From Nemertoderma westbladi (taxonomy: Eukaryota; Animalia; Xenacoelomorpha), in contig JAUCBJ010007917.1 of assembly GCA_032718475.1 (NCBI GenBank), positions 1 to 60,222 on the forward strand: a DNA stretch of 60,222 nt, written 5' to 3'. Numbering within the stretch: position 1 is the stretch's first letter; each line of letters begins with the position of its first letter. The notes beneath the pieces are model-generated. The model did not search any database, was not told where the DNA came from, and saw nothing but the letters and a program-made list of their open reading frames with translations. A program made the position numbers and the translations under genes. Of the stretch, positions 1 to 60,222 are shown piece by piece.

Positions 1-711
1 ACAGTTAACTTTGAAAGTCCTCAGCAAGTCTCTGATCGGATGAGCATAAGCTCAAAGGATGGTATGCTTGAGCATGTGGACGACTTCTGTTACCTGGGAT
101 CATGGATCCGGAAGTCAGGTGAGGACCTTCGAATACGTAAGGGAAAGGCATGGGCAGCCTTGAATAGGCTTTCCAGGATTTGGAAGTCACAGAGAATTAA
201 TCGGAAACTTAAGGTCCGATTATTTAGAGCAGCAGTAGTTCCAGTACTCCTCTATGGGAGTCCATGCTGGGCTCTAACTGCTGAGGACACCAAATCTCTG
301 GATGGCACATTCACAAGAATGCTACGCCGGGTTCATTGTGTCAAGTACAATGCACACATCTCCAACCAGACACTATATAACATTGGAGGTGTCTCATTGG
401 TTCCTCCAAGCTTGGCACTAGAACAAAGTCGCCTCCGCTTTGCAGGACATTGCTTTCGCCGTGAGGACCAGCCAGTGCATAATCTTGTGCTTTGGCAGCC
501 TCATGGAGTGAATAAGCATGGTGGACAGCCCATGACTTTCTTGAGACGCATCATAAAGGACACTGGCCTTGAAGATGCGGATGATCTAGCAAATGTCATG
601 GGTGATAGGCGCAATTTTGTCGACAGCGACAAGCCGGCACAGTATTCTTAATGCTGTGCATTTAATGCATGCTGCAATGCAGCATGCCGATCCTAGTAGT
701 AGTAGTAGTAG
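1..711 (+). mobile_element. 3' fragment of RTE-like non-LTR retrotransposon (RT thumb/C-terminal region, 3' hairpin, (TAG)n tail)
   Basis: ORF 40-651 has VDDFCYLGS..RKGKAWAA..KVRLFRAAVVPVLLYGS..W..RLRFAGHC, typical of the RTE ORF end. Perfect hairpin gcatgctgca-a-tgcagcatgc at 667-687; tagtagtag tail at 694-711. Confidence 0.85.
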
Positions 712-1747
712 CAGATAAGCTTTCTCTTAGCGCAGTGGGTATTCAAGAGCACTGAATGCAGACTGGACAGACTGATGAGGTTCTGATTAAGGACATGGGG
801 TGGTTGGCGACTCGCCCTCGCGTCAGCAGATGATAGTGGCAATGGTGGAATTGGTCTATTGATGAATCCAACTGCACATGCAGCATTAGACTAATTTCTA
901 CCACAATCTACAAGCAGCTACTGATGGAGTGGATCAGCATGCATTCTTAACATTACTGGGAGACTTTAATGCTAGTCTGCATCAATCACCTACATCGCCC
1001 TGGGTCTATAGCGATAATGTTAATGTAAATATATAATTAAATAATGGAAATGGGTTGTTTTCGGCTGGAACCCAATTCAAGAAACCAACTGGAAAGCTAT
1101 GGACTCATAGTGGACCCAGTGGTCACAAGTCCCAGATAGACCATATTCTGTTTCGTAGGAAGTACAGAAGCTCTATACAAGACTGTAATGCATTTACACT
1201 TCGACCCTTCTCCAGTGATCACCGCCTTATTGTGGCCAAGGTAAGACTTAGTCTGCGTGCTAGCAGAACAACGAAATCTGCCTTGCCGCGGCATGACTGC
1301 GACTGGTCCTCTCTGTTGCCACAGCCAAGTGTGAGATCCAGCTCCACACTACAGCTGAGCAACAGGTATGAGGCTCTTGCCTCTGAGGCGGCAGATCACT
1401 GTGAGGGCTATACTGCCTTCACAGAAGCAGTTAAGTTATCAGCTGCAGAAACAGTTCCTGTATACCCTCGAAACAGGAAAAGGGCCCCCTGGACTGACAA
1501 CAAAATTCAGAAGTGCCGAAATGACCTTCATAAGGCGCAGAAAGAGTCCCGACTCAAACAGACTACAGCGGCCAAGAATGCAGTTAAGGCTGCATCTAGG
1601 TCCCTGAACAGGCAGTACTCTGCTAATCTACAGGAGCTAATAAACCAACAGGTTGATGCCATCAATGATGCTGACGACAGCAGGCAATCATCCCAGGCAT
1701 GGAAATCGATCAATCTGCTTACTGGGCAGAAACATGGTGTGTTGTAG
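712..1747 (+). pseudogene. Degenerate LINE apurinic endonuclease C-terminus and linker
   Basis: ORF 1055-1747 has WTH..SQIDHIL..SSDHRLIVAKVRL (APE motifs). An upstream GDFNA-coding stretch lies near 958-972; stops and deletions present. Confidence 0.75.
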
Positions 1748-1822
1748 CCTTGGTTACATGTGTGTTGTAGTCTTGGTTTCCTGTGTATTGTAGCCTTGGT
1801 TACCTGTGTGTTGTAGTCTTAG
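1737..1822. repeat. Short tandem repeat (~21-bp unit tgtgttgtagYcttggttacc, about 4 copies)
   Basis: Visible directly in the sequence. Confidence 0.7.
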
Positions 1823-2785
1823 GTTAATATTTTCTAAAGCTACTTTACAATGTTGCAATATAATAATTATATACTGTACTTACAATTTGTATAAATATGA
1901 GTTTGTATTTTGTGCCATACTAAGCGTTCTATAACTACAAGGACATGTAGTCATGTGCAACCCGAGACTGATTAAGGGGATAATTTATGTAATATACAAT
2001 AATTTAGGGATGAAATAATTGACCGAATTACAACAAATGCCCTTTTCTAGAGCATTCCATACATACATTAATTATAATTATTCTAAATATAGTGTAAATT
2101 CTGCCTCCAGACAGCCTCGAGTCCGATACTGACTTGATCTTGCAGTTTTAGTTCGCAATGTTTTATATTATTTATGTTATAGACTTTTTAATGTAGACTT
2201 TCATATTTTTTACTTTGTTTACATATTTAGTAAAACAAATAATATTGCGTTGCTATTTAAGAATTTATTATAAATGTTTACTTATTTGTATTGAATTAAT
2301 TTCGCACTACCAAATCTCCAGGGCGACATATTTTCCAACTTTATATTGCAGTGCGACATTATTTCTCACTAGTTCCTACGCCATATGTTAAAATGATGTA
2401 CAGAATTCCCAGTATTTCACTGCGTCATTCTAATTATAATCAATGGGGTTAATAACTATTTCTTTTACAAAAAGAAAGTACTATAATTTTGTCCGATTTT
2501 TTATCCGCATTTTCGAGGAATAGTAGAATGCACATTTGTGTAGTAGAATGCACATTTTTTCCGAGGAATAAATATGCACTTTCTACTATTTCGAGGAAAT
2601 GCGGATTAAAAATTAAAAACTGAAAAATTACAGATAAATAAACAACCCGTGTTCTTCATTTCGATACATTACGGTACGTTGTTGTTACAATCCAAAGCGT
2701 CGACAAACTTGTATTCCACTACCGAGGTCAGACAAATAACAATAGGGGAGGCGGAATCCACACGCTGCTGTGTGGTATCTGCCTC

Positions 2786-4054
2786 TCACAATATTATTTG
2801 CAAACACATTTCGCGCTCTCTATCCTTCCTCAAATCCTCTTCTCCACTTTCCTGACCTTCACTTTCTTCATCCTCTTCCCCGTCTTCACTTTCTTCATCC
2901 TCTTCCTGTTTGTGACGGGATCAGGGATCCCGACCGGGTTGTTATAGTACGCATCACCGTTCTGCTTGGGGATCGTGCTAACAGCTTTGGCCGAGGCCGT
3001 AGGGGAAAACAATAAGAGTTTGATGTTGTCTTTCGATATTAGTAAATACACGCGGTGATAGCACAATATAATAAAAATAATGCAGAAATACAGATAAAAT
3101 AGTTACCGGTATGGCAGTGTCAGTCAATAACTATGACCGGTCTGCCCTAAACTGAATAACAGAACTGATACACCAATCCAACAATCTGAGATAATATATG
3201 GTTAATACATTGAATATTGCTTCACCTTCTTACTCTACTTTGGCCTTCTACCCAATGGATGCTTTCCTGTTCCCTATCACGTGCTTCCCTCCCTTCTATT
3301 GGCTAATACGCTACTTGTCAACTTGGCACTCTCTGGGAGTGTTTCCCCTCCGCTGCTAGCCTCTACTAGCTGCCTTCCCTCCGAGGTGGTTTGACCTCTC
3401 ACCTCTCTCTGTGGCTTTGGGGCTTGTGTCACCCCCCCCCCCCCCCCCAATGTTGGTTATGAGACGAGATTAATATTGGTAATCTCGTCTCCCCAACATA
3501 TTGCTAAATGCCACTGGTCCCATTTTCTGGTGGGTAATGAAGTGGAATTGAAACCGCTTACACTGTTCTTCACTTTCTTCATCCTCTTCCTGTTCTTCAC
3601 TTTCTTCATTTTCTTCCTGACCTTCGCTATCTTCACCCTCTTCTTGACCTTCACTTTCTTCATCCTCTTCCTGATCTTCACTTTCTTCGTTCTCAACTTC
3701 ACTCTCTTCAACTTCATCCTGACCCTCACTATTTTCATTCTCCATCTCATCATCCTCTTCTTCTCCATCTTTCTCACTCAAATTTTCCTCATTTTCTAGG
3801 GGTAACTGTTTTTGTATCCCTTTCAAAATATTCATAACTTTATGAAATTTATTTTCCATTGTCTGTTTTATCTTTAATATATCACGCTCATCTCTCTTTT
3901 TCTTTTCATCTTCACTAAAATTATCTTCGGATTTTTTAAATTTTTTTGGTAAAGGAGCCATTAGTTTTTCCTTTCTATGTGTTTCCATATGACGAGATAA
4001 ATTGTCTTGTCTCATCTCTTTATTACAAAGCAAACAACTTTTATGTCTATGCAT
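2786..4054 (-). pseudogene. C2H2 zinc-finger plus Glu/Asp-rich protein, interrupted by a solo LTR (copy 1)
   Basis: N-terminal CLLCNKEMRQDNLSRHMETH and a long EEDEESE tract. Removing 2911-3567 restores the frame (..EEQEEDEESEDG..EMCLQIIL*, stop 2786-2788). Confidence 0.65.
2911..3562 (-). mobile_element. Solo LTR of BEL/Pao family 2 with 5-bp TSD CTGTT
   Basis: TG..CA termini (element sense TGTAAGCG...GATCCCGTCACA). CTGTT at 2906-2910 and 3563-3567. Termini match the LTRs at 12259-12856 and 43415-44009. Confidence 0.85.
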
Positions 4055-4177
4055 TTTTATAGCAATGTCAATTGATAATATTGAATTTTAGCTAAATGAT
4101 TTTACAAAATTTTAAATAGATAAAACTTTTATGAAAATAAATAAAACTTTTTAATATAAAACTTAGAGAATGAATGG

Positions 4178-4340
4178 GGGCTATTATAGAGGGAGGCTAG
4201 AATGGATTATCCAATCAGAGTGCGAGGGTGAGTTAGGCAACCAATCAGGACTCGAGGGAGGAAAGTTAGACAGCCAATGAGAGAGCAGATGCGAGTACAG
4301 TGGTAAAGCGCCCGCCCATCCATGGTGAGATAACGTCACA
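4178..4340 (-). promoter_or_regulatory. Putative Pol II promoter of the C2H2/acidic ORF (TATA-like site and three CCAAT boxes)
   Basis: CCAAT at 4211, 4241 and 4274 (30-33 bp spacing); TATA-like site at ~4181-4190; CRE-like taacgtca at 4331. Repeated at 8006/8036/8069. Confidence 0.5.
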
Positions 4341-4495
4341 CTAACTCTCAAGGATAGTTTTAATCACCATTCAAATATCCCTCGCAAACCAGATTCCCCC
4401 CAGCATCTAAAGTATTCCACTTAAATGCAAAATATATAGAGCTTTAGTTGGATTTGAACCTGTGCTTGTAAACTCTTTTGTGCTCGTATATTGAA

Positions 4496-5710
4496 GTGAG
4501 GCATAGACTATGCCTCACTGAGGCATAGTCTATGCCTCAGTTACTCAGTGATGCATAGTCTATGCCTCAGTGAGGCAGAGTCTATGCCTCAGTGCCTCAG
4601 TGAGGCACTGAGTGAGGCATAGTCTATGCCTCAGTGAGTCATAGTCTATGCCTCAGTGCCTCAGTGAGGCATAGTCTATGCCTCAGTGAGGCATAGTCTA
4701 TGCCTCAGTGCCTCAGTGAGGCATAGTCTATGCCTCAGTGAGGCATAGTCTATGCCTCAGTGCCTCAGTGAGGCATAGTCTATGCCTCAGTTAGGCATAG
4801 TCTATGCCTCAGTGAGGCATAGTCTATGCCTCAGTGAGGCATAGTCTATATCTCAGTGCCTCAGTGAGGCATAGTCTATGCCTCAGTGAGCCATAGTCTA
4901 TGCATCATTGCCTCAGTGAGGCATAGTCTATGCCTCAGTGAGGCATAGTCTATGCCTCAGTGCCTCAGTAAGACATAGTCTATGCCTCAGTGAGTCATAG
5001 TCTATGCCTCAGTGATGCATAGTCTATGCCTCAGTGCCTCAGTGAGGCATAGTCTATGCCTCAGTGAGGCATAGTCTATGTCTCAGTGCCTCAGTGAAGC
5101 ATAGTCTATGCCTCAGTGAGGCATAGTCTATGCCTCAGTGAGCCATAGTCTATGCCGCATTGCCTCAGTGAGGCATAGTCTATGCCTCAGTGAGGCATAG
5201 TCTATGCCTCAGTGCCTCAGTGAGGCATAGTCATGCCTCAGTGAGGCATAGTCTATGTCTCAGTGAGGCATAGTCTATGCCTCACTGAGTCATAGTCTAT
5301 GCCTCAGTGAGGCATAGTCTATGCCTCAGTGCCTCAGTGAGGCATAGTCTATGCCTCAGTGCCTCAGTGAGGCATAGTCTATGCCTCAGTGCCTCAGTGA
5401 GGCATAGTCTATGCCTCGGTGAGCCATAGTCTATGCATCATTGCCTCAGTGAGGCATAGTCTATGCCTCAGTGCCTCAGTAAGGCATAGTCTATGCCTCA
5501 GTGAGTCATAGTCTATGACTCAGTGAGGCATAGTCTATGCCTCAGTGCCTCAGTGAGGCATAGTCTATGCCTCAGTGCCTCAGTGAGGCATAGTCTATGC
5601 CTCAGTGCCTCAGTGAGGCATAGTCTATGCCTCAGTGAGCCATAGTCTATGCCTCAATGCCTCAGTGAGGCATTGTCTATGCCTCAGTGCCTCAGTAAGG
5701 CATAGTCTGT
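4496..5710. repeat. Palindromic minisatellite, 22-bp unit GTGAGGCATAGTCTATGCCTCA with optional GTGCCTCA (array 1)
   Basis: TGAGGCATAG-N-CTATGCCTCA is a 10-bp inverted repeat with a 1-nt centre; dozens of tandem copies. Confidence 0.95.
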
Positions 5711-5724
5711 GTCAGGTCTTAAAT

Positions 5725-7342
5725 GACACAGACCCCCCCCCCCCCCCCCCGCCCATACGGTTACACCAGTCCTGGGTCTGTTATCCAGTGCCTGTAAGTG
5801 GGGTATTAACAAACGTTTCCACAACTTCTGGCTCCCCATAAATACTACCCGAGCCAGCCTCACTCTCAGATAATCCCAACTGCGCCAGTTCTAATCGGCG
5901 CTTTTGCTTAGCCTGATATTGCATAAGCCCCCTTAGCCGGGCATGCATATCATCCCGCATACGCTTTCCCACTCTCTCTCTCTCTCTATCTTCTCGCAAA
6001 CTTTGGTTCGCTAATTCTATCTCTCTCGCCTCCCGCTCTCTACGCTCGTTCTCTACTCTCGCCTCTCGCTCTTTACGCTCGTTTGTCTCTCTCTCTTCTT
6101 GCTCTCTACAGTTCCTCGCCACCCTCTCAGCCCTCTCTCTACATTCCCTCGCTAACTCTCTCTCTTTCTCTAATAACGCAGTTCCCTCATCCAGCTGCCT
6201 CTCTAACTCATTCTGGTCCAGCACCACCATGTCTAGTTGACACGCCAGATCTATCTCTAACACCCTTCTTGCTTTCGCGGAGGATGTAGCGGACTTATCG
6301 GTCGCGACGGACTCCCGTCGCCTCTCTGTCCTACTAACTTTCCCCCGCTTTCTGGGGTTCTCGCTAACCGACGAGACCGAATCCTCGGGGTTAACCTCGG
6401 GTTCGCCCTCATGCGGATCCGCCCAACCCACTAACTTAATTCCCCTAGCATCCACTAAATAAGGCCCTACGTACACTACCCCAGGCTCCATTACCCCGGA
6501 CCGCCACAATTCAAAGAGTTCCGTGGCGACCCCCCTCGCTCTCTCACTCGCCAGTTCTCACTGTCCAAAACGGACTAAATATCGAAAATGTTTATTCGAC
6601 TCACCTAGCCTTTGGTGTAATTTAGGCTGGTCTACCTTTCTCCCTTCTCTGGCCTCCTTCAGTAACTTCTTGGTGGCGTTGTAGGTCCGTCATAGCCGAT
6701 CACTCGTCCTGACGTCCTCTTCGCCGACTCCTCCTCCTCTCCTGGTTCGGCGTCGTACCGGTGGCCCCACCGTCGCTGTTCCGGTGGGCCATCCATCGCC
6801 CTCGGCCTGTGGCTGGCCGGCGACTTCGGTACTCCGACCGCCGTCGTGCGTCGACTTGTCTCCCGCTTGTGGTTGACGGCCACCCTCCGCTTGGGCAGCC
6901 GGATTGTCCCTTGTTGGCAAATCCGGCGTGGCAGGCTGATACCATCTCGTCGCGGCCTCACAGATTGTTTGGTTGGTGTCGTCCATAATATTGCTTCACC
7001 TTCTTACTCTACTTTGGCCTTCTACCCAATGGATGCTTTCCTGTTCCCTATCACGTGCTTCCCTCCCTTCTATTGGCTAATACACTACTTGTCACCTTGG
7101 CACTCTCTGGGAGTGTTTCACCTCCGCTGCTAGCCTCTACTAGCTGCCTTCCCTCCGAGGTGGTTATGACCTCTCACCTCTCTCTGTGGCTTTGGGGCTT
7201 GTGTCACCCCCCCCCCCCCCCCCCCCCCAATGTTGGTTATGAGACGAGATTAATATTGGTAATCTCGTCTCCCCAACATATTGCTAAATGCCACTGGTCC
7301 CATTTTCTGGTGGGTAATGAAGTGGAATTGAATCCGCTTACA
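5725..7342 (-). mobile_element. Truncated 5' part of BEL/Pao family 2 (partial LTR 6987-7342 plus degenerate gag N-terminus)
   Basis: ORFs 5781-6509 and 6690-6986 match ORF 44378-45529 (VVYxGPYLVDARGIKLVGW..EVNPEDSVSS). The LTR ends at 7342 followed by CTGTT. Confidence 0.8.
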
Positions 7343-7358
7343 CTGTTCTTCACTTTCT

Positions 7359-7835
7359 TCATCCCTCTTCCTGTTCTTCACTTTCTTCATTTTCTTCCTG
7401 AACTTCGCTATCTTCACCCTCTTCTTGACCTTCACTTTCTTCATCCTCTTCCTGATCTTCACTTTCTTCGTTCTCAACTTCACTCTCTTCAACTTCATCC
7501 TGACCCTCACTATTTTCATTCTCCATCTCATCATCCCCTTCTTCTCCATCTTTCTCACTCAAATTTTCCTCATTTTCTAGGGGTAACTGTTTTTGTATCC
7601 CTTTCAAAATATTCATAACTTTATGAAATTTATTTTCCATTGTCTGTTTTATATTTAATATATCACCCTCATCTCTCTTTTTCTTTTCATCTTCACTAAA
7701 ATTATCTTCGGATTTTTTAAATTTTTTTGGTAAATGAGCCATTAGTTTTTCCTTTCTATGTGTTTCCATATGACAAGATAAATTGTCTTGTCTCATTTCT
7801 TTATTACAAACCAAACAACTTTCATGTCTATGCAT
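7359..7835 (-). pseudogene. C2H2 zinc-finger plus acidic protein (copy 2, truncated by the LTR)
   Basis: MHRHESCLVCNKEMRQDNLSCHMETH.. is near-identical to ORF 3470-4054. Confidence 0.65.
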
Positions 7836-8290
7836 TATATAGCAATGTCAATTGATAATATTGAATTTTAGCTAAATGATTTTACAAAATTTTAAATAGA
7901 TAAAGCTTTTATGAAAATAAATAAAACTTTTTAATATAAAACTTAGAGAATGAATGGGAATGCGTTGAATGGGGGCTATTATAGAGGGAGGCTAGAATGG
8001 ATTATCCAATCAGAGTGCGAGGGTGAGTTAGGCAGCCAATCAGGACTCGTGGGAGGAAAGTTAGACAGCCAATGAGAGAGCAGATACGAGTACAGTGGTA
8101 AAGCGCCCGCCCATCCATGGTGAGATAACGTCATACTAACTCTCAAGGATAGTTTTACTCACCATTCAAATATCCCTCGCAAACCAGATTCCCCCCAGCA
8201 TCTAAAGTATTCTACTTAAATGCAAAATATATAGAGCTTTAGTTGGATTTGAACCTGTGCTTGTAAACTCTTTTGTGCTCGTATATTGAA

Positions 8291-8933
8291 GTGAGGCATA
8301 GACTATGCCTCACTGAGGCATAGACTATGCCTCACTGAGGCATAGTCTATGCCTCAGTTACTCAGTGAGGCATAGTCTATGCCTCAGTTACTCAGTGAGG
8401 CATAGTCTATGCCTCAGTGAGGCAGAGTCTATGCCTCAGTGCCTCAGTGAGGCACTGAGTGAGGCATAGTCTATGCCTCAGTGAGTCATAGTCTATGCCT
8501 CAGTGAGGCATAGTCTATGCCTCAGTGAGGCATAGTCTATATCTCAGTGCCTCAGTGAGGCATAGTCTATGCCTCAGTGAGCCATAGTCTATGCATCATT
8601 GCCTCAGTGAGGCATAGTCTATGCCTCAGTGCCTCAGTAAGACATAGTCTATGCCTCAGTGAGGCATAGTCTATGCCTCAGTGCCTCAGTGAGGCATAGT
8701 CTATGCCTCAGTGCCTCAGTGAGGCATAGGCTATGCCTCAGTGCCTCAGTGAGGCATAGTCTATGCCTCAGTGAGGCATAGTCTATGTCTCAGTGAGGCA
8801 TAGTCTATGCCTCAATGCCTCAGTGAAGCATAGTCTATGCCTCAGTGAGGCATAGTCTATGCCTCAGTGCCTCAGTGAGGCATAGTCTATGCCTCAGTGA
8901 GGCATAGTCTATGCCTCAGTGAGCCATAGTCTG
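8291..8933. repeat. Palindromic minisatellite array 2
   Basis: Same unit as 4496-5710. Confidence 0.95.
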
Positions 8934-8995
8934 TGTCAGGTCTTAAATGAGAGTCTTACAAATCCGAACGTCAACGAACAAATTCGAAGGTTACT

Positions 8996-9069
8996 GTTCC
9001 ACCTTGGTGTAGTGGTTGCGTTGAATTCACATCTCCCGTATGTCATGGGTTCGATCCCTGCATGAACCA
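8996..9069 (+). ncRNA. tRNA-derived sequence (SINE head or tRNA pseudogene)
   Basis: A-box TGGTGTAGTGG and B-box GGTTCGATCCC, ending ..AACCA; no clean anticodon arm. Confidence 0.5.
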
Positions 9070-9159
9070 GGGCAGTTTTCGTTCGGTCAGCAATAGGCCT
9101 AACGTTGCAAAATGCAGTATTATTGCCTAGTAACCAATTCATGGCTACCATATGGTTTT

Positions 9160-9810
9160 CACTTTGAGACATTTCGCCCTCTAGCGGCAGACTGGGAACT
9201 TCAGAATACTCTGTGACTCTGCAAAAGATATAGCCCATATTGTAATAGATATCGATTGGGGGGTCAAAATTAAGTAATAATATATCTAAATAAGTCTCAA
9301 ACATCTTGCCTCATGGCTCGCCCCTTAGAACTCTTAAGCAATATTACTTCATAGTTTTGCGGATTGTAAATAACAAAGCTAGAGAAGATGTTAATTTCAA
9401 ATAATACGCCCTCTAGCGGCAGACAGGGGAACTTCAGACTACTCTATGACTCCGCAAAAGATATGGCCTATGCCGTAGTAGATGCCGATTGGGGGGTCAA
9501 AATTAAGTAATAATATATGTAAATAAGCCTCAAACATCTTGCCTCATGGCTTGCCCCTTAGAACTCTTAAGCAATATAACTTCATAGTTTTGCGGATTGT
9601 AAATAACATAGCTAGAGAAGATGTTAATTTTCAAATAATAACCCTCTAGCGGCAGACAGGGGAACTTCAGACTACTCTATGTCTCCGCAAAAGATATGGC
9701 CTATACCGTATAGATGCCTACCGAGTTTAAACCTATTCGGAATGAAAATAACAAGGTTAGAGAAGATGTTAATTTTCAGATCATACACCCTCTAGCGGCA
9801 GACTATGGAA
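9160..9810. repeat. Tandem repeat of ~233-bp unit (about 3 copies)
   Basis: ccctctagcggcagac recurs at about 9177, 9409, 9642 and 9788. Confidence 0.8.
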
Positions 9811-10189
9811 CTGCAGATGGCTGGATATAGGTAAGAGTAATTAGTAATCAGATGTGTCACGAGAGGGGGGGGGGGGGGGGGGGCGCTTGGATACAACTAT
9901 TATTAATAAGCTGTTGTTTGGTTAAAGCTAATTGGGGGTCAAAGGTCAATGATAAAGCTGTCTGGATATAGATAAGAGTAATTAGTTACCAGTAAGGGAG
10001 CTGTATACCCTATGTCTAAGTATAACGAGATGAAAGTCAATGAGGTCATATAGAAACCAATATATAAAACTAATTATTGGTAAATCTAAAATATAGTACA
10101 ATTAAATAAATACAAATAAATAAATTAAAATTAAATACAAATAAATTAGGTATTAATAAATAAATTTAACACTTTTACAACTTTAATGT

Positions 10190-10810
10190 TGATGGAAACT
10201 TGACAACCATTGATAATAATCAACTAAGGAAGGTCGATGACTTCCAGTACCTTGGATCATGGATAGAGAGTAGCAAAAAGGACATAGAAGTTAGGAAAGC
10301 AAAGGCTTGGGTAGCTCTATCAAAAATGGATACCATCTGGAAATCAGATCTCTCCAGGCACCTGAAGACTAAGTTCCTTCGAGCCACAGTGGAAAGTGTA
10401 TTTTTATACGGGGGTGAGACCTGGACACTGACTAAATCACTTGAACAACGAATTGATGGTTGCTACACAAGACTACTAAGGGCAGCCCTAAACATCAGCT
10501 GGAGACAACACATGACAAACGCCGAGCTTTATGGTACAATACCACCTGTATCAACCACCCTTCGTGAATGCAGATTAAGATTCAGTGGGCACTGCTGGTG
10601 AAGTAAAGACGAGGTCATACCAGATCTACTTCTCTGGCAAACAACTCATGGAAAGCGTAGTCGTGGACGACCTGCCATAACATATATAGATCAACTTGAA
10701 AGGGATACTGAACTTGGGAGAAACGAAATTGCAGCAATTATGGAGAATCAGGAAGCCTGGAAGGATCTCATTTCCACTGTCCGAGTTCGCTCGACCTAGT
10801 AGTAGTAGTA
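10190..10810 (+). mobile_element. 3' fragment of a second RTE-like LINE subfamily with (TAG)n tail
   Basis: ORF 10200-10601 has VDDFQYLGS..RKAKAW..ATVESVFLYGGETWTL..RLRFSGHCW; the frame continues after a stop; tagtagtag tail at ~10797-10810. Confidence 0.85.
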
Positions 10811-10852
10811 ATAAATAAAAGAACTGCGGTGTCACTTATGACACCCTCTTGA

Positions 10853-11137
10853 GCCGGCTTTGTGACAGTTGGACAACACTGATGACCCATTGAGTGTCAG
10901 GGCGCTAATCAGTCTGATTAATTAGGATAATCAATTAAACCCTAATTAGGAGTCGTAAGACACCTATTAGGGTTTAATTGTACTAATAAATTGATGACAC
11001 CTATCAATTAGGGTCTAATTAGCCTAATTGGGAGGTGTCACCCAGGCAGTCTGGCGCCAATGACACCCTATGGGTGATAATTGGGTGTCATATGACACCC
11101 AATGGGTGTCAGTATGGTCCAAGTGTCACAAAGCCGC
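10853..11137. mobile_element. MITE/foldback-like element with ~45-bp imperfect terminal inverted repeats
   Basis: cggctttgtgacagttggac..cccattgagtgtca is mirrored by tgacacccaatggg..gtccaagtgtcacaaagccg; internal TGACACC/GGTGTCA palindromes. Confidence 0.55.
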
Positions 11138-11149
11138 CCAAAACCCTAC

Positions 11150-12856
11150 TACTCATGTCCAACTGACACACCAGATCTATTTCTAACACCCTTCTTGCTT
11201 TTGTGGAGGATGTAGCGGACTTTCCGGTTGCGATGGACTCCCGTCGCTTGCTGATTTTACTTTTTTTTTCATGCTTACTTTTTGTACCCATGGTTCTACT
11301 GATGGACGACACCGAATCCTCTGGATTTACCTCGGTTTCGGTGTTGTTCGAGCCCGCCCATCCCACTAGCTTAATCCCTCGCGTATCTACCAGATAGGGT
11401 CCTATGTACACTCTACTGTATGGCACTATCCCCGATCACCACAATTCAAACAGTTCTGTGGCAACCTCTCTTGCCCTCAATCGCTAACTCACCCTGCCCA
11501 AATCGGACTAAATAATGAAGTTGTTTATTGCATCTACCTTTGCTCCCTTCCTGGCTTCATTGAGGATCCTTCTGGTGGCGATGTATCCTCGTCATAGACA
11601 ATCACTCGTCGCCACGTCCTCCTCCTGAACATCTTGGTCTCCTTGTCTCCTTTGGCGTCACACCGTCAGCCTGCCCGTTGCTGTTCCGGTGGGCCGCTTG
11701 CCTCTTGTAGTCAATGGTTGACTGGTGGCCAGTCTGTGGTTTAGTTTGGATTCATCTACCTTTGCTCCCTTCCTGGCTTTGTTGAGGATCCTTCTGGTGG
11801 TGATGTATCCTAGTCGTAGACAATCACACGTTGCCACGTCCTCCTCCTGAAGATCTTGGTCTCCTTGTCTTGTTTGCCGTTGCACCGTCGGCCCACCCAT
11901 TGCCGTTCCGGTGGGCTGCTTGCCGCTTGTAGCCAATGGTTGGCTGGTGCTCCTCTCGCTGCTCCCATCTCGTTTCGACTTGCGTTTCTTGTCGTCGCGC
12001 ACCCGTCCACCTTCCTCCACTCCAACCAAACCATTGTCTTTCGGCAAATCCGGTGTGGTGGGCCAGTACCTCCTCGTTGTCGCTTCTCGAATCGTCGCGT
12101 CCCTGTCACTGGGAGTACACAGTAAACTCCCCCTCTTCGCAGAACTCTGGGGTGTTTCTCCTTGTTCGCTCATCATTGGCGTCGATGATGGCATATTGTC
12201 GGCTTCACAGTTTTTTTTATCCCGGTTAACTCGTAAGGCTCACGTTGATGGTTTTGACTGTGACGGGATCTGAGTTGGCACAGGATCCCGACAGGTGTGT
12301 GTTATGTCATATAGTGTACGGGTCACTGCGTCTCAGTAACCACAAAAGGCTGAAAGGCCATAGGCTGGTATAATAAAAGAGTTTAGAGTTTATCGTTGTT
12401 AATAATAGCTGATATATATAACTACTGGTAAAGTTACAGCACAATCAGTATATAGCACTGGTGATGACGGTCAAAACTGTCCGACTTCCACAGTAATTAA
12501 TAGCCAACTGAACATAATTAATATTGAGTAACGGTTTTATACACATTGCTTAGAAAGCTTATTATACATTCCTACTTACATGTTGACCTACCAATAGATA
12601 CACGTTAATTGAACATGTGCTGTCCCGCTATTGGTTGATTTTCTCCCTCTGCCACTCCCTATTTTATCTGGCCCTATGCTAGCTTCTTCCCTGAGATTTG
12701 TTGGTATTTATCTCCAAACTGGCATTATGTTGCCCTACATTCTCCTTGGTAAGCAATATTATATTGGATATAATATTGCATACTTACTGTGATTCGTAAA
12801 TCACTTTGTTCTCCATTTTCTCACTGGGTGGTGTGCAGCAGATGGATTCGCTAACA
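11150..12856 (-). mobile_element. BEL/Pao family 2 5' remnant: LTR 12259-12856 plus degenerate gag N-terminus with an internal duplication
   Basis: LTR reads TGTTAGCG...GATCCCGTCACA. ORFs 11109-11426 and 11658-12194 are homologous to 44378-45529. Confidence 0.8.
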
Positions 12857-14689
12857 AATTAAGTAGAATCAATTCGTCATTGATCTGTAAGTTCATACTG
12901 GGCATTATTCAAATAAATATTTGTCACAATGGGGTAAAGAACTTTGATCCTTTGCTTACGAAGCTCACAAAATACGAAAGAATATGGAACACCATAACAT
13001 TCTAGAACATGCATAGCAGCAAGTCATGCTGGCACTTTAGAACTTAGTATAATACCTTCCATTAATTATAATTGAGCAAAACAATCAGAAATTGAATTAG
13101 AACATTTTTCTGAAACATTGTCGGTACATTGTCATGTACCGATGTGGGGTATTACTTTCTAATGAATCTGTAATTGTACACGGCATAACAACATCCGTAT
13201 ACAATAGGCAACGATGACATGTGTATCTTCAGTATCTTTACCCATTAATTTTTTCTCCAAAATTGGGCTACAAACTCCACTAACTCACATGATAATTCAT
13301 TATCCATGAGTTTTCAGGACTAGAGCCTTCTTTTCTCGTACTTGGTCCTGTAACTTGTCACGTTGCCAGTTTATAGTTTTGGTGGATGTGGCACTTCGAA
13401 AGCTAGATTCAGAATGTCTAGAGGAATAGTGGATTCTCTGGTGGTAACCGTGGATGAGGTTTGGGTGGTGCTGTCCCGTTTCCAGTGAGACTGCTCCTCA
13501 TAGCTACGTACGAGCTGAATGATTTGAGTGTGCTGTCTCCGGAACTCATCGAGATGTTTTAGATGTTCCTCAAGTTTTGGAACATCTCATCATCATCCTT
13601 TGGAATTAAGTTTGTGTATGTTTGAGCAGAGGGTTCATATTTCCCGATGGCACTCCGAATCTTTAGTAATTGATAGTTGTTTTCACCTAATGAGGTATTG
13701 GATCGTTTTAGAAGTTTTTCGATCCAGGAATTGGCCTTTTTGTTACGAGCCCTTTTAACATACTGAGTATGTGGGCTACATTATGAATATCGGGTTCCTG
13801 ATCAGATTCTGAGTCTGTCTGACAGTCATTTCCACTGGTAGTGGCTGGTTCGTAATCCATCAATCCATCGCTGCCCGTATAGTGATGTGTGCGATCGTGT
13901 AAAACAGATCTTCATACGTTTTGTACTGTGATTGTACCTCAAGCACGATTATTTGGAATTGTCCCAAGTTGGTTCCTTGAACTTCTACCTCAATGTTCCA
14001 AATACCCACTGCAACTTGGATGATTTCAATAGGAGTAATAGACACTTCCATTTTGGTTAAATCTTATCATATGGTGATTTAATTGACTTGGACGAAGAAT
14101 TTGTAGTTAGATTAGGTTTAAACCACGACTTTATACCAATTCAAATACTCAGATTCTCCTCATTGTGCGTGCTAGTTGAGCGCGGAAGAATGATTTCAGC
14201 CGATTAATCTTGTTTAGAATTTTTCCGGCAGGCGAAATTCCTCCTTTAAATATTTAGAATTCTGCAAGTTCCAGAATTCGCAGGTGAATTTTGCCTGTAA
14301 TATGGATAATTTTGTTACCGTCGACTCCAAATCAGGGTTTTGACGCTGATGTAAATTCCCGGGGGTTACGCTCGATCCCGGAATACTAGTCACCAGAATC
14401 ATTGGTGTTAGAGGAAACTTGAAATTTGTCATGCAGGACGTGAAAAAAGAATAGCTAGGTTGAATGTTGATTTATTCGCCAATTACTGATTCCTCATAAA
14501 TGATCTGATTCTAAATATTTTGGGCTCCCATACACCAAATAATTGGAATAAACACATCACAATAATATACCTACAGTACAAGATAGTTTATTTAGTATTT
14601 TACTTTATAGGATGACAGACTGACTTTATAATAATTTAACCACCCCAACTACGTTTGATACCTATCTGTCCGGTCGGCATCCGTCACGT

Positions 14690-15310
14690 CTGGTGAGGGA
14701 CTGCAGCTTTCCATTAAATTCCGAGTCGTTTTCAGGCTCGTAATAGTTCCGGCGACTGCAGTCCACTCTGTGAGTCTGCATTGGGTGAGGATAGGTGGTT
14801 TCCATTATGTTCTGAGTCCTTTTTCAGGCTCGTAGTAGCTTCGTTTGCCACCAATCACCCTGTCAATCAGTATCCGTCGGGACTGGTGAGGGAATACAGC
14901 TTTCCGTTACGTTCCGAGTCCCTTTCAGGCTCGTAATAGCTCTGTAAACTGCCCTGACACTCCATCTGTTGATGTCTGTTGGTCAAGCGAGGGAATATGG
15001 CTTCCGTTGCGTTCCGAGTCCTTTTCAGGCTCGTAATAACTTCGTAGGCCGTAAACTGCTCTGTTGGTCGTGTAGCGTCGGTTCCAGCCAAGGTATGCGA
15101 CTTTGTGTTGCGTTCCGAGTCCTTTCCAGGCTCATAATAACTCCACAGGCCACAAACCTTGCTTTATCAGCAGTCTTTCGGCCCTTTGCGTGTCCAGTGT
15201 GGCTTGTACTTCGCACATCGAGTGCACTGCTCAGGCAGTCCAAAGTCCAGTCCTGTTCTCTCTGCGGCACCCCATGCTGCTTGGTTCCAAGTCCTTTTCA
15301 GGCTTGTACT
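14690..15310. repeat. Array of 6 conserved hairpin cores (ttccgagtcc-tttc-aggctcgtaatag), mostly ~100 bp apart, with divergent flanks
   Basis: Cores at about 14719, 14810, 14912, 15012, 15113 and 15285. Confidence 0.75.
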
Positions 15311-15651
15311 GCTCACAGCAAGGGCCCCACTTGGGATAAGGTGTCGCTTTACACTAGGCTATGCCTAGGCTAAGCTGTCAGGAACTCTACCTGAAGCCAA
15401 GTTATTGATTTCTTGAACTTCCGGGCCGCTTATTAACTTTTAAAAGCCAACAATTTTAGAGTCAGCTTTCCAAAAAAAACAGCCTGTAATCGAATAATTT
15501 TGTAGCTATGATTTTCTAGTTTTTTGTTCATTGTACCCGGGTTTATTTAGACTTTTCATTTTGTTCAGTTTATAAAATTGGTAGGTACCCAGTACAAAAT
15601 TGAAAATAACGCAAACACTCCCCCCCAAATCCAGAACATGGCCTCCCATTT

Positions 15652-16408
15652 CTATTACTAGGATCGGCATGCTGCATTGCAGCTGCATTTTTAAGAATGC
15701 TGTGCCGGCTTGTCGACAAAATGGTGCCACCACAACTCCCTATCATCCATGACATTTGCTAGATCATCCGCATCTTCAAGGCCAGTGTCCTTTAAGATGC
15801 GTCTCAAGAAAGTCATGGGCTGTCCACCATGCTTATTCACTCCATGAGGCTGCCAAAGTACAAGATTATGCACTGGCTGGTCCTCACGGTGAAAGCATTG
15901 TCCTGCAAAGCGGAGGCGATTTTGTTCTAGTGCCAAGCTTGGGGGAACCAATGAGACACCTCTAATGTTACATAGTGTCTGGTTGGAGATGTGTGCATTG
16001 TACTTGACGCAATGAACCCGGCGTAGCATTCTTGTGAATGTGCCATCTAGAGATTTGGTGTCCTCAGCAGTTAGAGCCCAGCATGGAGTCCCATAGAGGA
16101 GTACTGGAACTACTGCTGCTCTAAATAATCGGACCTTAAGTTTCCGATTAATTCTAGGTGACTTCCAAATCCTGGAAAGCCTATTCAAGGCTGCCCATGC
16201 CTTTCCCTTACATATTCGAAGGTCCTCACCTGACTTCCGGATCCATGATCCCAGGTAACAGAAGTCGTCCACATGCTCAAGCATACCATCCTTTGAGCTT
16301 ATGCTCATCCGATCAGAGACTTGCTGAGGACTTTCAAAGTTAACTGCCAAAATTTTGGTCTTTCTGGAGTTAATAAAAAGACCAACACTAGAAGCAGCAT
16401 GTTCTAAA
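15652..16408 (-). mobile_element. RTE-like LINE 3' fragment (same family as 1-711)
   Basis: ORF 15691-16350 is near-identical to ORF 40-651. Confidence 0.85.
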
Positions 16409-17767
16409 TAACACTTCCGGAATTCATCGCCCCGGCGGCTTTATTAAGTAAAATTTAAGATTAATTGTTAAATTGCAAGGGACAATAATCGTACACTTAT
16501 AAAATGCAAGCACCGATTACAGTTAAATTATTATTAAAATTATACTTATAGCATGTATCTCTTTTACCTTTTAATTAATATTAAAGTATTCTAAAACTCG
16601 CGCGTGCTTTTGTTTAAAATTCAGACCCGACACGCTATGTGTCAACTTAATGAACGACACAGTAAGGAATTCCTGCCATGTTAGAACCCCTGGCCCTATT
16701 CCTGATTTGATACATTTCTTGCTGTACAGTCCATTCAGCAAATTTATCAGTGATGGTATCGGAAAGTTTGCGAACGCCGACTTGAACGAACTTCCCAGAC
16801 CTTGATATTTATGTTTCTTATTTTCTTGTAGTAATATTAACAATAGGTTTTGAATACTTTGGTTTGAACAGCTTGCTATTCGCATAATGACCGCAACAAT
16901 TTCGCGGAAAATTTGCATTCGAAGAGGCATTGTTTGTGTGAGTTGGTGGATAACCTGATTATTCGCATAACAACCTAAGTGCAAAAGCCCACGTAGAATC
17001 TTTCTGTATGTGACGTCCACCCCTTCTTTGTCCTGTTCAGAGAGACCTCCTACAAATAATCTCGTTCTGTATAAAATCTTTGGCAAAGCGTATGACGTCC
17101 AAAGCTTCGCTATCGTATCTAGGCTAAACCACTCAGGGGTCCAACTAAGGCGGTGAAACTCGTTTGCAATTCCATACAATATGCTATCTATTTCTCCCCT
17201 CAGGTTGTCTGAACTGGAAAACAACTTAACTCCAAGAAATTTGATTTGTTCGCAGGGTTTCATTAGTTTTCCATTGATTTCTAGCACATTCGATTCTTTT
17301 TGTTGACTCGATATACTTATCCATTTAGTTTTTGTCTCCACGATCTCCAGATCTATGTTGGAAGTGCCGTCCTTTAAAATGGTGGCCAGACGTGTGATAT
17401 CGGCCTTGTCCGTTGCCAGGAGTAGATAGTCGTCAGCATAGCAAACTGCGCCTAACCACACTGTTGCTATCGTACATCCAATTTGTGACTCCTCCATTGA
17501 GTACATGATATCTGATGTATAAAAGTTGAAAAGTAGAGGCGACAATATTGATCCCTGTTTCACCCCGTTAGATACTGTGAAACCTTTGATGTCTAACTGA
17601 TTACCAAATTTACAAAACATTTCTGTTACTTCGTAATAATTCATTAACAATAGTGTTGTGAAAGGGTCCAAGAATTTAGCTAGTTTTCTGAATAACTTCT
17701 CATGATTGACGCTGTCAAAAGCGGAGGCTATGTCCATTTGGCAGAGATAGATTGGGACCTTCCTCTC

Positions 17768-18201
17768 CATGCTGGGCTCTAACTGCTGAGGACACCAAAT
17801 CTCTGGATGGCACATTCACAAGAATGCTACGCCGGGTACATTGTGTCAAGTACAATGCACACATCTCCAACCAGACACTATATAACATTGGAGGTGTCTT
17901 ATTGGTTCCCCCAAGCTTGACACTAGAACAAAATCGCCTCCGCTTTGCAGGACATTGCTTTCGCCGTGAGGACCAGCCAGTGCATAATCTTGTACTTTGG
18001 CAGCCTCATGGAGTGAATAAGCATGGTGGACAGCCCATGACTTTCTTGAGACGCATCTTAAAGGACACTGGCCTTAAAGATGCGGATGATCTAGCAAATG
18101 TCATGGGTGATAGGGAGTTGTGGCGGCGCAATTTTGTTGACAAGCCGGCACAGCATTCTTAAAAATGCAGCTGCAATGCAGCATGCCGATCCTAGTAGTA
18201 G
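17768..18201 (+). mobile_element. 5'-truncated RTE-like LINE insertion with 7-bp TSD TCCTCTC
   Basis: TSD at 17761-17767 and 18202-18208; (TAG)n tail; same protein as ORF 40-651. Confidence 0.9.
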
Positions 18202-18437
18202 TCCTCTCGCGGTAGCATTCTATACATTCTAGAATCAATGATATGACAAGGTCAGCCCCATTATTTTTCCTATAGGCCGTCTGCAACCCATGAGTTTTTA
18301 GATCCGTGTAAGTAGTTATCCTGTATGCTATTGCTCCTTCCAATACTTTACCAAACACACTTACGAATGAAACTGGGCGATATGATGATGGTTTCTGGGC
18401 GTCCCTTCCACCACTCTTGTAGATACTGCTTATTATA

Positions 18438-18681
18438 AAACGAACGGATGAAGTGGTAGGCATTCACCAGCGGCAGCATAGTGTAAAGATGATAAAAAAA
18501 TAAAGTATTGAGGGTCTTTAGCTGGTTATATTATATTAGATAAAGATACAATAGTAAACGTTTTCGACCTACCGGTCTGCATCACACTATGTACTGGCAA
18601 CTAACAGGAAAAGGTGGGGTCTATATATATATATAAGTTTTAAAGGGGAATACCTGATAGGTGAATCCCAGAAATTGGCTT
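18438..18681 (-). mobile_element. 244-bp insertion with 12-bp TSD CTGCTTATTATA, possibly a Penelope-like pLTR fragment
   Basis: TSD at 18426-18437 and 18682-18693; contains a hammerhead-like fold at 18551-18590. Confidence 0.6.
18551..18590 (-). ncRNA. Degenerate minimal type-I hammerhead-ribozyme-like motif
   Basis: Minus strand reads ATAGT-GTGATGCA-GACC-GGTA-GGTC-GAAA-ACGTTT-ACTAT: stem I, variant CUGAUGA core, stem II, GAAA, palindromic stem III. Confidence 0.45.
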
Positions 18682-20024
18682 CTGCTTATTATAGTTTTGC
18701 CTAATAAAGATGGTATCTTGTGTAGTCGCATAGCTACAGCGAAAACGGTCTCTAATTGAACACTCACATCTATGTCCAAGCATTGTAAATGCTCTGATGT
18801 AAGAGAGGCGAAATCTAATGCTTTTCCATGTGGCAGCAGCCTTATTACTCTGGCGATCTCCGTTGAGCTAAAGATTGGGATCATCGCACCGATACACTTA
18901 TCCTGTAATTCGTTTCGTAACGTTTCGACACCTAAGTTCTAATACCTCAGTTCTAATAATATCAATTCCCATCCCATCTCTATCTTCTCTGCTCAACTAC
19001 CGCTACCACAAAGGAAACTTGAGAAAAAGCGCCTGTAATCTCTAAAACCAAGTCATACAACTGAAGAACAGGCTAAATTCATAAATGGCTGTTACAGCAT
19101 CAATTGCAGTTTTTCAACGAAGCACCAGCGCCTACTGGAATTTTTCGGAATATGAATCAAAACTGTTGCCCACCCACACTTAACACCAATTGTTAAATGA
19201 CAATTGAGTTCACTTGGTGCGTACTACTACTCGAATGACACCTGGAGACGGGAGGGGGGCGGGGCTCGTTTGTGCTTAGGATATGAATTGTAATTGCATC
19301 ATTTTTTAAATACATAATATCTACTATTTTTAACTTATACAACTTTATGTCTTCTTTTATTCGTACAGTGCACTTTTTACTTCATAATTAATTATGTCAA
19401 TTTTAATATATTAATTATAATATTATATTTAATAACTATAATATTAGATATTATGATATAATTATAATATTATATTATAATATAATAAGTTAATTATAAA
19501 CAATAGCTGATTGATATATACACAAGTGAAAATAAATGGAGCAGCTGTGTTCTATGCTGCCGACATGCAATGCCTCCAGTTCCATGTAATGGTCCAAATA
19601 TAGCAACAATATTATAGTTTCCTATCTAGAATTCATTAGAAAATATGTGTAATATAATAAAGGCTTCGCAAAACGATAGGAAATCTTACTTCACAAATGA
19701 GGGTAATAAAGGTTGACTGTTTTTTATGAAATAAAAGGACGGTTCCTTATCGAGCCTTCTAGGCCCGTCACTTGTTGAGTAAGATACCCACCCCTATTGG
19801 GCAAGTTGTGGTCTAGTTTCAGTCAACCATAAAAAGACTCATTCATATCTGTAAAATTTACAGGTGGCAGAAATTTGCAAATTATATGAAAGTACCTAAG
19901 AAAGTATTTAAACAGCAAAATGTGATTCTTTTTAATTTTTTCAACACAGCTTCTTTCCAAAAATATATAAATAATATTCCATTTGAAGCCCAACTTCTCA
20001 CTGCTGGTGGGGGTGGGATAAATA

Positions 20025-20220
20025 GCTATATACTGATTGTGCTGTAACTTTACCGGTACTTATATATATCAGCTATTATTAACAACGATAAACTCTAAAC
20101 TCTTTTATTATACCGGCCTAAGGCCTTTCAGCCGTTTGAGGTTACTGAGACGTGGCGACGCGTACATTACACGACACAACACACCGGTCGGGATCCAGTG
20201 CCAACTCAGATCCCGTCACA
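20025..20220 (+). mobile_element. 3' part of a BEL/Pao family 2 LTR
   Basis: Ends GATCCCGTCACA; matches the reverse complement of ~12259-12455. Confidence 0.75.
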
Positions 20221-20483
20221 ACTAACCCCTTATGTTGTTGATGCCTAATACTCAACTCATGTTGGGATTATTCAACCAATGGGAAGTAACTAACCTGAAA
20301 TGTGGTTGATACCTAATACTCAACTCATGTTGGGATTATTCAACCAATGGGAAATAACTAAGCCGTAATGTGGTTGATCCCTAATACTCAACTCATGTTG
20401 GGATTATTCAACCAATGGGAAGTAACTAAGCCGTAATGTGGTTGATCCCTAATACTCAACTCATGTTGGGATTATTCAACCAA
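20221..20483. repeat. 68-bp minisatellite, about 4 copies, cut by an LTR at 20484
   Basis: cctaatactcaactcatgttgggattattcaaccaa at 20244, 20312, 20380 and 20448. Confidence 0.9.
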
Positions 20484-23262
20484 TGTGAAAAGTCCAGTAG
20501 TATACCACCTACCGGATCCTAGTAACGATGTACCTTTCTGTAAGATCTAGTAGTGTATACGGGCTCGTACAGTATCTCACAACAAATCCCAGTCCAGGAT
20601 GTCTAAACAAACAGATACTAAATACGCGAACTACTACTGGCGAGGAACGGAGCCTGGTGTCTATTCTAATACGTGGGTGAGTCAAATGCCCGGGCGAACT
20701 AGACAAAACAGGATACCCGGCCTCTAACCGGTGAGGCAGATGTACAGTCTACAGTGACAGACCAAACTCACGGGAAAACAATCCCCACGCAGCGAATCCT
20801 AACTATCGCTAACGGACCTAAATACCGTAAACTTGCCGCGGTGTGATTTATATGGTTTATATACGAGCTAGTGGATTAACAGACTAGCGTAAAAATACTA
20901 CTAACAAGCGGTAGCAGACAAAAGGGGGTAGTACCTAAAGTAACAATACTGCTGACAGGGGCAAAGCAGTCAAATGGGTGCTTGCCATCTAAAATACTTG
21001 CCGTAAACTAAATACTAAATATCTCCTAAAATTACAAATACGAATGGTAGAACTGCAGAATAAATCCTATTTAAAGTAACCTAAAGTAAACTAGTAGCTA
21101 GCAGGTCTCGAAGGGGGTATATATGTTTTAGGACGTGTGTGTGTGTGTGTGTGTTACAAATAAAACAATTTTGGTGTATCGCCGTCGTACTAGGTTTTGG
21201 TGATTTCTGACCAAAAACAATACCGGGCGCTAGCTACTAAAATAAGCTAGTCGCGCTCTGTAGAACTTTATACTTACAAAATGACGTCAAAGCTCTCTCC
21301 TTCCTATCCACAACTCAACCGGGCAATTACGGTGTTAGTAACTACATCCGTGATCGGCACAAATACCAGATTCTGGTTGTAAGATAAGAAATAGGTGTTA
21401 ATTGCTACCGTACGTTAGCTGATCTGGTATACAATTTGATTCTAGAATTTTGTTGCTGCGGTGGTTAGCAGCAAATACCTATCAGTACATGGCAAGGCGC
21501 GGTAGGATATTAATAAACCTCCCTAGGCCAAGCGAAGTGCTGGTAGCAGAAAGCTGCTCCTTGCCTGATCAAATATTTCGGGCTCAGACAGGGGTGGGCA
21601 AATGTATAAACTACAAAGTGAACCGGTACAGAGCTGTCAGTACTGCAAATCACCAAATTATGGAACTTGTGCTGTCTGCACCTAAAGTGTACTTGCGCGT
21701 ACTGACGAACAGCAATAGTTCACACCTGTAGGAGATACAGGTTAATCCGGGGATTTTGCTTGTTTGCTCCTGTCTAAGTCTAAAATATTCGATCCTAAAT
21801 TTTACGGCGTCCCAGGACGGCGTCACGCTTACCCTGATCTATAGGTCTTACTGCGGACAAGGGCGTCAAACAAAGTCTTACCTTCCTCTGAAGTGGGCGC
21901 TGTATGGCAAGAAGGGGGCATGCTTCGAACGGGCGCGCGGGCAAATCTAATGTGGGCGCTTAGCGTGTTGTGGACATCTTTCCCTGCGTTGCTGACGGCC
22001 TAACGGTTTAGGCAGCCATCTCTCAAATGTTTGGCTGTCCCAAAGGTGGACGAGACAAAATATACATGTTCAAAGTTTACAGTATATTTACGTAATTTAC
22101 AAAGATTTATCAAACAAATTTACTAATAAGTTTCAACAAGAAACTAACAAATATAACTAGTGAGAGTGTTATTAGAAATAACAAGAGTGATAACTGAAGG
22201 CAAACCAGCCCTTATATAGTAAATCTGGGACATAGAATCCGCTAGAACCTTCCAGAGCATTCCATGGCCTCACATTGGAGCAATAAGATGTTCCATGCCC
22301 TATGATTGGCCCAACTCATCATTCCATACGTTGTACGCACCTCATTGGCTTATCTAATTAGATCAAATGAAAATAAATTGCCCAAAAATGCAAATTTCCC
22401 GACTGGGATTCGAACTCATAACCTATCTGTAATGTAACCAACGCCTTAACCATCTGACCACTGCACCATTAGATTACCTACGGGTTTATGTGTACCAATA
22501 TGAATAGGCATATTACATTACTGTAATTTAATCAAAATGCGTCTGATTTTAGAAAGTTTTTACATTAAACTACAAGTGCTACTTTATAGTGAAATAATCC
22601 ATCACCGCTCCATGAAAACAGTAAGTAAGACTGTTTTCACCAATCGAAATATAAACTATTTACAAATATTTCTTAAGTCTAATAGTGGGGCCTAAAATAA
22701 TCACTACCTAATTATTGCATACTTAATATTGCAGATACGGCGTAAATACAATCTATCATACATACAAAATACAAATTTACCAATTAACTTTAGTGCATAA
22801 AATACAAAAAAATTAGCTTTCGGTTATCAAGATAAGCAAATTAAACAAATTAGAACAAATCAAAACAAATAATTTCAAAGCTTTCGATAATTCTTTCATA
22901 TATTACAAATATACATAATAAACTTTCCAAATTAAATCACTTCGAATATAAACAAACATAATGCGCTAATAATTTCCTAATAAGTCTTAAAATGTCCTCC
23001 TGACGATCTCAAAAGTTCGTCCTACTGGTCTAGATATCTTCTCCTGAGCGCTAATTGCTAATGGTAGGCTCGCAAGCCTTCCTTTCTCCAGCATCTCGCT
23101 CTCTACGCTTTCACTCCTCAACGCCTTCACCCTTTTATACAATTAATCGGTGACTTCGGTCTAGCTGGGCTTGGGCTCCTACGTCGAGTTGCCTGCGGTT
23201 CTAGAATACCGGGAAATGAAACGACCGCCGTCTCTTTGGGTTCGGTTTGATCATAGGATATC
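20484..23262 (-). mobile_element. Older BEL/Pao family 1 copy, 3' part: 3' LTR (20484-22604), 3' UTR and internally deleted ORF3 end
   Basis: Colinear, diverged match to 23263-26290, then jumps to the 29081-29112 homologue; continues at 42365. Confidence 0.85.
22396..22467 (-). ncRNA. tRNA-like A/B-box cassette in the old LTR
   Basis: GGTGCAGTGGTCAGATGGTTAAGGCG...GAGTTCGAATCCC. Confidence 0.6.
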
Positions 23263-25507
23263 TGTAAGGGTCCAGTAGTATACCGCTTACCAGATCCTAG
23301 TAACGATGTATCTTACTATGAGACTCTAGTAATGTATACGGGCTTGTACAGTATCTGACAACAAATCCCAGTCCAGGATATCTAAACAAACAGATACAAT
23401 ACACAAACGACTACTGGCGAGGAACAGAGCCTAGTATCTATTCTATGTACGTGAGCGGGTCTAATGCCTACGTACTAGACAAAAGGATACCTGTCCTCTA
23501 ACCGGTGAGGCAGATGTACAGTTACAGTAACAGACCAAACTCACGGGAAAACAATCCCCGCGCAGCGAATCCTAACTATCACTGACAGTCCTAAATACAG
23601 TAACTTGCCGCGGTGTGATTTATATGGTTTATATACGAACTAGGTGGTTAACAGACCTAGTGTAACAATGCTGATTACCCCTGTCTAAATCAGCCTAAAA
23701 GGTCGTGCCTAAATGTAACGATAACTGATCCCCCTGTACGAAATCAGTCTAAAGGGTCAGGCCTAAATGTAACAATAACTGCTGGACAGAAAACAACAGT
23801 TTAATAACGAAAGTGAAATACTCTCTCTTGCCGCAACTAAATCAGATCCTAATTTTACAAATACAGATAATTTCCACCTAAAGTAATGTATAGTGCGCTA
23901 TAGCTAGTAGAACTTTACGGGCAATATGTTTTAGGGCGTGTGTGTGTGGGTGTGTTACAAATAAAACAATTTCGTGTAATTCCTTTACTAGGTTTTAGTG
24001 ATTTTCTGACTAAATGATACCGTGCGCTAGCTACTAAAATAAACTAGTTGCGTTTGTAGAACTTTATACTCACAAATGACGTCAAAGCTCTCTCCTTCCT
24101 ATCCACAACCCAATGGGCAACCACAGTGTTAGTAACTACACCCGTGAACGGCACTAATACCAGATTCTGGTTGTAAGATAAGAAATAGGGGTTAATTGCT
24201 ACCGTACGTTAGCTGATCTGGTATACTAATTTAATTCTAGAACTTTGTTGCTGCGGTAGTTAGCAGCAATACCTATCAGTACGTGGCAAGGCGCGGTAGA
24301 ATATTAATAAACCTCCCTAGGCCAAGCAGTGTGCCGGTAGCAGAAATACTCCTTGCCTGATCAAATAGCTAACTCCAGACAGGGGGGGTACTAATGTACG
24401 TTCTACAAAGCGAACCGGTACCAAACAGTCAGTGCTACGAATCACTAAATTATGGAACATATGCTGTCCGTACCTAATATGTACTCGCGTACTGACGAAT
24501 GGCAATAGTTCGCACCTTTAGGAAGTACAGGTTAACCCAGGGGTTCGTAGGACTGACAAAGGGGGGGGTGTTTCTGTCTGAATATAATTATTTGATCCTA
24601 AATTTGCGGCGTCCAGTACGGCGTCACGCTTACCCTGATCTATAGGTCTTACGGCGGGCAAGGGCGTCGAACAAAGTCTTACCTTCTCACAAAGTGGGCG
24701 CTGCATGGCAAGTTGAGTATTTCGAAGGGGCAAAGGGGGTGCGCGATCAATCCAATGTGGGCGCTAGCGTGTTGTGGACATCTTTTCCCTGCGTTGCTTA
24801 CTGCCTAACAGTCTAGGCTGCCATCTCCCTGATGTTTGGCTGTCCCGAAGTTGGACCAAAAGAAAACATGTTCAGGAATTTGCAGTATATTTACAGTTTT
24901 ACAAAGGATTTATCAAATAAAGTTTCAACAAGAAACCGAAATAAACTAATAAGTAAGAGGTGATAATAACGTAAGAGGTGATAACCGAAGGCAAACCGGC
25001 CTTTTATACTAAAATATCGCACATGGAAACTAAACAGAATTTTCCACAGCTTCACATTTGAGCAATAAAGTGCTTCGTGCCCTATGATTGGCCCAGCTCA
25101 TCGTTCAACGCAGTCCGGCCCTTACACTAATCTGGGACATGGAATCCTAACAGAATTTTCCACTGCCTCACATTTGAGCAATAAGATAATTTATGCCCTA
25201 TGATTGGCCTGGCTCATCATTCGCTACGTTGTACGCTTCTCATTGGCCTACCAATTAGCACCAAACGAAAATAAATGGCCCCAAAATACAAATTTCCCGA
25301 CCGGGATTCGAACTCGTAACCTATGTAATGTAACCAACGCCTTAACCATCTGACCACTACGCCACGAGAGTACCTAAGGGTTTTATGTGTACAAATATGA
25401 ATAGGCATATTACATTACTGTAACTCAATCAAAATACGTCGGATTTTCGAAAGTTTTTACGTTAAAGTTAAACTACAAATGCTATCTTATAGTGAAATAA
25501 TTCATCA
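23263..25507 (-). repeat. 3' LTR of the family 1 element (2245 bp)
   Basis: Direct repeat of 40468-42364; contains TATAAAA (25002-25008, minus strand) and CCAAT boxes (25087, 25203, 25242). Confidence 0.95.
25294..25363 (-). ncRNA. tRNA-like A/B-box cassette in the 3' LTR
   Basis: GGCGTAGTGGTCAGATGGTTAAGGCGTTGG...ACGAGTTCGAATCCCGGTCGGGAA. Confidence 0.6.
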
Positions 25508-26054
25508 CTGCTCCATGAAAACAGTAAGTAAGACTGTTTTCACCAATCGAAATATAAAATATTTACAAACTACTTCTAAATCTACTGGTGGGGCCTAAAA
25601 TATAAAATATAATCACTATCTAATTATTGCATACTTAATATTGCAGATACGGCGTAAATACAATCGATCGTACATACAAATACAAATTTACGAATTAACT
25701 TTAGTGCCTAAAATACAAAAAAGGCTTTCGGTTATCAAGGTAAGCAAATTAAACAAATCAGAACAAATAAATCGAACAAATAAATCAAAACAAATCAAAC
25801 AAATAAATCAAACTCTTTCGATAAATCTTTATATATTGTAAATATACATAATAAACCTTCACCAAATTAAATCAGTCCAAATATAATATAAACATAATGC
25901 GCTAATAACTTCCAATAATGTCCTCCTGACGATCTAATAGTTCGTCCTGCTGGTCTGGATATCTTCTCCTGAGCACCAATTGCTAACGGTAGGCTCGCAA
26001 GCCTTCCTTTCCATATCTCGCTCCTCCAAACCCAACATTCAAACATAAATGTCC

Positions 26055-26123
26055 AATATAAATATCCAAATAAAATATCCAAATATAATATCCAAATATA
26101 ATATCCAAATATAATATCCAAAT
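26055..26123. repeat. ~13-bp tandem repeat (ataatatccaaat) between two copies of the 20-nt motif in the 3' UTR
   Basis: Visible directly in the sequence. Confidence 0.8.
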
Positions 26124-26157
26124 CGGTAGGCTCGCAAGCCTTCCTTCCACTCGCTTC

Positions 26158-29100
26158 CTATTCCTTCGCTGAGCGGGCTCGTCCACGTCCTCTAGTGCGA
26201 TTGGGGGGTGGTCGAGGTCGAACTGGGCTCGGACTTCGGCGTCGAGTCGTCGGTGGTTCCAAAACGCTAGGAAAGGGGACGACGGGAGTTTCGCACATCC
26301 GTCGTGCGCTTAATCCTCTAAATCCTCGTCCGATTCCAACTGTCGGCTTAACATCGGATCGAGTTTCTACAACGCTAGGAGGAAGTCGAAAAGGTAGGAC
26401 CGTTCCGTCCGTTGACACCTCGCTCTCTGACGTCGTTTGAATCCTAATGGGTTCAGTCAAAGCGTATCCTGTCCCTCCGCGTGGTTCTCTAGCAAGGGAA
26501 ACCGTGCCCCGAGTCATCCGGATTTGTGACTTCAACGTCGTCCTCTCGGCGACATTCACTATCTTCTTAATCTCTTGTCCGGCCTTCTGGGCTTTGAGTA
26601 TACGAAATTGCTGATCATCCTGTGGGTGACGCGTCTTCTCTGCTAACGGCGTGGCCTTGAAGCCAGTCTCACGCAAAACGTCGGTCTCGTCCAGAATGCA
26701 CGAGGTTACGCGTTTGTGATAAAATGCCCTCCGGTATGCCCAAGCTATCGAATGCCAGGCTCCTCGATTCCGCTGTTCAACTCGCAGTTTATCGAATTCT
26801 CCGGCGGTAATCTTGTTCACCACAGTTTGAAAGTTCCAAGTATTCTTGTTGTCAGGGTGCACTTGTAAGAAATAGTCCCGCACAACTTTGAATCCACTGT
26901 CCAACGGCAATATATCCAATACCTCCAACAATTCATCGTACTGAGGCATAGCCGATACATATCCTTCCTTTGACATTATGAGAGGGTTTACGGCCCAAAA
27001 TCCCAAATGTGCTCTCATAGGGAAGCGGCGTCGCTGTGTCGATACATGCTCGTCTGCTAGATCCTCCCAATGGTCGAATAATTGTCGAACGATTTTAACT
27101 GACATGTGCTCATAGGGGACGTCGCTAAGTTGACATTCGGATGCCCTATGGCCCTTAATATTACAATAAGTACACTGCGCCACGATACGCCAGCAAGTGT
27201 AGAAGGTGTGCGAACGTTGATCCCCGCACCAGTTGCATACTAAATCCGGTAGAGATATGTGCTTCGCTCCGCACTTCTTTGCGTGATGGCCAGTTGCTCC
27301 ACATCTGCCACAAATAGTGTTGGCAGGATACCAAACTCGCTCATAGATGAGATCTCCGATGGGGCGAGCGCTACCGTCCACGTGATAATTCTCATCATCC
27401 GGGTCAGTCGGTATGTTCGTCTCCGTAGGTTGTACACAAACCATGGCATCGCTTTTCTCTAACTTGCGTATCTCAGTTCGCGTCTTCCTCGGAAGGTTCT
27501 CCTCTATTTCTATGAGTTGCCGTAACGGTTCGTCTATTAGCGCCAACTCGGTCGGATCCACATCGTCATGATGGGCGGTAGGCTCGCGAGCCTTCCAGGA
27601 TCCTTCCGGGCGTTCGAATTCCGCGTGGCGTTCCCCGTCATAGGGTACTAACGTTAACATCGACGGTCTGTCGACTAGACTTCCCGCGTGAGTGAGATAG
27701 ACGTCCCTGAAAACGCTAAGTCCCGCTCGCGTGAAAACTTCGCAGTGCGCATCGGTGTTATAAAAGGGTTGGAGAAATCGTCGGAATACATCAGTATGCG
27801 TCCTTCCTCCATCGTAAAAGGTATGTCCTTCGCCAAGACATAACGGGTGTCGCTTTAAGGTTCTGGATACTACGTCCGCGATGAAACAAACGTTAACCGA
27901 AGATTCTATCGCTAAATAGTATTGCAAGATTATCCGCGGAGGTGAAGTAATCGCCCAATACACGCAACCTCGCCACTTCAACTGTGACTCGAACTCGTTT
28001 ACGCCGGGGGTATCTCCCTCTCCGTATACGTCCGTGTATTTGTTCCTCTTACTCTCCTTGTAATCCCAACTGAACATTAGATATGAGATATAACCCGTTC
28101 CAGTTTTTAGCGTGTTATACTCCCTAAAGTATCCTTGCTCAATAGCCCAAAGCAACAATGGTCTAGTATCCACGTATGGCGTAGGCAATCGGTCCTCTTC
28201 CGTGGGCATCCCTGCAAAGTCGCTAATGAGGTCATCCCGTACACCGGATCCGATCTTGACGATGCTCTTATCCAACACAACGTCTCGCACGGCCTTTGGC
28301 AACATCCTAGCTTCTATGCTACAAGCCAGGTCCATGGATTTAACTATCCGTTTTATCATCGCATGTCTTTGCGTCGTTCCTTCCGGCATAGGCATCTTCC
28401 TATCACTCCTCTGTCGGCTGAAGACATGTAACACGCCATCTGGTGCTCTAATCTGTATAGTCTTTGAAGTGAGGCTTTGCTGATGGCTTCCTCCTTCATT
28501 ATCGTAAAACATATATCCATTCTCTTTCAGAGATCGGCTAGTCACGTCCCAATCGTCGAGTAAATCGTCGGTAGGGTTCCAAATTCTCCCGATCGAGTTT
28601 TCATCATTGAAACTAATAGGTTTACCGGTCCAATTGGTCGCGATATCGGTGTCGGTCTCAAACGTCCCAACTCCGATCCATAATCGAATCGTTTTCGTCA
28701 GATATCCTCGTAAGATACAAGGTGCGATATCCGTCCCCGCGCGATCCACTTCCTTAAAGTCTGTGATATGTGGAGGCACGTTGCGTACGATTTTTTGAAC
28801 TATTACTTTACGCAACTCGGTTGATTCTAACACATCACCGAAGGTGACCGATGGGAGGAAATCCAGGTTCGAGATGATCTCCGGGTGTTCAACTATAGGG
28901 ATCTCGTAAGTTGTCTCCTTCCGGGTCGGTATACTAATAGGAAAACTAGTTGGTCTCGCAACCGGTACTATCGCTCCAGTAGAATGGGGCTGAGGTTCTC
29001 GCGTCATCTCGACATGAGGTATCTGTAGTCTCTGCGACAAACGCTGAGCAAAGGTGATACTATCGAAGAGCCCGGGTGTCATCTCCTTGGGTTCGGTTTG

Positions 29101-29913
29101 ATCGTGGGATATCCAATAGAATGGTAGGCTCGCGAGCCTTCCGCCGAACTCCTCGATCTCGCCTTTCTCGTACGCCTTGTACGCCCTGTAGAGGCTCAAA
29201 GCTTCCCGTTTCTCTTGTGTCGACTTATTAGACTCGTCCACTACCATGCTGTAGACGTCTGGTTCGACTAATTTAGGTTTGTAAATAACGATCTCACCCG
29301 CGTTCGGTCCACTCATTTTAAATGAATGATACGGATTTGTCAAAGGGTATCCGCCTTCTTGGTAACGTAGACTTTGGTGGTATGAACATCGCGCTAATAT
29401 CGGCTCGGGGTTCTCCGAGTTCAACCGCATAGGAATTGCGTTGTCTTGCTCGCGCATACACGCTCCACATTTATAAAACAGTTTGTATACGGAAAACGCG
29501 TCCTTGGTCTCTGGATCCGCTCCTCGAGCGCGTCTATAAAGATGCATTCCTTCAAATTCGTCTCTAGCTGCAGGTAAGGGTTCGTTTACCGTCAAATATT
29601 GCAGCGTATGATACAATCGGCGTATTTCGGTGTCTGGATCCTCACAAATGTCGCTAGCGTCGCATAACGCATCGTAGGGATATAACGCATTGTATTCCGC
29701 GCGTAATTCCTCCGTTCTTTTATTGTATGCGTCCAACCGCTGTCGCGTAACATTCGGGTCCGCCTTGGATTTAGCGAGCTTGGCCGTACTCCTAGCCATA
29801 CTCTCCACTCCAAACACACTAAAGTTTTTAGCTCCATAACGATTGAATGGCGCCTGGTGCTCTTGTTCTTGCGTAAACCCTTGACGTAACTCTTTATACA
29901 TCTTCTCCGCCAT
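26158..29913 (-). CDS. ORF3, 1251 aa: WRN/EXD-like DEDDy 3'-5' exonuclease-fold domain, three CCHC zinc knuckles and a basic RG-rich tail
   Basis: TIQIRAPDGVLHVF..MLPKAVRDVVLDKSIVKIGSGVRDD..YVDTRPL..YW..QYYLAIES follows the WRN-exonuclease motif order. Knuckles: CGRCGATGHHAKKC, CNWCGDQRSHTFYTC, CTYCNIKGHRASEC. Confidence 0.8.
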   Translation of the reverse strand: MAEKMYKELRQGFTQEQEHQAPFNRYGAKNFSVFGVESMARSTAKLAKSKADPNVTRQRLDAYNKRTEELRAEYNALYPYDALCDASDICEDPDTEIRRLYHTLQYLTVNEPLPAARDEFEGMHLYRRARGADPETKDAFSVYKLFYKCGACMREQDNAIPMRLNSENPEPILARCSYHQSLRYQEGGYPLTNPYHSFKMSGPNAGEIVIYKPKLVEPDVYSMVVDESNKSTQEKREALSLYRAYKAYEKGEIEEFGGRLASLPFYWISHDQTEPKEMTPGLFDSITFAQRLSQRLQIPHVEMTREPQPHSTGAIVPVARPTSFPISIPTRKETTYEIPIVEHPEIISNLDFLPSVTFGDVLESTELRKVIVQKIVRNVPPHITDFKEVDRAGTDIAPCILRGYLTKTIRLWIGVGTFETDTDIATNWTGKPISFNDENSIGRIWNPTDDLLDDWDVTSRSLKENGYMFYDNEGGSHQQSLTSKTIQIRAPDGVLHVFSRQRSDRKMPMPEGTTQRHAMIKRIVKSMDLACSIEARMLPKAVRDVVLDKSIVKIGSGVRDDLISDFAGMPTEEDRLPTPYVDTRPLLLWAIEQGYFREYNTLKTGTGYISYLMFSWDYKESKRNKYTDVYGEGDTPGVNEFESQLKWRGCVYWAITSPPRIILQYYLAIESSVNVCFIADVVSRTLKRHPLCLGEGHTFYDGGRTHTDVFRRFLQPFYNTDAHCEVFTRAGLSVFRDVYLTHAGSLVDRPSMLTLVPYDGERHAEFERPEGSWKAREPTAHHDDVDPTELALIDEPLRQLIEIEENLPRKTRTEIRKLEKSDAMVCVQPTETNIPTDPDDENYHVDGSARPIGDLIYERVWYPANTICGRCGATGHHAKKCGAKHISLPDLVCNWCGDQRSHTFYTCWRIVAQCTYCNIKGHRASECQLSDVPYEHMSVKIVRQLFDHWEDLADEHVSTQRRRFPMRAHLGFWAVNPLIMSKEGYVSAMPQYDELLEVLDILPLDSGFKVVRDYFLQVHPDNKNTWNFQTVVNKITAGEFDKLRVEQRNRGAWHSIAWAYRRAFYHKRVTSCILDETDVLRETGFKATPLAEKTRHPQDDQQFRILKAQKAGQEIKKIVNVAERTTLKSQIRMTRGTVSLAREPRGGTGYALTEPIRIQTTSESEVSTDGTVLPFRLPPSVVETRSDVKPTVGIGRGFRGLSARRMCETPVVPFPSVLEPPTTRRRSPSPVRPRPPPNRTRGRGRARSAKE

Positions 29914-29953
29914 CGTATACGAATATATGCGGTTACATATCGTTACGTTTCTA

Positions 29954-30150
29954 CTAGATGAAGCACAAAATAGAGGTTAGACGTGAGGTGACTTAGAGTT
30001 TGTCGGCCTTTGGCTCAACTCTGCTCTAAACCCCAACCCATTTGCCTAATGACTTCGGGTTCGCGTGATTTCGCACTGGCTCCTAATCCAAAAAATGTGC
30101 CGATAAAAAACGAATTCCGGGTAAACTAGCCGCGAGTCTAAAATACTCAC
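29954..30150 (-). other. Predicted 197-nt intron in the ORF3 5' UTR
   Basis: Donor AAG|GTGAGT at 30150; branch point CTAAC, pyrimidine tract and CTAG| acceptor at 29954. Both signals are conserved in the old copy (~43081-43279). Confidence 0.6.
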
Positions 30151-30646
30151 CTTTTAATTTCCCAAACTACGTTTCCCAAGAAAAATAGTGCAGTCGAGAA
30201 ATAATTGGTCTAAATAATAGTAGACACGACTACGTAGAACAAGGCCGATTTTCTTTTTTCCAAAAAAAATTTATCGGTAGGCTCGCAAGCCTTCCATCCG
30301 CTCTTGTCCTCCCCAATTTTAATTTTATCTAGCTGTATTCTAGAATTTGCTTTCACTGGAGAATCGCTTTTCTTAAATTTAAATCCAAATAAATGGATTT
30401 GTCTAATAAATTTTGAAAATTGTCTCACTTGTGGGTTCCAAGTGGAATTCCATTCCTACTGTACACACAATCCCGCTCCTATGTGATACATAAGGGTACT
30501 ACCCTCCATGTTCACATATAAAGACAATGGAATTCCACCGCTGTCTCTATCTACAGTGAAGAGGATTACAAATGCACGTACAGTAATACAAATACAAATA
30601 ACTAAAATACAGTAGGTCTATGTGGCGGCCAACAAAGGTCCCACAT

Positions 30647-33600
30647 CTATTTACTAATATTGGGTGGAGATTTGTAGTCTCCTGTCTCGTTTCTAGTCTC
30701 CTCAAGGAGTACGAGACGTTGTACAGGCCTATCTACGGTACTTCCGTCGATAGTCTTTACAGTAACTGTCCTCACTACACCAGATGTAGGGTGCGTGGTC
30801 AAAATGACTCCAGTTAGCCAAAACCGTCTTTTCAGATTAGCTTCAGCCAATAAAACATGGTCACCACGTCTTAAACATCGGGTATTTAGATACCAAGAAG
30901 TTCTGGTCGAAATAGAGGGCAAATAATATTTCTGCCATATTTCCCAGAATTTATTTGCAAGCAATTGAGTGATTTTCCAAGCCTTGTTGCTGTATCCGTC
31001 ACTATCAACGGGTACCGAAATGGGCAACAATGTCGTCGGCGCCTGCATAAGCAGGTGCGCTGGTGTCAAGGCAAACTGTACGTCGTTATTGTCTGGGATC
31101 AAAGCGATCGGTCTAGTATTTAAGATTGCTTCGATTTCTATTAGTAACATCGTTAGTTGGTCGTCTGTCAAGATGTGTTGCGTCGGTACGACTTTAGCCA
31201 TAGCTGTCTTTATTGAGCCAATCAGCCTTTCCCAGACGCCGCCTCTCCACGGACTGTCTGGAGTATTGAAAAACCAAACAATACGGTGAGGACGTAGTTC
31301 CTCGGAAATCTGGTTTGTGGTCCAATTTTCTCAAAGCTCTGGTTATTTCGTTCCGTGCACCCACAAAGTTTGTCCCTTGGTCGCAGTATATGGATTTGAC
31401 CAATCCACGTCTAGCGATAAATCGCCGTAAGGCTAGGATAAAGGCATTGGTGGTCAAGTCTGTTACTCGCTCTATATGGACAGCTCTGCTGGCCATGCAA
31501 GTGAAGATCAATCCCCAACGTTTTACCTGTACCCTTCCGCGTTTCGCGATTATGGGTCCAAAACAGTCTATCCCTGTCTCAATGAAAGGGGGTCTAAACG
31601 CCTGTAATCTAGCTAGCGGTAGTTCACTCATTTCTTGGTGTCCTATCCTCGCGTGCACCTTCTTACAAATAATACAGTTCTGTGTTACCGAACTTAGTGC
31701 CTTACTAGGTCTAATCAGTACAAACCTCGAGCGTAAGTGTGATAGACAGTGGTGTCTACCTACGTGTTTGAGTTGTACATGTGCGTCCAGTATCATAGCG
31801 CGCTGTAACTCATGGTGTTGCGGTATGATGATAGGATACCTAAAGTCAAGTGCAAAGTCGATGTTTTGGAGTCTGGACTTGTGACAAAGTAAGCCCCAGT
31901 AAATAATCGGACTCCAACTCAAAATCGGTGAAGACTTAATCTGTTTACCTTGTTTGATCGCTGTGAACTCTCGTGCGAAATATCGCAATTGATAATGTCT
32001 AATGATATCAACTTCACAGTGGTCGATTTCCTTTAAGGTAAGTCTTCTAGGAAAGTCGCGTTTGCCTCTGGCATATTGTCTCAATCGTTTGAGCCATGCT
32101 AACTTGCGGCACGCGTCAGTCCATGATCTAGTTAGGTTCACTATCCTGTCAACGTAAGTGTTGGTGACGTCATCGGGTAAGGTGTAGTCGTAGTGTGGAT
32201 ACTTGTCTGGACTTGGTAGGCCAACGGGCCTTCCGGTAGGTTTGTCTGAGTCCCCAAGTACGTCAATCTCTACGGTCTTACCTTTGCCGTCCGCACCTAA
32301 TGTGTCGACTGGCAGTAATGATTTCAACTCTATAGTGTCAGTGTGTTCCTGTGAGCCTGTAAGCTTCCTAACCTTAGTCACACGTTTACCTGTAGGTAAG
32401 TCAAGTACCTTCTTCGAGCGGAGTGTAATCCCTGTGGCCACACCTTTGTCGTCCAAAGAAGTCAAATTCGGTAAGTCTCTAAAAGTCCGCTCCAATGGGT
32501 CTTCGAATGGAATGTCTAGTAGACAGTCTGGTGAAGCATCTGGTGAACAGTCTGGTGAGACGTCTGGTGAGACATAGCGCGGAACATCCGGCGAAATGTC
32601 CTGTCGTCGGTCCCAAAGTCTGTCTAGCGTAACTTCTGTCAGAAAGTCTGGTTCAAAGTCTGGTGAACAGTCTGTCGAGATGTCTGGTGGAAAGTCTGGT
32701 GAGACGTCCGGTAGACATTCTGTCGAGAGTTCCATCAAACAATCTGGCAAACAATCCGGAGAACAATCTGGTGTCGCTTCTGGTGAATAATCTGGCGAGT
32801 AATCTGGTGAACAATCCGGCGAAACGTCTGGTGAAATCTCCCGCGGAACATCCGGCGAAGGATTCGTACAAGCGTCTGGTCGAGTGTCTGGCGAGACGTC
32901 TGGCGTAATGTCAGGTCTGGCGTCCAGGTCATCAGATTTCGTCCGTCCTTTTTTCCTCTTGACCTTGGCGTTGGCTTTCGCTTTAGACTTGACAACCTTG
33001 TCGAGTTTTATCTTGGCACCCTCTGGTATGGTGTTGGTTGTCGCGTCGAATAACGGTGGCCATTCGTCTGATGGTCGCTGTAGGAAATCGGGTCCTCTAA
33101 ACCAAAAGGATTTATTGTCCGGTTTACAAAAGTCAAGTGGTTGCATCCCCCGTGACGCGATGTCAGCTGGGTTCAGCTTCCCTGGACAGTGACGCCAATC
33201 TTGTTTGAGCGACCGGTCTAATATTTCAGCCTGTCTGTTGGCTACGAAAGTCTTGAACTCAAATGCTTCGTTGTTTATGTACCAAAGTACCAACGTCGCA
33301 TCCGTCCAATATGTGACCTTCAAGTTAGCCTCCAGCTCGCATTTAAATAGACTGACAATATCGGTGGATATCGTCCCGGCTTGCAGCTCCCCACGAGGTA
33401 CAGTCATATACTTCAATGGCATTGTTCTAGCCCTTGAAGTAACGAGAGATACATCGTAGCTGTCCGATGTCACTTGTCGTCTAAGGTACAAAGTAACCCC
33501 CAATCCATCCTTGCTAGCGTCACTAAAGCTGTGAAGCTCTAAATCGGCAGGAAAGGTGGTTTGCAAAGGAAAGTATACCCTTGGTATGGTATAGTCTTGT

Positions 33601-36344
33601 AGGAACGTCAGTTGGGCTTCCCAGTCCCTCCATCGCTCAGCTAACTTTTCTGGGATGGGATCGTCCCATTCCAGTCCGGCTTGCCAAATGCTGCGGAGTA
33701 TGATCCTAGCATGTAGGATCACTGGACTAATGAAACACAATGGGTCATACAATCGACTCATGGTCGATAAGCAAGTCCTCTTAGTGAGAGGTCTAGTCTG
33801 GTCGTTGGACCTTACACGTACCCTAAAATTGTCGGTGTTAGGGTCCCAACTAAGTCCTAATACTTTGGTCGTCGGCAGAGGTTCTAGGTCTAAGTCCAAG
33901 TCACCTCCACTGCGATCCATCGGGTCAAATGAGTTCACCAGTTCGGGTTCGTTGGAAGCGAACTTCGTCAGGTGAAATCCGCCCTCAGCGAGACAATCCT
34001 GGAGTTGGTGTGCTACGGTTGTAGCGCGCTCCAAGGTGTCACAACTCTTGAGGCCGTCATCCACGTAGAAGTCTCGTTCCACGGTCCGAACTACTTCTGG
34101 GTCAAATTGGTCTCGTCTGTCCAATGCTGTCTGCTTTAATGCGTACATGGTGCAGTTGGGGCTGTCCCTGGCTCCAAATACTCTTACCTGCATTTGGTAA
34201 GTTTCTGGCGGAAGTTGTAAGTTTCCGTCCAGATACCAAAGAAACCTCAAACTGTCCCTGTCCCGCTCCAAAGCCTTAACCTGGTGAAACATGGCCTCTA
34301 CGTCACAGGTGAAAGCCACTTTGCGTTGTCTAAAACGCATTAGGACTCCCATGAGGTAATTATTCATATTCGGCCCGTCCATCAGTTCTCTATTCATAAA
34401 CATCCCTTGGTAAAGCGCAGCGCAGTCGTTGACTACACGCACCTTGCCAGGTTTGTCCGGGTGTCGAACAAAATGATGTGGCAGGTAATATGTCTGGTCT
34501 GTGGTTACCTCGGGATTTAACATCCTAATGGCATATCCCTTTTGGAGATACGTCTGAAGTTGTGCATTGTATTGCATATGGGCCATCTCGTCTCGCAACA
34601 ATCGCTGCCTTATTGATTTGAGTCGCCTCAAAGCAAGCGGGTAATTGTTAACGAGTTTAGGTTGTCCATCGCGCCACAACATACCAACCTCATAGTGGCC
34701 ATTCGTGGTCTGGCGAATGGTATCTCTCATAATATTTAATGACCGTTTTTCCTGTTCTGACATAGCGGTCTCGTAACTACCGGGTTCTGCTGAGTCCTGT
34801 TCCAACCATTGTATGGTCCGTTCAGTCAGCAGTCGGTCAAGCGCTGCTTGCACTGCGCCATGGTCCTCGTCCACGTCTTCGTCCGCTGCGGTGGCTAGTG
34901 TCAATGTGTCTGGTAGGCTCGCAAGCCTTCCGGTGTCACTAGTCGGCGTCGAATCGTCGTGCGGCGGTTTGACAACCTTTTGATCTGTCGGTAGGCTCGC
35001 AAGCCTTCCAAGATCAACGACCGGTGTCGAAGCCTGGTGGGTGGGGTCAATGACCTTCGGATTTTTCGGTAGGCTCGCAAGCCTTCCAAAATCCTCGTTC
35101 ATCGAGTCATCCACGGCAACAACCCTTAGGTCTTCAGTAGTCAATACAACCTGGTCTACTGCAAGTAGTTGTAAGTCAGAGGTCCGTATGGTCGTGTCCA
35201 GATCGGTTAAGTCAGTATCGGTGGCGTCTGCGTTAGTGACGCAAGTCTGTCGTAGTGCCGTCCGTACAATTGGACCACAGGAGTGTGAAGGAGAATTATC
35301 TATCATGTTAGTCAATAAACTACACGTACTCAAAACGTCGTCCTCCTGGTCACTTACCTCTAGTGAACGTATTGGTGCTCTAGTATACCAACCTATGGGA
35401 GTTCTACATGCGTAGGGGTTGCCCGCTGTAATAACAGATGGGCGTGTCTCCCATACCTGATGTAAGTTAAACTGGTCTGTCCCAATTAACATCGCAATAG
35501 AACGATAATTAACAGGACATTCTGGTATTCCAAGGTGTCGGAAATACTTACGATCTTCCGGTGATTGCTCTGGCACAGGGCCGAGCAAGTTACTAAAGTC
35601 CTTCGTAGCTGCAAAGGTCAAATTTCTTACCGGAAGTAATGAGCGCTCCTCCTTGCTGTGTTCCGCTTTGGAAAGAAGAGTGTCTAAAGTTAGTTTTACT
35701 CTCGTCACAGGAATCGCTCTCTTACCATGCATGCTGCTTACAGTATACTGAGCAGTCTTACCTTGACTCATGTCCGTAACTACGTCGGCTACTTGTTCGT
35801 CGACATAACTATGCGATGACGCAGAGTCTAAGATGGCGTATATACGCTTGCTCCCTCGGGTTCCGGTAATCTTTATAGGAATCACGCTAAACCCTTTCAA
35901 TTGGTTCTGTGTGAGGAGCGTTATCGAAGGCTGTTCCTCACCTGCATGCACGTAAAAAGTGTCGTCTTCCTCCTCGTCCTCGTCCGATGATCCTGATTGA
36001 TCCATACAGTCGGTATAAAAGGTACGGATCTCACGCGGCGCACGCTCCTTATAAAGCGCATCGCATCTAGCCGCTTTATCTGGATGCTCTCGTCGAAAGC
36101 GTCTGGTCGGAGTATGACTGGTTGTGTGAAGCAACGCGTCATGGTTACGTCCACACAAAGAACATGTATCGTCGCTCGGGCAATCCTTCCGGACGTGTCC
36201 TGGCTTCATACATCTCCAACAGGAATCTAGAGATCGGATTTGGAGTCTCCTCTCCTCGATCCCTAACTCTTTAAAAGCGCGACATCCACGTAGTTTATGT
36301 CCGTTTCTGCGTTTCTGCCGTTCTGCTCGCAGTATGAGCATCAC
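30647..36344 (-). pseudogene. pol: BEL/Pao pol (zinc knuckles, aspartic protease, RT, RNase H, integrase) with a frameshift in integrase at ~31315
   Basis: CWRCMKPGHVRKDC; ILDSAS; FTCDVEAMFHQV; FYVDD; HSFSDAS; HHCC; DCFG/CDQG. The alternate frame carries NTPDSPWRGGVWERLIG and the integrase C-terminus (30647-31201). Confidence 0.92.
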
Positions 36345-39300
36345 ACAAAGTCCGCCGGCAACTGTTGTCGTGGCTGCGTGGTGCCGATAGGCGTCAGAAC
36401 TTTAGAAGTCTCAGTAGGGGTGGCGTAAGTAACGGCTTTCGCGTTCGTCGGAAGTGGTTTTGTCCGAGTCGGCGCAGAAACAGCTATCCCTTCCGCCGCG
36501 ATATGGTGATCGGTATAGTTCGATCGAGTCTCTATCACGGCCTCCCGTGAAATAAGTTGATAGACATCGGTGAGTTTTAATAACCCTCCGGCCTCTTCAC
36601 GCTGGTACTCGATGTGTCGCCATTCTCGTCGTAGTCGATGGTGAAGTCGACCGATTATTCGAATGAGAACCGTCGCTGCGTTAGCGTACTCGAGTTGTCC
36701 AATGGACCGTAAAGTCCCTATAGCGTTCTTTATTTCGTCCGCGAGTCGTAAAAGGTCGATCGGTCTCGAAATGTTGCCTCCTCTGCAGAGGTCTTCAATA
36801 ATGGATTTAGCCATGGCGACGTTACCGCCGTAAATCGAATACAAACGGTCGTACGCCAATTCAAAGGCATCTGGAACACCGATAAAGGTTTCCGCTAATC
36901 GTTTCGGCTCACCAGACAGAACTTGGAGCAAGTAATTAAACTTCTCCGTCGAGGTGAAAGCACACTTAGAGATCTGGGACTCTACGTAGTCTACCAGTGT
37001 GCGCCAGTGTTTCGCGTTGCCAGAGAACTTCGGCGGTTGCTGTGCCGGTAATCCGTGTCTAGCCGCGAATTTCGCAATCTCGCTAACCAAATCCAACTGT
37101 CCGCGTCCCTGTTCGGTGGCGTCGTCCAGTCGTTCCCTTCCGCGCGTTGTTTGTCGGTAGGAATTATTAATGGGATCTTCTTCTCGATGTGTCGGAGTCC
37201 GTCTAGTCTCCTGTTCTCTCCTCGGTGGTCGATGTTGTCTAGGTTGTTCCAACTCCACGCTGGTTCGTGATCGATCCGACGGTTGCGCTTCGAGTCGCTC
37301 TTCTATCTGAGCTAGTCGGTCCGCTACAGGTCGCATTATTTCGGCGAGTCTGTTGGTGCTGATCGCTTCCGCTGGTTGCAACGTGGTTTTCTGTTGGGGT
37401 GTTTCTCGAGGTGGATCGTCGATGTAGGGATTCGTCGACCTCTCCTCTCGTTTGTAATCTTCCGCCGCTCCAGTACGGAATATTTCCCGTTCCGTCGACT
37501 CCGAGTCGCTAGATGAGTCGCTGTTGTCCGGATAAGGTGGCTGGCGGGTTCGTGTCCGGCGTATTATTCTAGATTTCGTCCGTTGCGGTCCGGAATCTAT
37601 GGCTCTCCGTTGTTCGGTAGGCTCGCAAGCCTTCCACGAAGTCGTAGGTCTCGCTATATGTTGTCCGATCCCATGGGTACTACCCACATCCATCCTCCTC
37701 CGTAGTTCGGTAGGCTCGCAAGCCTTCCACGAAGTCGTAGGTTGCGTCGAACATTGTGTCAACGGTCGAGTGAAATAGTCGGGTTTCGTAGTCGGTCTGT
37801 AAATAACTGGATTTGCACAGCACGTCACAGGTTTAACTTGTAATGGTTTACTCACCTGTTTAATGGTCATAAACGCAGGTTCCTCTCTTCCTACAAGTAG
37901 ACTACGACTTACTGTAGGTGGACTAGTTGCGTTACCTGCTAAAATCGGCGATGAAGTCGCCCTAGGTTGCGGTATTTCTGTCACAACAAACCTGTTGCCT
38001 TGCGTCGAATGCACAGGCGTTATTTCCTTAGGTTTCGTAACGAAGACCGGTTTTATCGGAGTCGTGGGTTTGAGCATAGGAATAACTTGGGGAAAACGTT
38101 TACAGTAATCCTCGACGAACTCCTCTCCTCGATCTATCGCTCCCACACTTCCTTCCTCGATCCGCTTCTGTATTCCGCGATATCGAGCTTCCATACGATC
38201 CAGGGCAGACAAGTCGTGTCCAGTTCGCGATCTTATAGATCTATCTCTCGCGTCGAGTTCGAGGTCCGCTTGCGCGTTTGCTGTCTCGCGCGATCTACGA
38301 TTCAATTCGAACTGTAGTTGCATTTCCCTTTCGCGTCGATTCGCTACTTGTTGTTGTGCCGCTAACTCCGCTTCCTGTATAGCTAAGCGTGCGTTTATTT
38401 GTCGTGCCTCCAACTTAGCGCGAGCGTCGGACGCTGCCTTCTTCCGTGCTAACTCAGCTGCGTTTACCGCCGCAACTCGTACTAGCTCGTCGGCTGCCGC
38501 CGCCGCGGCTGCTTCTTGCGCCAAGTTTTCCTCCAATCTGCGCATTTCCGAAGCTTCGAATTCGGCTTGCGCCTTGAGTTGCGCAATTCTTGCCTCGTCC
38601 TCTCTATGTTGTTTCTCTCCTTCGATGGCGATCTGTGCCATCTGGTGTTGCGCTTCTTCCTCGGCGACTTGTTGTCGGCGTGCAACCTCCTGTTGTTGTC
38701 GAGTAATTCCAGACGCTGTTCTACTAACGTCGCCAACGTCGCTCCGTACGCTAACGAACGATCTATCCAGTGGTGGATGTTGGTAGGCTCGCGAGCCTTC
38801 CGTAGTGAGAACTTCCGTCGTCCCTCGCGGTTCGACTTCCGGTTCGTCGATCGGTACGCCGCATCTACGAAGAAAATTGGTCAGCGTTTCCAACCTTCCG
38901 TCCAGGCAGTAGAGTTCTTCTTCCTCTTCGGGTTGTAACAACGCGTCCGAAACTGACTCACCTAGCAGTTGGTCAAACTGCTCCTGTTGAGCCAATCTTA
39001 TTACTGACTTAAACTGGATAATGCTTTCTCTCGCACTTACTAATTTATCTACTATCTTTACCTGAGTAAAGTTGTCGCCACGCAACTCTGCAAGTTCGTG
39101 TAAACCTTTAAGTTTATCTACGGAGGCATGTACCCTACTTTCTATCCTTACCTGTAAGGTGTAGAACTCGTATCTCGACATCGGGGCGGTTAACTCGCGT
39201 AAAACGCGAAAACCTTCTCCGAGGTTCCGAGTAATCTGGGCCATGTGTCCTCCTATACTTCTAATAACGTTCTCCTGGCTTCCAGTCGAACTTACCATGT

Positions 39301-39526
39301 CCGGTTCCCGTGATCTAGTCTGCGGGACGGTAAGGAAATCTTCGATTCTGCCGTCGCCACGCGTTGCGGCTTCCGGTATTTCCGTTCGGGGTACCGGCGA
39401 CGCAAGCGGTGTGACATCGGTGGAATCTCGGGTTCTCCTTCTCGGTTCGTCTACTGTCGATCTGTCCGGGTCGCACGAGTCATAGTCGGTAGGTGGGTAT
39501 CTCGTCGAATGGGGTGTGTCACTCAT
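36341..39526 (-). CDS. gag: BEL/Pao gag (coiled coil plus DUF1759-like capsid region)
   Basis: PPKFSGNAKHW..EKFNYLLQVLSGEPK..AYDRL..YG matches the BEL gag core. Confidence 0.85.
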   Translation of the reverse strand: MSDTPHSTRYPPTDYDSCDPDRSTVDEPRRRTRDSTDVTPLASPVPRTEIPEAATRGDGRIEDFLTVPQTRSREPDMVSSTGSQENVIRSIGGHMAQITRNLGEGFRVLRELTAPMSRYEFYTLQVRIESRVHASVDKLKGLHELAELRGDNFTQVKIVDKLVSARESIIQFKSVIRLAQQEQFDQLLGESVSDALLQPEEEEELYCLDGRLETLTNFLRRCGVPIDEPEVEPRGTTEVLTTEGSRAYQHPPLDRSFVSVRSDVGDVSRTASGITRQQQEVARRQQVAEEEAQHQMAQIAIEGEKQHREDEARIAQLKAQAEFEASEMRRLEENLAQEAAAAAAADELVRVAAVNAAELARKKAASDARAKLEARQINARLAIQEAELAAQQQVANRREREMQLQFELNRRSRETANAQADLELDARDRSIRSRTGHDLSALDRMEARYRGIQKRIEEGSVGAIDRGEEFVEDYCKRFPQVIPMLKPTTPIKPVFVTKPKEITPVHSTQGNRFVVTEIPQPRATSSPILAGNATSPPTVSRSLLVGREEPAFMTIKQVSKPLQVKPVTCCANPVIYRPTTKPDYFTRPLTQCSTQPTTSWKACEPTELRRRMDVGSTHGIGQHIARPTTSWKACEPTEQRRAIDSGPQRTKSRIIRRTRTRQPPYPDNSDSSSDSESTEREIFRTGAAEDYKREERSTNPYIDDPPRETPQQKTTLQPAEAISTNRLAEIMRPVADRLAQIEERLEAQPSDRSRTSVELEQPRQHRPPRREQETRRTPTHREEDPINNSYRQTTRGRERLDDATEQGRGQLDLVSEIAKFAARHGLPAQQPPKFSGNAKHWRTLVDYVESQISKCAFTSTEKFNYLLQVLSGEPKRLAETFIGVPDAFELAYDRLYSIYGGNVAMAKSIIEDLCRGGNISRPIDLLRLADEIKNAIGTLRSIGQLEYANAATVLIRIIGRLHHRLRREWRHIEYQREEAGGLLKLTDVYQLISREAVIETRSNYTDHHIAAEGIAVSAPTRTKPLPTNAKAVTYATPTETSKVLTPIGTTQPRQQLPADFV

Positions 39527-40467
39527 GTCTTATTATATACGTCAAGTACGGGTAATAAAATGTCAAAGTGTCTGAATGTTGAAGTGTCAAACTTACCTCG
39601 GTATATATAGTATATATATACCCTAACCGGTACAAATAAATCAACAAGTCAGAATGTCGAAATGTCAAAATGTCGAAATGTACAAATGTCAAACTTACCT
39701 TGATATATATATATATCATATATATACCCTAACCGGTACAAATAAACTAACAAGGTATAAAATAAGTAGTAATCTAGCCTACCGGCTAAATTTGTACGAA
39801 TAAATGAGATAACGATATACGTTAACAAAATATAGATCAACAAGTACGAATAATAGGCTAAACAGCAACGTCTAACGGGAAAATAAGTACCAACAACACT
39901 ACAAATAGACAGTGAAACCCACAAATTTTGAGTACTACTGTGCTTTCTTAAGTTTGAACGACGCGAGTCGTAAAACTTACGTTCCTTTGATCTTCCAGTC
40001 GTACAAATTCCCAAATACAAACCGGACGTGGGTCTTTCCGTTTTTCGGCGGCGCGGACGAATTTATTATCTCCCAAACTTTGCGAAAAGCGGTCTAATCC
40101 TCGAAGCGGTCCAGAAATGAGTCCTTGAGTCCTGAAAAGGTCGAAGGTGAGAGTTTTACTTCTACGCTTACGAAAAATCTTCCTAGGTACCGATACAAAT
40201 TGGTCTTTAAACCCTATGTACCTTTTCAAGTACCGAAAAGTAACACCGCACACACACGGCGTAAAACAAAGTGCTACAAACTAACTGTTAGCTAGTCAAA
40301 TATTAAATACGAAAGTACTAGCTACCCTAAAAGCCTACTGAAGCAGGGGACGTTCTAAATTACTAAATTCGCTAACCTTAAATTTTAAATATCTCCTACT
40401 TTCAATAGCTAGCAGATCTAAACAATACTATACACTAATTTCAGAATTTGTATAATATACTTCCTAC

Positions 40468-42364
40468 TGTAAGGGTCCAGTAGTATACCGCTTACCAGAT
40501 CCTAGTAACGATGTATCTTACTATGAGACTCTAGTAATGTATACGGGCTTGTACAGTATCTGACAACAAATCCCAGTCCAGGATATCTAAACAAACAGAT
40601 ACAATACACAAACGACTACTGGCGAGGAACAGAGCCTAGTATCTATTCTATGTACGTGAGCGGGTCTAATGCCTACGTACTAGACAAAAGGATACCTGTC
40701 CTCTAACCGGTGAGGCAGATGTACAGTTACAGTAACGGACCAAACTCACGGGAAAACAATCCCCGCGCAGCGAATCCTAACTATCACTGACAGTCCTAAA
40801 TACAGTAACTTGCCGCGGTGTGATTTATATGGTTTATATACGAACTAGGTGGTTAACAGACCTAGTGTAACAATGCTGATTACCCCTGTCTAAATCAGCC
40901 TAAAAGGTCGTGCCTAAATGTAACGATAACTGATCCCCCTGTACGAAATCAGTCTAAAGGGTCAGGCCTAAATGTAACAATAACTGCTGGACAGAAAACA
41001 ACAGTTTAATATCGAAAGTGAAATACTCTCTCTTGCCGCAACTAATTCAGATCCTAATTTTACAAATACAGATAATTTCCACCTAAAGTAATGTATAGTG
41101 CGCTATAGCTAGTAGAACTTTACGGGCAATATGTTTTAGGGCGTGTGTCTGTGGGTGTGTTACAAATAAAACAATTTCGTGTAATTCCTTTACTAGGTTT
41201 TAGTGATTTTCTGACTAAATGATACCGTGCGCTAGCTACTAAAATAAACTAGTCGCGTTTGTAGAACTTTATACTCACAAATGACGTCAAAGCTCTCTCC
41301 TTCCTATCCACAACCCAATGGGCAACCACAGTGTTAGTAACTACACCCGTGATCGGCACTAATACCAGATTCTGGTTGTAAGATAAGAAATAGGGGTTAA
41401 TTGCTACCGTACGTTAGCTGATCTGGTATACTAATTTAATTCTAGAACTTTGTTGCTGCGGTAGTTAGCAGCAATACCTATCAGTACGTGGCAAGGCGCG
41501 GTAGGATATTAATAAACCTCCCTAGGCCAAGCAGTGTGCCGGTAGCAGAAATACTCCTTGCCTGATCAAATAGCTAACTCCAGACAGGGGGGGGGGGGGG
41601 TACTAATGTACGTTCTACAAAGCGAACCGGTACCAAACAGTCAGTGCTACGAATCACTAAATTATGGAACATATGCTGTCCGTACCTAATATGTACTCGC
41701 GTACTGACGAATGGCAATAGTTCGCACCTTTAGGAAGTACAGGTTAACCCAGGGGTTCGTAGGACTGACAAAGGGGGGGGGGTGTTTCTGTCTGAATATA
41801 ATTATTTGATCCTAAATTTGCGGCGTCCAGTACGGCGTCACGCTTACCCTGATCTATAGGTCTTACGGCGGGCAAGGGCGTCGAACAAAGTCTTACCTTC
41901 TCACAAAGCGGGCGCTGCATGGCAAGTTGAGTATTTCGAAGGGGCAAAGGGGGTGCGCGATCAATCCAATGTGGGCGCTAGCGTGTTGTGGACATCTTTT
42001 CCCTGCGTTGCTTACTGCCTAACAGTCTAGGCTGCCATCTCCCTGATGTTTGGCTGTCCCAAAGTTGGACCAAAAGAAAACATGTTCAGGAATTTGCAGT
42101 ATATTTACAGTTTTACAAAGGATTTATCAAATAAAGTTTCAAATACAAATTTCCCGACCGGGATTCGAACTCGTAACCTATGTAATGTAACCAACGCCTT
42201 AACCATCTGACCACTACGCCACAAGAGTACCTAAGGGTTTTATGTGTACAAATATGAATAGGCATATTACATTACTGTAACTCAATCAAAATACGTCGGA
42301 TTTTCGAAAGTTTTTACGTTAAAGTTAAACTACAAATGCTATCTTATAGTGAAATAATTCATCA
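40468..42364 (-). repeat. 5' LTR of the family 1 element (1897 bp; ~355-bp deletion of the core promoter)
   Basis: Near-identical to the 3' LTR except that the segment matching ~24929-25285 is missing (junction near 42140). Confidence 0.95.
42151..42220 (-). ncRNA. tRNA-like A/B-box cassette in the 5' LTR
   Basis: Same sequence as 25294-25363. Confidence 0.6.
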
Positions 42365-43414
42365 ATATCCAATAAAATGGTAGGCTCGCAAGCCGAACTG
42401 CCGAACTCCTCGATCTCGCCTTTCTCGTACGCTTTGTACGCCCTATAGAGGCTCAAAGATTCCCTTTTCTCTTGTGTCGACTTATTAGACTCGTCCACTA
42501 CCATACTGTAGACGTCTGGTTCGACTAATTTGGGTTCATAAATAACAATCTCGCACGCGTTCGGTCCACTCATCTTAAACGAATGGTACGGATTCGTCAA
42601 AGGGTATCCGCCTTCTTGGTAACGCAGACTTTGGTGGTATGAACATCGCGCTAATATCGGCTCGGGGTTCTCCGGGTTCAAGCGCATAGGAGTCGCGTGG
42701 TCTTGCTCACGCATACATCCTCCACATTTATAGAACAGTTTATATAAATGGAGAACGCTTCCTTAGTTTCCGGATCCGCTCCTCGAGCGCGTCTATAAAG
42801 ATCATATCTCTGTGTCTCGGGTCCTCGCAAACGTCGCTGGCGTCGCATAACGCATAGTAGGGGTACAACGCTTTGAACTCCGCGCGTAACTCCTCTGCTC
42901 TTTTGTTATAAGCATCCAATCGCTGTCGCGTAACGTTTGGATCCGCCTTGGACTTAGCGAGCTTGGCTGTACTCCTAGCCATACTCTCCACTCCAAACAC
43001 GTTAAAGTTTTGGCCCCATATCGGTTTAACGGCGCCTGGTGCTCCTATTCCTGTGTGAATCCCTGTATATAGTGTTTCTACTAGAGGAAGCACAAACAGA
43101 GGTTAGATGTAAGGAGACTTAGAGTTTTGTTGGCTTTTGGCTCAACTTTGCTCTAAAACCCCTACCCATTTGCTTAATGACTTCGGGTTTCGCGTGATTT
43201 CGCACTGGCTCCTAATCCAAAAAAAAATGTGCTAATAAAAAACGAATTCCGGGTAAAATAAACGGTCTAAAATACTCACCTTTTAATTTCCCAAACTACT
43301 ATCCCAAAGAAAATAGTGCAGTCGAGAATTAATTTGGTCTAAATAATAGTAGACACGACTACGTAGAACAAGGCCGATTTTCTTTTCCAAAAAAAATTTA
43401 TCTGTAGGCTTGCA
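42365..43414 (-). pseudogene. Old family 1 copy, continued: ORF3 N-terminus and its upstream intron
   Basis: ORFs 42325-42714 and 42740-43093 match the ORF3 N-terminal region, with frameshifts. Confidence 0.85.
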
Positions 43415-46400
43415 TGTTAGCTTATCCAATTCCGCTAACCACCCCATAAAGTGAGCCGTTAAGCAATATTGGGAGCACGAGGTTGATTACCAATATCAAC
43501 CTCGTGTCACCCCAACAAAGTGGGAAGGAGACACATACGCACAATAAGGGTCAGGGGTTACACCCCTGAAAGAGAGAGAATAGCAAGGGCGAAGGGAAGC
43601 ACTTCAGAGGGGGGCAAAGGGTGACAACAGAGTTATTAGCCAATGGGGGGAAGGCACCGGCTGGGTAACGTAACTTGGCCAACCGTGCAATATACATTAC
43701 CAGTACAGCTATCATTTATTCAGTGTATCATTTATTCAGTGTGTCATTCAATCAGTTAGTTAGGTTAGTTTAGCTAGGGAAGTACCGGGACTTTAATCAC
43801 CGTCTTCGATACCCGCCTTCCGTTTACCATTAATATTCTATTGTGTATCATTGCATTGTATCATCTACCCCGTGTATCATTTATTCATTATGCTATTATA
43901 CCCGAAGGACCATATACAACGATCAACAAACTCTTTCACTTTTCACACACGGCGGGGACGCGTAGATTAAAAACCGGATAAACCGGGATCCTCCCTGGAT
44001 CCCGTCACAGTGATTAAAACCCAAGCTGCCGCCCCTAGTTAAACAGTGACTACCAACCACCGATCAACTGACAAGTTAAAAGATGAGTCGAGTAGAAGAG
44101 ACAATCTAGACAAACCGTCATCACAAACAAAGACGGCGATCTAACGATCCGCGAGGCCGCGACTAGACGGTATAGACCCGCAACGCCGGACCCATCGATA
44201 ACGGGCGATCCGGCAATTCAGGATGAGGGGGGCCGTCTACAACTGGAGAGCGAGTCGAGAGAAGGAAGAGACGAGTCGGGAGAAGAGAGAGACGAGTCGA
44301 CGCGGAGCGGGGGTCGACGCACCGATGTCGCTGGCCAGCCACAGGCCGAGGGCGACGGACGGTCCACCGGAACGGCGATGGTGGAGCCGATGGTACGACG
44401 CCGGACCCGGAGAGACGGAGGAGAGGTCGGCGACGAGGACGTCGGGGTTTCTGATCGACTTCGACGGGCCTACAACGCGACCCGGAAACTACTTAAGGAG
44501 GCCATAGAGGGGGCGAGGATAGACGTGGTAAAGTTAACAAAAGGACTAGGTGAGTCGGATAAACATTTTAGGTATCTAATGCGCTTTGGGCAGAGAGAAC
44601 TGGCCAAGGAGAGAGCGAGAGGGGTTGCCGAGGAACTGTGTGATTTATGGCGGTGTAGGGGTATGCAACCTAGTGTAGTGTACATAGGGCCATACTTAGT
44701 CGATGCCCGGGGAATAAAATTAGTGGGTTGGGGGAGACCGCAGGAGGGTGAATCCGAGGTTAACCCCGAGGATTCGGTCTCGTCGGTCGGAGAAAGTTCA
44801 GGGAGGCGGGGGAAAGTCAGTAGGACGGGAAGGCGGAGGGAATCCGTCGTAACCGATAAGTCCGCTACATCCTCCGCAAAAGAAAGACGGGTGATGGAAT
44901 TAAATCTGGCTTACCAAGTCGATCTAACGGCGCAAGACCAGAGAGAAATAGAGAGACAGTTAGAGGAGGGGAAAGCGCTATTAGAGAAGGAAATGGAACT
45001 GGTTATGGAGACCGGAGAGAGGGCCGAGAAGGCCGCGAGAAGCTTTAGGGAGTGTGAGGAAATAGGGAGGAAGGAACAAGAGGAGCATGAAGCGAGAGAA
45101 CTGAGTGAACGTAAGGAGCGCGAAGCGAGAGAACAGAGTGAACGTAAAGAGCGCGAGGCGAGAGAGCGGAGTGAGCATGAAGAACGTGAGAGAAGACGAA
45201 GGGAGGGAGCCGAGAGAGAGAGGGAATTGGCCGAGCAAAGCGCGCGGGAGAGAAGGGAGAGAACGGCAGAGGATACGCGTGTGCGGGAGGTTCTAAATGC
45301 CCGTCTGAGGGGGCTTATCCAGTACCAAGCCATAAAGAAACACAAACTGAAACTGGCGCAGATGGGGTTGTCAGAGAGTGACGCTGGCTCGAATGCTCTC
45401 GAAGAGCCAAGAGCCGTGGATACATTTATTAGTACCCCACTTACAGGGACCGCACGACAGACCCGAGACTGGTGTGACCGTACGGGCGGGGGGGGGGGGG
45501 GGGGGGGGGTAATAATAATAATACAGTAGATGACGTTAATATTAATAGTACCGTATTAGATAATCCTAACCAAACCTTTATTCCAGGAAATATTTTACCT
45601 AGTGGTAGTAATTTAAACTTAAATGCAATTAACCCAAATAATTTAAATAATAATCCGAATTCGAATTTACAAATTAATCCAAATAATTTAGATAATGATC
45701 CAAACCCGAATTTCAAAATAATTCAAATAATCCTATCTCGAACGAACAAAATAATTCTGTTTCTAATTTTGGTGCACAAAATAATTCAGGTGAACTAGAG
45801 GGCCAAATTGGCGACAACCACAGTGGTGCTATTAACGTGAACGTGTCGGACATATACAACCTGGCAAACGGGGGCCTGGTAGGCCACGAAGTTGGTAGGC
45901 AGGAAATGGCGGGGTTAAGTCAACCCGACGGGGGCCTGGTAGGCCACGTAGTTGGTAGGCAGGAGGTAGCGGGGTTAAGCCAACCTGAGGTGGGCCTGGT
46001 AGGCCACGCAATAGTAGAGAGTGAGGCGGGGGTGAATGGACCCAGCCGTAGTAGAAACAGTACATCGACTAGAGAGGGGTGTAGAGGTGAAGTGAGAGAT
46101 AGTGAAGTAAAATGTGGCGAGTGGGGGGGGGGGGGCTACAGGAGCCCCACAACAGCGAGTTAGCGGCGAAAAGGGGGGGGGGGCAGAGAGTGCCCCACAG
46201 GCGTCAACGGATAATGCGCAGGCCGAGACAGGTAAAGCGCAACACCCGGCGACGGAGAGTAATAGGGGGATTGCAAGTATCCCCAGCGGTGTGCGATCGA
46301 GCAGAGAGAGGCAGGTTGACGTCGCGAGAGGGCAGACCAAGCGTCGAGCCCGATCAGAAGAGGGAAGAAGAACAGTGGAGTTTAACCGGGAGATGGAGGA

Positions 46401-49400
46401 GAGATCTTACGAGCGGGAATACTGCACTGGAGAGAGAAGAAGAGAAGAAAGTAGAAGAAGTATCGCCGCGGGCGATAGGAGAGCGAGGACGGATACCGAG
46501 CCGTCGATGGTCGAGATAGGAACGGAAAGTCAGTGGGGTCGAACTTCGGGAGATTGCCGTTGTCCCGGAGAGGCGCGACCTGACGAGGCGCACTACGCGC
46601 CGATAGAGGGGTACGCGATGTACCAACATGAGAACGAGAATAGTGGAGGGGATCGAAGAGAAACTTTCTGGCGGGATATAACTACCGATCGAGGATACGG
46701 TAGCCGCGGGGAGGATTACTCGAGAAGAATAAACTTCGATCCCGAGCGACACATACAGACTGTAGGACATACTGTAGGCCTTACTGCACATACCATAGGC
46801 CATGCTGACAGGAAAAATGTAGGCGATAGGATAGCGCGGACGGCGGGATTAAATCCGGAAGTCGCGGAGTACATACCGGCGGGTAGGCCAGGAGCTGATA
46901 GGCCTATACCGGTACCAGCACAGCAGTATGACTACAGCATGCAGGGACATAACATATACCCAGGGGAGGGGGGAATTATTGCGGATAGGTGCATGGGCCC
47001 CAATATATTAACATCAACCCCAGTACTAAGCATACCGGTGGGGGGGGGGGGCAGGGTGACATTCCCCCATCACGATATCAACAATATACCCTGATAGGAG
47101 TAAGAACAACGAGGCCCTTGGATGAAAACAGATCATGCGACACAGAAATATGGAGGGGGCCGCTACCCCCAATGATATACCCAAGCCAGAGGAAGACAGG
47201 AAATAGGACGGACGGACCACACCCAACAGGAGAAACTATACAACATCCATCGAACCCATTGGAAGCGCAGGCGATGGGGATGGCCACGTTGATCGATGCG
47301 TTAAAAACTAGGATCGAGTTACCACCCGTGGAACCGTTTAAATTCGATGGGAGTAGGCCGGAAGAATACCTACAGTTTCGGCGCATGTATAGTAACGAAA
47401 TACTGACAAAGATCTTGACGCAGGCAGAGTGCCTAAAATATCTGCAAGTATATACAGGAGGCCCAGCATACGACATCGTGAGGCAATACCAGGGCATAGA
47501 GGGCGGCTTCACGACGGCATGGCGGGCACTGGACAGGGAATACTGGCACGCGGTCAAGATCATCCGGCAAACCCTGAGGGGCATAACATCGGGTGGCCTA
47601 CAGGATAATCCCATTAGCATAAAGACATTCGCTAACAAAGTTGAGAAGGCGCTAATCGTGCTAAAGACGCTAGACGCGCCATACGAACTCAACGCGTCCA
47701 ACAACATCACCACGATAGCGCAGGCACTACCGATGTGGCTGCGCAACAAGTGGAGGAAGATCGCTTTCTCCACTCGAGATAGGAAGGGTGCGGAACCGGC
47801 TCAGTCTATAGCGAGGACAGCCTGGGAAAGGGACCAAGAACCGACTACCATAGACCGAAACCAGAACACAACACGTCAAACGCATTACCAAAGCTCAGGC
47901 AATCATTGCCATACGCAGCGATGCAGGGGACTGCAAGTCCACAGGTAGCCGGGGGTAAGACCACATCATGGAGCGGACAGGGGAGGGACAACAACACAAA
48001 TAAATATAACCCCAGTACGCCCAGTAGGCCGAACCCAAACAATAAAAACAGTAGGGACTTTGGTACAAATACAGCTGCGATACGCGATGGACTGTACAAG
48101 GACGGCTACGACCCAAAGAGCAAATGCCAGCTACATACAAATGCATCTCATCGAACCATGAACTGCAGCTACTGGCAAGCGCTACCCAGGGAAGATCAGG
48201 TAGAGTACGCGACGAAAAACGAGATCTGCTCGCGATGTGATGAGTGGACATAGAGCTAGGCAATGCAAGGAGACTCCAATTAAGTTCGGTCAAAGCAAAG
48301 GCCAAACGATGGCAACGAGCACAGTAGGGGCGAAGAAGAGAGGAACGGTGCTGCTTGGGGTGGTACCAGTGCGAGTGATTGGAGAAGGCAATCGGTCAGT
48401 GACCACGCTGATGCTGGTCGATAGTGGAGCTGCCTTCACATTAGTTGAAAATTGGGTGGCCGAAGAGATAGGATTGAGAACGAGGCCAAGTAGAATGGTG
48501 GTGACAATGATTTCTAGCAAAGATGAGGTCCTGGAGATGAGGACCGGACGGTGCGCAATTGCAGCAGTGGCACCGGGATGCGACTACGGGGCGACCATCG
48601 ACCCCATCCAAGTGATAGAGTCAATAAATATCAATGCCAGGCGACCAACCAACATCGAGGTCGAACAATATAAATTCCTGGACGATATCGACTTCTCAAT
48701 CCCAGAGGTGGACGTCAGGAAGGTAACCATCATAGTAGTAATGGACTGCCCGACGGCCCACGAAAGAATGCAAACGGTCTTCGGCGAAGACAAGCAGTGT
48801 GATCCGGTGGCGATATTGACGCCGTTCGGGTGGACGCTGAGTGGCCCAATTAAGAGTAGGATACCATTTAGGATGTCGGAGACATCGGGATGCATGTTCG
48901 CTGGAACTATGCAAGAAATAGGGGATGAGAGAGCGGAGGAACAGCTCAAAAGATTGCTCAGGCAAGATTTTGAGGGACTAAAGGAAACCGGGGTCAGAAC
49001 CTCGGTGGAAGACAAACAGGCTCAGCAGAGCGTAGAGGAATCTATGAGATGCGATGAGGGGCGGTATACCATAGGAATGGTATGGAAGCTACCAAAGCTA
49101 CCACTGTCCAATAATAAAGCGATGGTACTCACGAGGCTTCGTAAGTTGAAACAGACGTTAAAACGGAGCCCCGAAAAGAATGAGTACATTCACAAAACGA
49201 TCAGAAAGTACGTCGAGAAGGGATGGGCCGTGGAGTTACCGGTCGACGAACCAAACACGGACAGGACATATTACCTGCCACTCCACGTGGCTTTAGATCT
49301 GAAGAAAGGTAAACTGCGGATGGTAGTGGACGCATTGGCAAAGACCGCCGGGAAATGCCTAAACAACTATCTGCTAGAAGGTCCCAACATATACAACTCA

Positions 49401-50930
49401 GGGATAGAGGTCCTACTCAGGTTCAGGAATGGAAAACACGCCTTCACCTGTGACATAGAAGGCATGTTCAACCAAGTCCGTGTGACGGAAGAGGATAGCG
49501 ACAGTCAGCGCTTCCTATGGTACGACGGCGACGTGGAACCGTCCACAATACCGATGTACAAGATGATAGTACAGAATATGGGAGCCAAGTCGTCTTCTTT
49601 CACGACGACTATGGCCGTAAGAGACACAGTAAAGGGAAAGGAAGATAAGTACAGCACTAGAGCCGTCGATATGATTCGACGCGGCTTCTACGTAGACGAC
49701 GGGATGGACTTTGGAAATACGGTTGAGGAGCTACTGGACACAGGGCGCGAGGTTCGCGACATCCTTAAAGGATCCGGCTTCAACCTGACCAAATTTCAAT
49801 CCAGTTCGAAGGAATTTATCGAGGCGATAAAAGATGAGAGACCAGGATCGACCATGGATAATCCCACAACAGCCAAGGGGCAGGACATGGCGAACAAGAG
49901 AATAGAGTCTCAACAGAAGGCACTGGGAATCGTGTGGGACAGAGAGACGGATGAACTGAAGTACCAGTTGAGTCAGGAGGGCGCAGATATCCACACAAAG
50001 AGGGGCTATGTGTCATACATAGCAAGAATATACGATCCCCTAGGCCTAGCATCCCCACTAATAGTCACGGGGAAACAGATACTCAAGAAAGTGTACAAGC
50101 TAAAGGACGAGTGGGACGCAGAGGTCCCGGAAGAGATTAGAAAGCAGTGGTATAAGTGGACAGAGAGCCTGGAGCAGATGGGAACATATAGCATGCCACG
50201 AGTGTATTTCCCGGATGGGAACATGACGAATCTGGACCTACACATGTTCTCCGATGCGTCGTTAGAGGCATACGGAGCGGCACTCTATTTAGTACAACGA
50301 GAGGGGGCTCACAAACCCAGACTCGCCTTCAGCAAAGCGAAGTCAACGCCGCCAGACTCAGCATCAGTTCCCAAACTAGAATTGACAGCTGCGAGACTAG
50401 GAGTTAGGGCTACAGCCTACCTAGTGGATACTATTCCCAATATAGTGGAGACACACTACTGGACGGATTCCATGGTAGTGCTTGGTTGGCTACATAACGA
50501 AAAGACGAGATACCCTATATTCGTCGCGAATAGGGTGGACGAAATAAGGGCGACCACAAAACTGGAAAGGTGGCACTACTGCCCAACGGACGAGAACCCA
50601 GCGGACTTGTTATTGAGGGGCGTGGTACGCCACACTTTCTTGAAGAAGGAAGTATTGTGGCAACACGGGCCACAGTTTCTGATCGATAGGGAGGCCTGGC
50701 CGCCGATGAGAAAGGTGGACCCGGACTCAGGAGAAGTAGTGTTAGAAGGAGAAGAAGGAGATTCAGAGGGAGAAGAGATATACTCCCAGATGGTGAGGGA
50801 GATTAGGGACGTGCAACCAAAACCGGGAGAACTGTGCGATAACCCGATGGATAAACTCCTCAGCTACAGTTCTAGTTGGTACAAGACCAAGAAATTAGTG
50901 GCGTACTGGAGAGGTCAGGTCAGGTATTCT
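43415..50930 (+). mobile_element. BEL/Pao family 2 element, 3'-truncated before integrase
   Basis: 5' LTR 43415-44009 (TGTTAGC..GATCCCGTCACA). Fragmented gag ~44083-48250 with PFKFDGSRPEEY; pol 48237-50972. Confidence 0.9.
44378..48253 (+). pseudogene. gag: Family 2 gag, frameshifted mostly at G homopolymers (coiled coil, Asn-rich tract, 60-bp repeats, capsid core, knuckle)
   Basis: ORFs 44378-45529, 46114-47094, 46989-47948 and 47906-48253 (CQLHTNASHRTMNC, CSRC). Confidence 0.75.
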
Positions 50931-50972
50931 AGGTCATTGATCAAGAAAACTTGCCACCTCCATGCAGCATAA
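48237..50972 (+). pseudogene. pol: Family 2 pol: protease, RT and RNase H; integrase missing
   Basis: LVDSGA; YYLPLH; FTCDIEGMFNQV; FYVDDG; HMFSDAS; PKLEL; WTDS; NPAD. Confidence 0.92.
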
Positions 50973-51416
50973 AGGAGGTGCCACCTGTAGCTGCATAGAC
51001 CCTCTTACTAGGGCAAATCTGGTCCTGTAACTAGGACCCCCTTCGTTCTGGGATAAGGACGCCCTTGGTCCTGGATTAAGGACCCATATACTTGGCTGCA
51101 GGGGTATATGGCCTGACCAGGCAGATGGTGATCTACCAATGGCTGGTTAGGAGTAGAGTGTTCTCATGTCCACTCTGAGGGCACTTCACTGCGACCTGCA
51201 CCTGGCAGCAAGGGTACAGGGCATGACACAGCAGATGAGCTGCAACAGCCAATGGTGGGTCATGTACGCCAGAGTAGATATGGGTGATGGGCCTCATATC
51301 TGACTCCATTGCGACACCCACCCTGTGGAATGGCAAACCAGGGTGTGGTATTTGCCCCGAGAGCTGACTCGGCAAAAAAGCACCCCCCAACCCCCACTAT
51401 GGATTACATTAGCAAT

Positions 51417-54400
51417 ACATGGCTTTAATACTTCATTATGTTCATGAAATAGCTGATAAATTTGAGGTGAATTGTTGCATTATATATTAACTTCAGCTCC
51501 AGTCTCTTTGGCAATACGATGAAACTATAATAAATATTCTAGAACACAACAATATTAACAGGGAGATAGGCTACTTATCTCTTCACTCTGAGAGCCTCAA
51601 AAACGGGGTGTTCCTACGCAATCAAATTTCATCCATCTCCAGGGGAAAGACGAAGCAAATAACAGCTGATTACTTCTATAAATGTAAGTGTTACCTGTTC
51701 TTTTGACATTCATTTAAGATTCACTATCTCATGGAGTGGGTTAGAAGTTATAAATATAAAAATCGATGTGGTTTTTGAAAAAAATCAAAGGATATTTTGA
51801 TTAATTATTGCTGAAAAACACCACGATTTTGACATGGCTTTAATACTTCATTATGTTCATGAAATATCTGAGATATTTGAGGTGAATTATTGTATTACAT
51901 ATTAACTTTGGCTCCAGCCGCTTTGGCAATACGATGAAACTATAATAAATATTCTAGAACACAACAATATTAACAGGGAGATAGGCTACTTATCTCTTCA
52001 ATCTGAGAGCCTCAAAAAGGGGGGTGTTCCGACGCAATCAAAATTCATCCATCTACAGGGGAAAAACGAAGCAAAGAACAGTTGATTACTTCTATGAATG
52101 TAAGTGTTACCTGCTCCTTTGACTTTCATTTAAGATTCTTTATCTTTTGGAGTGGGTTAGAAGTCATGAATATGAAGAACGATGTCGTTTTTTGTAAAAA
52201 ATCTGAGGATATTTTGATAAATTATTGCTGAAAAACCCCAAGGATTTTGACATGGCTTTAATACTTCATTATGTTCATGAAATAGCTGAGAAATTTGAGG
52301 TGAGTTGTTGTATTACATATTAACTTCGGCTCCAGCCGCTTTGGCAATACGATGAAACTATAATAAATATTCTAGAACACAACAATATTAACAGGGAGAT
52401 AGGCTACTTATCTCTTCACTCTGAGAGCCTCAAAAACGGGGTGTTCCGACGCAATCAAATTTCATACATCTCCAGGGGAAAGACGAAGCAAAGAACAGCT
52501 GATTACTTCTATAAATGTAAGTGTTACCTGTTCTTTTGACTTTCATTTAAGATTCGCAACCTCATGGAGTGGGTTAGAAGTTATAAATATGAAGATCGAT
52601 GTGGTTTTTGAAAAAAATCAAAGGATATTTTGATTAATTATTGCTGAAAAACACCAAGGATTTTGACATGGCTTTAATACTTCATTATGTTCATGAAATA
52701 GCTGAGAAATTTGAGGTGAATTGTTGCATTATATATTAACTTCAGCTCCAGTCTCTTTGGCAATACGATGAAACTATAATAAATATTCTAGAACACAACA
52801 ATATTAACAGGGAGATAGGATACTTATCTCTTCACTCTGAGAGCCTCAAAAAGGGGGTGTTCCGACGCAATCAAAATTCATCCATCTACAGGGGAAAAAC
52901 GAAGCAAAGAACAGTTGATTACTTCTATAAATGTAAGTGTTACCTGCTCCTTTGACTTTCATTTAAGATTCTTTATCTTTTGGAGTGGGTTAGAAGTCAT
53001 GAATATGAAGAACGATGTCGTTTTTTGTAAAAAATCTCAGGATATTTTGATAAATTATTGCTGAAAAACCCCAAGGATTTTGACATGGCTTTAATACTTC
53101 ATTATGTTCATGAAATAGCTGAGAAATTTGAGGTGAGTTGTTGTATTACATATTAACTTCGGCTCCAGCCGCTTTGGCAATACGATGAAACTATAATAAA
53201 TATTCTAGAACACAACAATATTAACAGGGAGATAGGCTACTTATCTCTTCACTCTGAGAGCCTCAAAAAGGGGGTGTTCCGACGCAATCAAAATTCATCC
53301 ATCTACAGGGGAAAAACGAAGCAAAGAACAGTTGATTACTTCTATAAATGTAAGTGTTACCTGCTCCTTTGACTTTCATTTAAGATTCTTTATCTTTTGG
53401 AGTGGGTTAGAAGTCATGAATATGAAGAACGATGTCGTTTTTTGTAAAAAATCTCAGGATATTTTGATAAATTATTGCTGAAAAACCCCCAAGGATTTTG
53501 ACATGGCTTTAATACTTCATTATGTTCATGAAATAGCTGAGAAATTTGAGGTGAGTTGTTGTATTACATATTAACTTCGGCTCCAGCCGCTTTGGCAATA
53601 CGATGAAACTATAATAAATATTCTAGAACACAACAAATTTAACAGGGAGATAGGCTACTCATCTCTTCACTCTGACAGCCTCAAAAAGGGGGTGTTCCGA
53701 CGCAATCAAAATTCATCAATCTCCAGGGGAATGATGAAGCAAAGAACAGCTGATTACTTCTATAAATGTAAGTGTTACCTGTTCTTTTGACTTTCATTTA
53801 AGATTCGCTATCTCGTGGAGTGGATTAGAAGTTATAAATATGAAAATCGATGTGGTTTTAGAAAAAAATCAGAGGATATTTTGATAAATTATTGCTGAAA
53901 AACCCCAAGCATTTTGACATGGCTTTAATACTTCATTATATTCATGAAATAGCTGAGATATTTGAGGTGAATTATTGTATCACATATTAACTTCGGCTCC
54001 AGGCGCTTTGGCAATACGATGAAACTATAATATATATTCTAGAACACAACAATATTAACAGGGAGATAGGCTACTTATCTCTTCACTCTGAGAGCCTCAA
54101 AAAAGGGGTGTTCCGATGCAATCAAAATTCTTCCATCTCCAGGGGAAAGACGAAGCAAATAACAGCTGATTACTTCTATAAATGTAAGTGTTACCAGTTC
54201 TTTTGACTTTCATTTAAGATTCTTTATCTTGTGGAGTGGGTTAGAAGTGATAAATATGAAAATCGATGTGGTTTTTGAAAAAAATCAGAGGATATTTTGA
54301 TAAATTATTGCTGAAAAACCCCAAGGATTTTGACATGGCTTTAATACTCATTATATTCATGAAATAGCTGAGATATTTGAGGTGAATTATTGCATTACTT

Positions 54401-55669
54401 ATTAACTTTGGCTCCAGCCGCTTTGGCAATACGATGAAACTATAATAAATATTCTAGAACACAACAATATTAACAGGGAGATTGGCTACTTATCTCTCCA
54501 CTCTGAGAGCCTCAAAAAGGGGGTGTTCCGACGCAATCAAATTTCATCCATCTCCAGGGGAAAGACGAAGCAAAGAATAGCTGATTTCTTCTATAAATGA
54601 AAGTGTTACCTGCTCTTTTGACTTTCATTTAAGATTCGCAACCTCATGGAGTGGGTTAGAAGTTATAAATATGAAGATCGATGTGGTTTTTGAAAAAAAT
54701 CAAAGGATATTTTGATTAATTATTGCAGAAAAACACCAAGGATTTTGACATGGCTTTAATACTTCATTATGTTCATGAAATAGCTGAGAAATTTGAGGTG
54801 AATTGTTGCATTATATATTAACTTCAGCTCCAGTCTATTTGGCAATACGATGAAACTATAATAAATATTCTAGAACACAACAATATTAACAGGGAGATAG
54901 GCTACTTATCTCTTCACTCTGAGAGCCTCAAAAACGGGGTGTTCCTACGCAATCAAATTTCATCCATCTCCAGGGGAAAGACGAAGCAAATAACAGCTGA
55001 TTACTTCTATAAATGTAAGTGTTACCTGTTCTTTTGACATTCATTTAAGATTCACTATCTCATGGAGTGGGTTAGAAGTTATAAATATAAAAATCGATGT
55101 GGTTTTTGAAAAAAATCAAAGGATATTTTGATTAATTATTGCTGAAAAACACCACGATTTTGACATGGCTTTAATACTTCATTATGTTCATGAAATATCT
55201 GAGATATTTGAGGTGAATTATTGTATTACATATTAACTTTGGCTCCAGCCGCTTTGGCAATACGATGAAACTATAATAAATATTCTAGAACACAACAATA
55301 TTAACAGGGAGATAGGCTACTTATCTCTTCAATCTGAGAGCCTCAAAAAGGGGGGTGTTCCGACGCAATCAAAATTCATCCATCTACAGGGGAAAAACGA
55401 AGCAAAGAACAGTTGATTACTTCTATGAATGTAAGTGTTACCTGCTCCTTTGACTTTCATTTAAGATTCTTTATCTTTTGGAGTGGGTTAGAAGTCATGA
55501 ATATGAAGAACGATGTCGTTTTTTGTAAAAAATCTGAGGATATTTTGATAAATTATTGCTGAAAAACCCCAAGGATTTTGACATGGCTTTAATACTTCAT
55601 TATGTTCATGAAATAGCTGAGAAATTTGAGGTGAGTTGTTGTATTACATATTAACTTCGGCTCCAGCCG
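51417..55669. repeat. AT-rich satellite, ~415-418-bp monomer, about 10 copies
   Basis: acatggctttaatact recurs at 51417, 51832, 52250, 52666, 53083, 53501, 53917, 54333, 54748, 55163 and 55581. Confidence 0.95.
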
Positions 55670-58600
55670 TGTTACGGTATATGGCGCTGTATCCATAATA
55701 TTAGTCATCATGCAGTATGCAATATTAGTCCGTTATGCAGTATGCAATATTAGTCCGTTATACTGTACGTAATATTAGTCCGTTGTGCAGCATGATATTT
55801 TAGATAAGGCATAATAACGCAGTGGTATTTAGGTAGGGAAATCAAAACGCCCATATATTTGAAACCATCCATTTTGTATAGTATGTAGCCCTACCTACGT
55901 AATTTTGTATTAGGTTATATGTAGATAGTTCCAGGGTAAGTTTATTCGGACCCTGGATTCAGTGCTTGCTGATATTAGCTTTAGTAGGGCTAGCATATAG
56001 GGACGCTGTCCTGGCCATTCAGCAGCCAGAGACGTGAACCATTACCATATATGGTAATAATTCGAGGAAGGGAAGCAAATAGGGCTACAATCCGGCCTCC
56101 TTATTGGACTAGCTGCTTCCAGGTTGGTCTAGTGCTAGCACGGACTGGAGAGCCAATAAGAAAGCGATTGAGTCACCCTATTGCATCACCCCATCCGGAT
56201 CACCTATAAATTGGCGGTGTGCCGGTAAAGCCTCACAATTCTACTCATCACATGACACCTAGCCCTAGCACCTGTCTTGCTGTTTTTTCTTGATATTTTC
56301 TGCAATTTGCTAATTTGATTAATTTTCGTGAAATGATTTGCTAGTGCGATTACTTGCTTGTGTTTCTCAATAATTCCTTTGATTGCTGCTAATTACAATT
56401 GAACTATGATTTCTACCTTTGATTAATGGTTCTATGTGATTCTTTCTGCGCAATAATCCTAAGGGATTCTGAGACTGTCAGACTTTGTGATTTGCATGCG
56501 CCGCTACGGTAGCTATTAGCATCATGGAGAGCTAAGGTGCCAGTGGGCGGTGGGCGCATCGGGGGGTTGAGCGACTAGGAGAGAGCGGAGGATTCAAAGC
56601 GAGCAACGCTGGCCAGGGTCACCGTTGCGGGCGGGTAACTTGCACTGCGGCACGCAGACCGATCGCCGGTACAGCAAATTAGGGGGCTGATGATCCAGAT
56701 TTTGTCTCTATTTAGTATTAGGGGGGCAGGAATTGGGTTAGTTAGGAGTCCTAGATGTACCTGGGAGAGGCCTGCGCGTATTACAACGTTGAGTGTGGAG
56801 TACGAGTAGTGAATTGCACAATTGTAAACTGTGATTTCTAAAGCTGATTGGTGTGTTATTGAAGTGTGCCTAAGATTACGAATGCTTAGATAGGCGCTCT
56901 TTTCCTTTGATTGATTTCTATTTCTTAGTTACAATAATTAGTTATTGATTAGGTCAAAGTAATACGGCAAATTAGGCTATTACTATCGAAACCTGTTGCG
57001 TGATAAATTAGAATTACGTATTCTGGAACTCTTAGTAATTAGTACGCTGTTAAATATTTGTGACTGTAATTAATTAGTAAAAAATTAAGAATTAGTACGC
57101 AGCATAGCGGAGAGTAGCTAAGGTAATAATTAGTGTACTGTAAACTATTCACGCTGAGCGGTTATTTGCATTAGCGGGAAATCAGTTAGAACGCACTATT
57201 CGGTACGCACGATACGCTAGTAATTTTGCTGGCCTAAAGCCAGTCGCGGGCAGTTTTAGACCCGGGGTGGTATTATCCACGTAGAAACAGATACTGTACC
57301 GTTTTGATATTTTAAATATTCTCGCATTCACACATTACGTTAGGGAACCTCCAGTATTCGCGATTAGAAAGACGTAGGTAATAGCGTGCTTTAATAAGTG
57401 ATAGAATTAGGCGTAAGAATACTCTGAGTGCAAGGCCTCTCGCACTCGTCTTAAGTAAGCTTAGGGAGCCGACTCGGGTTTATTGTTTTGGTTATTCCCG
57501 CGTGGCTCATAGATTCGAACAGTTAGCTCTCTATCGAGCGATCGGTAGAGAAAGAAACAAGCGATTTTGCAGGAGTTGTGTAAAATTAGTAAAATATATT
57601 AGTGGACGGCAGATTAGCGCCATCTAACGGTAAGTAGCGGTTTTGTATTTAGCAACCCTTACAATTTAGTAATAGCACGCTCCTGATCCCCTTTACTTAA
57701 CAGTAGAGCAGTCTTCGTGTCTTATTGGTTAGGCGGGAACTTATTAGGTTGGCAGAGAAGTATACCAGTATTTGTCTGTTCAACAGTTCTGCTGTTAGTA
57801 TAGAGGTCGCGGTTGTTTATCAGTAATACACGGTTTTGTTTTGCTGTACTGCGTACAGTAAATACGAATTAGATTACTGTATTAGGTACTGTACTGCGTA
57901 CGGTAGAAGGGACATTTGTTTTGCCGTACCATACACAGTATCATTAGGCTGTTAGGTTGGTGTACTGTTTTACTTACTGTACTGCATACAGTGGATGTAC
58001 GGTAGTGCGTTTTTACTAATTGCGAATACAGCAGTTCATTAGGCCTTAGGGCAAACAGTAATTAGTAAGTTTTTTGAAATTATTAGCTAGGTTTGCGAGA
58101 ATTCAGTTTTCGGTCAAAATTATTTTGTAAAATTCTAGAGTTTTGTACCGGTATGTTAGGTAACCGCTTAGTTATTTTATACCATCTGGAGATACATGGC
58201 AAGACGGAACTTCTGAGTTTGGGGTTCGTGTGGGTCTGCGGGTTCGGTTTGCAATCAGCGAAGGGACTGAATCTTTGGACGCGGACGTGGAATCTCACAG
58301 CAAACAAGGTTAGTTGTTCTGTTGGCACCAGTGTGTTTGTGGAAGCAGTAAAAAATTATCGGTTGTTTAACTGCGAAGCTGAACTCAATTTATTAGTTAG
58401 GATATTTAGGTTTAGCCGGCCATGGTTTTGAATCGCTCAAGTTAGAGAGAGAGTTAGAGAGAGTCGCAACCCGAAGATGTAGCCACGCGCTAGTGGATAC
58501 ATAATAATATTTGAAATTAAAATTACGTTGATTAGAGCTATATATATATAAAATTAGAAATATTCGGGCGGCAAATATTTTGAATATTTTGTATTAGATT

Positions 58601-59056
58601 CAAAGTTATTTTGTGCTATACCGGTATTTAATGCTATATAATAGCTATATAATAATATTTTTGTTTAAATATTGTGCTAGTATTTGCTATAACTATATAC
58701 CCCATTAAATTCACAATATTGCATTGCGAATTTATTCTGACATTTGGACCAACTGATTATTTGACAAATAATTTGACCGTATTTCGGTTAAATTATAATT
58801 ATATCTCGAACTTTTGCGAGATATTTTTGCCGGAAGGCAAAACATTATTAGACTATGAGTGTCTCAGACAAAGAGGCACTAGAGGACAGCTATGAGACGG
58901 CGGCTGGACCGCCGACTGACGATAGCGTAAATATTACTGTTGACGACAATGCCGACTATGACGACGCAGCGAGCGACGCTGACGTAAGTGAACAGGAGGA
59001 CGAGACAGTGACTAGTGAGGAAGAACAACAACCTCAGGTACCTAAAGAGGTGAGGT
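55670..59056 (+). mobile_element. Probable 5' end of another LTR element inserted in the satellite (LTR, long leader, acidic ORF start at 58855)
   Basis: Abrupt TGTTACGG start inside a monomer; 25-bp repeats at ~55697-55790; CCAAT 56153 and TATAAA ~56205; short acidic ORF 58855-59064. No enzymatic domain or LTR end identified. Confidence 0.45.
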
Positions 59057-60222
59057 CTCTATAGGGGTGCCTGAAACAGGCGGCGGCGTTCTCGCGAGGG
59101 TCTGGGGGCACGTTAAATTGTTGTTATAGTGCAAGGGAGTCACTGAAGGCCCTCGTGTCTGACGAACCATGAATTGCCATGGTGCCGTGGTATCGCCTAG
59201 TCGGCCTGTTGCCGTACTGCCAGTCCTGTACACAGTAGGGGTGGTGGCATGGCGTGATTTGTGGTTCATGTGGTGTGAACTATGATTTGTATGTGGGCGA
59301 GCAGTGGCAGTTAGCTTTGGGGCTTGGATGTGTGCCATTGACCGTCAGCTGTTCCGTTTTTTTTTGATACTATATGTTATTGTCTCCATGTTCAGCTGAT
59401 TGGTCTTTGGGGTGTGTTTAGGTCTGAGATGAGCTTTCTGTTGCTGTGGGTATGTGAGTACACGTGATTGTATGTATGGCCACTGTGAGTGAGTGTGGGA
59501 AACCTTGCCGGTTGAGCCAGACGCCGCTGGTATTAGTAGGACCATACTTTACTGCGCCCCAGCATACTTTGTGCACACAAGTTATTTTGCCCTGACGGTA
59601 AAATAAAGTACTCTCGACTCTTTATTAGTCGATACAATTTTGTCTCCCCCGATTTTGTCTTTCTCGATTTAGTCTTTCCCGATTATGTCCCCTGTGTGTG
59701 CATGGTATGTGTCAGATTTTGTGTTTACCGTAGTGTACTTGATATTGTGAACATCCATTGAGTACACGTGTATAGGACTGGTAAGTGGTTACTTGTTCCT
59801 AGCTTTCGAGCTAGTCAGTATTGTTTGCGGAACTTACTTCCCATCAATACTGCCGGCGAGGCGGGTGAAAACGTGTCAATATTCCATGTTGGGTAGCGCA
59901 AGCCCACATGGGACGAGACCGTCGGTTAGGCCCAAGGGCGACCTTGGTGCTTGATCGCTATCGACTGGTCCACCCGCCGGTTGACTCTTTGAGTTGGCTC
60001 AATGTACAGTCAGGCCACAGTAAGTTGACAGTAGCCGCCCATCTGGCTACACGTTCGACGAGCTGTGCCGGTGTGATCGGGGGACCGAAAACAGAACCCG
60101 GGAAGCATCGGGCCACCCTCCGGCCCGGTCTGATAATAACATCAGTCAGACTGGCCCCAGGGGTGGTGGGACAGCGTCCGCCTCATGGGTGCGCCTCCGG
60201 GAGGAGCCCAGAAGGACGCAAG

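Follow-up and report, generated by a model that had tools for sequence, protein, structure and literature searches.

The motif-bearing element and its older relative

The window (the whole stretch of DNA analysed) is 60,222 nt long. It contains a young LTR retrotransposon, in which a 20-nt motif occurs twelve times, and two parts of an older related copy. The features are as follows.

23263 to 42364, minus strand: young BEL/Pao LTR retrotransposon, 19,102 nt (19.1 kb), TG...CA ends
40468 to 42364, minus strand: its 5′ LTR, 1,897 nt
36341 to 39529, minus strand: gag frame (DUF1759), with a long, lineage-specific N-terminal part
31194 to 36401, minus strand: pol frame, with zinc knuckle, protease region, RT, Peptidase_A17/RNase H and integrase zinc domain
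30647 to 31330, minus strand: integrase tail (DUF5641), in another frame in the young copy
26158 to 29913, minus strand: ORF3, 1,251 amino acids from the first Met, open
27856 to 28542, minus strand: likely DEDDy 3′-5′ exonuclease domain of ORF3, by sequence comparison
27133 to 27312, minus strand: zinc knuckles of ORF3, two CCHC and one CX2CX5HX4C variant
23263 to 25503, minus strand: 3′ LTR of the young element, 2,241 nt
20492 to 23257, minus strand: older related copy, left part, with LTR, 3′ UTR containing one intact motif (23063) and the end of ORF3
42370 to 43414, minus strand: older related copy, right part, with the start of ORF3, intergenic sequence and damaged motif sites (42379 and 43403)

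The young element is a BEL/Pao element. In common with ordinary BEL/Pao elements, it has a DUF1759 Gag, Peptidase_A17, an integrase with DUF5641, TG...CA LTRs and a 5-nt target duplication (ATATC, at 23258-23262 and 42365-42369). The domain order RT-RNase H-integrase-DUF5641 is also as expected of this group, the RT and integrase zinc domains scoring below the Pfam cut-offs. In Pfam, Gag matched DUF1759 with an E-value of 3.6e-10 and Pol matched Peptidase_A17 with an E-value of 3.9e-39; PF05380 was carried by all 120 listed Pol relatives. Pol identity to the best relatives among the matches listed was 32-46%. No Pol relatives were found among viral contigs, and two weak 33-residue matches in prokaryote genomes were not taken as relatives. 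The insertion is recent. The LTRs differ by 9 substitutions in 1,666 aligned positions, and approximately 355 nt of the 3′ LTR are missing from the 5′ LTR. In the young copy, gag and pol lie in different frames, and pol contains two lineage-specific linker expansions. In contrast to ordinary BEL/Pao elements, the young element is 19 kb long, possesses the additional 1,251-residue ORF3 and bears the motif in its linker expansions; the canonical primer site and purine tract were not seen.

Conservation and turnover of the motif

The preliminary description reported eleven copies of the motif and a variant twelfth copy at 32215, all in one orientation and none in the LTRs. These points were verified. 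All eleven coordinates are exact matches on the plus strand of the window, and the minus strand has no exact match. At 32215, both sides of one pair are changed and the loop is also different. The described reading frames were likewise borne out: three copies are non-coding and nine of the 12 lie inside coding sequence, where all three frames are used (GRLASLP four times, GRPVGLP once, WKACEPT twice, WKAREPT once and EGSRAY once). In the direction of the element, the copies are as follows.

38782 to 38801, minus strand: copy 1 (C form), gag, EGSRAY
37709 to 37728, minus strand: copy 2, gag, WKACEPT
37616 to 37635, minus strand: copy 3, gag, WKACEPT, 93-nt sister of copy 2
35068 to 35087, minus strand: copy 4, protease-RT linker, GRLASLP
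34990 to 35009, minus strand: copy 5, protease-RT linker, GRLASLP, 78-nt unit
34912 to 34931, minus strand: copy 6, protease-RT linker, GRLASLP, 78-nt unit
32215 to 32234, minus strand: copy 7, variant form with a compensatory pair and a different loop, RNase H-integrase linker, GRPVGLP
30276 to 30295, minus strand: copy 8, non-coding, between integrase and ORF3
29123 to 29142, minus strand: copy 9 (C form), ORF3, GRLASLP
27577 to 27596, minus strand: copy 10 (C form), ORF3, between the exonuclease-like domain and the knuckles, WKAREPT
26125 to 26144, minus strand: copy 11, 3′ untranslated region
25988 to 26007, minus strand: copy 12, 3′ untranslated region

Eleven of the 12 copies are identical at 19 of the 20 positions, and the common variant position is C or U. 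This near-total identity exceeds what structure alone needs, and the packaging signals of RNA viruses, by contrast, are degenerate; both points weigh against reading the motif as a dispersed packaging signal.

In 100 dinucleotide shuffles, the motif was not matched even when 3 mismatches were allowed. When the whole window was searched with a covariance model and no filters, the twelve young copies and the site at 23063 scored 33-46 bits; no further copy was found in the 60 kb, and the next unrelated match scored 8.7 bits. The second BEL/Pao family in the window has no motif copy, and the GGTAGGC repeats of that family (45868-46008) form a local 60-nt tandem repeat that is distinct from the motif. 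Rfam gave no match at gathering score over the window; a snoRNA match (E 0.19) lay away from the motif and was regarded as chance. Bacterial REP sequences and the histone stem-loop were considered and rejected, because stem length and loop differ and there was no Rfam match. Two single exact matches in metagenome contigs had bacterial-looking gene surroundings and were also ascribed to chance. A relaxed pattern hit 66 loci in viral contigs, with one match each and none clustered. The four literal motif strings occurred in no paper of the literature searched, and no report of such a dispersed-hairpin arrangement was found there; this literature was mostly non-subscription, and a repeat library or supplement may contain an earlier mention.

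The preliminary description held that the constraint acts on nucleic acid and not on protein. Reading frames, flanks, codon-usage odds and family variants all support this. In the three 78-nt pol units, the motif is identical at 20 of 20 positions, whereas the flanks agree at 19-30 of 58. Across the 12 copies, the 30-nt flanks are 15-43% alike, two tandem pairs (52% and 63%) excepted. Given the peptide and the codon usage of the element, the chance of the motif is 1.5e-4 to 1.3e-3 for each of the 8 exact coding copies. We also compared varying positions among family copies in public contigs, where a variant was defined by a share of at least 2% in three runs with cover, from two samples; run X4 had no cover, and run X5, perhaps RNA, was left aside as evidence of expression. 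One of 60 motif positions varied, as against 30 of 158 in the flanks (Fisher p = 3e-4; p = 0.063 at a 4% threshold). These data have inflated depth over two of the three copies, and rare variants are lost from contigs. In the public contigs, third codon positions varied at 0 of 18 sites in the motif and 11 of 55 in the flanks. Because the motif is read in three frames, stands between mostly unrelated flanks and has few variants, the constraint is placed on nucleic acid. Apart from one GRLASL in P0047, which lies inside a conserved helix and was set aside as chance, no motif peptide was found among the proteins of the listed Pol relatives. All seven gag and pol copies are at sites where no more than 5 of the 120 listed relatives have an aligned residue; stretches of this kind make up 27% of pol.

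The older copy was said to contain the motif at 23063, 42379 and 43403. Only the site at 23063 is intact and exact. At 42379, 3 mismatches remove the sense 5′ arm (covariance score, 16.8 bits), and the site at 43403 has decayed to a remnant in the orthologous position, visible by alignment alone. In the older copy, which is 6-15% diverged, motif sites persist at all three comparable places, and the motif decays after a copy dies. Local tandem duplication (of 78-, 93- and 137-nt units) appears to be one source of motif copies, after which the spacers appear to drift while the motif is held. One 78-nt unit has been lost or added among family copies in public contigs, and the 3′ UTR contains one motif copy in the old element and two in the young one. 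Such tandem sisters and varying unit numbers would suit a neutral by-product, namely a small palindrome that template switching or conversion has copied and that linkers tolerate. However, the spacers of the tandem units are 33-52% alike while their motifs are identical, the motif has fewer variants than its surroundings, and sites persist in the diverged copy and decay once it is dead. This explanation is already disfavoured and we give it hardly any credence.

The largest gap between motif copies is 2.7 kb (p = 0.01 when tandem sisters are merged into 8 clusters); when the 12 copies are counted as independent, the even spacing gives p = 0.14. Even spacing and strand specificity would fit a service in reverse transcription, with the motifs as internal priming or template-transfer sites in a very long genome. 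In addition, no canonical or TGG-type tRNA primer site was evident behind the 5′ LTR (by eye), no purine tract directly adjoins the 3′ LTR (by eye and by purine scan), and the final 700 nt contain two purine runs of at least 10 nt, each of which extends into a motif copy. These runs, however, are about 500 nt from the LTR, and the motif is not a pure purine tract. Complements of the post-LTR region within the element do not exceed 9 nt; self-priming by such a complement was therefore rejected. We consider a role in reverse transcription very improbable.

Predicted hairpins and the ORF3 protein

A hairpin in the sense RNA, proposed in the preliminary description, was also predicted by folding in context, where the inner stem pairs have probabilities above 0.8 in nine of 12 copies. 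The predicted hairpin has a 7-pair stem, an A-A mismatch and a 4-nt loop. In 80-nt context it was not favoured at 37616 and 30276 (two of 12 copies), and at 29123 the outer pairs were weak. The hairpin energy is the same on both strands (-7.6 kcal/mol). Covariation is seen in only one of the seven stem pairs, the compensatory pair of copy 7. Under the YNMG definition of PMC5633025, both common loops qualify and the loop of copy 7 does not.

Any two of the eleven common copies are predicted to form an 18-pair duplex. The C/U variant position keeps this copy-to-copy duplex in the sense strand, with a gain of 15.5-19.7 kcal/mol over two hairpins; in the antisense strand it breaks duplex pairs, and the gain for the common form is 7.7 kcal/mol. 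For copy 7, duplexing gains 3-5.5 kcal/mol. The calculated duplex energies lend support to the idea of dimerisation. In the read table the motif has a single variant; this variant, like a second change seen in one contig, gives G-U in the sense strand and A-C in the antisense strand. Several weak signs (the compensatory pair, the G-U-keeping variants and the predicted duplex) favour sense RNA over DNA. The uniform orientation is also seen for VANC DNA motifs (PMC5735166, available text); this and the equal hairpin energies of the two strands count against the RNA reading.

If DNA were the acting molecule, the motif might be bound as double-stranded DNA by a dimeric protein, either ORF3 or a host factor, that keeps the element unmethylated or transcribed in the manner of VANC. 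The near-palindrome does offer two similar half-sites, and VANC motifs, besides their single orientation, are spread by tandem repeats (PMC5735166, available text). CpG positions vary at 15 of 33 in the flanks and at 0 of 6 in the motif core (p = 0.04). The CpG observed/expected ratio is 1.17 in the young element versus 0.60 across the window's first 20 kb, but the second BEL family, which has no motif, also reaches 0.97. Moreover, according to the same text VANC motifs are 8-9 nt long and mainly non-coding, whereas those here are 20 nt and mostly coding; the recognisable domains of ORF3 are of RNA or single-strand type; and neither the paired changes of copy 7 nor variants that keep G-U pairs would be expected of such a site. 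We regard a DNA site as rather improbable.

A hairpin that recruits a host RNA-binding protein for export, localisation or protection from decay, like a CTE or the I-factor signal, seems less probable again. Strict sequence conservation and a fixed mismatch would suit a slowly evolving host protein, and host-factor elements are known for retroviruses (PMC10309623) and the I factor (PMC13186709). However, the motif matches no Rfam family and has no copy elsewhere in the 60-kb window.

ORF3 is not env-like, because it has no transmembrane stretch. From sequence comparison, it is likely a DEDDy 3′-5′ exonuclease joined to three zinc knuckles. The exonuclease-like domain had no match in Pfam, NCBIfam, PHROG or PDB. 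Its Atlas neighbours carry PF01612 in 24 of 30 and 29 of 30 nearest clusters (score 0.90-0.92), with 146-161 shared features, fewer than the 170 typical of true PF01612 members. A full HMMER search found one distant homologue, P0121, with the same architecture and none of the motif peptides. Two word-index searches, the phage records, a search of viral contigs with the two-sequence alignment and the proteins of the 120 listed Pol relatives yielded none. With a profile of 25 bacterial domains, ORF3 alone was matched or beaten by 7 of 500 shuffles and P0121 by 0 of 500; a two-sequence profile of ORF3 and P0121 gave a probability of 53% in hhalign (E 1.4e-4, 134 columns). Numbered from the first Met, the candidate catalytic residues are D471, E473, D561, Y666 and E670. 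The exonuclease profile aligns with D471/E473 (ExoI D-x-E) and D561 (ExoII D). For ExoIII (Y-x3-D), Y666-x3-E670 aligns only with Y-x3-D of P0121, which would put Glu in place of the last Asp. The idea of a catalytically dead nuclease was considered and dropped, since P0121 shows where the ExoI and ExoIII residues align. For an RNase H-like fold, two AlphaFold2 runs gave mean pLDDT values of 31 and 30.

With this domain and its knuckles, ORF3 is a plausible binder of the motif. The hairpins may be RNA docking sites for ORF3. They would mark the transcript of the element for protection, export or transport (like Rev/CERV or Egalitarian) or direct the nuclease to small silencing RNAs close to that transcript. 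ORF3 and motif are both family-specific against the 120 listed Pol relatives, and the likely DEDDy domain, with acidic residues at three Exo motifs, and the three knuckles are consistent with such a role. Copies over ORF3 and the 3′ UTR would suit a signal for all element transcripts. There are also precedents: export of Cer1 RNA needs CERV (PMC10309623, available text), and the exonuclease domain of Egalitarian contacts localisation stem-loops, including that of the I factor (PMC13186709). However, P0121, the sole homologue, lacks the motif peptides; Egl targets are longer bent helices without shared sequence (PMC13186709); and docking has no need of a self-complementary core. This explanation is unlikely, although it ranks above the DNA site.

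Possible roles and comparison with known systems

The explanation that we favour, tentatively, is that the twelve motifs are cis-acting signals in the sense RNA, acting as dispersed packaging and dimerisation hairpins. The motif would be kept at the nucleotide level along the element, and each copy would fold as a hairpin in the sense RNA. The common copies could pair with one another into 18-pair duplexes. The hairpins would be bound by one of the zinc-knuckle proteins that the element encodes, the Gag nucleocapsid or ORF3, and the RNA, roughly double the usual length, would thereby be cross-linked and condensed. We infer RNA rather than DNA as the acting molecule, and likewise the binder and the packaging purpose. 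As in dispersed-signal systems, multiple predicted stem-loops occur along the length of the genomic RNA. RNA viruses are an established case of packaging signals dispersed in this way (PMC6281560, available text), and packaging capacity has been named as a size limit for giant retroelements (PMC6431247, available text). On the other side, five of the 12 copies are 3′ of the integrase, four of them in or behind ORF3; these five would also be on any subgenomic ORF3 mRNA and therefore would not select genomic RNA. Ordinary BEL/Pao elements package without such a motif, of which the second family in the window has no copy; this also counts against the packaging reading.

A more far-reaching proposal is a two-part RNA self-recognition system. 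The motif would be written into every tolerant linker, no more than 2.7 kb apart, and the DEDDy-knuckle protein ORF3 would read it to condense, protect or process its own RNA only. This would be the equivalent of VANC/VANDAL for an RNA, and would allow a retrotransposon to double its size. We think it unlikely.

RNA selection, dimerisation and condensation are known for few LTR retrotransposons, and none was found for BEL/Pao in the literature searched. Here the cis-signal is conspicuous: a 20-mer occurs twelve times, at a cost in amino-acid choice and deletion risk, beside a family-specific nuclease-like protein. A signal so exposed makes its role open to direct test with short oligonucleotides and single domains. 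It may answer how giant retroelements pass the usual size limit, and it suggests a simple screen of other transposable element families for exact dispersed repeats within coding sequence. New here is also ORF3 itself, likely a DEDDy exonuclease with three knuckles and one distant homologue of like architecture.

The HIV-1 DIS and the GACG loops of MLV are self-complementary hairpins convertible to an intermolecular duplex, like the motif. Retroviral dimer initiation hairpins number one to few per genome and are in the 5′ leader, whereas the twelve hairpins here run through all genes. In single-stranded RNA viruses and the hepatitis B pregenome, many stem-loops act as packaging signals over the genomic RNA and in coding sequence, as here; they share a short recognition feature while their sequence varies, in contrast to the motif, which is nearly invariant and self-complementary (PMC6281560, available text). 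The available part of that paper reports no dispersed packaging signals for a retrotransposon.

As in Cer1 with CERV and in retroviral Rev/RRE, an accessory protein of an LTR element is proposed to act on its own RNA; the available text of PMC10309623 describes no dispersed repeated hairpin for Cer1, and the CERV domains are unrelated to those of ORF3. Under regulated export of the Rev/RRE type, the response element would be limited to sequence that splicing removes from the accessory mRNA; how the five copies 3′ of the integrase bear on this depends on the transcript structure. In the Vesta and Juno LTR elements and Terminons of bdelloid rotifers, a DEDDy-type exonuclease is the third ORF behind pol, as is likely here (PMC5408684 and PMC6431247, available text; the word hairpin is absent from that of PMC5408684). 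The rotifer proteins belong to the Juno and Vesta clades and Athena elements (same sources), whereas the present element is BEL/Pao and its ORF3 is much longer, with the likely exonuclease domain joined to CCHC knuckles.

The analogy with VANC proteins in the preliminary description holds in part. Both systems combine a family-specific accessory gene with a family-specific motif in one orientation, spread partly in tandem (PMC5735166, available text). Motif length and coding position do not agree: VANDAL is a DNA transposon with an 8-9-nt non-palindromic motif in mainly non-coding regions (same source), whereas here a retroelement carries a 20-nt near-palindrome, mostly in coding sequence. Same-orientation arrays of the VANC type, which gain and lose units by tandem repeat, are found here too.

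The element and the copies of the motif

The Pfam domains of the young element (DUF1759, zinc knuckle, RT, Peptidase_A17, integrase zinc domain and DUF5641) are a BEL/Pao set.

42364 to 23263, minus strand: young element, 19,102 nt, TG...CA ends, 5-nt target duplication

Among the matches listed, Pol relatives are 32-46% identical, 120 of 120 carry Peptidase_A17 and many named hosts are marine invertebrates. Because the LTR pair differs at only 9 of 1,666 aligned positions, the insertion is recent. Apart from about 355 nt (24929-25283) shared by the 3′ LTR and the old LTR and missing from the 5′ LTR, the LTRs are 99.5% alike. The copy is disrupted at the gag/pol junction and within the integrase, and is nested in an older relative (the old copy; four internal stretches 85-94% identical). 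Public contigs show that the family is large and diverse: 24,530 contigs of sequencing run X1 map to the element, 2,468 of these being less than 90% alike. A 12-nt/24-nt repeat expansion (32503-32871) in the RNase H-integrase linker of Pol encodes SPD-x repeats, which the relatives do not have.

The preliminary description listed 11 exact copies of the 20-nt motif in one orientation. All are exact on the plus strand; scanning both strands of the window gave 12 plus-strand matches, these 11 and 23063, and none on the minus strand. When 4-5 mismatches were allowed, only 32215 (the variant copy) and 42379 were gained, and 100 dinucleotide shuffles gave no match at three or fewer mismatches. As for the old-copy sites at 23063, 42379 and 43403, the first is intact, and the other two, orthologous to 29123 and 30276, are damaged. 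We derived a covariance model from the 12 young copies and searched the whole window with it unfiltered; it returned 13 strong matches (the young copies and 23063, 33-46 bits), 42379 at 16.8 bits and no other match of note. No copy occurs in the window's second BEL/Pao family (44096-50972), and database searches outside the element's own family gave single chance matches only. Rfam gave no match, and the motif peptides do not recur in the 120 listed Pol relatives. The insertion point of the young element is 10 nt from a damaged motif site of the old copy (42365-42398), and the motifs together with 15 nt to either side cover about 3% of the element; this one event raises the question of whether the motif guides nested insertion.

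Other repeats were also observed. The motif-free second family is broken, lies on the plus strand, has a remnant at 5733-6868 and contains three 60-nt tandem units (45868-46008). About ten low-GC tandem units of 415-418 nt (51398-55645) adjoin its end. A satellite of 22- and 30-nt units on a short palindrome forms two blocks (4495-5660 and 8290-8920), and an RT fragment (16571-17815; RVT_1, E 3.5e-23) is flanked by inverted repeats (15652-16088 and 17765-18201).

The motif sites lie in the N-terminal part of Gag, the protease-RT linker, the RNase H-integrase linker, the intergenic region, ORF3 (two places) and the 3′ UTR. All seven gag/pol copies fall in stretches to which at most 5 of the 120 listed relatives contribute an aligned residue, and 27% of pol is of this kind. 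Neighbouring copies are at most 2.7 kb apart, a spacing with p = 0.01 when 8 clusters are counted and 0.14 when the 12 copies are treated as independent points. Neither a TGG-type or other canonical tRNA primer site behind the 5′ LTR (40420-40467) nor a purine tract adjoining the 3′ LTR (25504-25560) was found in the element, a member of a high-copy family. That the motif serves priming or strand transfer is highly improbable.

Constraint on the motif

The frames are as described earlier: three copies are non-coding, five share the GRLASLP phase, one of them reading GRPVGLP, three read WKAxEPT and one EGSRAY. The constraint acts on nucleic acid, as had been proposed. The three protease-RT linker copies are 78-nt units with identical motifs (20/20) and flanks matching at only 19-30 of 58 positions; when all 12 copies are compared, two tandem pairs have flanks 52% and 63% alike and the rest 15-43%. 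Given the peptide and the codon use of the element, the motif would arise by chance with a probability between 1.5e-4 and 1.3e-3 in each of the eight exact coding copies. We surveyed variants in public contigs over 34850-35130 (three of four runs with cover, two of them from one sample) and found 32 differences at 31 places. The varying positions were 1/60 in the motif and 30/158 in the flank, counted from the first to the last place in the difference table (Fisher p = 2.9e-4; 0.063 with a 4% threshold); contigs from other sites raise the apparent depth over two copies, and rare variants are lost from contigs. Third codon positions vary at 0/18 in the motif versus 11/55 in the flank. Because contig joints in this region add or drop one 78-nt unit and the 3′ UTR has one motif in the old copy versus two in the young, copy number shifts while the motif sequence stays. 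Neutral copying as the origin of this pattern is scarcely credible.

RNA or DNA, and the ORF3 protein

The isolated hairpin is predicted at -7.6 kcal/mol on the sense (minus) and antisense strands alike; therefore folding energy alone cannot decide the strand. Folding predictions in 80-nt context give a well-formed sense stem, as the preliminary description proposed, for 9 of the 12 copies, a partial one for 29123 and none for 37616 or 30276. Its compensatory change in 32215 was recovered, one of seven pairs covarying there. The copies show a single common polymorphism, C versus U at the start of the loop in the sense RNA; both loops fit YNMG as defined in PMC5633025, and both forms retain a predicted 18-pair duplex between any two copies. 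The predicted gain of the sense duplex over two hairpins is 15.5-19.7 kcal/mol, versus 7.7 for the common antisense form and only 3-5.5 for the variant copy. The read table shows a single difference within the motif, and one contig has another; both replace Watson-Crick pairs by G-U in sense and by A-C in antisense, a weak sign of the sense strand (two events, one at a CpG). The bases flanking the stem are U-G in six copies, C-A in four and A-G in two, never Watson-Crick (p = 0.005; 0.03 with tandem sisters merged). U-G and C-A are isosteric wobbles, but the pattern would equally arise from two copying lineages.

A DNA site like those of VANC proteins, the earlier analogy, is quite unlikely. 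In its favour, the motif is near-palindromic, and VANC motifs likewise keep a single orientation (PMC5735166). CpG positions vary at 0/6 in the motif core versus 15/33 in flanks (p = 0.04), and the element has a CpG o/e of 1.17, versus 0.60 for the first 20 kb of the window; however, the motif-free BEL family also reaches 0.97.

ORF3 (26158-29913, minus strand) has 1,251 aa counted from the first Met, two CCHC knuckles plus one variant, and no transmembrane stretch; domain-library scans and word-index searches returned nothing. In the Atlas, its middle region was nearest to PF01612 clusters (24/30 then 29/30 matches, score 0.90-0.92), sharing fewer features with them than true members typically do. 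Full HMMER, run against 1.84 billion representatives, gave one homologue, P0121 (E 3e-5, 558 aa), aligning over the middle domain and knuckles. The DEDDy-like domain with zinc knuckles defines a small family of proteins, to which at least this one distant member (7.5-kb contig) belongs besides ORF3. Against a PF01612 profile of 25 bacterial domains from 30 loci (five partial or weak ones omitted), the score of ORF3 alone was equalled by 7/500 shuffles and that of P0121 by 0/500; a profile of both matched it with 53% probability over 134 columns. Because the alignment places D471/E473, D561 and, through P0121 alone, Y666-x3-E670 at the Exo motifs, ORF3 is likely a DEDDy exonuclease and may be catalytically active.

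Possible role and known systems

We tentatively favour dispersed packaging or dimerisation hairpins in the sense RNA, which a knuckle protein encoded by the element would bind. This would account for the self-complementarity, the tolerated variant, the even coverage and the occurrence in an element roughly twice as large as usual. The nearest rival, itself unlikely, is that the hairpins are tags by which ORF3 singles out its own RNA for protection or traffic, for which CERV (PMC10309623) and Egalitarian (PMC13186709) offer precedents; the two readings are not mutually exclusive. Recruitment of a host factor by the hairpin is very unlikely.

In the literature searched, which excludes supplements and most subscription journals, we found neither the literal motif string nor an LTR element carrying many copies of an exact hairpin in its coding sequence. 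The dispersed packaging signals known from RNA viruses are degenerate (PMC6281560), whereas the present motif is near-invariant. DEDDy-type ORF3s are known from the rotifer Vesta, Juno and Athena elements (PMC5408684, PMC6431247), and the pairing of a one-orientation motif with an accessory protein is known in VANDAL (PMC5735166).

Follow-up and report, generated by a model that had tools for sequence, protein, structure and literature searches.

Exonuclease-type third genes are already known in LTR retrotransposons, since DEDDy ORF3s were published in 2017 for Juno and Vesta of bdelloid rotifers, together with those of Athena/Terminon (PMC5408684). As far as the available part of that paper describes them, the rotifer ORF3s are non-env genes placed after pol, encode DEDDy-type proteins without a transmembrane (TM) segment or a coiled coil, and carry a D/E change in one acid (DEED) (PMC5408684). 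An element-borne DEDDy exonuclease is also found in Dada DNA transposons, where, according to the accessible text, the domain lies inside the transposase and its four acids are all canonical (PMC3706591). In the host genes Egalitarian (Egl), EXD1, and Exuperantia, the DEDDy fold serves RNA binding; the available portion of the same source reports that Egl binds stem-loops, including that of the I-factor retrotransposon, and that its DEDDy residues are kept but none is needed for this binding (bioRxiv 10.1101/2025.08.03.668247). As outlined in the accessible parts of two further sources, BEL/Pao elements are typically 4.2-10 kb long with LTRs of 0.2-1.2 kb, and some of them have env in the third position (PMC3118150, PMC9094657).

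When compared by description, the ORF3 in this study resembles the rotifer ORF3s in being a non-env gene after pol with a predicted DEDDy-type fold and no TM segment or coiled coil, and in having one acid with a D/E change, here in ExoIII. Unlike them, it encodes 1251 aa with three CCHC knuckles (CCHC is absent from the available text of PMC5408684), a long novel N-terminus, and a basic tail, its element contains a hairpin array, and it sits in a BEL/Pao element, whereas the same text names neither BEL nor Pao. Backbone and gene position are those of BEL/Pao elements with env, but the third gene encodes a non-membrane protein and the element reaches 19.1 kb with 2.2-kb LTRs. Its likeness to Egl, EXD1, and Exuperantia is at the level of the predicted fold; no LOTUS, EHD, or SAM domain or dynein-adaptor site was detected in ORF3. 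The literature search found no description of a BEL/Pao element with a DEDDy ORF3, in agreement with the original prediction that no such cargo had been described. An RNase D-like domain may have been reported for nematode Cer (BEL) elements. The further claim of a new system goes too far, since LTR retrotransposons with DEDDy ORF3s had already been described, although not among BEL/Pao elements (PMC5408684). Exonuclease-type third genes are extended by the present element from rotifer elements to BEL/Pao.

The window, which is the whole stretch of 60,222 nucleotides of Nemertoderma westbladi DNA analysed (contig JAUCBJ010007917.1), contains a young element with the following backbone.

42365..42369, minus strand: target-site duplication GATAT, 5' side
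40468..42364, minus strand: 5' LTR, 1897 bp, TG...CA
36341..39526, minus strand: gag-like ORF (DUF1759)
31194..36341, minus strand: pol, with a knuckle, protease-like motif, RT (YVDD), Peptidase_A17, and integrase zinc finger
30647..31201, minus strand: C-terminal pol piece (DUF5641), in a different frame
23263..25507, minus strand: 3' LTR, 2245 bp, TG...CA
23258..23262, minus strand: target-site duplication GATAT, 3' side

The two LTRs are 99.5% alike (10 mismatches in 1888 aligned bases) and are flanked by the 5-bp duplication; the 5' LTR is without a 357-bp piece that carries a TATA-like box in the 3' LTR. A Gag-type knuckle is found in the frame after that of the gag-like ORF, and pol changes frame inside the integrase region. 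DUF1759, Peptidase_A17, and DUF5641 each score above their own cut-offs, and the domains follow the Pao-type order gag-PR-RT-RH-IN. By these sequence features the element is a BEL/Pao LTR retrotransposon, as originally predicted. The reading of ORF3 as a portion of a giant LTR was dropped because the target duplication rules it out.

The third gene occupies the env position, with pol upstream and the 3' LTR downstream, and its features are listed below.

29954..30150, minus strand: intron of 197 nt predicted within the leader of ORF3, with donor AG|GTGAGT, branch-like CTAAC, pyrimidine tract, and TAG
26158..29913, minus strand: ORF3 (P0001), 1251 aa, initiated by ATG and read 29913->26158
29377..29469, minus strand: C149-x2-C152...C176-x2-H179, possible zinc site
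27844..28551, minus strand: domain of DEDDy exonuclease fold as predicted from homology, approximately aa 455-690
27133..27312, minus strand: three CCHC zinc knuckles, aa 868-927, C-x2-C-x4/5-H-x4-C starting at aa 868, 893, and 914
26911..27096, minus strand: post-knuckle segment, about aa 940-1001, common to P0002 and of no known family
26161..26340, minus strand: Arg/Pro/RG-rich tail

The intact reading frame, the three knuckles, the possible N-terminal zinc site, and the RG-rich tail had all been predicted and are borne out. The zinc site and both ends of the predicted leader intron are kept in an older related copy in the window. Pfam zf-CCHC matches the isolated knuckle region with E=5e-4, slightly short of its cut-off, and the tail contains 23% R and 18% P in its last 60 aa, with 4 RG in the last 80 aa. 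The N-terminal region matches no known family and is under purifying selection. No TM helix of sufficient length was found (best 19-residue Kyte-Doolittle mean 1.48), nor a signal-peptide-like core in the first 40 aa (best 9-residue mean 1.16); so ORF3 has neither the signal peptide nor the TM anchor of an env glycoprotein, as expected from the original reading.

The support for the predicted DEDDy-type fold of ORF3 is good but indirect, coming from language-model neighbours and from comparisons of sequences and models. Its motifs may resemble those of the WRN/EXD/Mut-7/Egl subgroup. Among the Atlas feature matches of aa 350-750, 24 of 30 are PF01612 clusters, the best with a score of 0.91, which is also reached by 4-10% of shuffled proteins. 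When a library of 1.84 billion was searched by HMMER with aa 1-1000 of ORF3, two matches were obtained: P0003, which matches through its knuckles only, and P0002 (558 aa, from one 7460-bp contig), a distant relative (E=1.2e-4). P0002 aligns with ORF3 in two collinear blocks, one of the nuclease and one of the knuckles with the next segment (pairwise E of 2e-9 and 3e-7), and thus has the exonuclease motifs, the three knuckles, and the segment after them arranged as in ORF3, at 26-32% identity; unlike ORF3, it has a complete D-E-D-Y-D set, with the motifs in order, and neither the long N-terminus nor the tail. All ten structural neighbours listed for the Atlas model of P0002 are clusters with PF01612, one of them at a TM of 0.73 (by target) over 199 residues, the rows being below the tool's naming bar. 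Aligned together, ORF3 and P0002 match a 50-member RNase D-type profile by hhalign in the ExoII register with E=0.0043 at a probability of only 8%, and this result outscores 30 of 30 column shuffles.

Should the region instead be no DEDDy domain, its motifs matching by chance, ORF3 would be a knuckle protein of another kind. All direct profile searches came out blank: three slices of the nuclease domain gave no Pfam match at E<=10, no match came from NCBIfam, PHROGs, or PDB sequences, hmmsearch with the RNase D profile scored below 0 against ORF3, and the domain searches showed no HRDC domain. AlphaFold returned pLDDT values of 31 and 29 (single-sequence and two-sequence input). Homologues of aa 380-720 were not found among proteins of 688-2190 aa, and a homologue search with alignment A1 yielded P0002 alone, while one with alignment A2 yielded none. 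In collections poor in animal DNA, no ORF3-related loci were found in viral, metagenome, or prokaryote contigs and no P0002-related loci in phages. Against this, three lines concur on PF01612 and on the register, and P0002 has all canonical motifs in order, which makes a non-DEDDy protein improbable.

The positions of the motif residues were partly revised. In a MAFFT alignment whose query included GTFETD (aa 416), 50 bacterial RNase D-type domains and P0002 have their D-x-E at D471 and E473 (Y-D471-N-E473, 28503-28495). ExoI is therefore of canonical form, and the start of the domain lies at about nt 28550 and not near 28700 as predicted; the fold type originally proposed is supported by the indirect evidence above. 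GTFETD, which had been taken for a degenerate ExoI, was misassigned and is ruled out. ExoII D561 (28233-28231) is intact in both the hhalign register and MAFFT. ExoIII is Y666-x3-E670 (27918-27904), placed by pairwise alignment to YLRGD of P0002 and spacing by eye, and not by MAFFT against the RNase D profile; its Tyr is kept, but Glu stands where Asp is usual, so that it departs from Y-x3-D, as predicted. Overall, four of five residues are canonical and only E670 departs, by a conservative change that shows a synonymous variant among the copies. The earlier reading of a pseudo-nuclease is weakened because ExoI is intact and only ExoIII departs; catalysis may be kept or reduced.

These residues bear on an active 3'-5' exonuclease, which would act in replication of the element by trimming the 3' ends of RNA or DNA, such as that of a self-made primer too long for its duplex with the primer-binding site (PBS). 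The primer-binding site has the following position.

40454..40467, minus strand: primer-binding site position, not of the TGG type

No TGG-start tRNA primer-binding site follows the 5' LTR, which is not a strict criterion for BEL/Pao, and the position is complementary over 14 nt to a possible splice junction within the LTR (donor 24883, acceptor 24552), a length reached in 1 of 60 shuffles. Direct self-priming from unspliced RNA was rejected, its 9-nt match being at chance level. The predicted LTR 'tRNA cassette' is reduced to an A/B-box-like resemblance by eye, because ARAGORN found no tRNA gene and Rfam gave one chance snoRNA row only. An enzyme would be consistent with the splice-junction complement, the intact ExoI D-x-E and ExoII D, the full set in P0002, and the conservative E670, and 3'-end processing has been proposed, in the accessible texts, for the rotifer ORF3s (PMC5408684) and for Dada (PMC3706591). 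However, the last acid is non-canonical, the nuclease fold makes up less than one fifth of the protein, and the available part of the rotifer paper presents retrotransposon DEDDy ORF3s without demonstrated activity (PMC5408684). Taken together, we consider an active exonuclease possible but rather unlikely.

The RNA of the element offers another candidate target, a short repeated hairpin.

25988..38801, minus strand: 20-nt hairpin motif, 11 copies in the element, all on the coding strand

The copies start at 38801, 37728, 37635, 35087, 35009, 34931, 30295, 29142, 27596, 26144, and 26007, two being within ORF3 and three adjoining it. They occur in all three codon phases with none antisense, and their variation is limited to the first loop base. 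The window holds 12 exact copies, compared with 0 in 100 shuffles; the motif is absent from viral contigs, a collection poor in animal DNA.

The explanation that we tentatively prefer, though with somewhat less than even confidence, is that ORF3 is a conserved accessory gene for a soluble protein of predicted DEDDy fold with three zinc knuckles, which likely binds the RNA of its element and contributes to building or protecting its ribonucleoprotein particle. One possible scheme suggests that ORF3 would be expressed from a message spliced at the leader intron, that RNA may be bound by the nuclease fold together with the knuckles and the basic tail, and that the protein may recognise the repeated hairpin by analogy with the binding of stem-loops by the DEDDy domain of Egl; it would then help to assemble or protect the particle, catalysis being secondary to binding. 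As counterpoints, the four canonical residues would suit an enzyme no less than an RNA-binding protein, ORF3 and the hairpin are linked by their presence in one element only, Gag with its own knuckle could be the reader of the hairpin, and the only relative found is the distant P0002. A more specific proposal, which we regard as unlikely, is that ORF3 reads the 11 hairpins in gag, pol, and ORF3 and so tags the element RNA for packaging, transport, or a silencing shield. If true, a BEL/Pao retrotransposon would itself supply both partners of a protein/RNA pair of the Egalitarian or Rev kind, perhaps joined with a splice-built primer trimmed by the nuclease. The role of DEDDy ORF3s becomes testable here because the element supplies an intact protein and, in an invariant short hairpin, a candidate ligand.

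On another reading, ORF3 would act in trans to suppress small-RNA silencing, by binding or shortening piRNAs or siRNAs or by displacing host factors of the Mut-7, Nibbler, or EXD1 type. Host proteins of DEDDy fold work in piRNA biogenesis according to the accessible part of the rotifer paper, which, on the other hand, describes ORF3 families without clear copy-number gain (PMC5408684). The family studied here is multi-copy with a recent insertion, and an EXD1-like cluster is among the Atlas neighbours of P0002 (score 0.80), which is a lead only. Suppression of silencing seems to us a doubtful function for ORF3.

Inheritance of ORF3 was followed in an older copy, within whose ORF3 the young element had inserted, and in contigs from sequencing runs.

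42365..43414, minus strand: older related copy in decayed form, 84-91% identical, comprising the leader and the 5' portion of ORF3
20484..23262, minus strand: rest of the older copy, with 32 bp more of ORF3, 3' UTR, and 3' LTR (22604 to about 20485)

The twelfth hairpin is in the 3' UTR of the older copy at 23082. Over 229 codons of the N-terminus, this copy differs from ORF3 by 13, 5, and 59 at codon positions 1, 2, and 3, and 52 of 65 codons with a single change are synonymous and 13 non-synonymous (p=3e-14 against a transitions-only expectation). Contigs from three studies of one organism span ORF3 with identities of 80-100%. A run of another organism, presumed to be RNA, showed no depth in the three bins 27578-29539 and was left out of account for expression. 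Of the 103 differences in the nuclease domain, 40 are listed, of which 33 are synonymous, and across four runs none of those listed is an indel. ORF3 is inherited as part of an element family with multiple copies and is under purifying selection; hence it is not the one-off host capture by which the original prediction could have failed, being present also in the older copy and the run contigs with mostly synonymous differences.

A recent passenger, that is, a captured host gene useless to the element, would agree with the loss of most of ORF3 in some family members (2 of the 4 runs show contig joints, 26288->29351 being an example) and with the existence of host proteins that combine PF01612 and CCHC (a Euglenozoa cluster). 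This reading is largely refuted and now very improbable, since selection acts between element copies, hairpins of the element lie in the ORF3 coding sequence, and homologue searches gave no close host homologue. In composition ORF3 is also like gag and pol, with a GC3 of 0.51 compared with 0.49 and a CpG observed/expected ratio of 1.32 compared with 0.70 in the flanking DNA. Purifying selection is thus seen on a predicted DEDDy ORF3, whereas the rotifer study, in its available part, found none for its own (PMC5408684).

The 19.1-kb element that carries ORF3 (P0001, 1251 aa) is assigned to BEL/Pao because DUF1759, Peptidase_A17, and DUF5641 are present in its first two ORFs, all exceeding the Pfam cut-offs. 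Its length is about twice that of the group, for which 4.2-10 kb is given (PMC3118150).

Features of the BEL/Pao element
42364-40468, minus strand: 5' LTR, begins TG, ends CA
39526-36341, minus strand: long ORF 1 (gag-like), ORF scan
36341-31194, minus strand: long ORF 2 (pol), ORF scan
31201-30647, minus strand: short pol piece, ORF scan
29913-26158, minus strand: ORF3, ORF scan
25507-23263, minus strand: 3' LTR, begins TG, ends CA
24883 and 24552 (also 42097 and 41764), minus strand: putative LTR splice sites, GC-AG
25988-38801, minus strand: 11 invariant 20-nt hairpins in gag, pol, ORF3, and UTRs

The present copy is young but damaged. Its LTRs show 10 mismatches over 1888 aligned bases, and a GATAT target duplication brackets them; the 5' LTR lacks 357 bp, including a TATA-like box, the Gag knuckle and gag are in different frames, and the frame changes in the integrase region of pol. 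ORF3, between pol and the 3' LTR, is uninterrupted. A 12-bp repeat (32503-32871) encodes an S/C-P-D-rich pol insert between RNase H and integrase.

ORF3 belongs to the element family and is not the one-off capture considered in the original prediction. An older ORF3 copy (84-91% identity) makes up the DNA on either side of the target duplication, and its own 3' UTR and LTR come after it. Contigs of three studies cover ORF3 at 80-100% identity. Over 229 codons aligned between young and older ORF3, substitutions number 13, 5, and 59 at codon positions 1, 2, and 3, and among the 65 codons with a single change, 52 carry a synonymous one, as against 21% of sites (p=3e-14 against a transitions-only expectation). 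In the nuclease domain (about aa 455-690), 33 of the 40 differences listed, from a total of 103 in run contigs, are synonymous, with no indel among those listed. Most of ORF3 is deleted in some family members, which would fit a passenger; given the synonymous excess, that reading is highly improbable. Selection between element copies implies that its benefit goes to the element. Since a predicted leader intron is retained in the older copy, expression from a spliced message is suggested.

The nuclease region very probably adopts the DEDDy (PF01612) fold, on indirect lines that agree. It had no direct match in Pfam, PDB sequences, NCBIfam, or PHROGs, and two AlphaFold runs gave no usable model because no alignment was available. 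In an Atlas feature search with aa 350-750, PF01612 clusters made up 24 of 30 matches (best score 0.91). A homologue search of 1.84 billion representatives returned two matches, one being P0002, a 558-aa protein that aligns with the nuclease region and with the knuckles and the segment after them, and that contains D-x-E, D, and Y-x3-D in that order. All ten structural neighbours listed for its Atlas model are PF01612-bearing clusters below the tool's naming bar, the best reaching TM 0.73 over 199 residues; the P0002 model itself has low confidence (pLDDT 0.44). Against the ORF3/P0002 pair, a 50-member profile built from bacterial RNase D-type domains reached E=0.0043, better than 30/30 shuffles, but with a probability of 8%. 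There is a small chance that the fold assignment is wrong.

GTFETD, originally read as ExoI, was ruled out by an alignment which, offered both sites, places D-x-E at D471/E473, before the usual 'IQI' strand. ExoII aligns at D561, and ExoIII, as predicted, departs from consensus, being Y666-x3-E670 by alignment to P0002. Since the E670 codon varies synonymously among copies, this Glu is a family trait rather than decay of the present copy; a D/E change occurs in rotifer ORF3s too (PMC5408684). The predicted active site is one conservative change away from canonical and may or may not be active; an active exonuclease that trims 3' ends is a rather unlikely reading, ranked second after binding of the element's own RNA.

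ORF3 is not an envelope, since its recognisable modules (DEDDy fold, three knuckles, Arg-rich tail) all appear to be nucleic-acid binders and, as first noted, it has no membrane features. The simplest target would be the element's own RNA, tagged by a 20-nt motif present in 11 copies, on the coding strand only and in all three codon phases (0 in 100 shuffles). The motif alone is predicted to form a short hairpin (-7.6 kcal/mol), as it is in 70-nt context for 8 of 11 copies. Among the copies, the sole variable position is the first base of the loop (U or C), in line with the YNMG tetraloop class. As this variant preserves self-complementarity, the motif could instead serve as an RNA dimer signal or be a palindromic site in DNA. 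Binding of the tagged RNA by ORF3 is the leading but tentative proposal, inferred from co-occurrence in one family and modelled on Egalitarian, whose DEDDy domain binds stem-loops without need for catalysis (bioRxiv 10.1101/2025.08.03.668247). A silencing suppressor, as first envisaged, is less likely even than the trimming exonuclease. In the older copy, the insertion point of the young element lies 9 nt beyond a hairpin motif (42365-42398), a single event.

No BEL/Pao element with a DEDDy ORF3 was found in the literature searched, subscription papers and Repbase being outside coverage; an older report may have noted an RNase D-like domain in nematode Cer (BEL) elements. Among rotifer elements, Juno, Vesta, and Terminon are known to carry DEDDy ORF3s (PMC5408684, PMC5718144, PMC6431247, PMC6338049), and a DEDDy domain is known from Dada transposons (PMC3706591). 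The observation is real, such ORF3s are already known in other mobile elements, and the BEL/Pao host would be the new part.

No TGG-type or tRNA-type primer-binding site was found 3' of the 5' LTR at 40454-40467 (minus strand). A GC-AG splice in the LTR, with a 331-nt intron, would build a 14-nt complement of this position, matched by 1 of 60 shuffles; in the older LTR this donor reads GT, with no matching junction found, and the complement is suggestive only. Two 117-nt units in U3 (24988-25222, minus strand) bear CCAAT boxes together with sites resembling GG(A/G)AAATTC, and GGAATTCC inverted sites similar to the latter lie upstream of ORF3 (~30445-30540). An LTR cassette with tRNA-like A/B boxes (25290-25372, also 42152-42228 and about 22395-22475, minus strand), not called by ARAGORN or Rfam, is possibly a SINE-like head.

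Elsewhere in the window are a distant second BEL/Pao element (44378-50972, plus strand), 34% identical in pol over 623 aa, which stops short of integrase and lacks the hairpin motif; a tandem array of a 416-bp unit (10 copies) and a self-complementary 22/30-bp satellite (51398-55645 and 4495-5650); and a non-LTR-type reverse transcriptase fragment (16571-17815, minus strand; RVT_1 E=3.5e-23).
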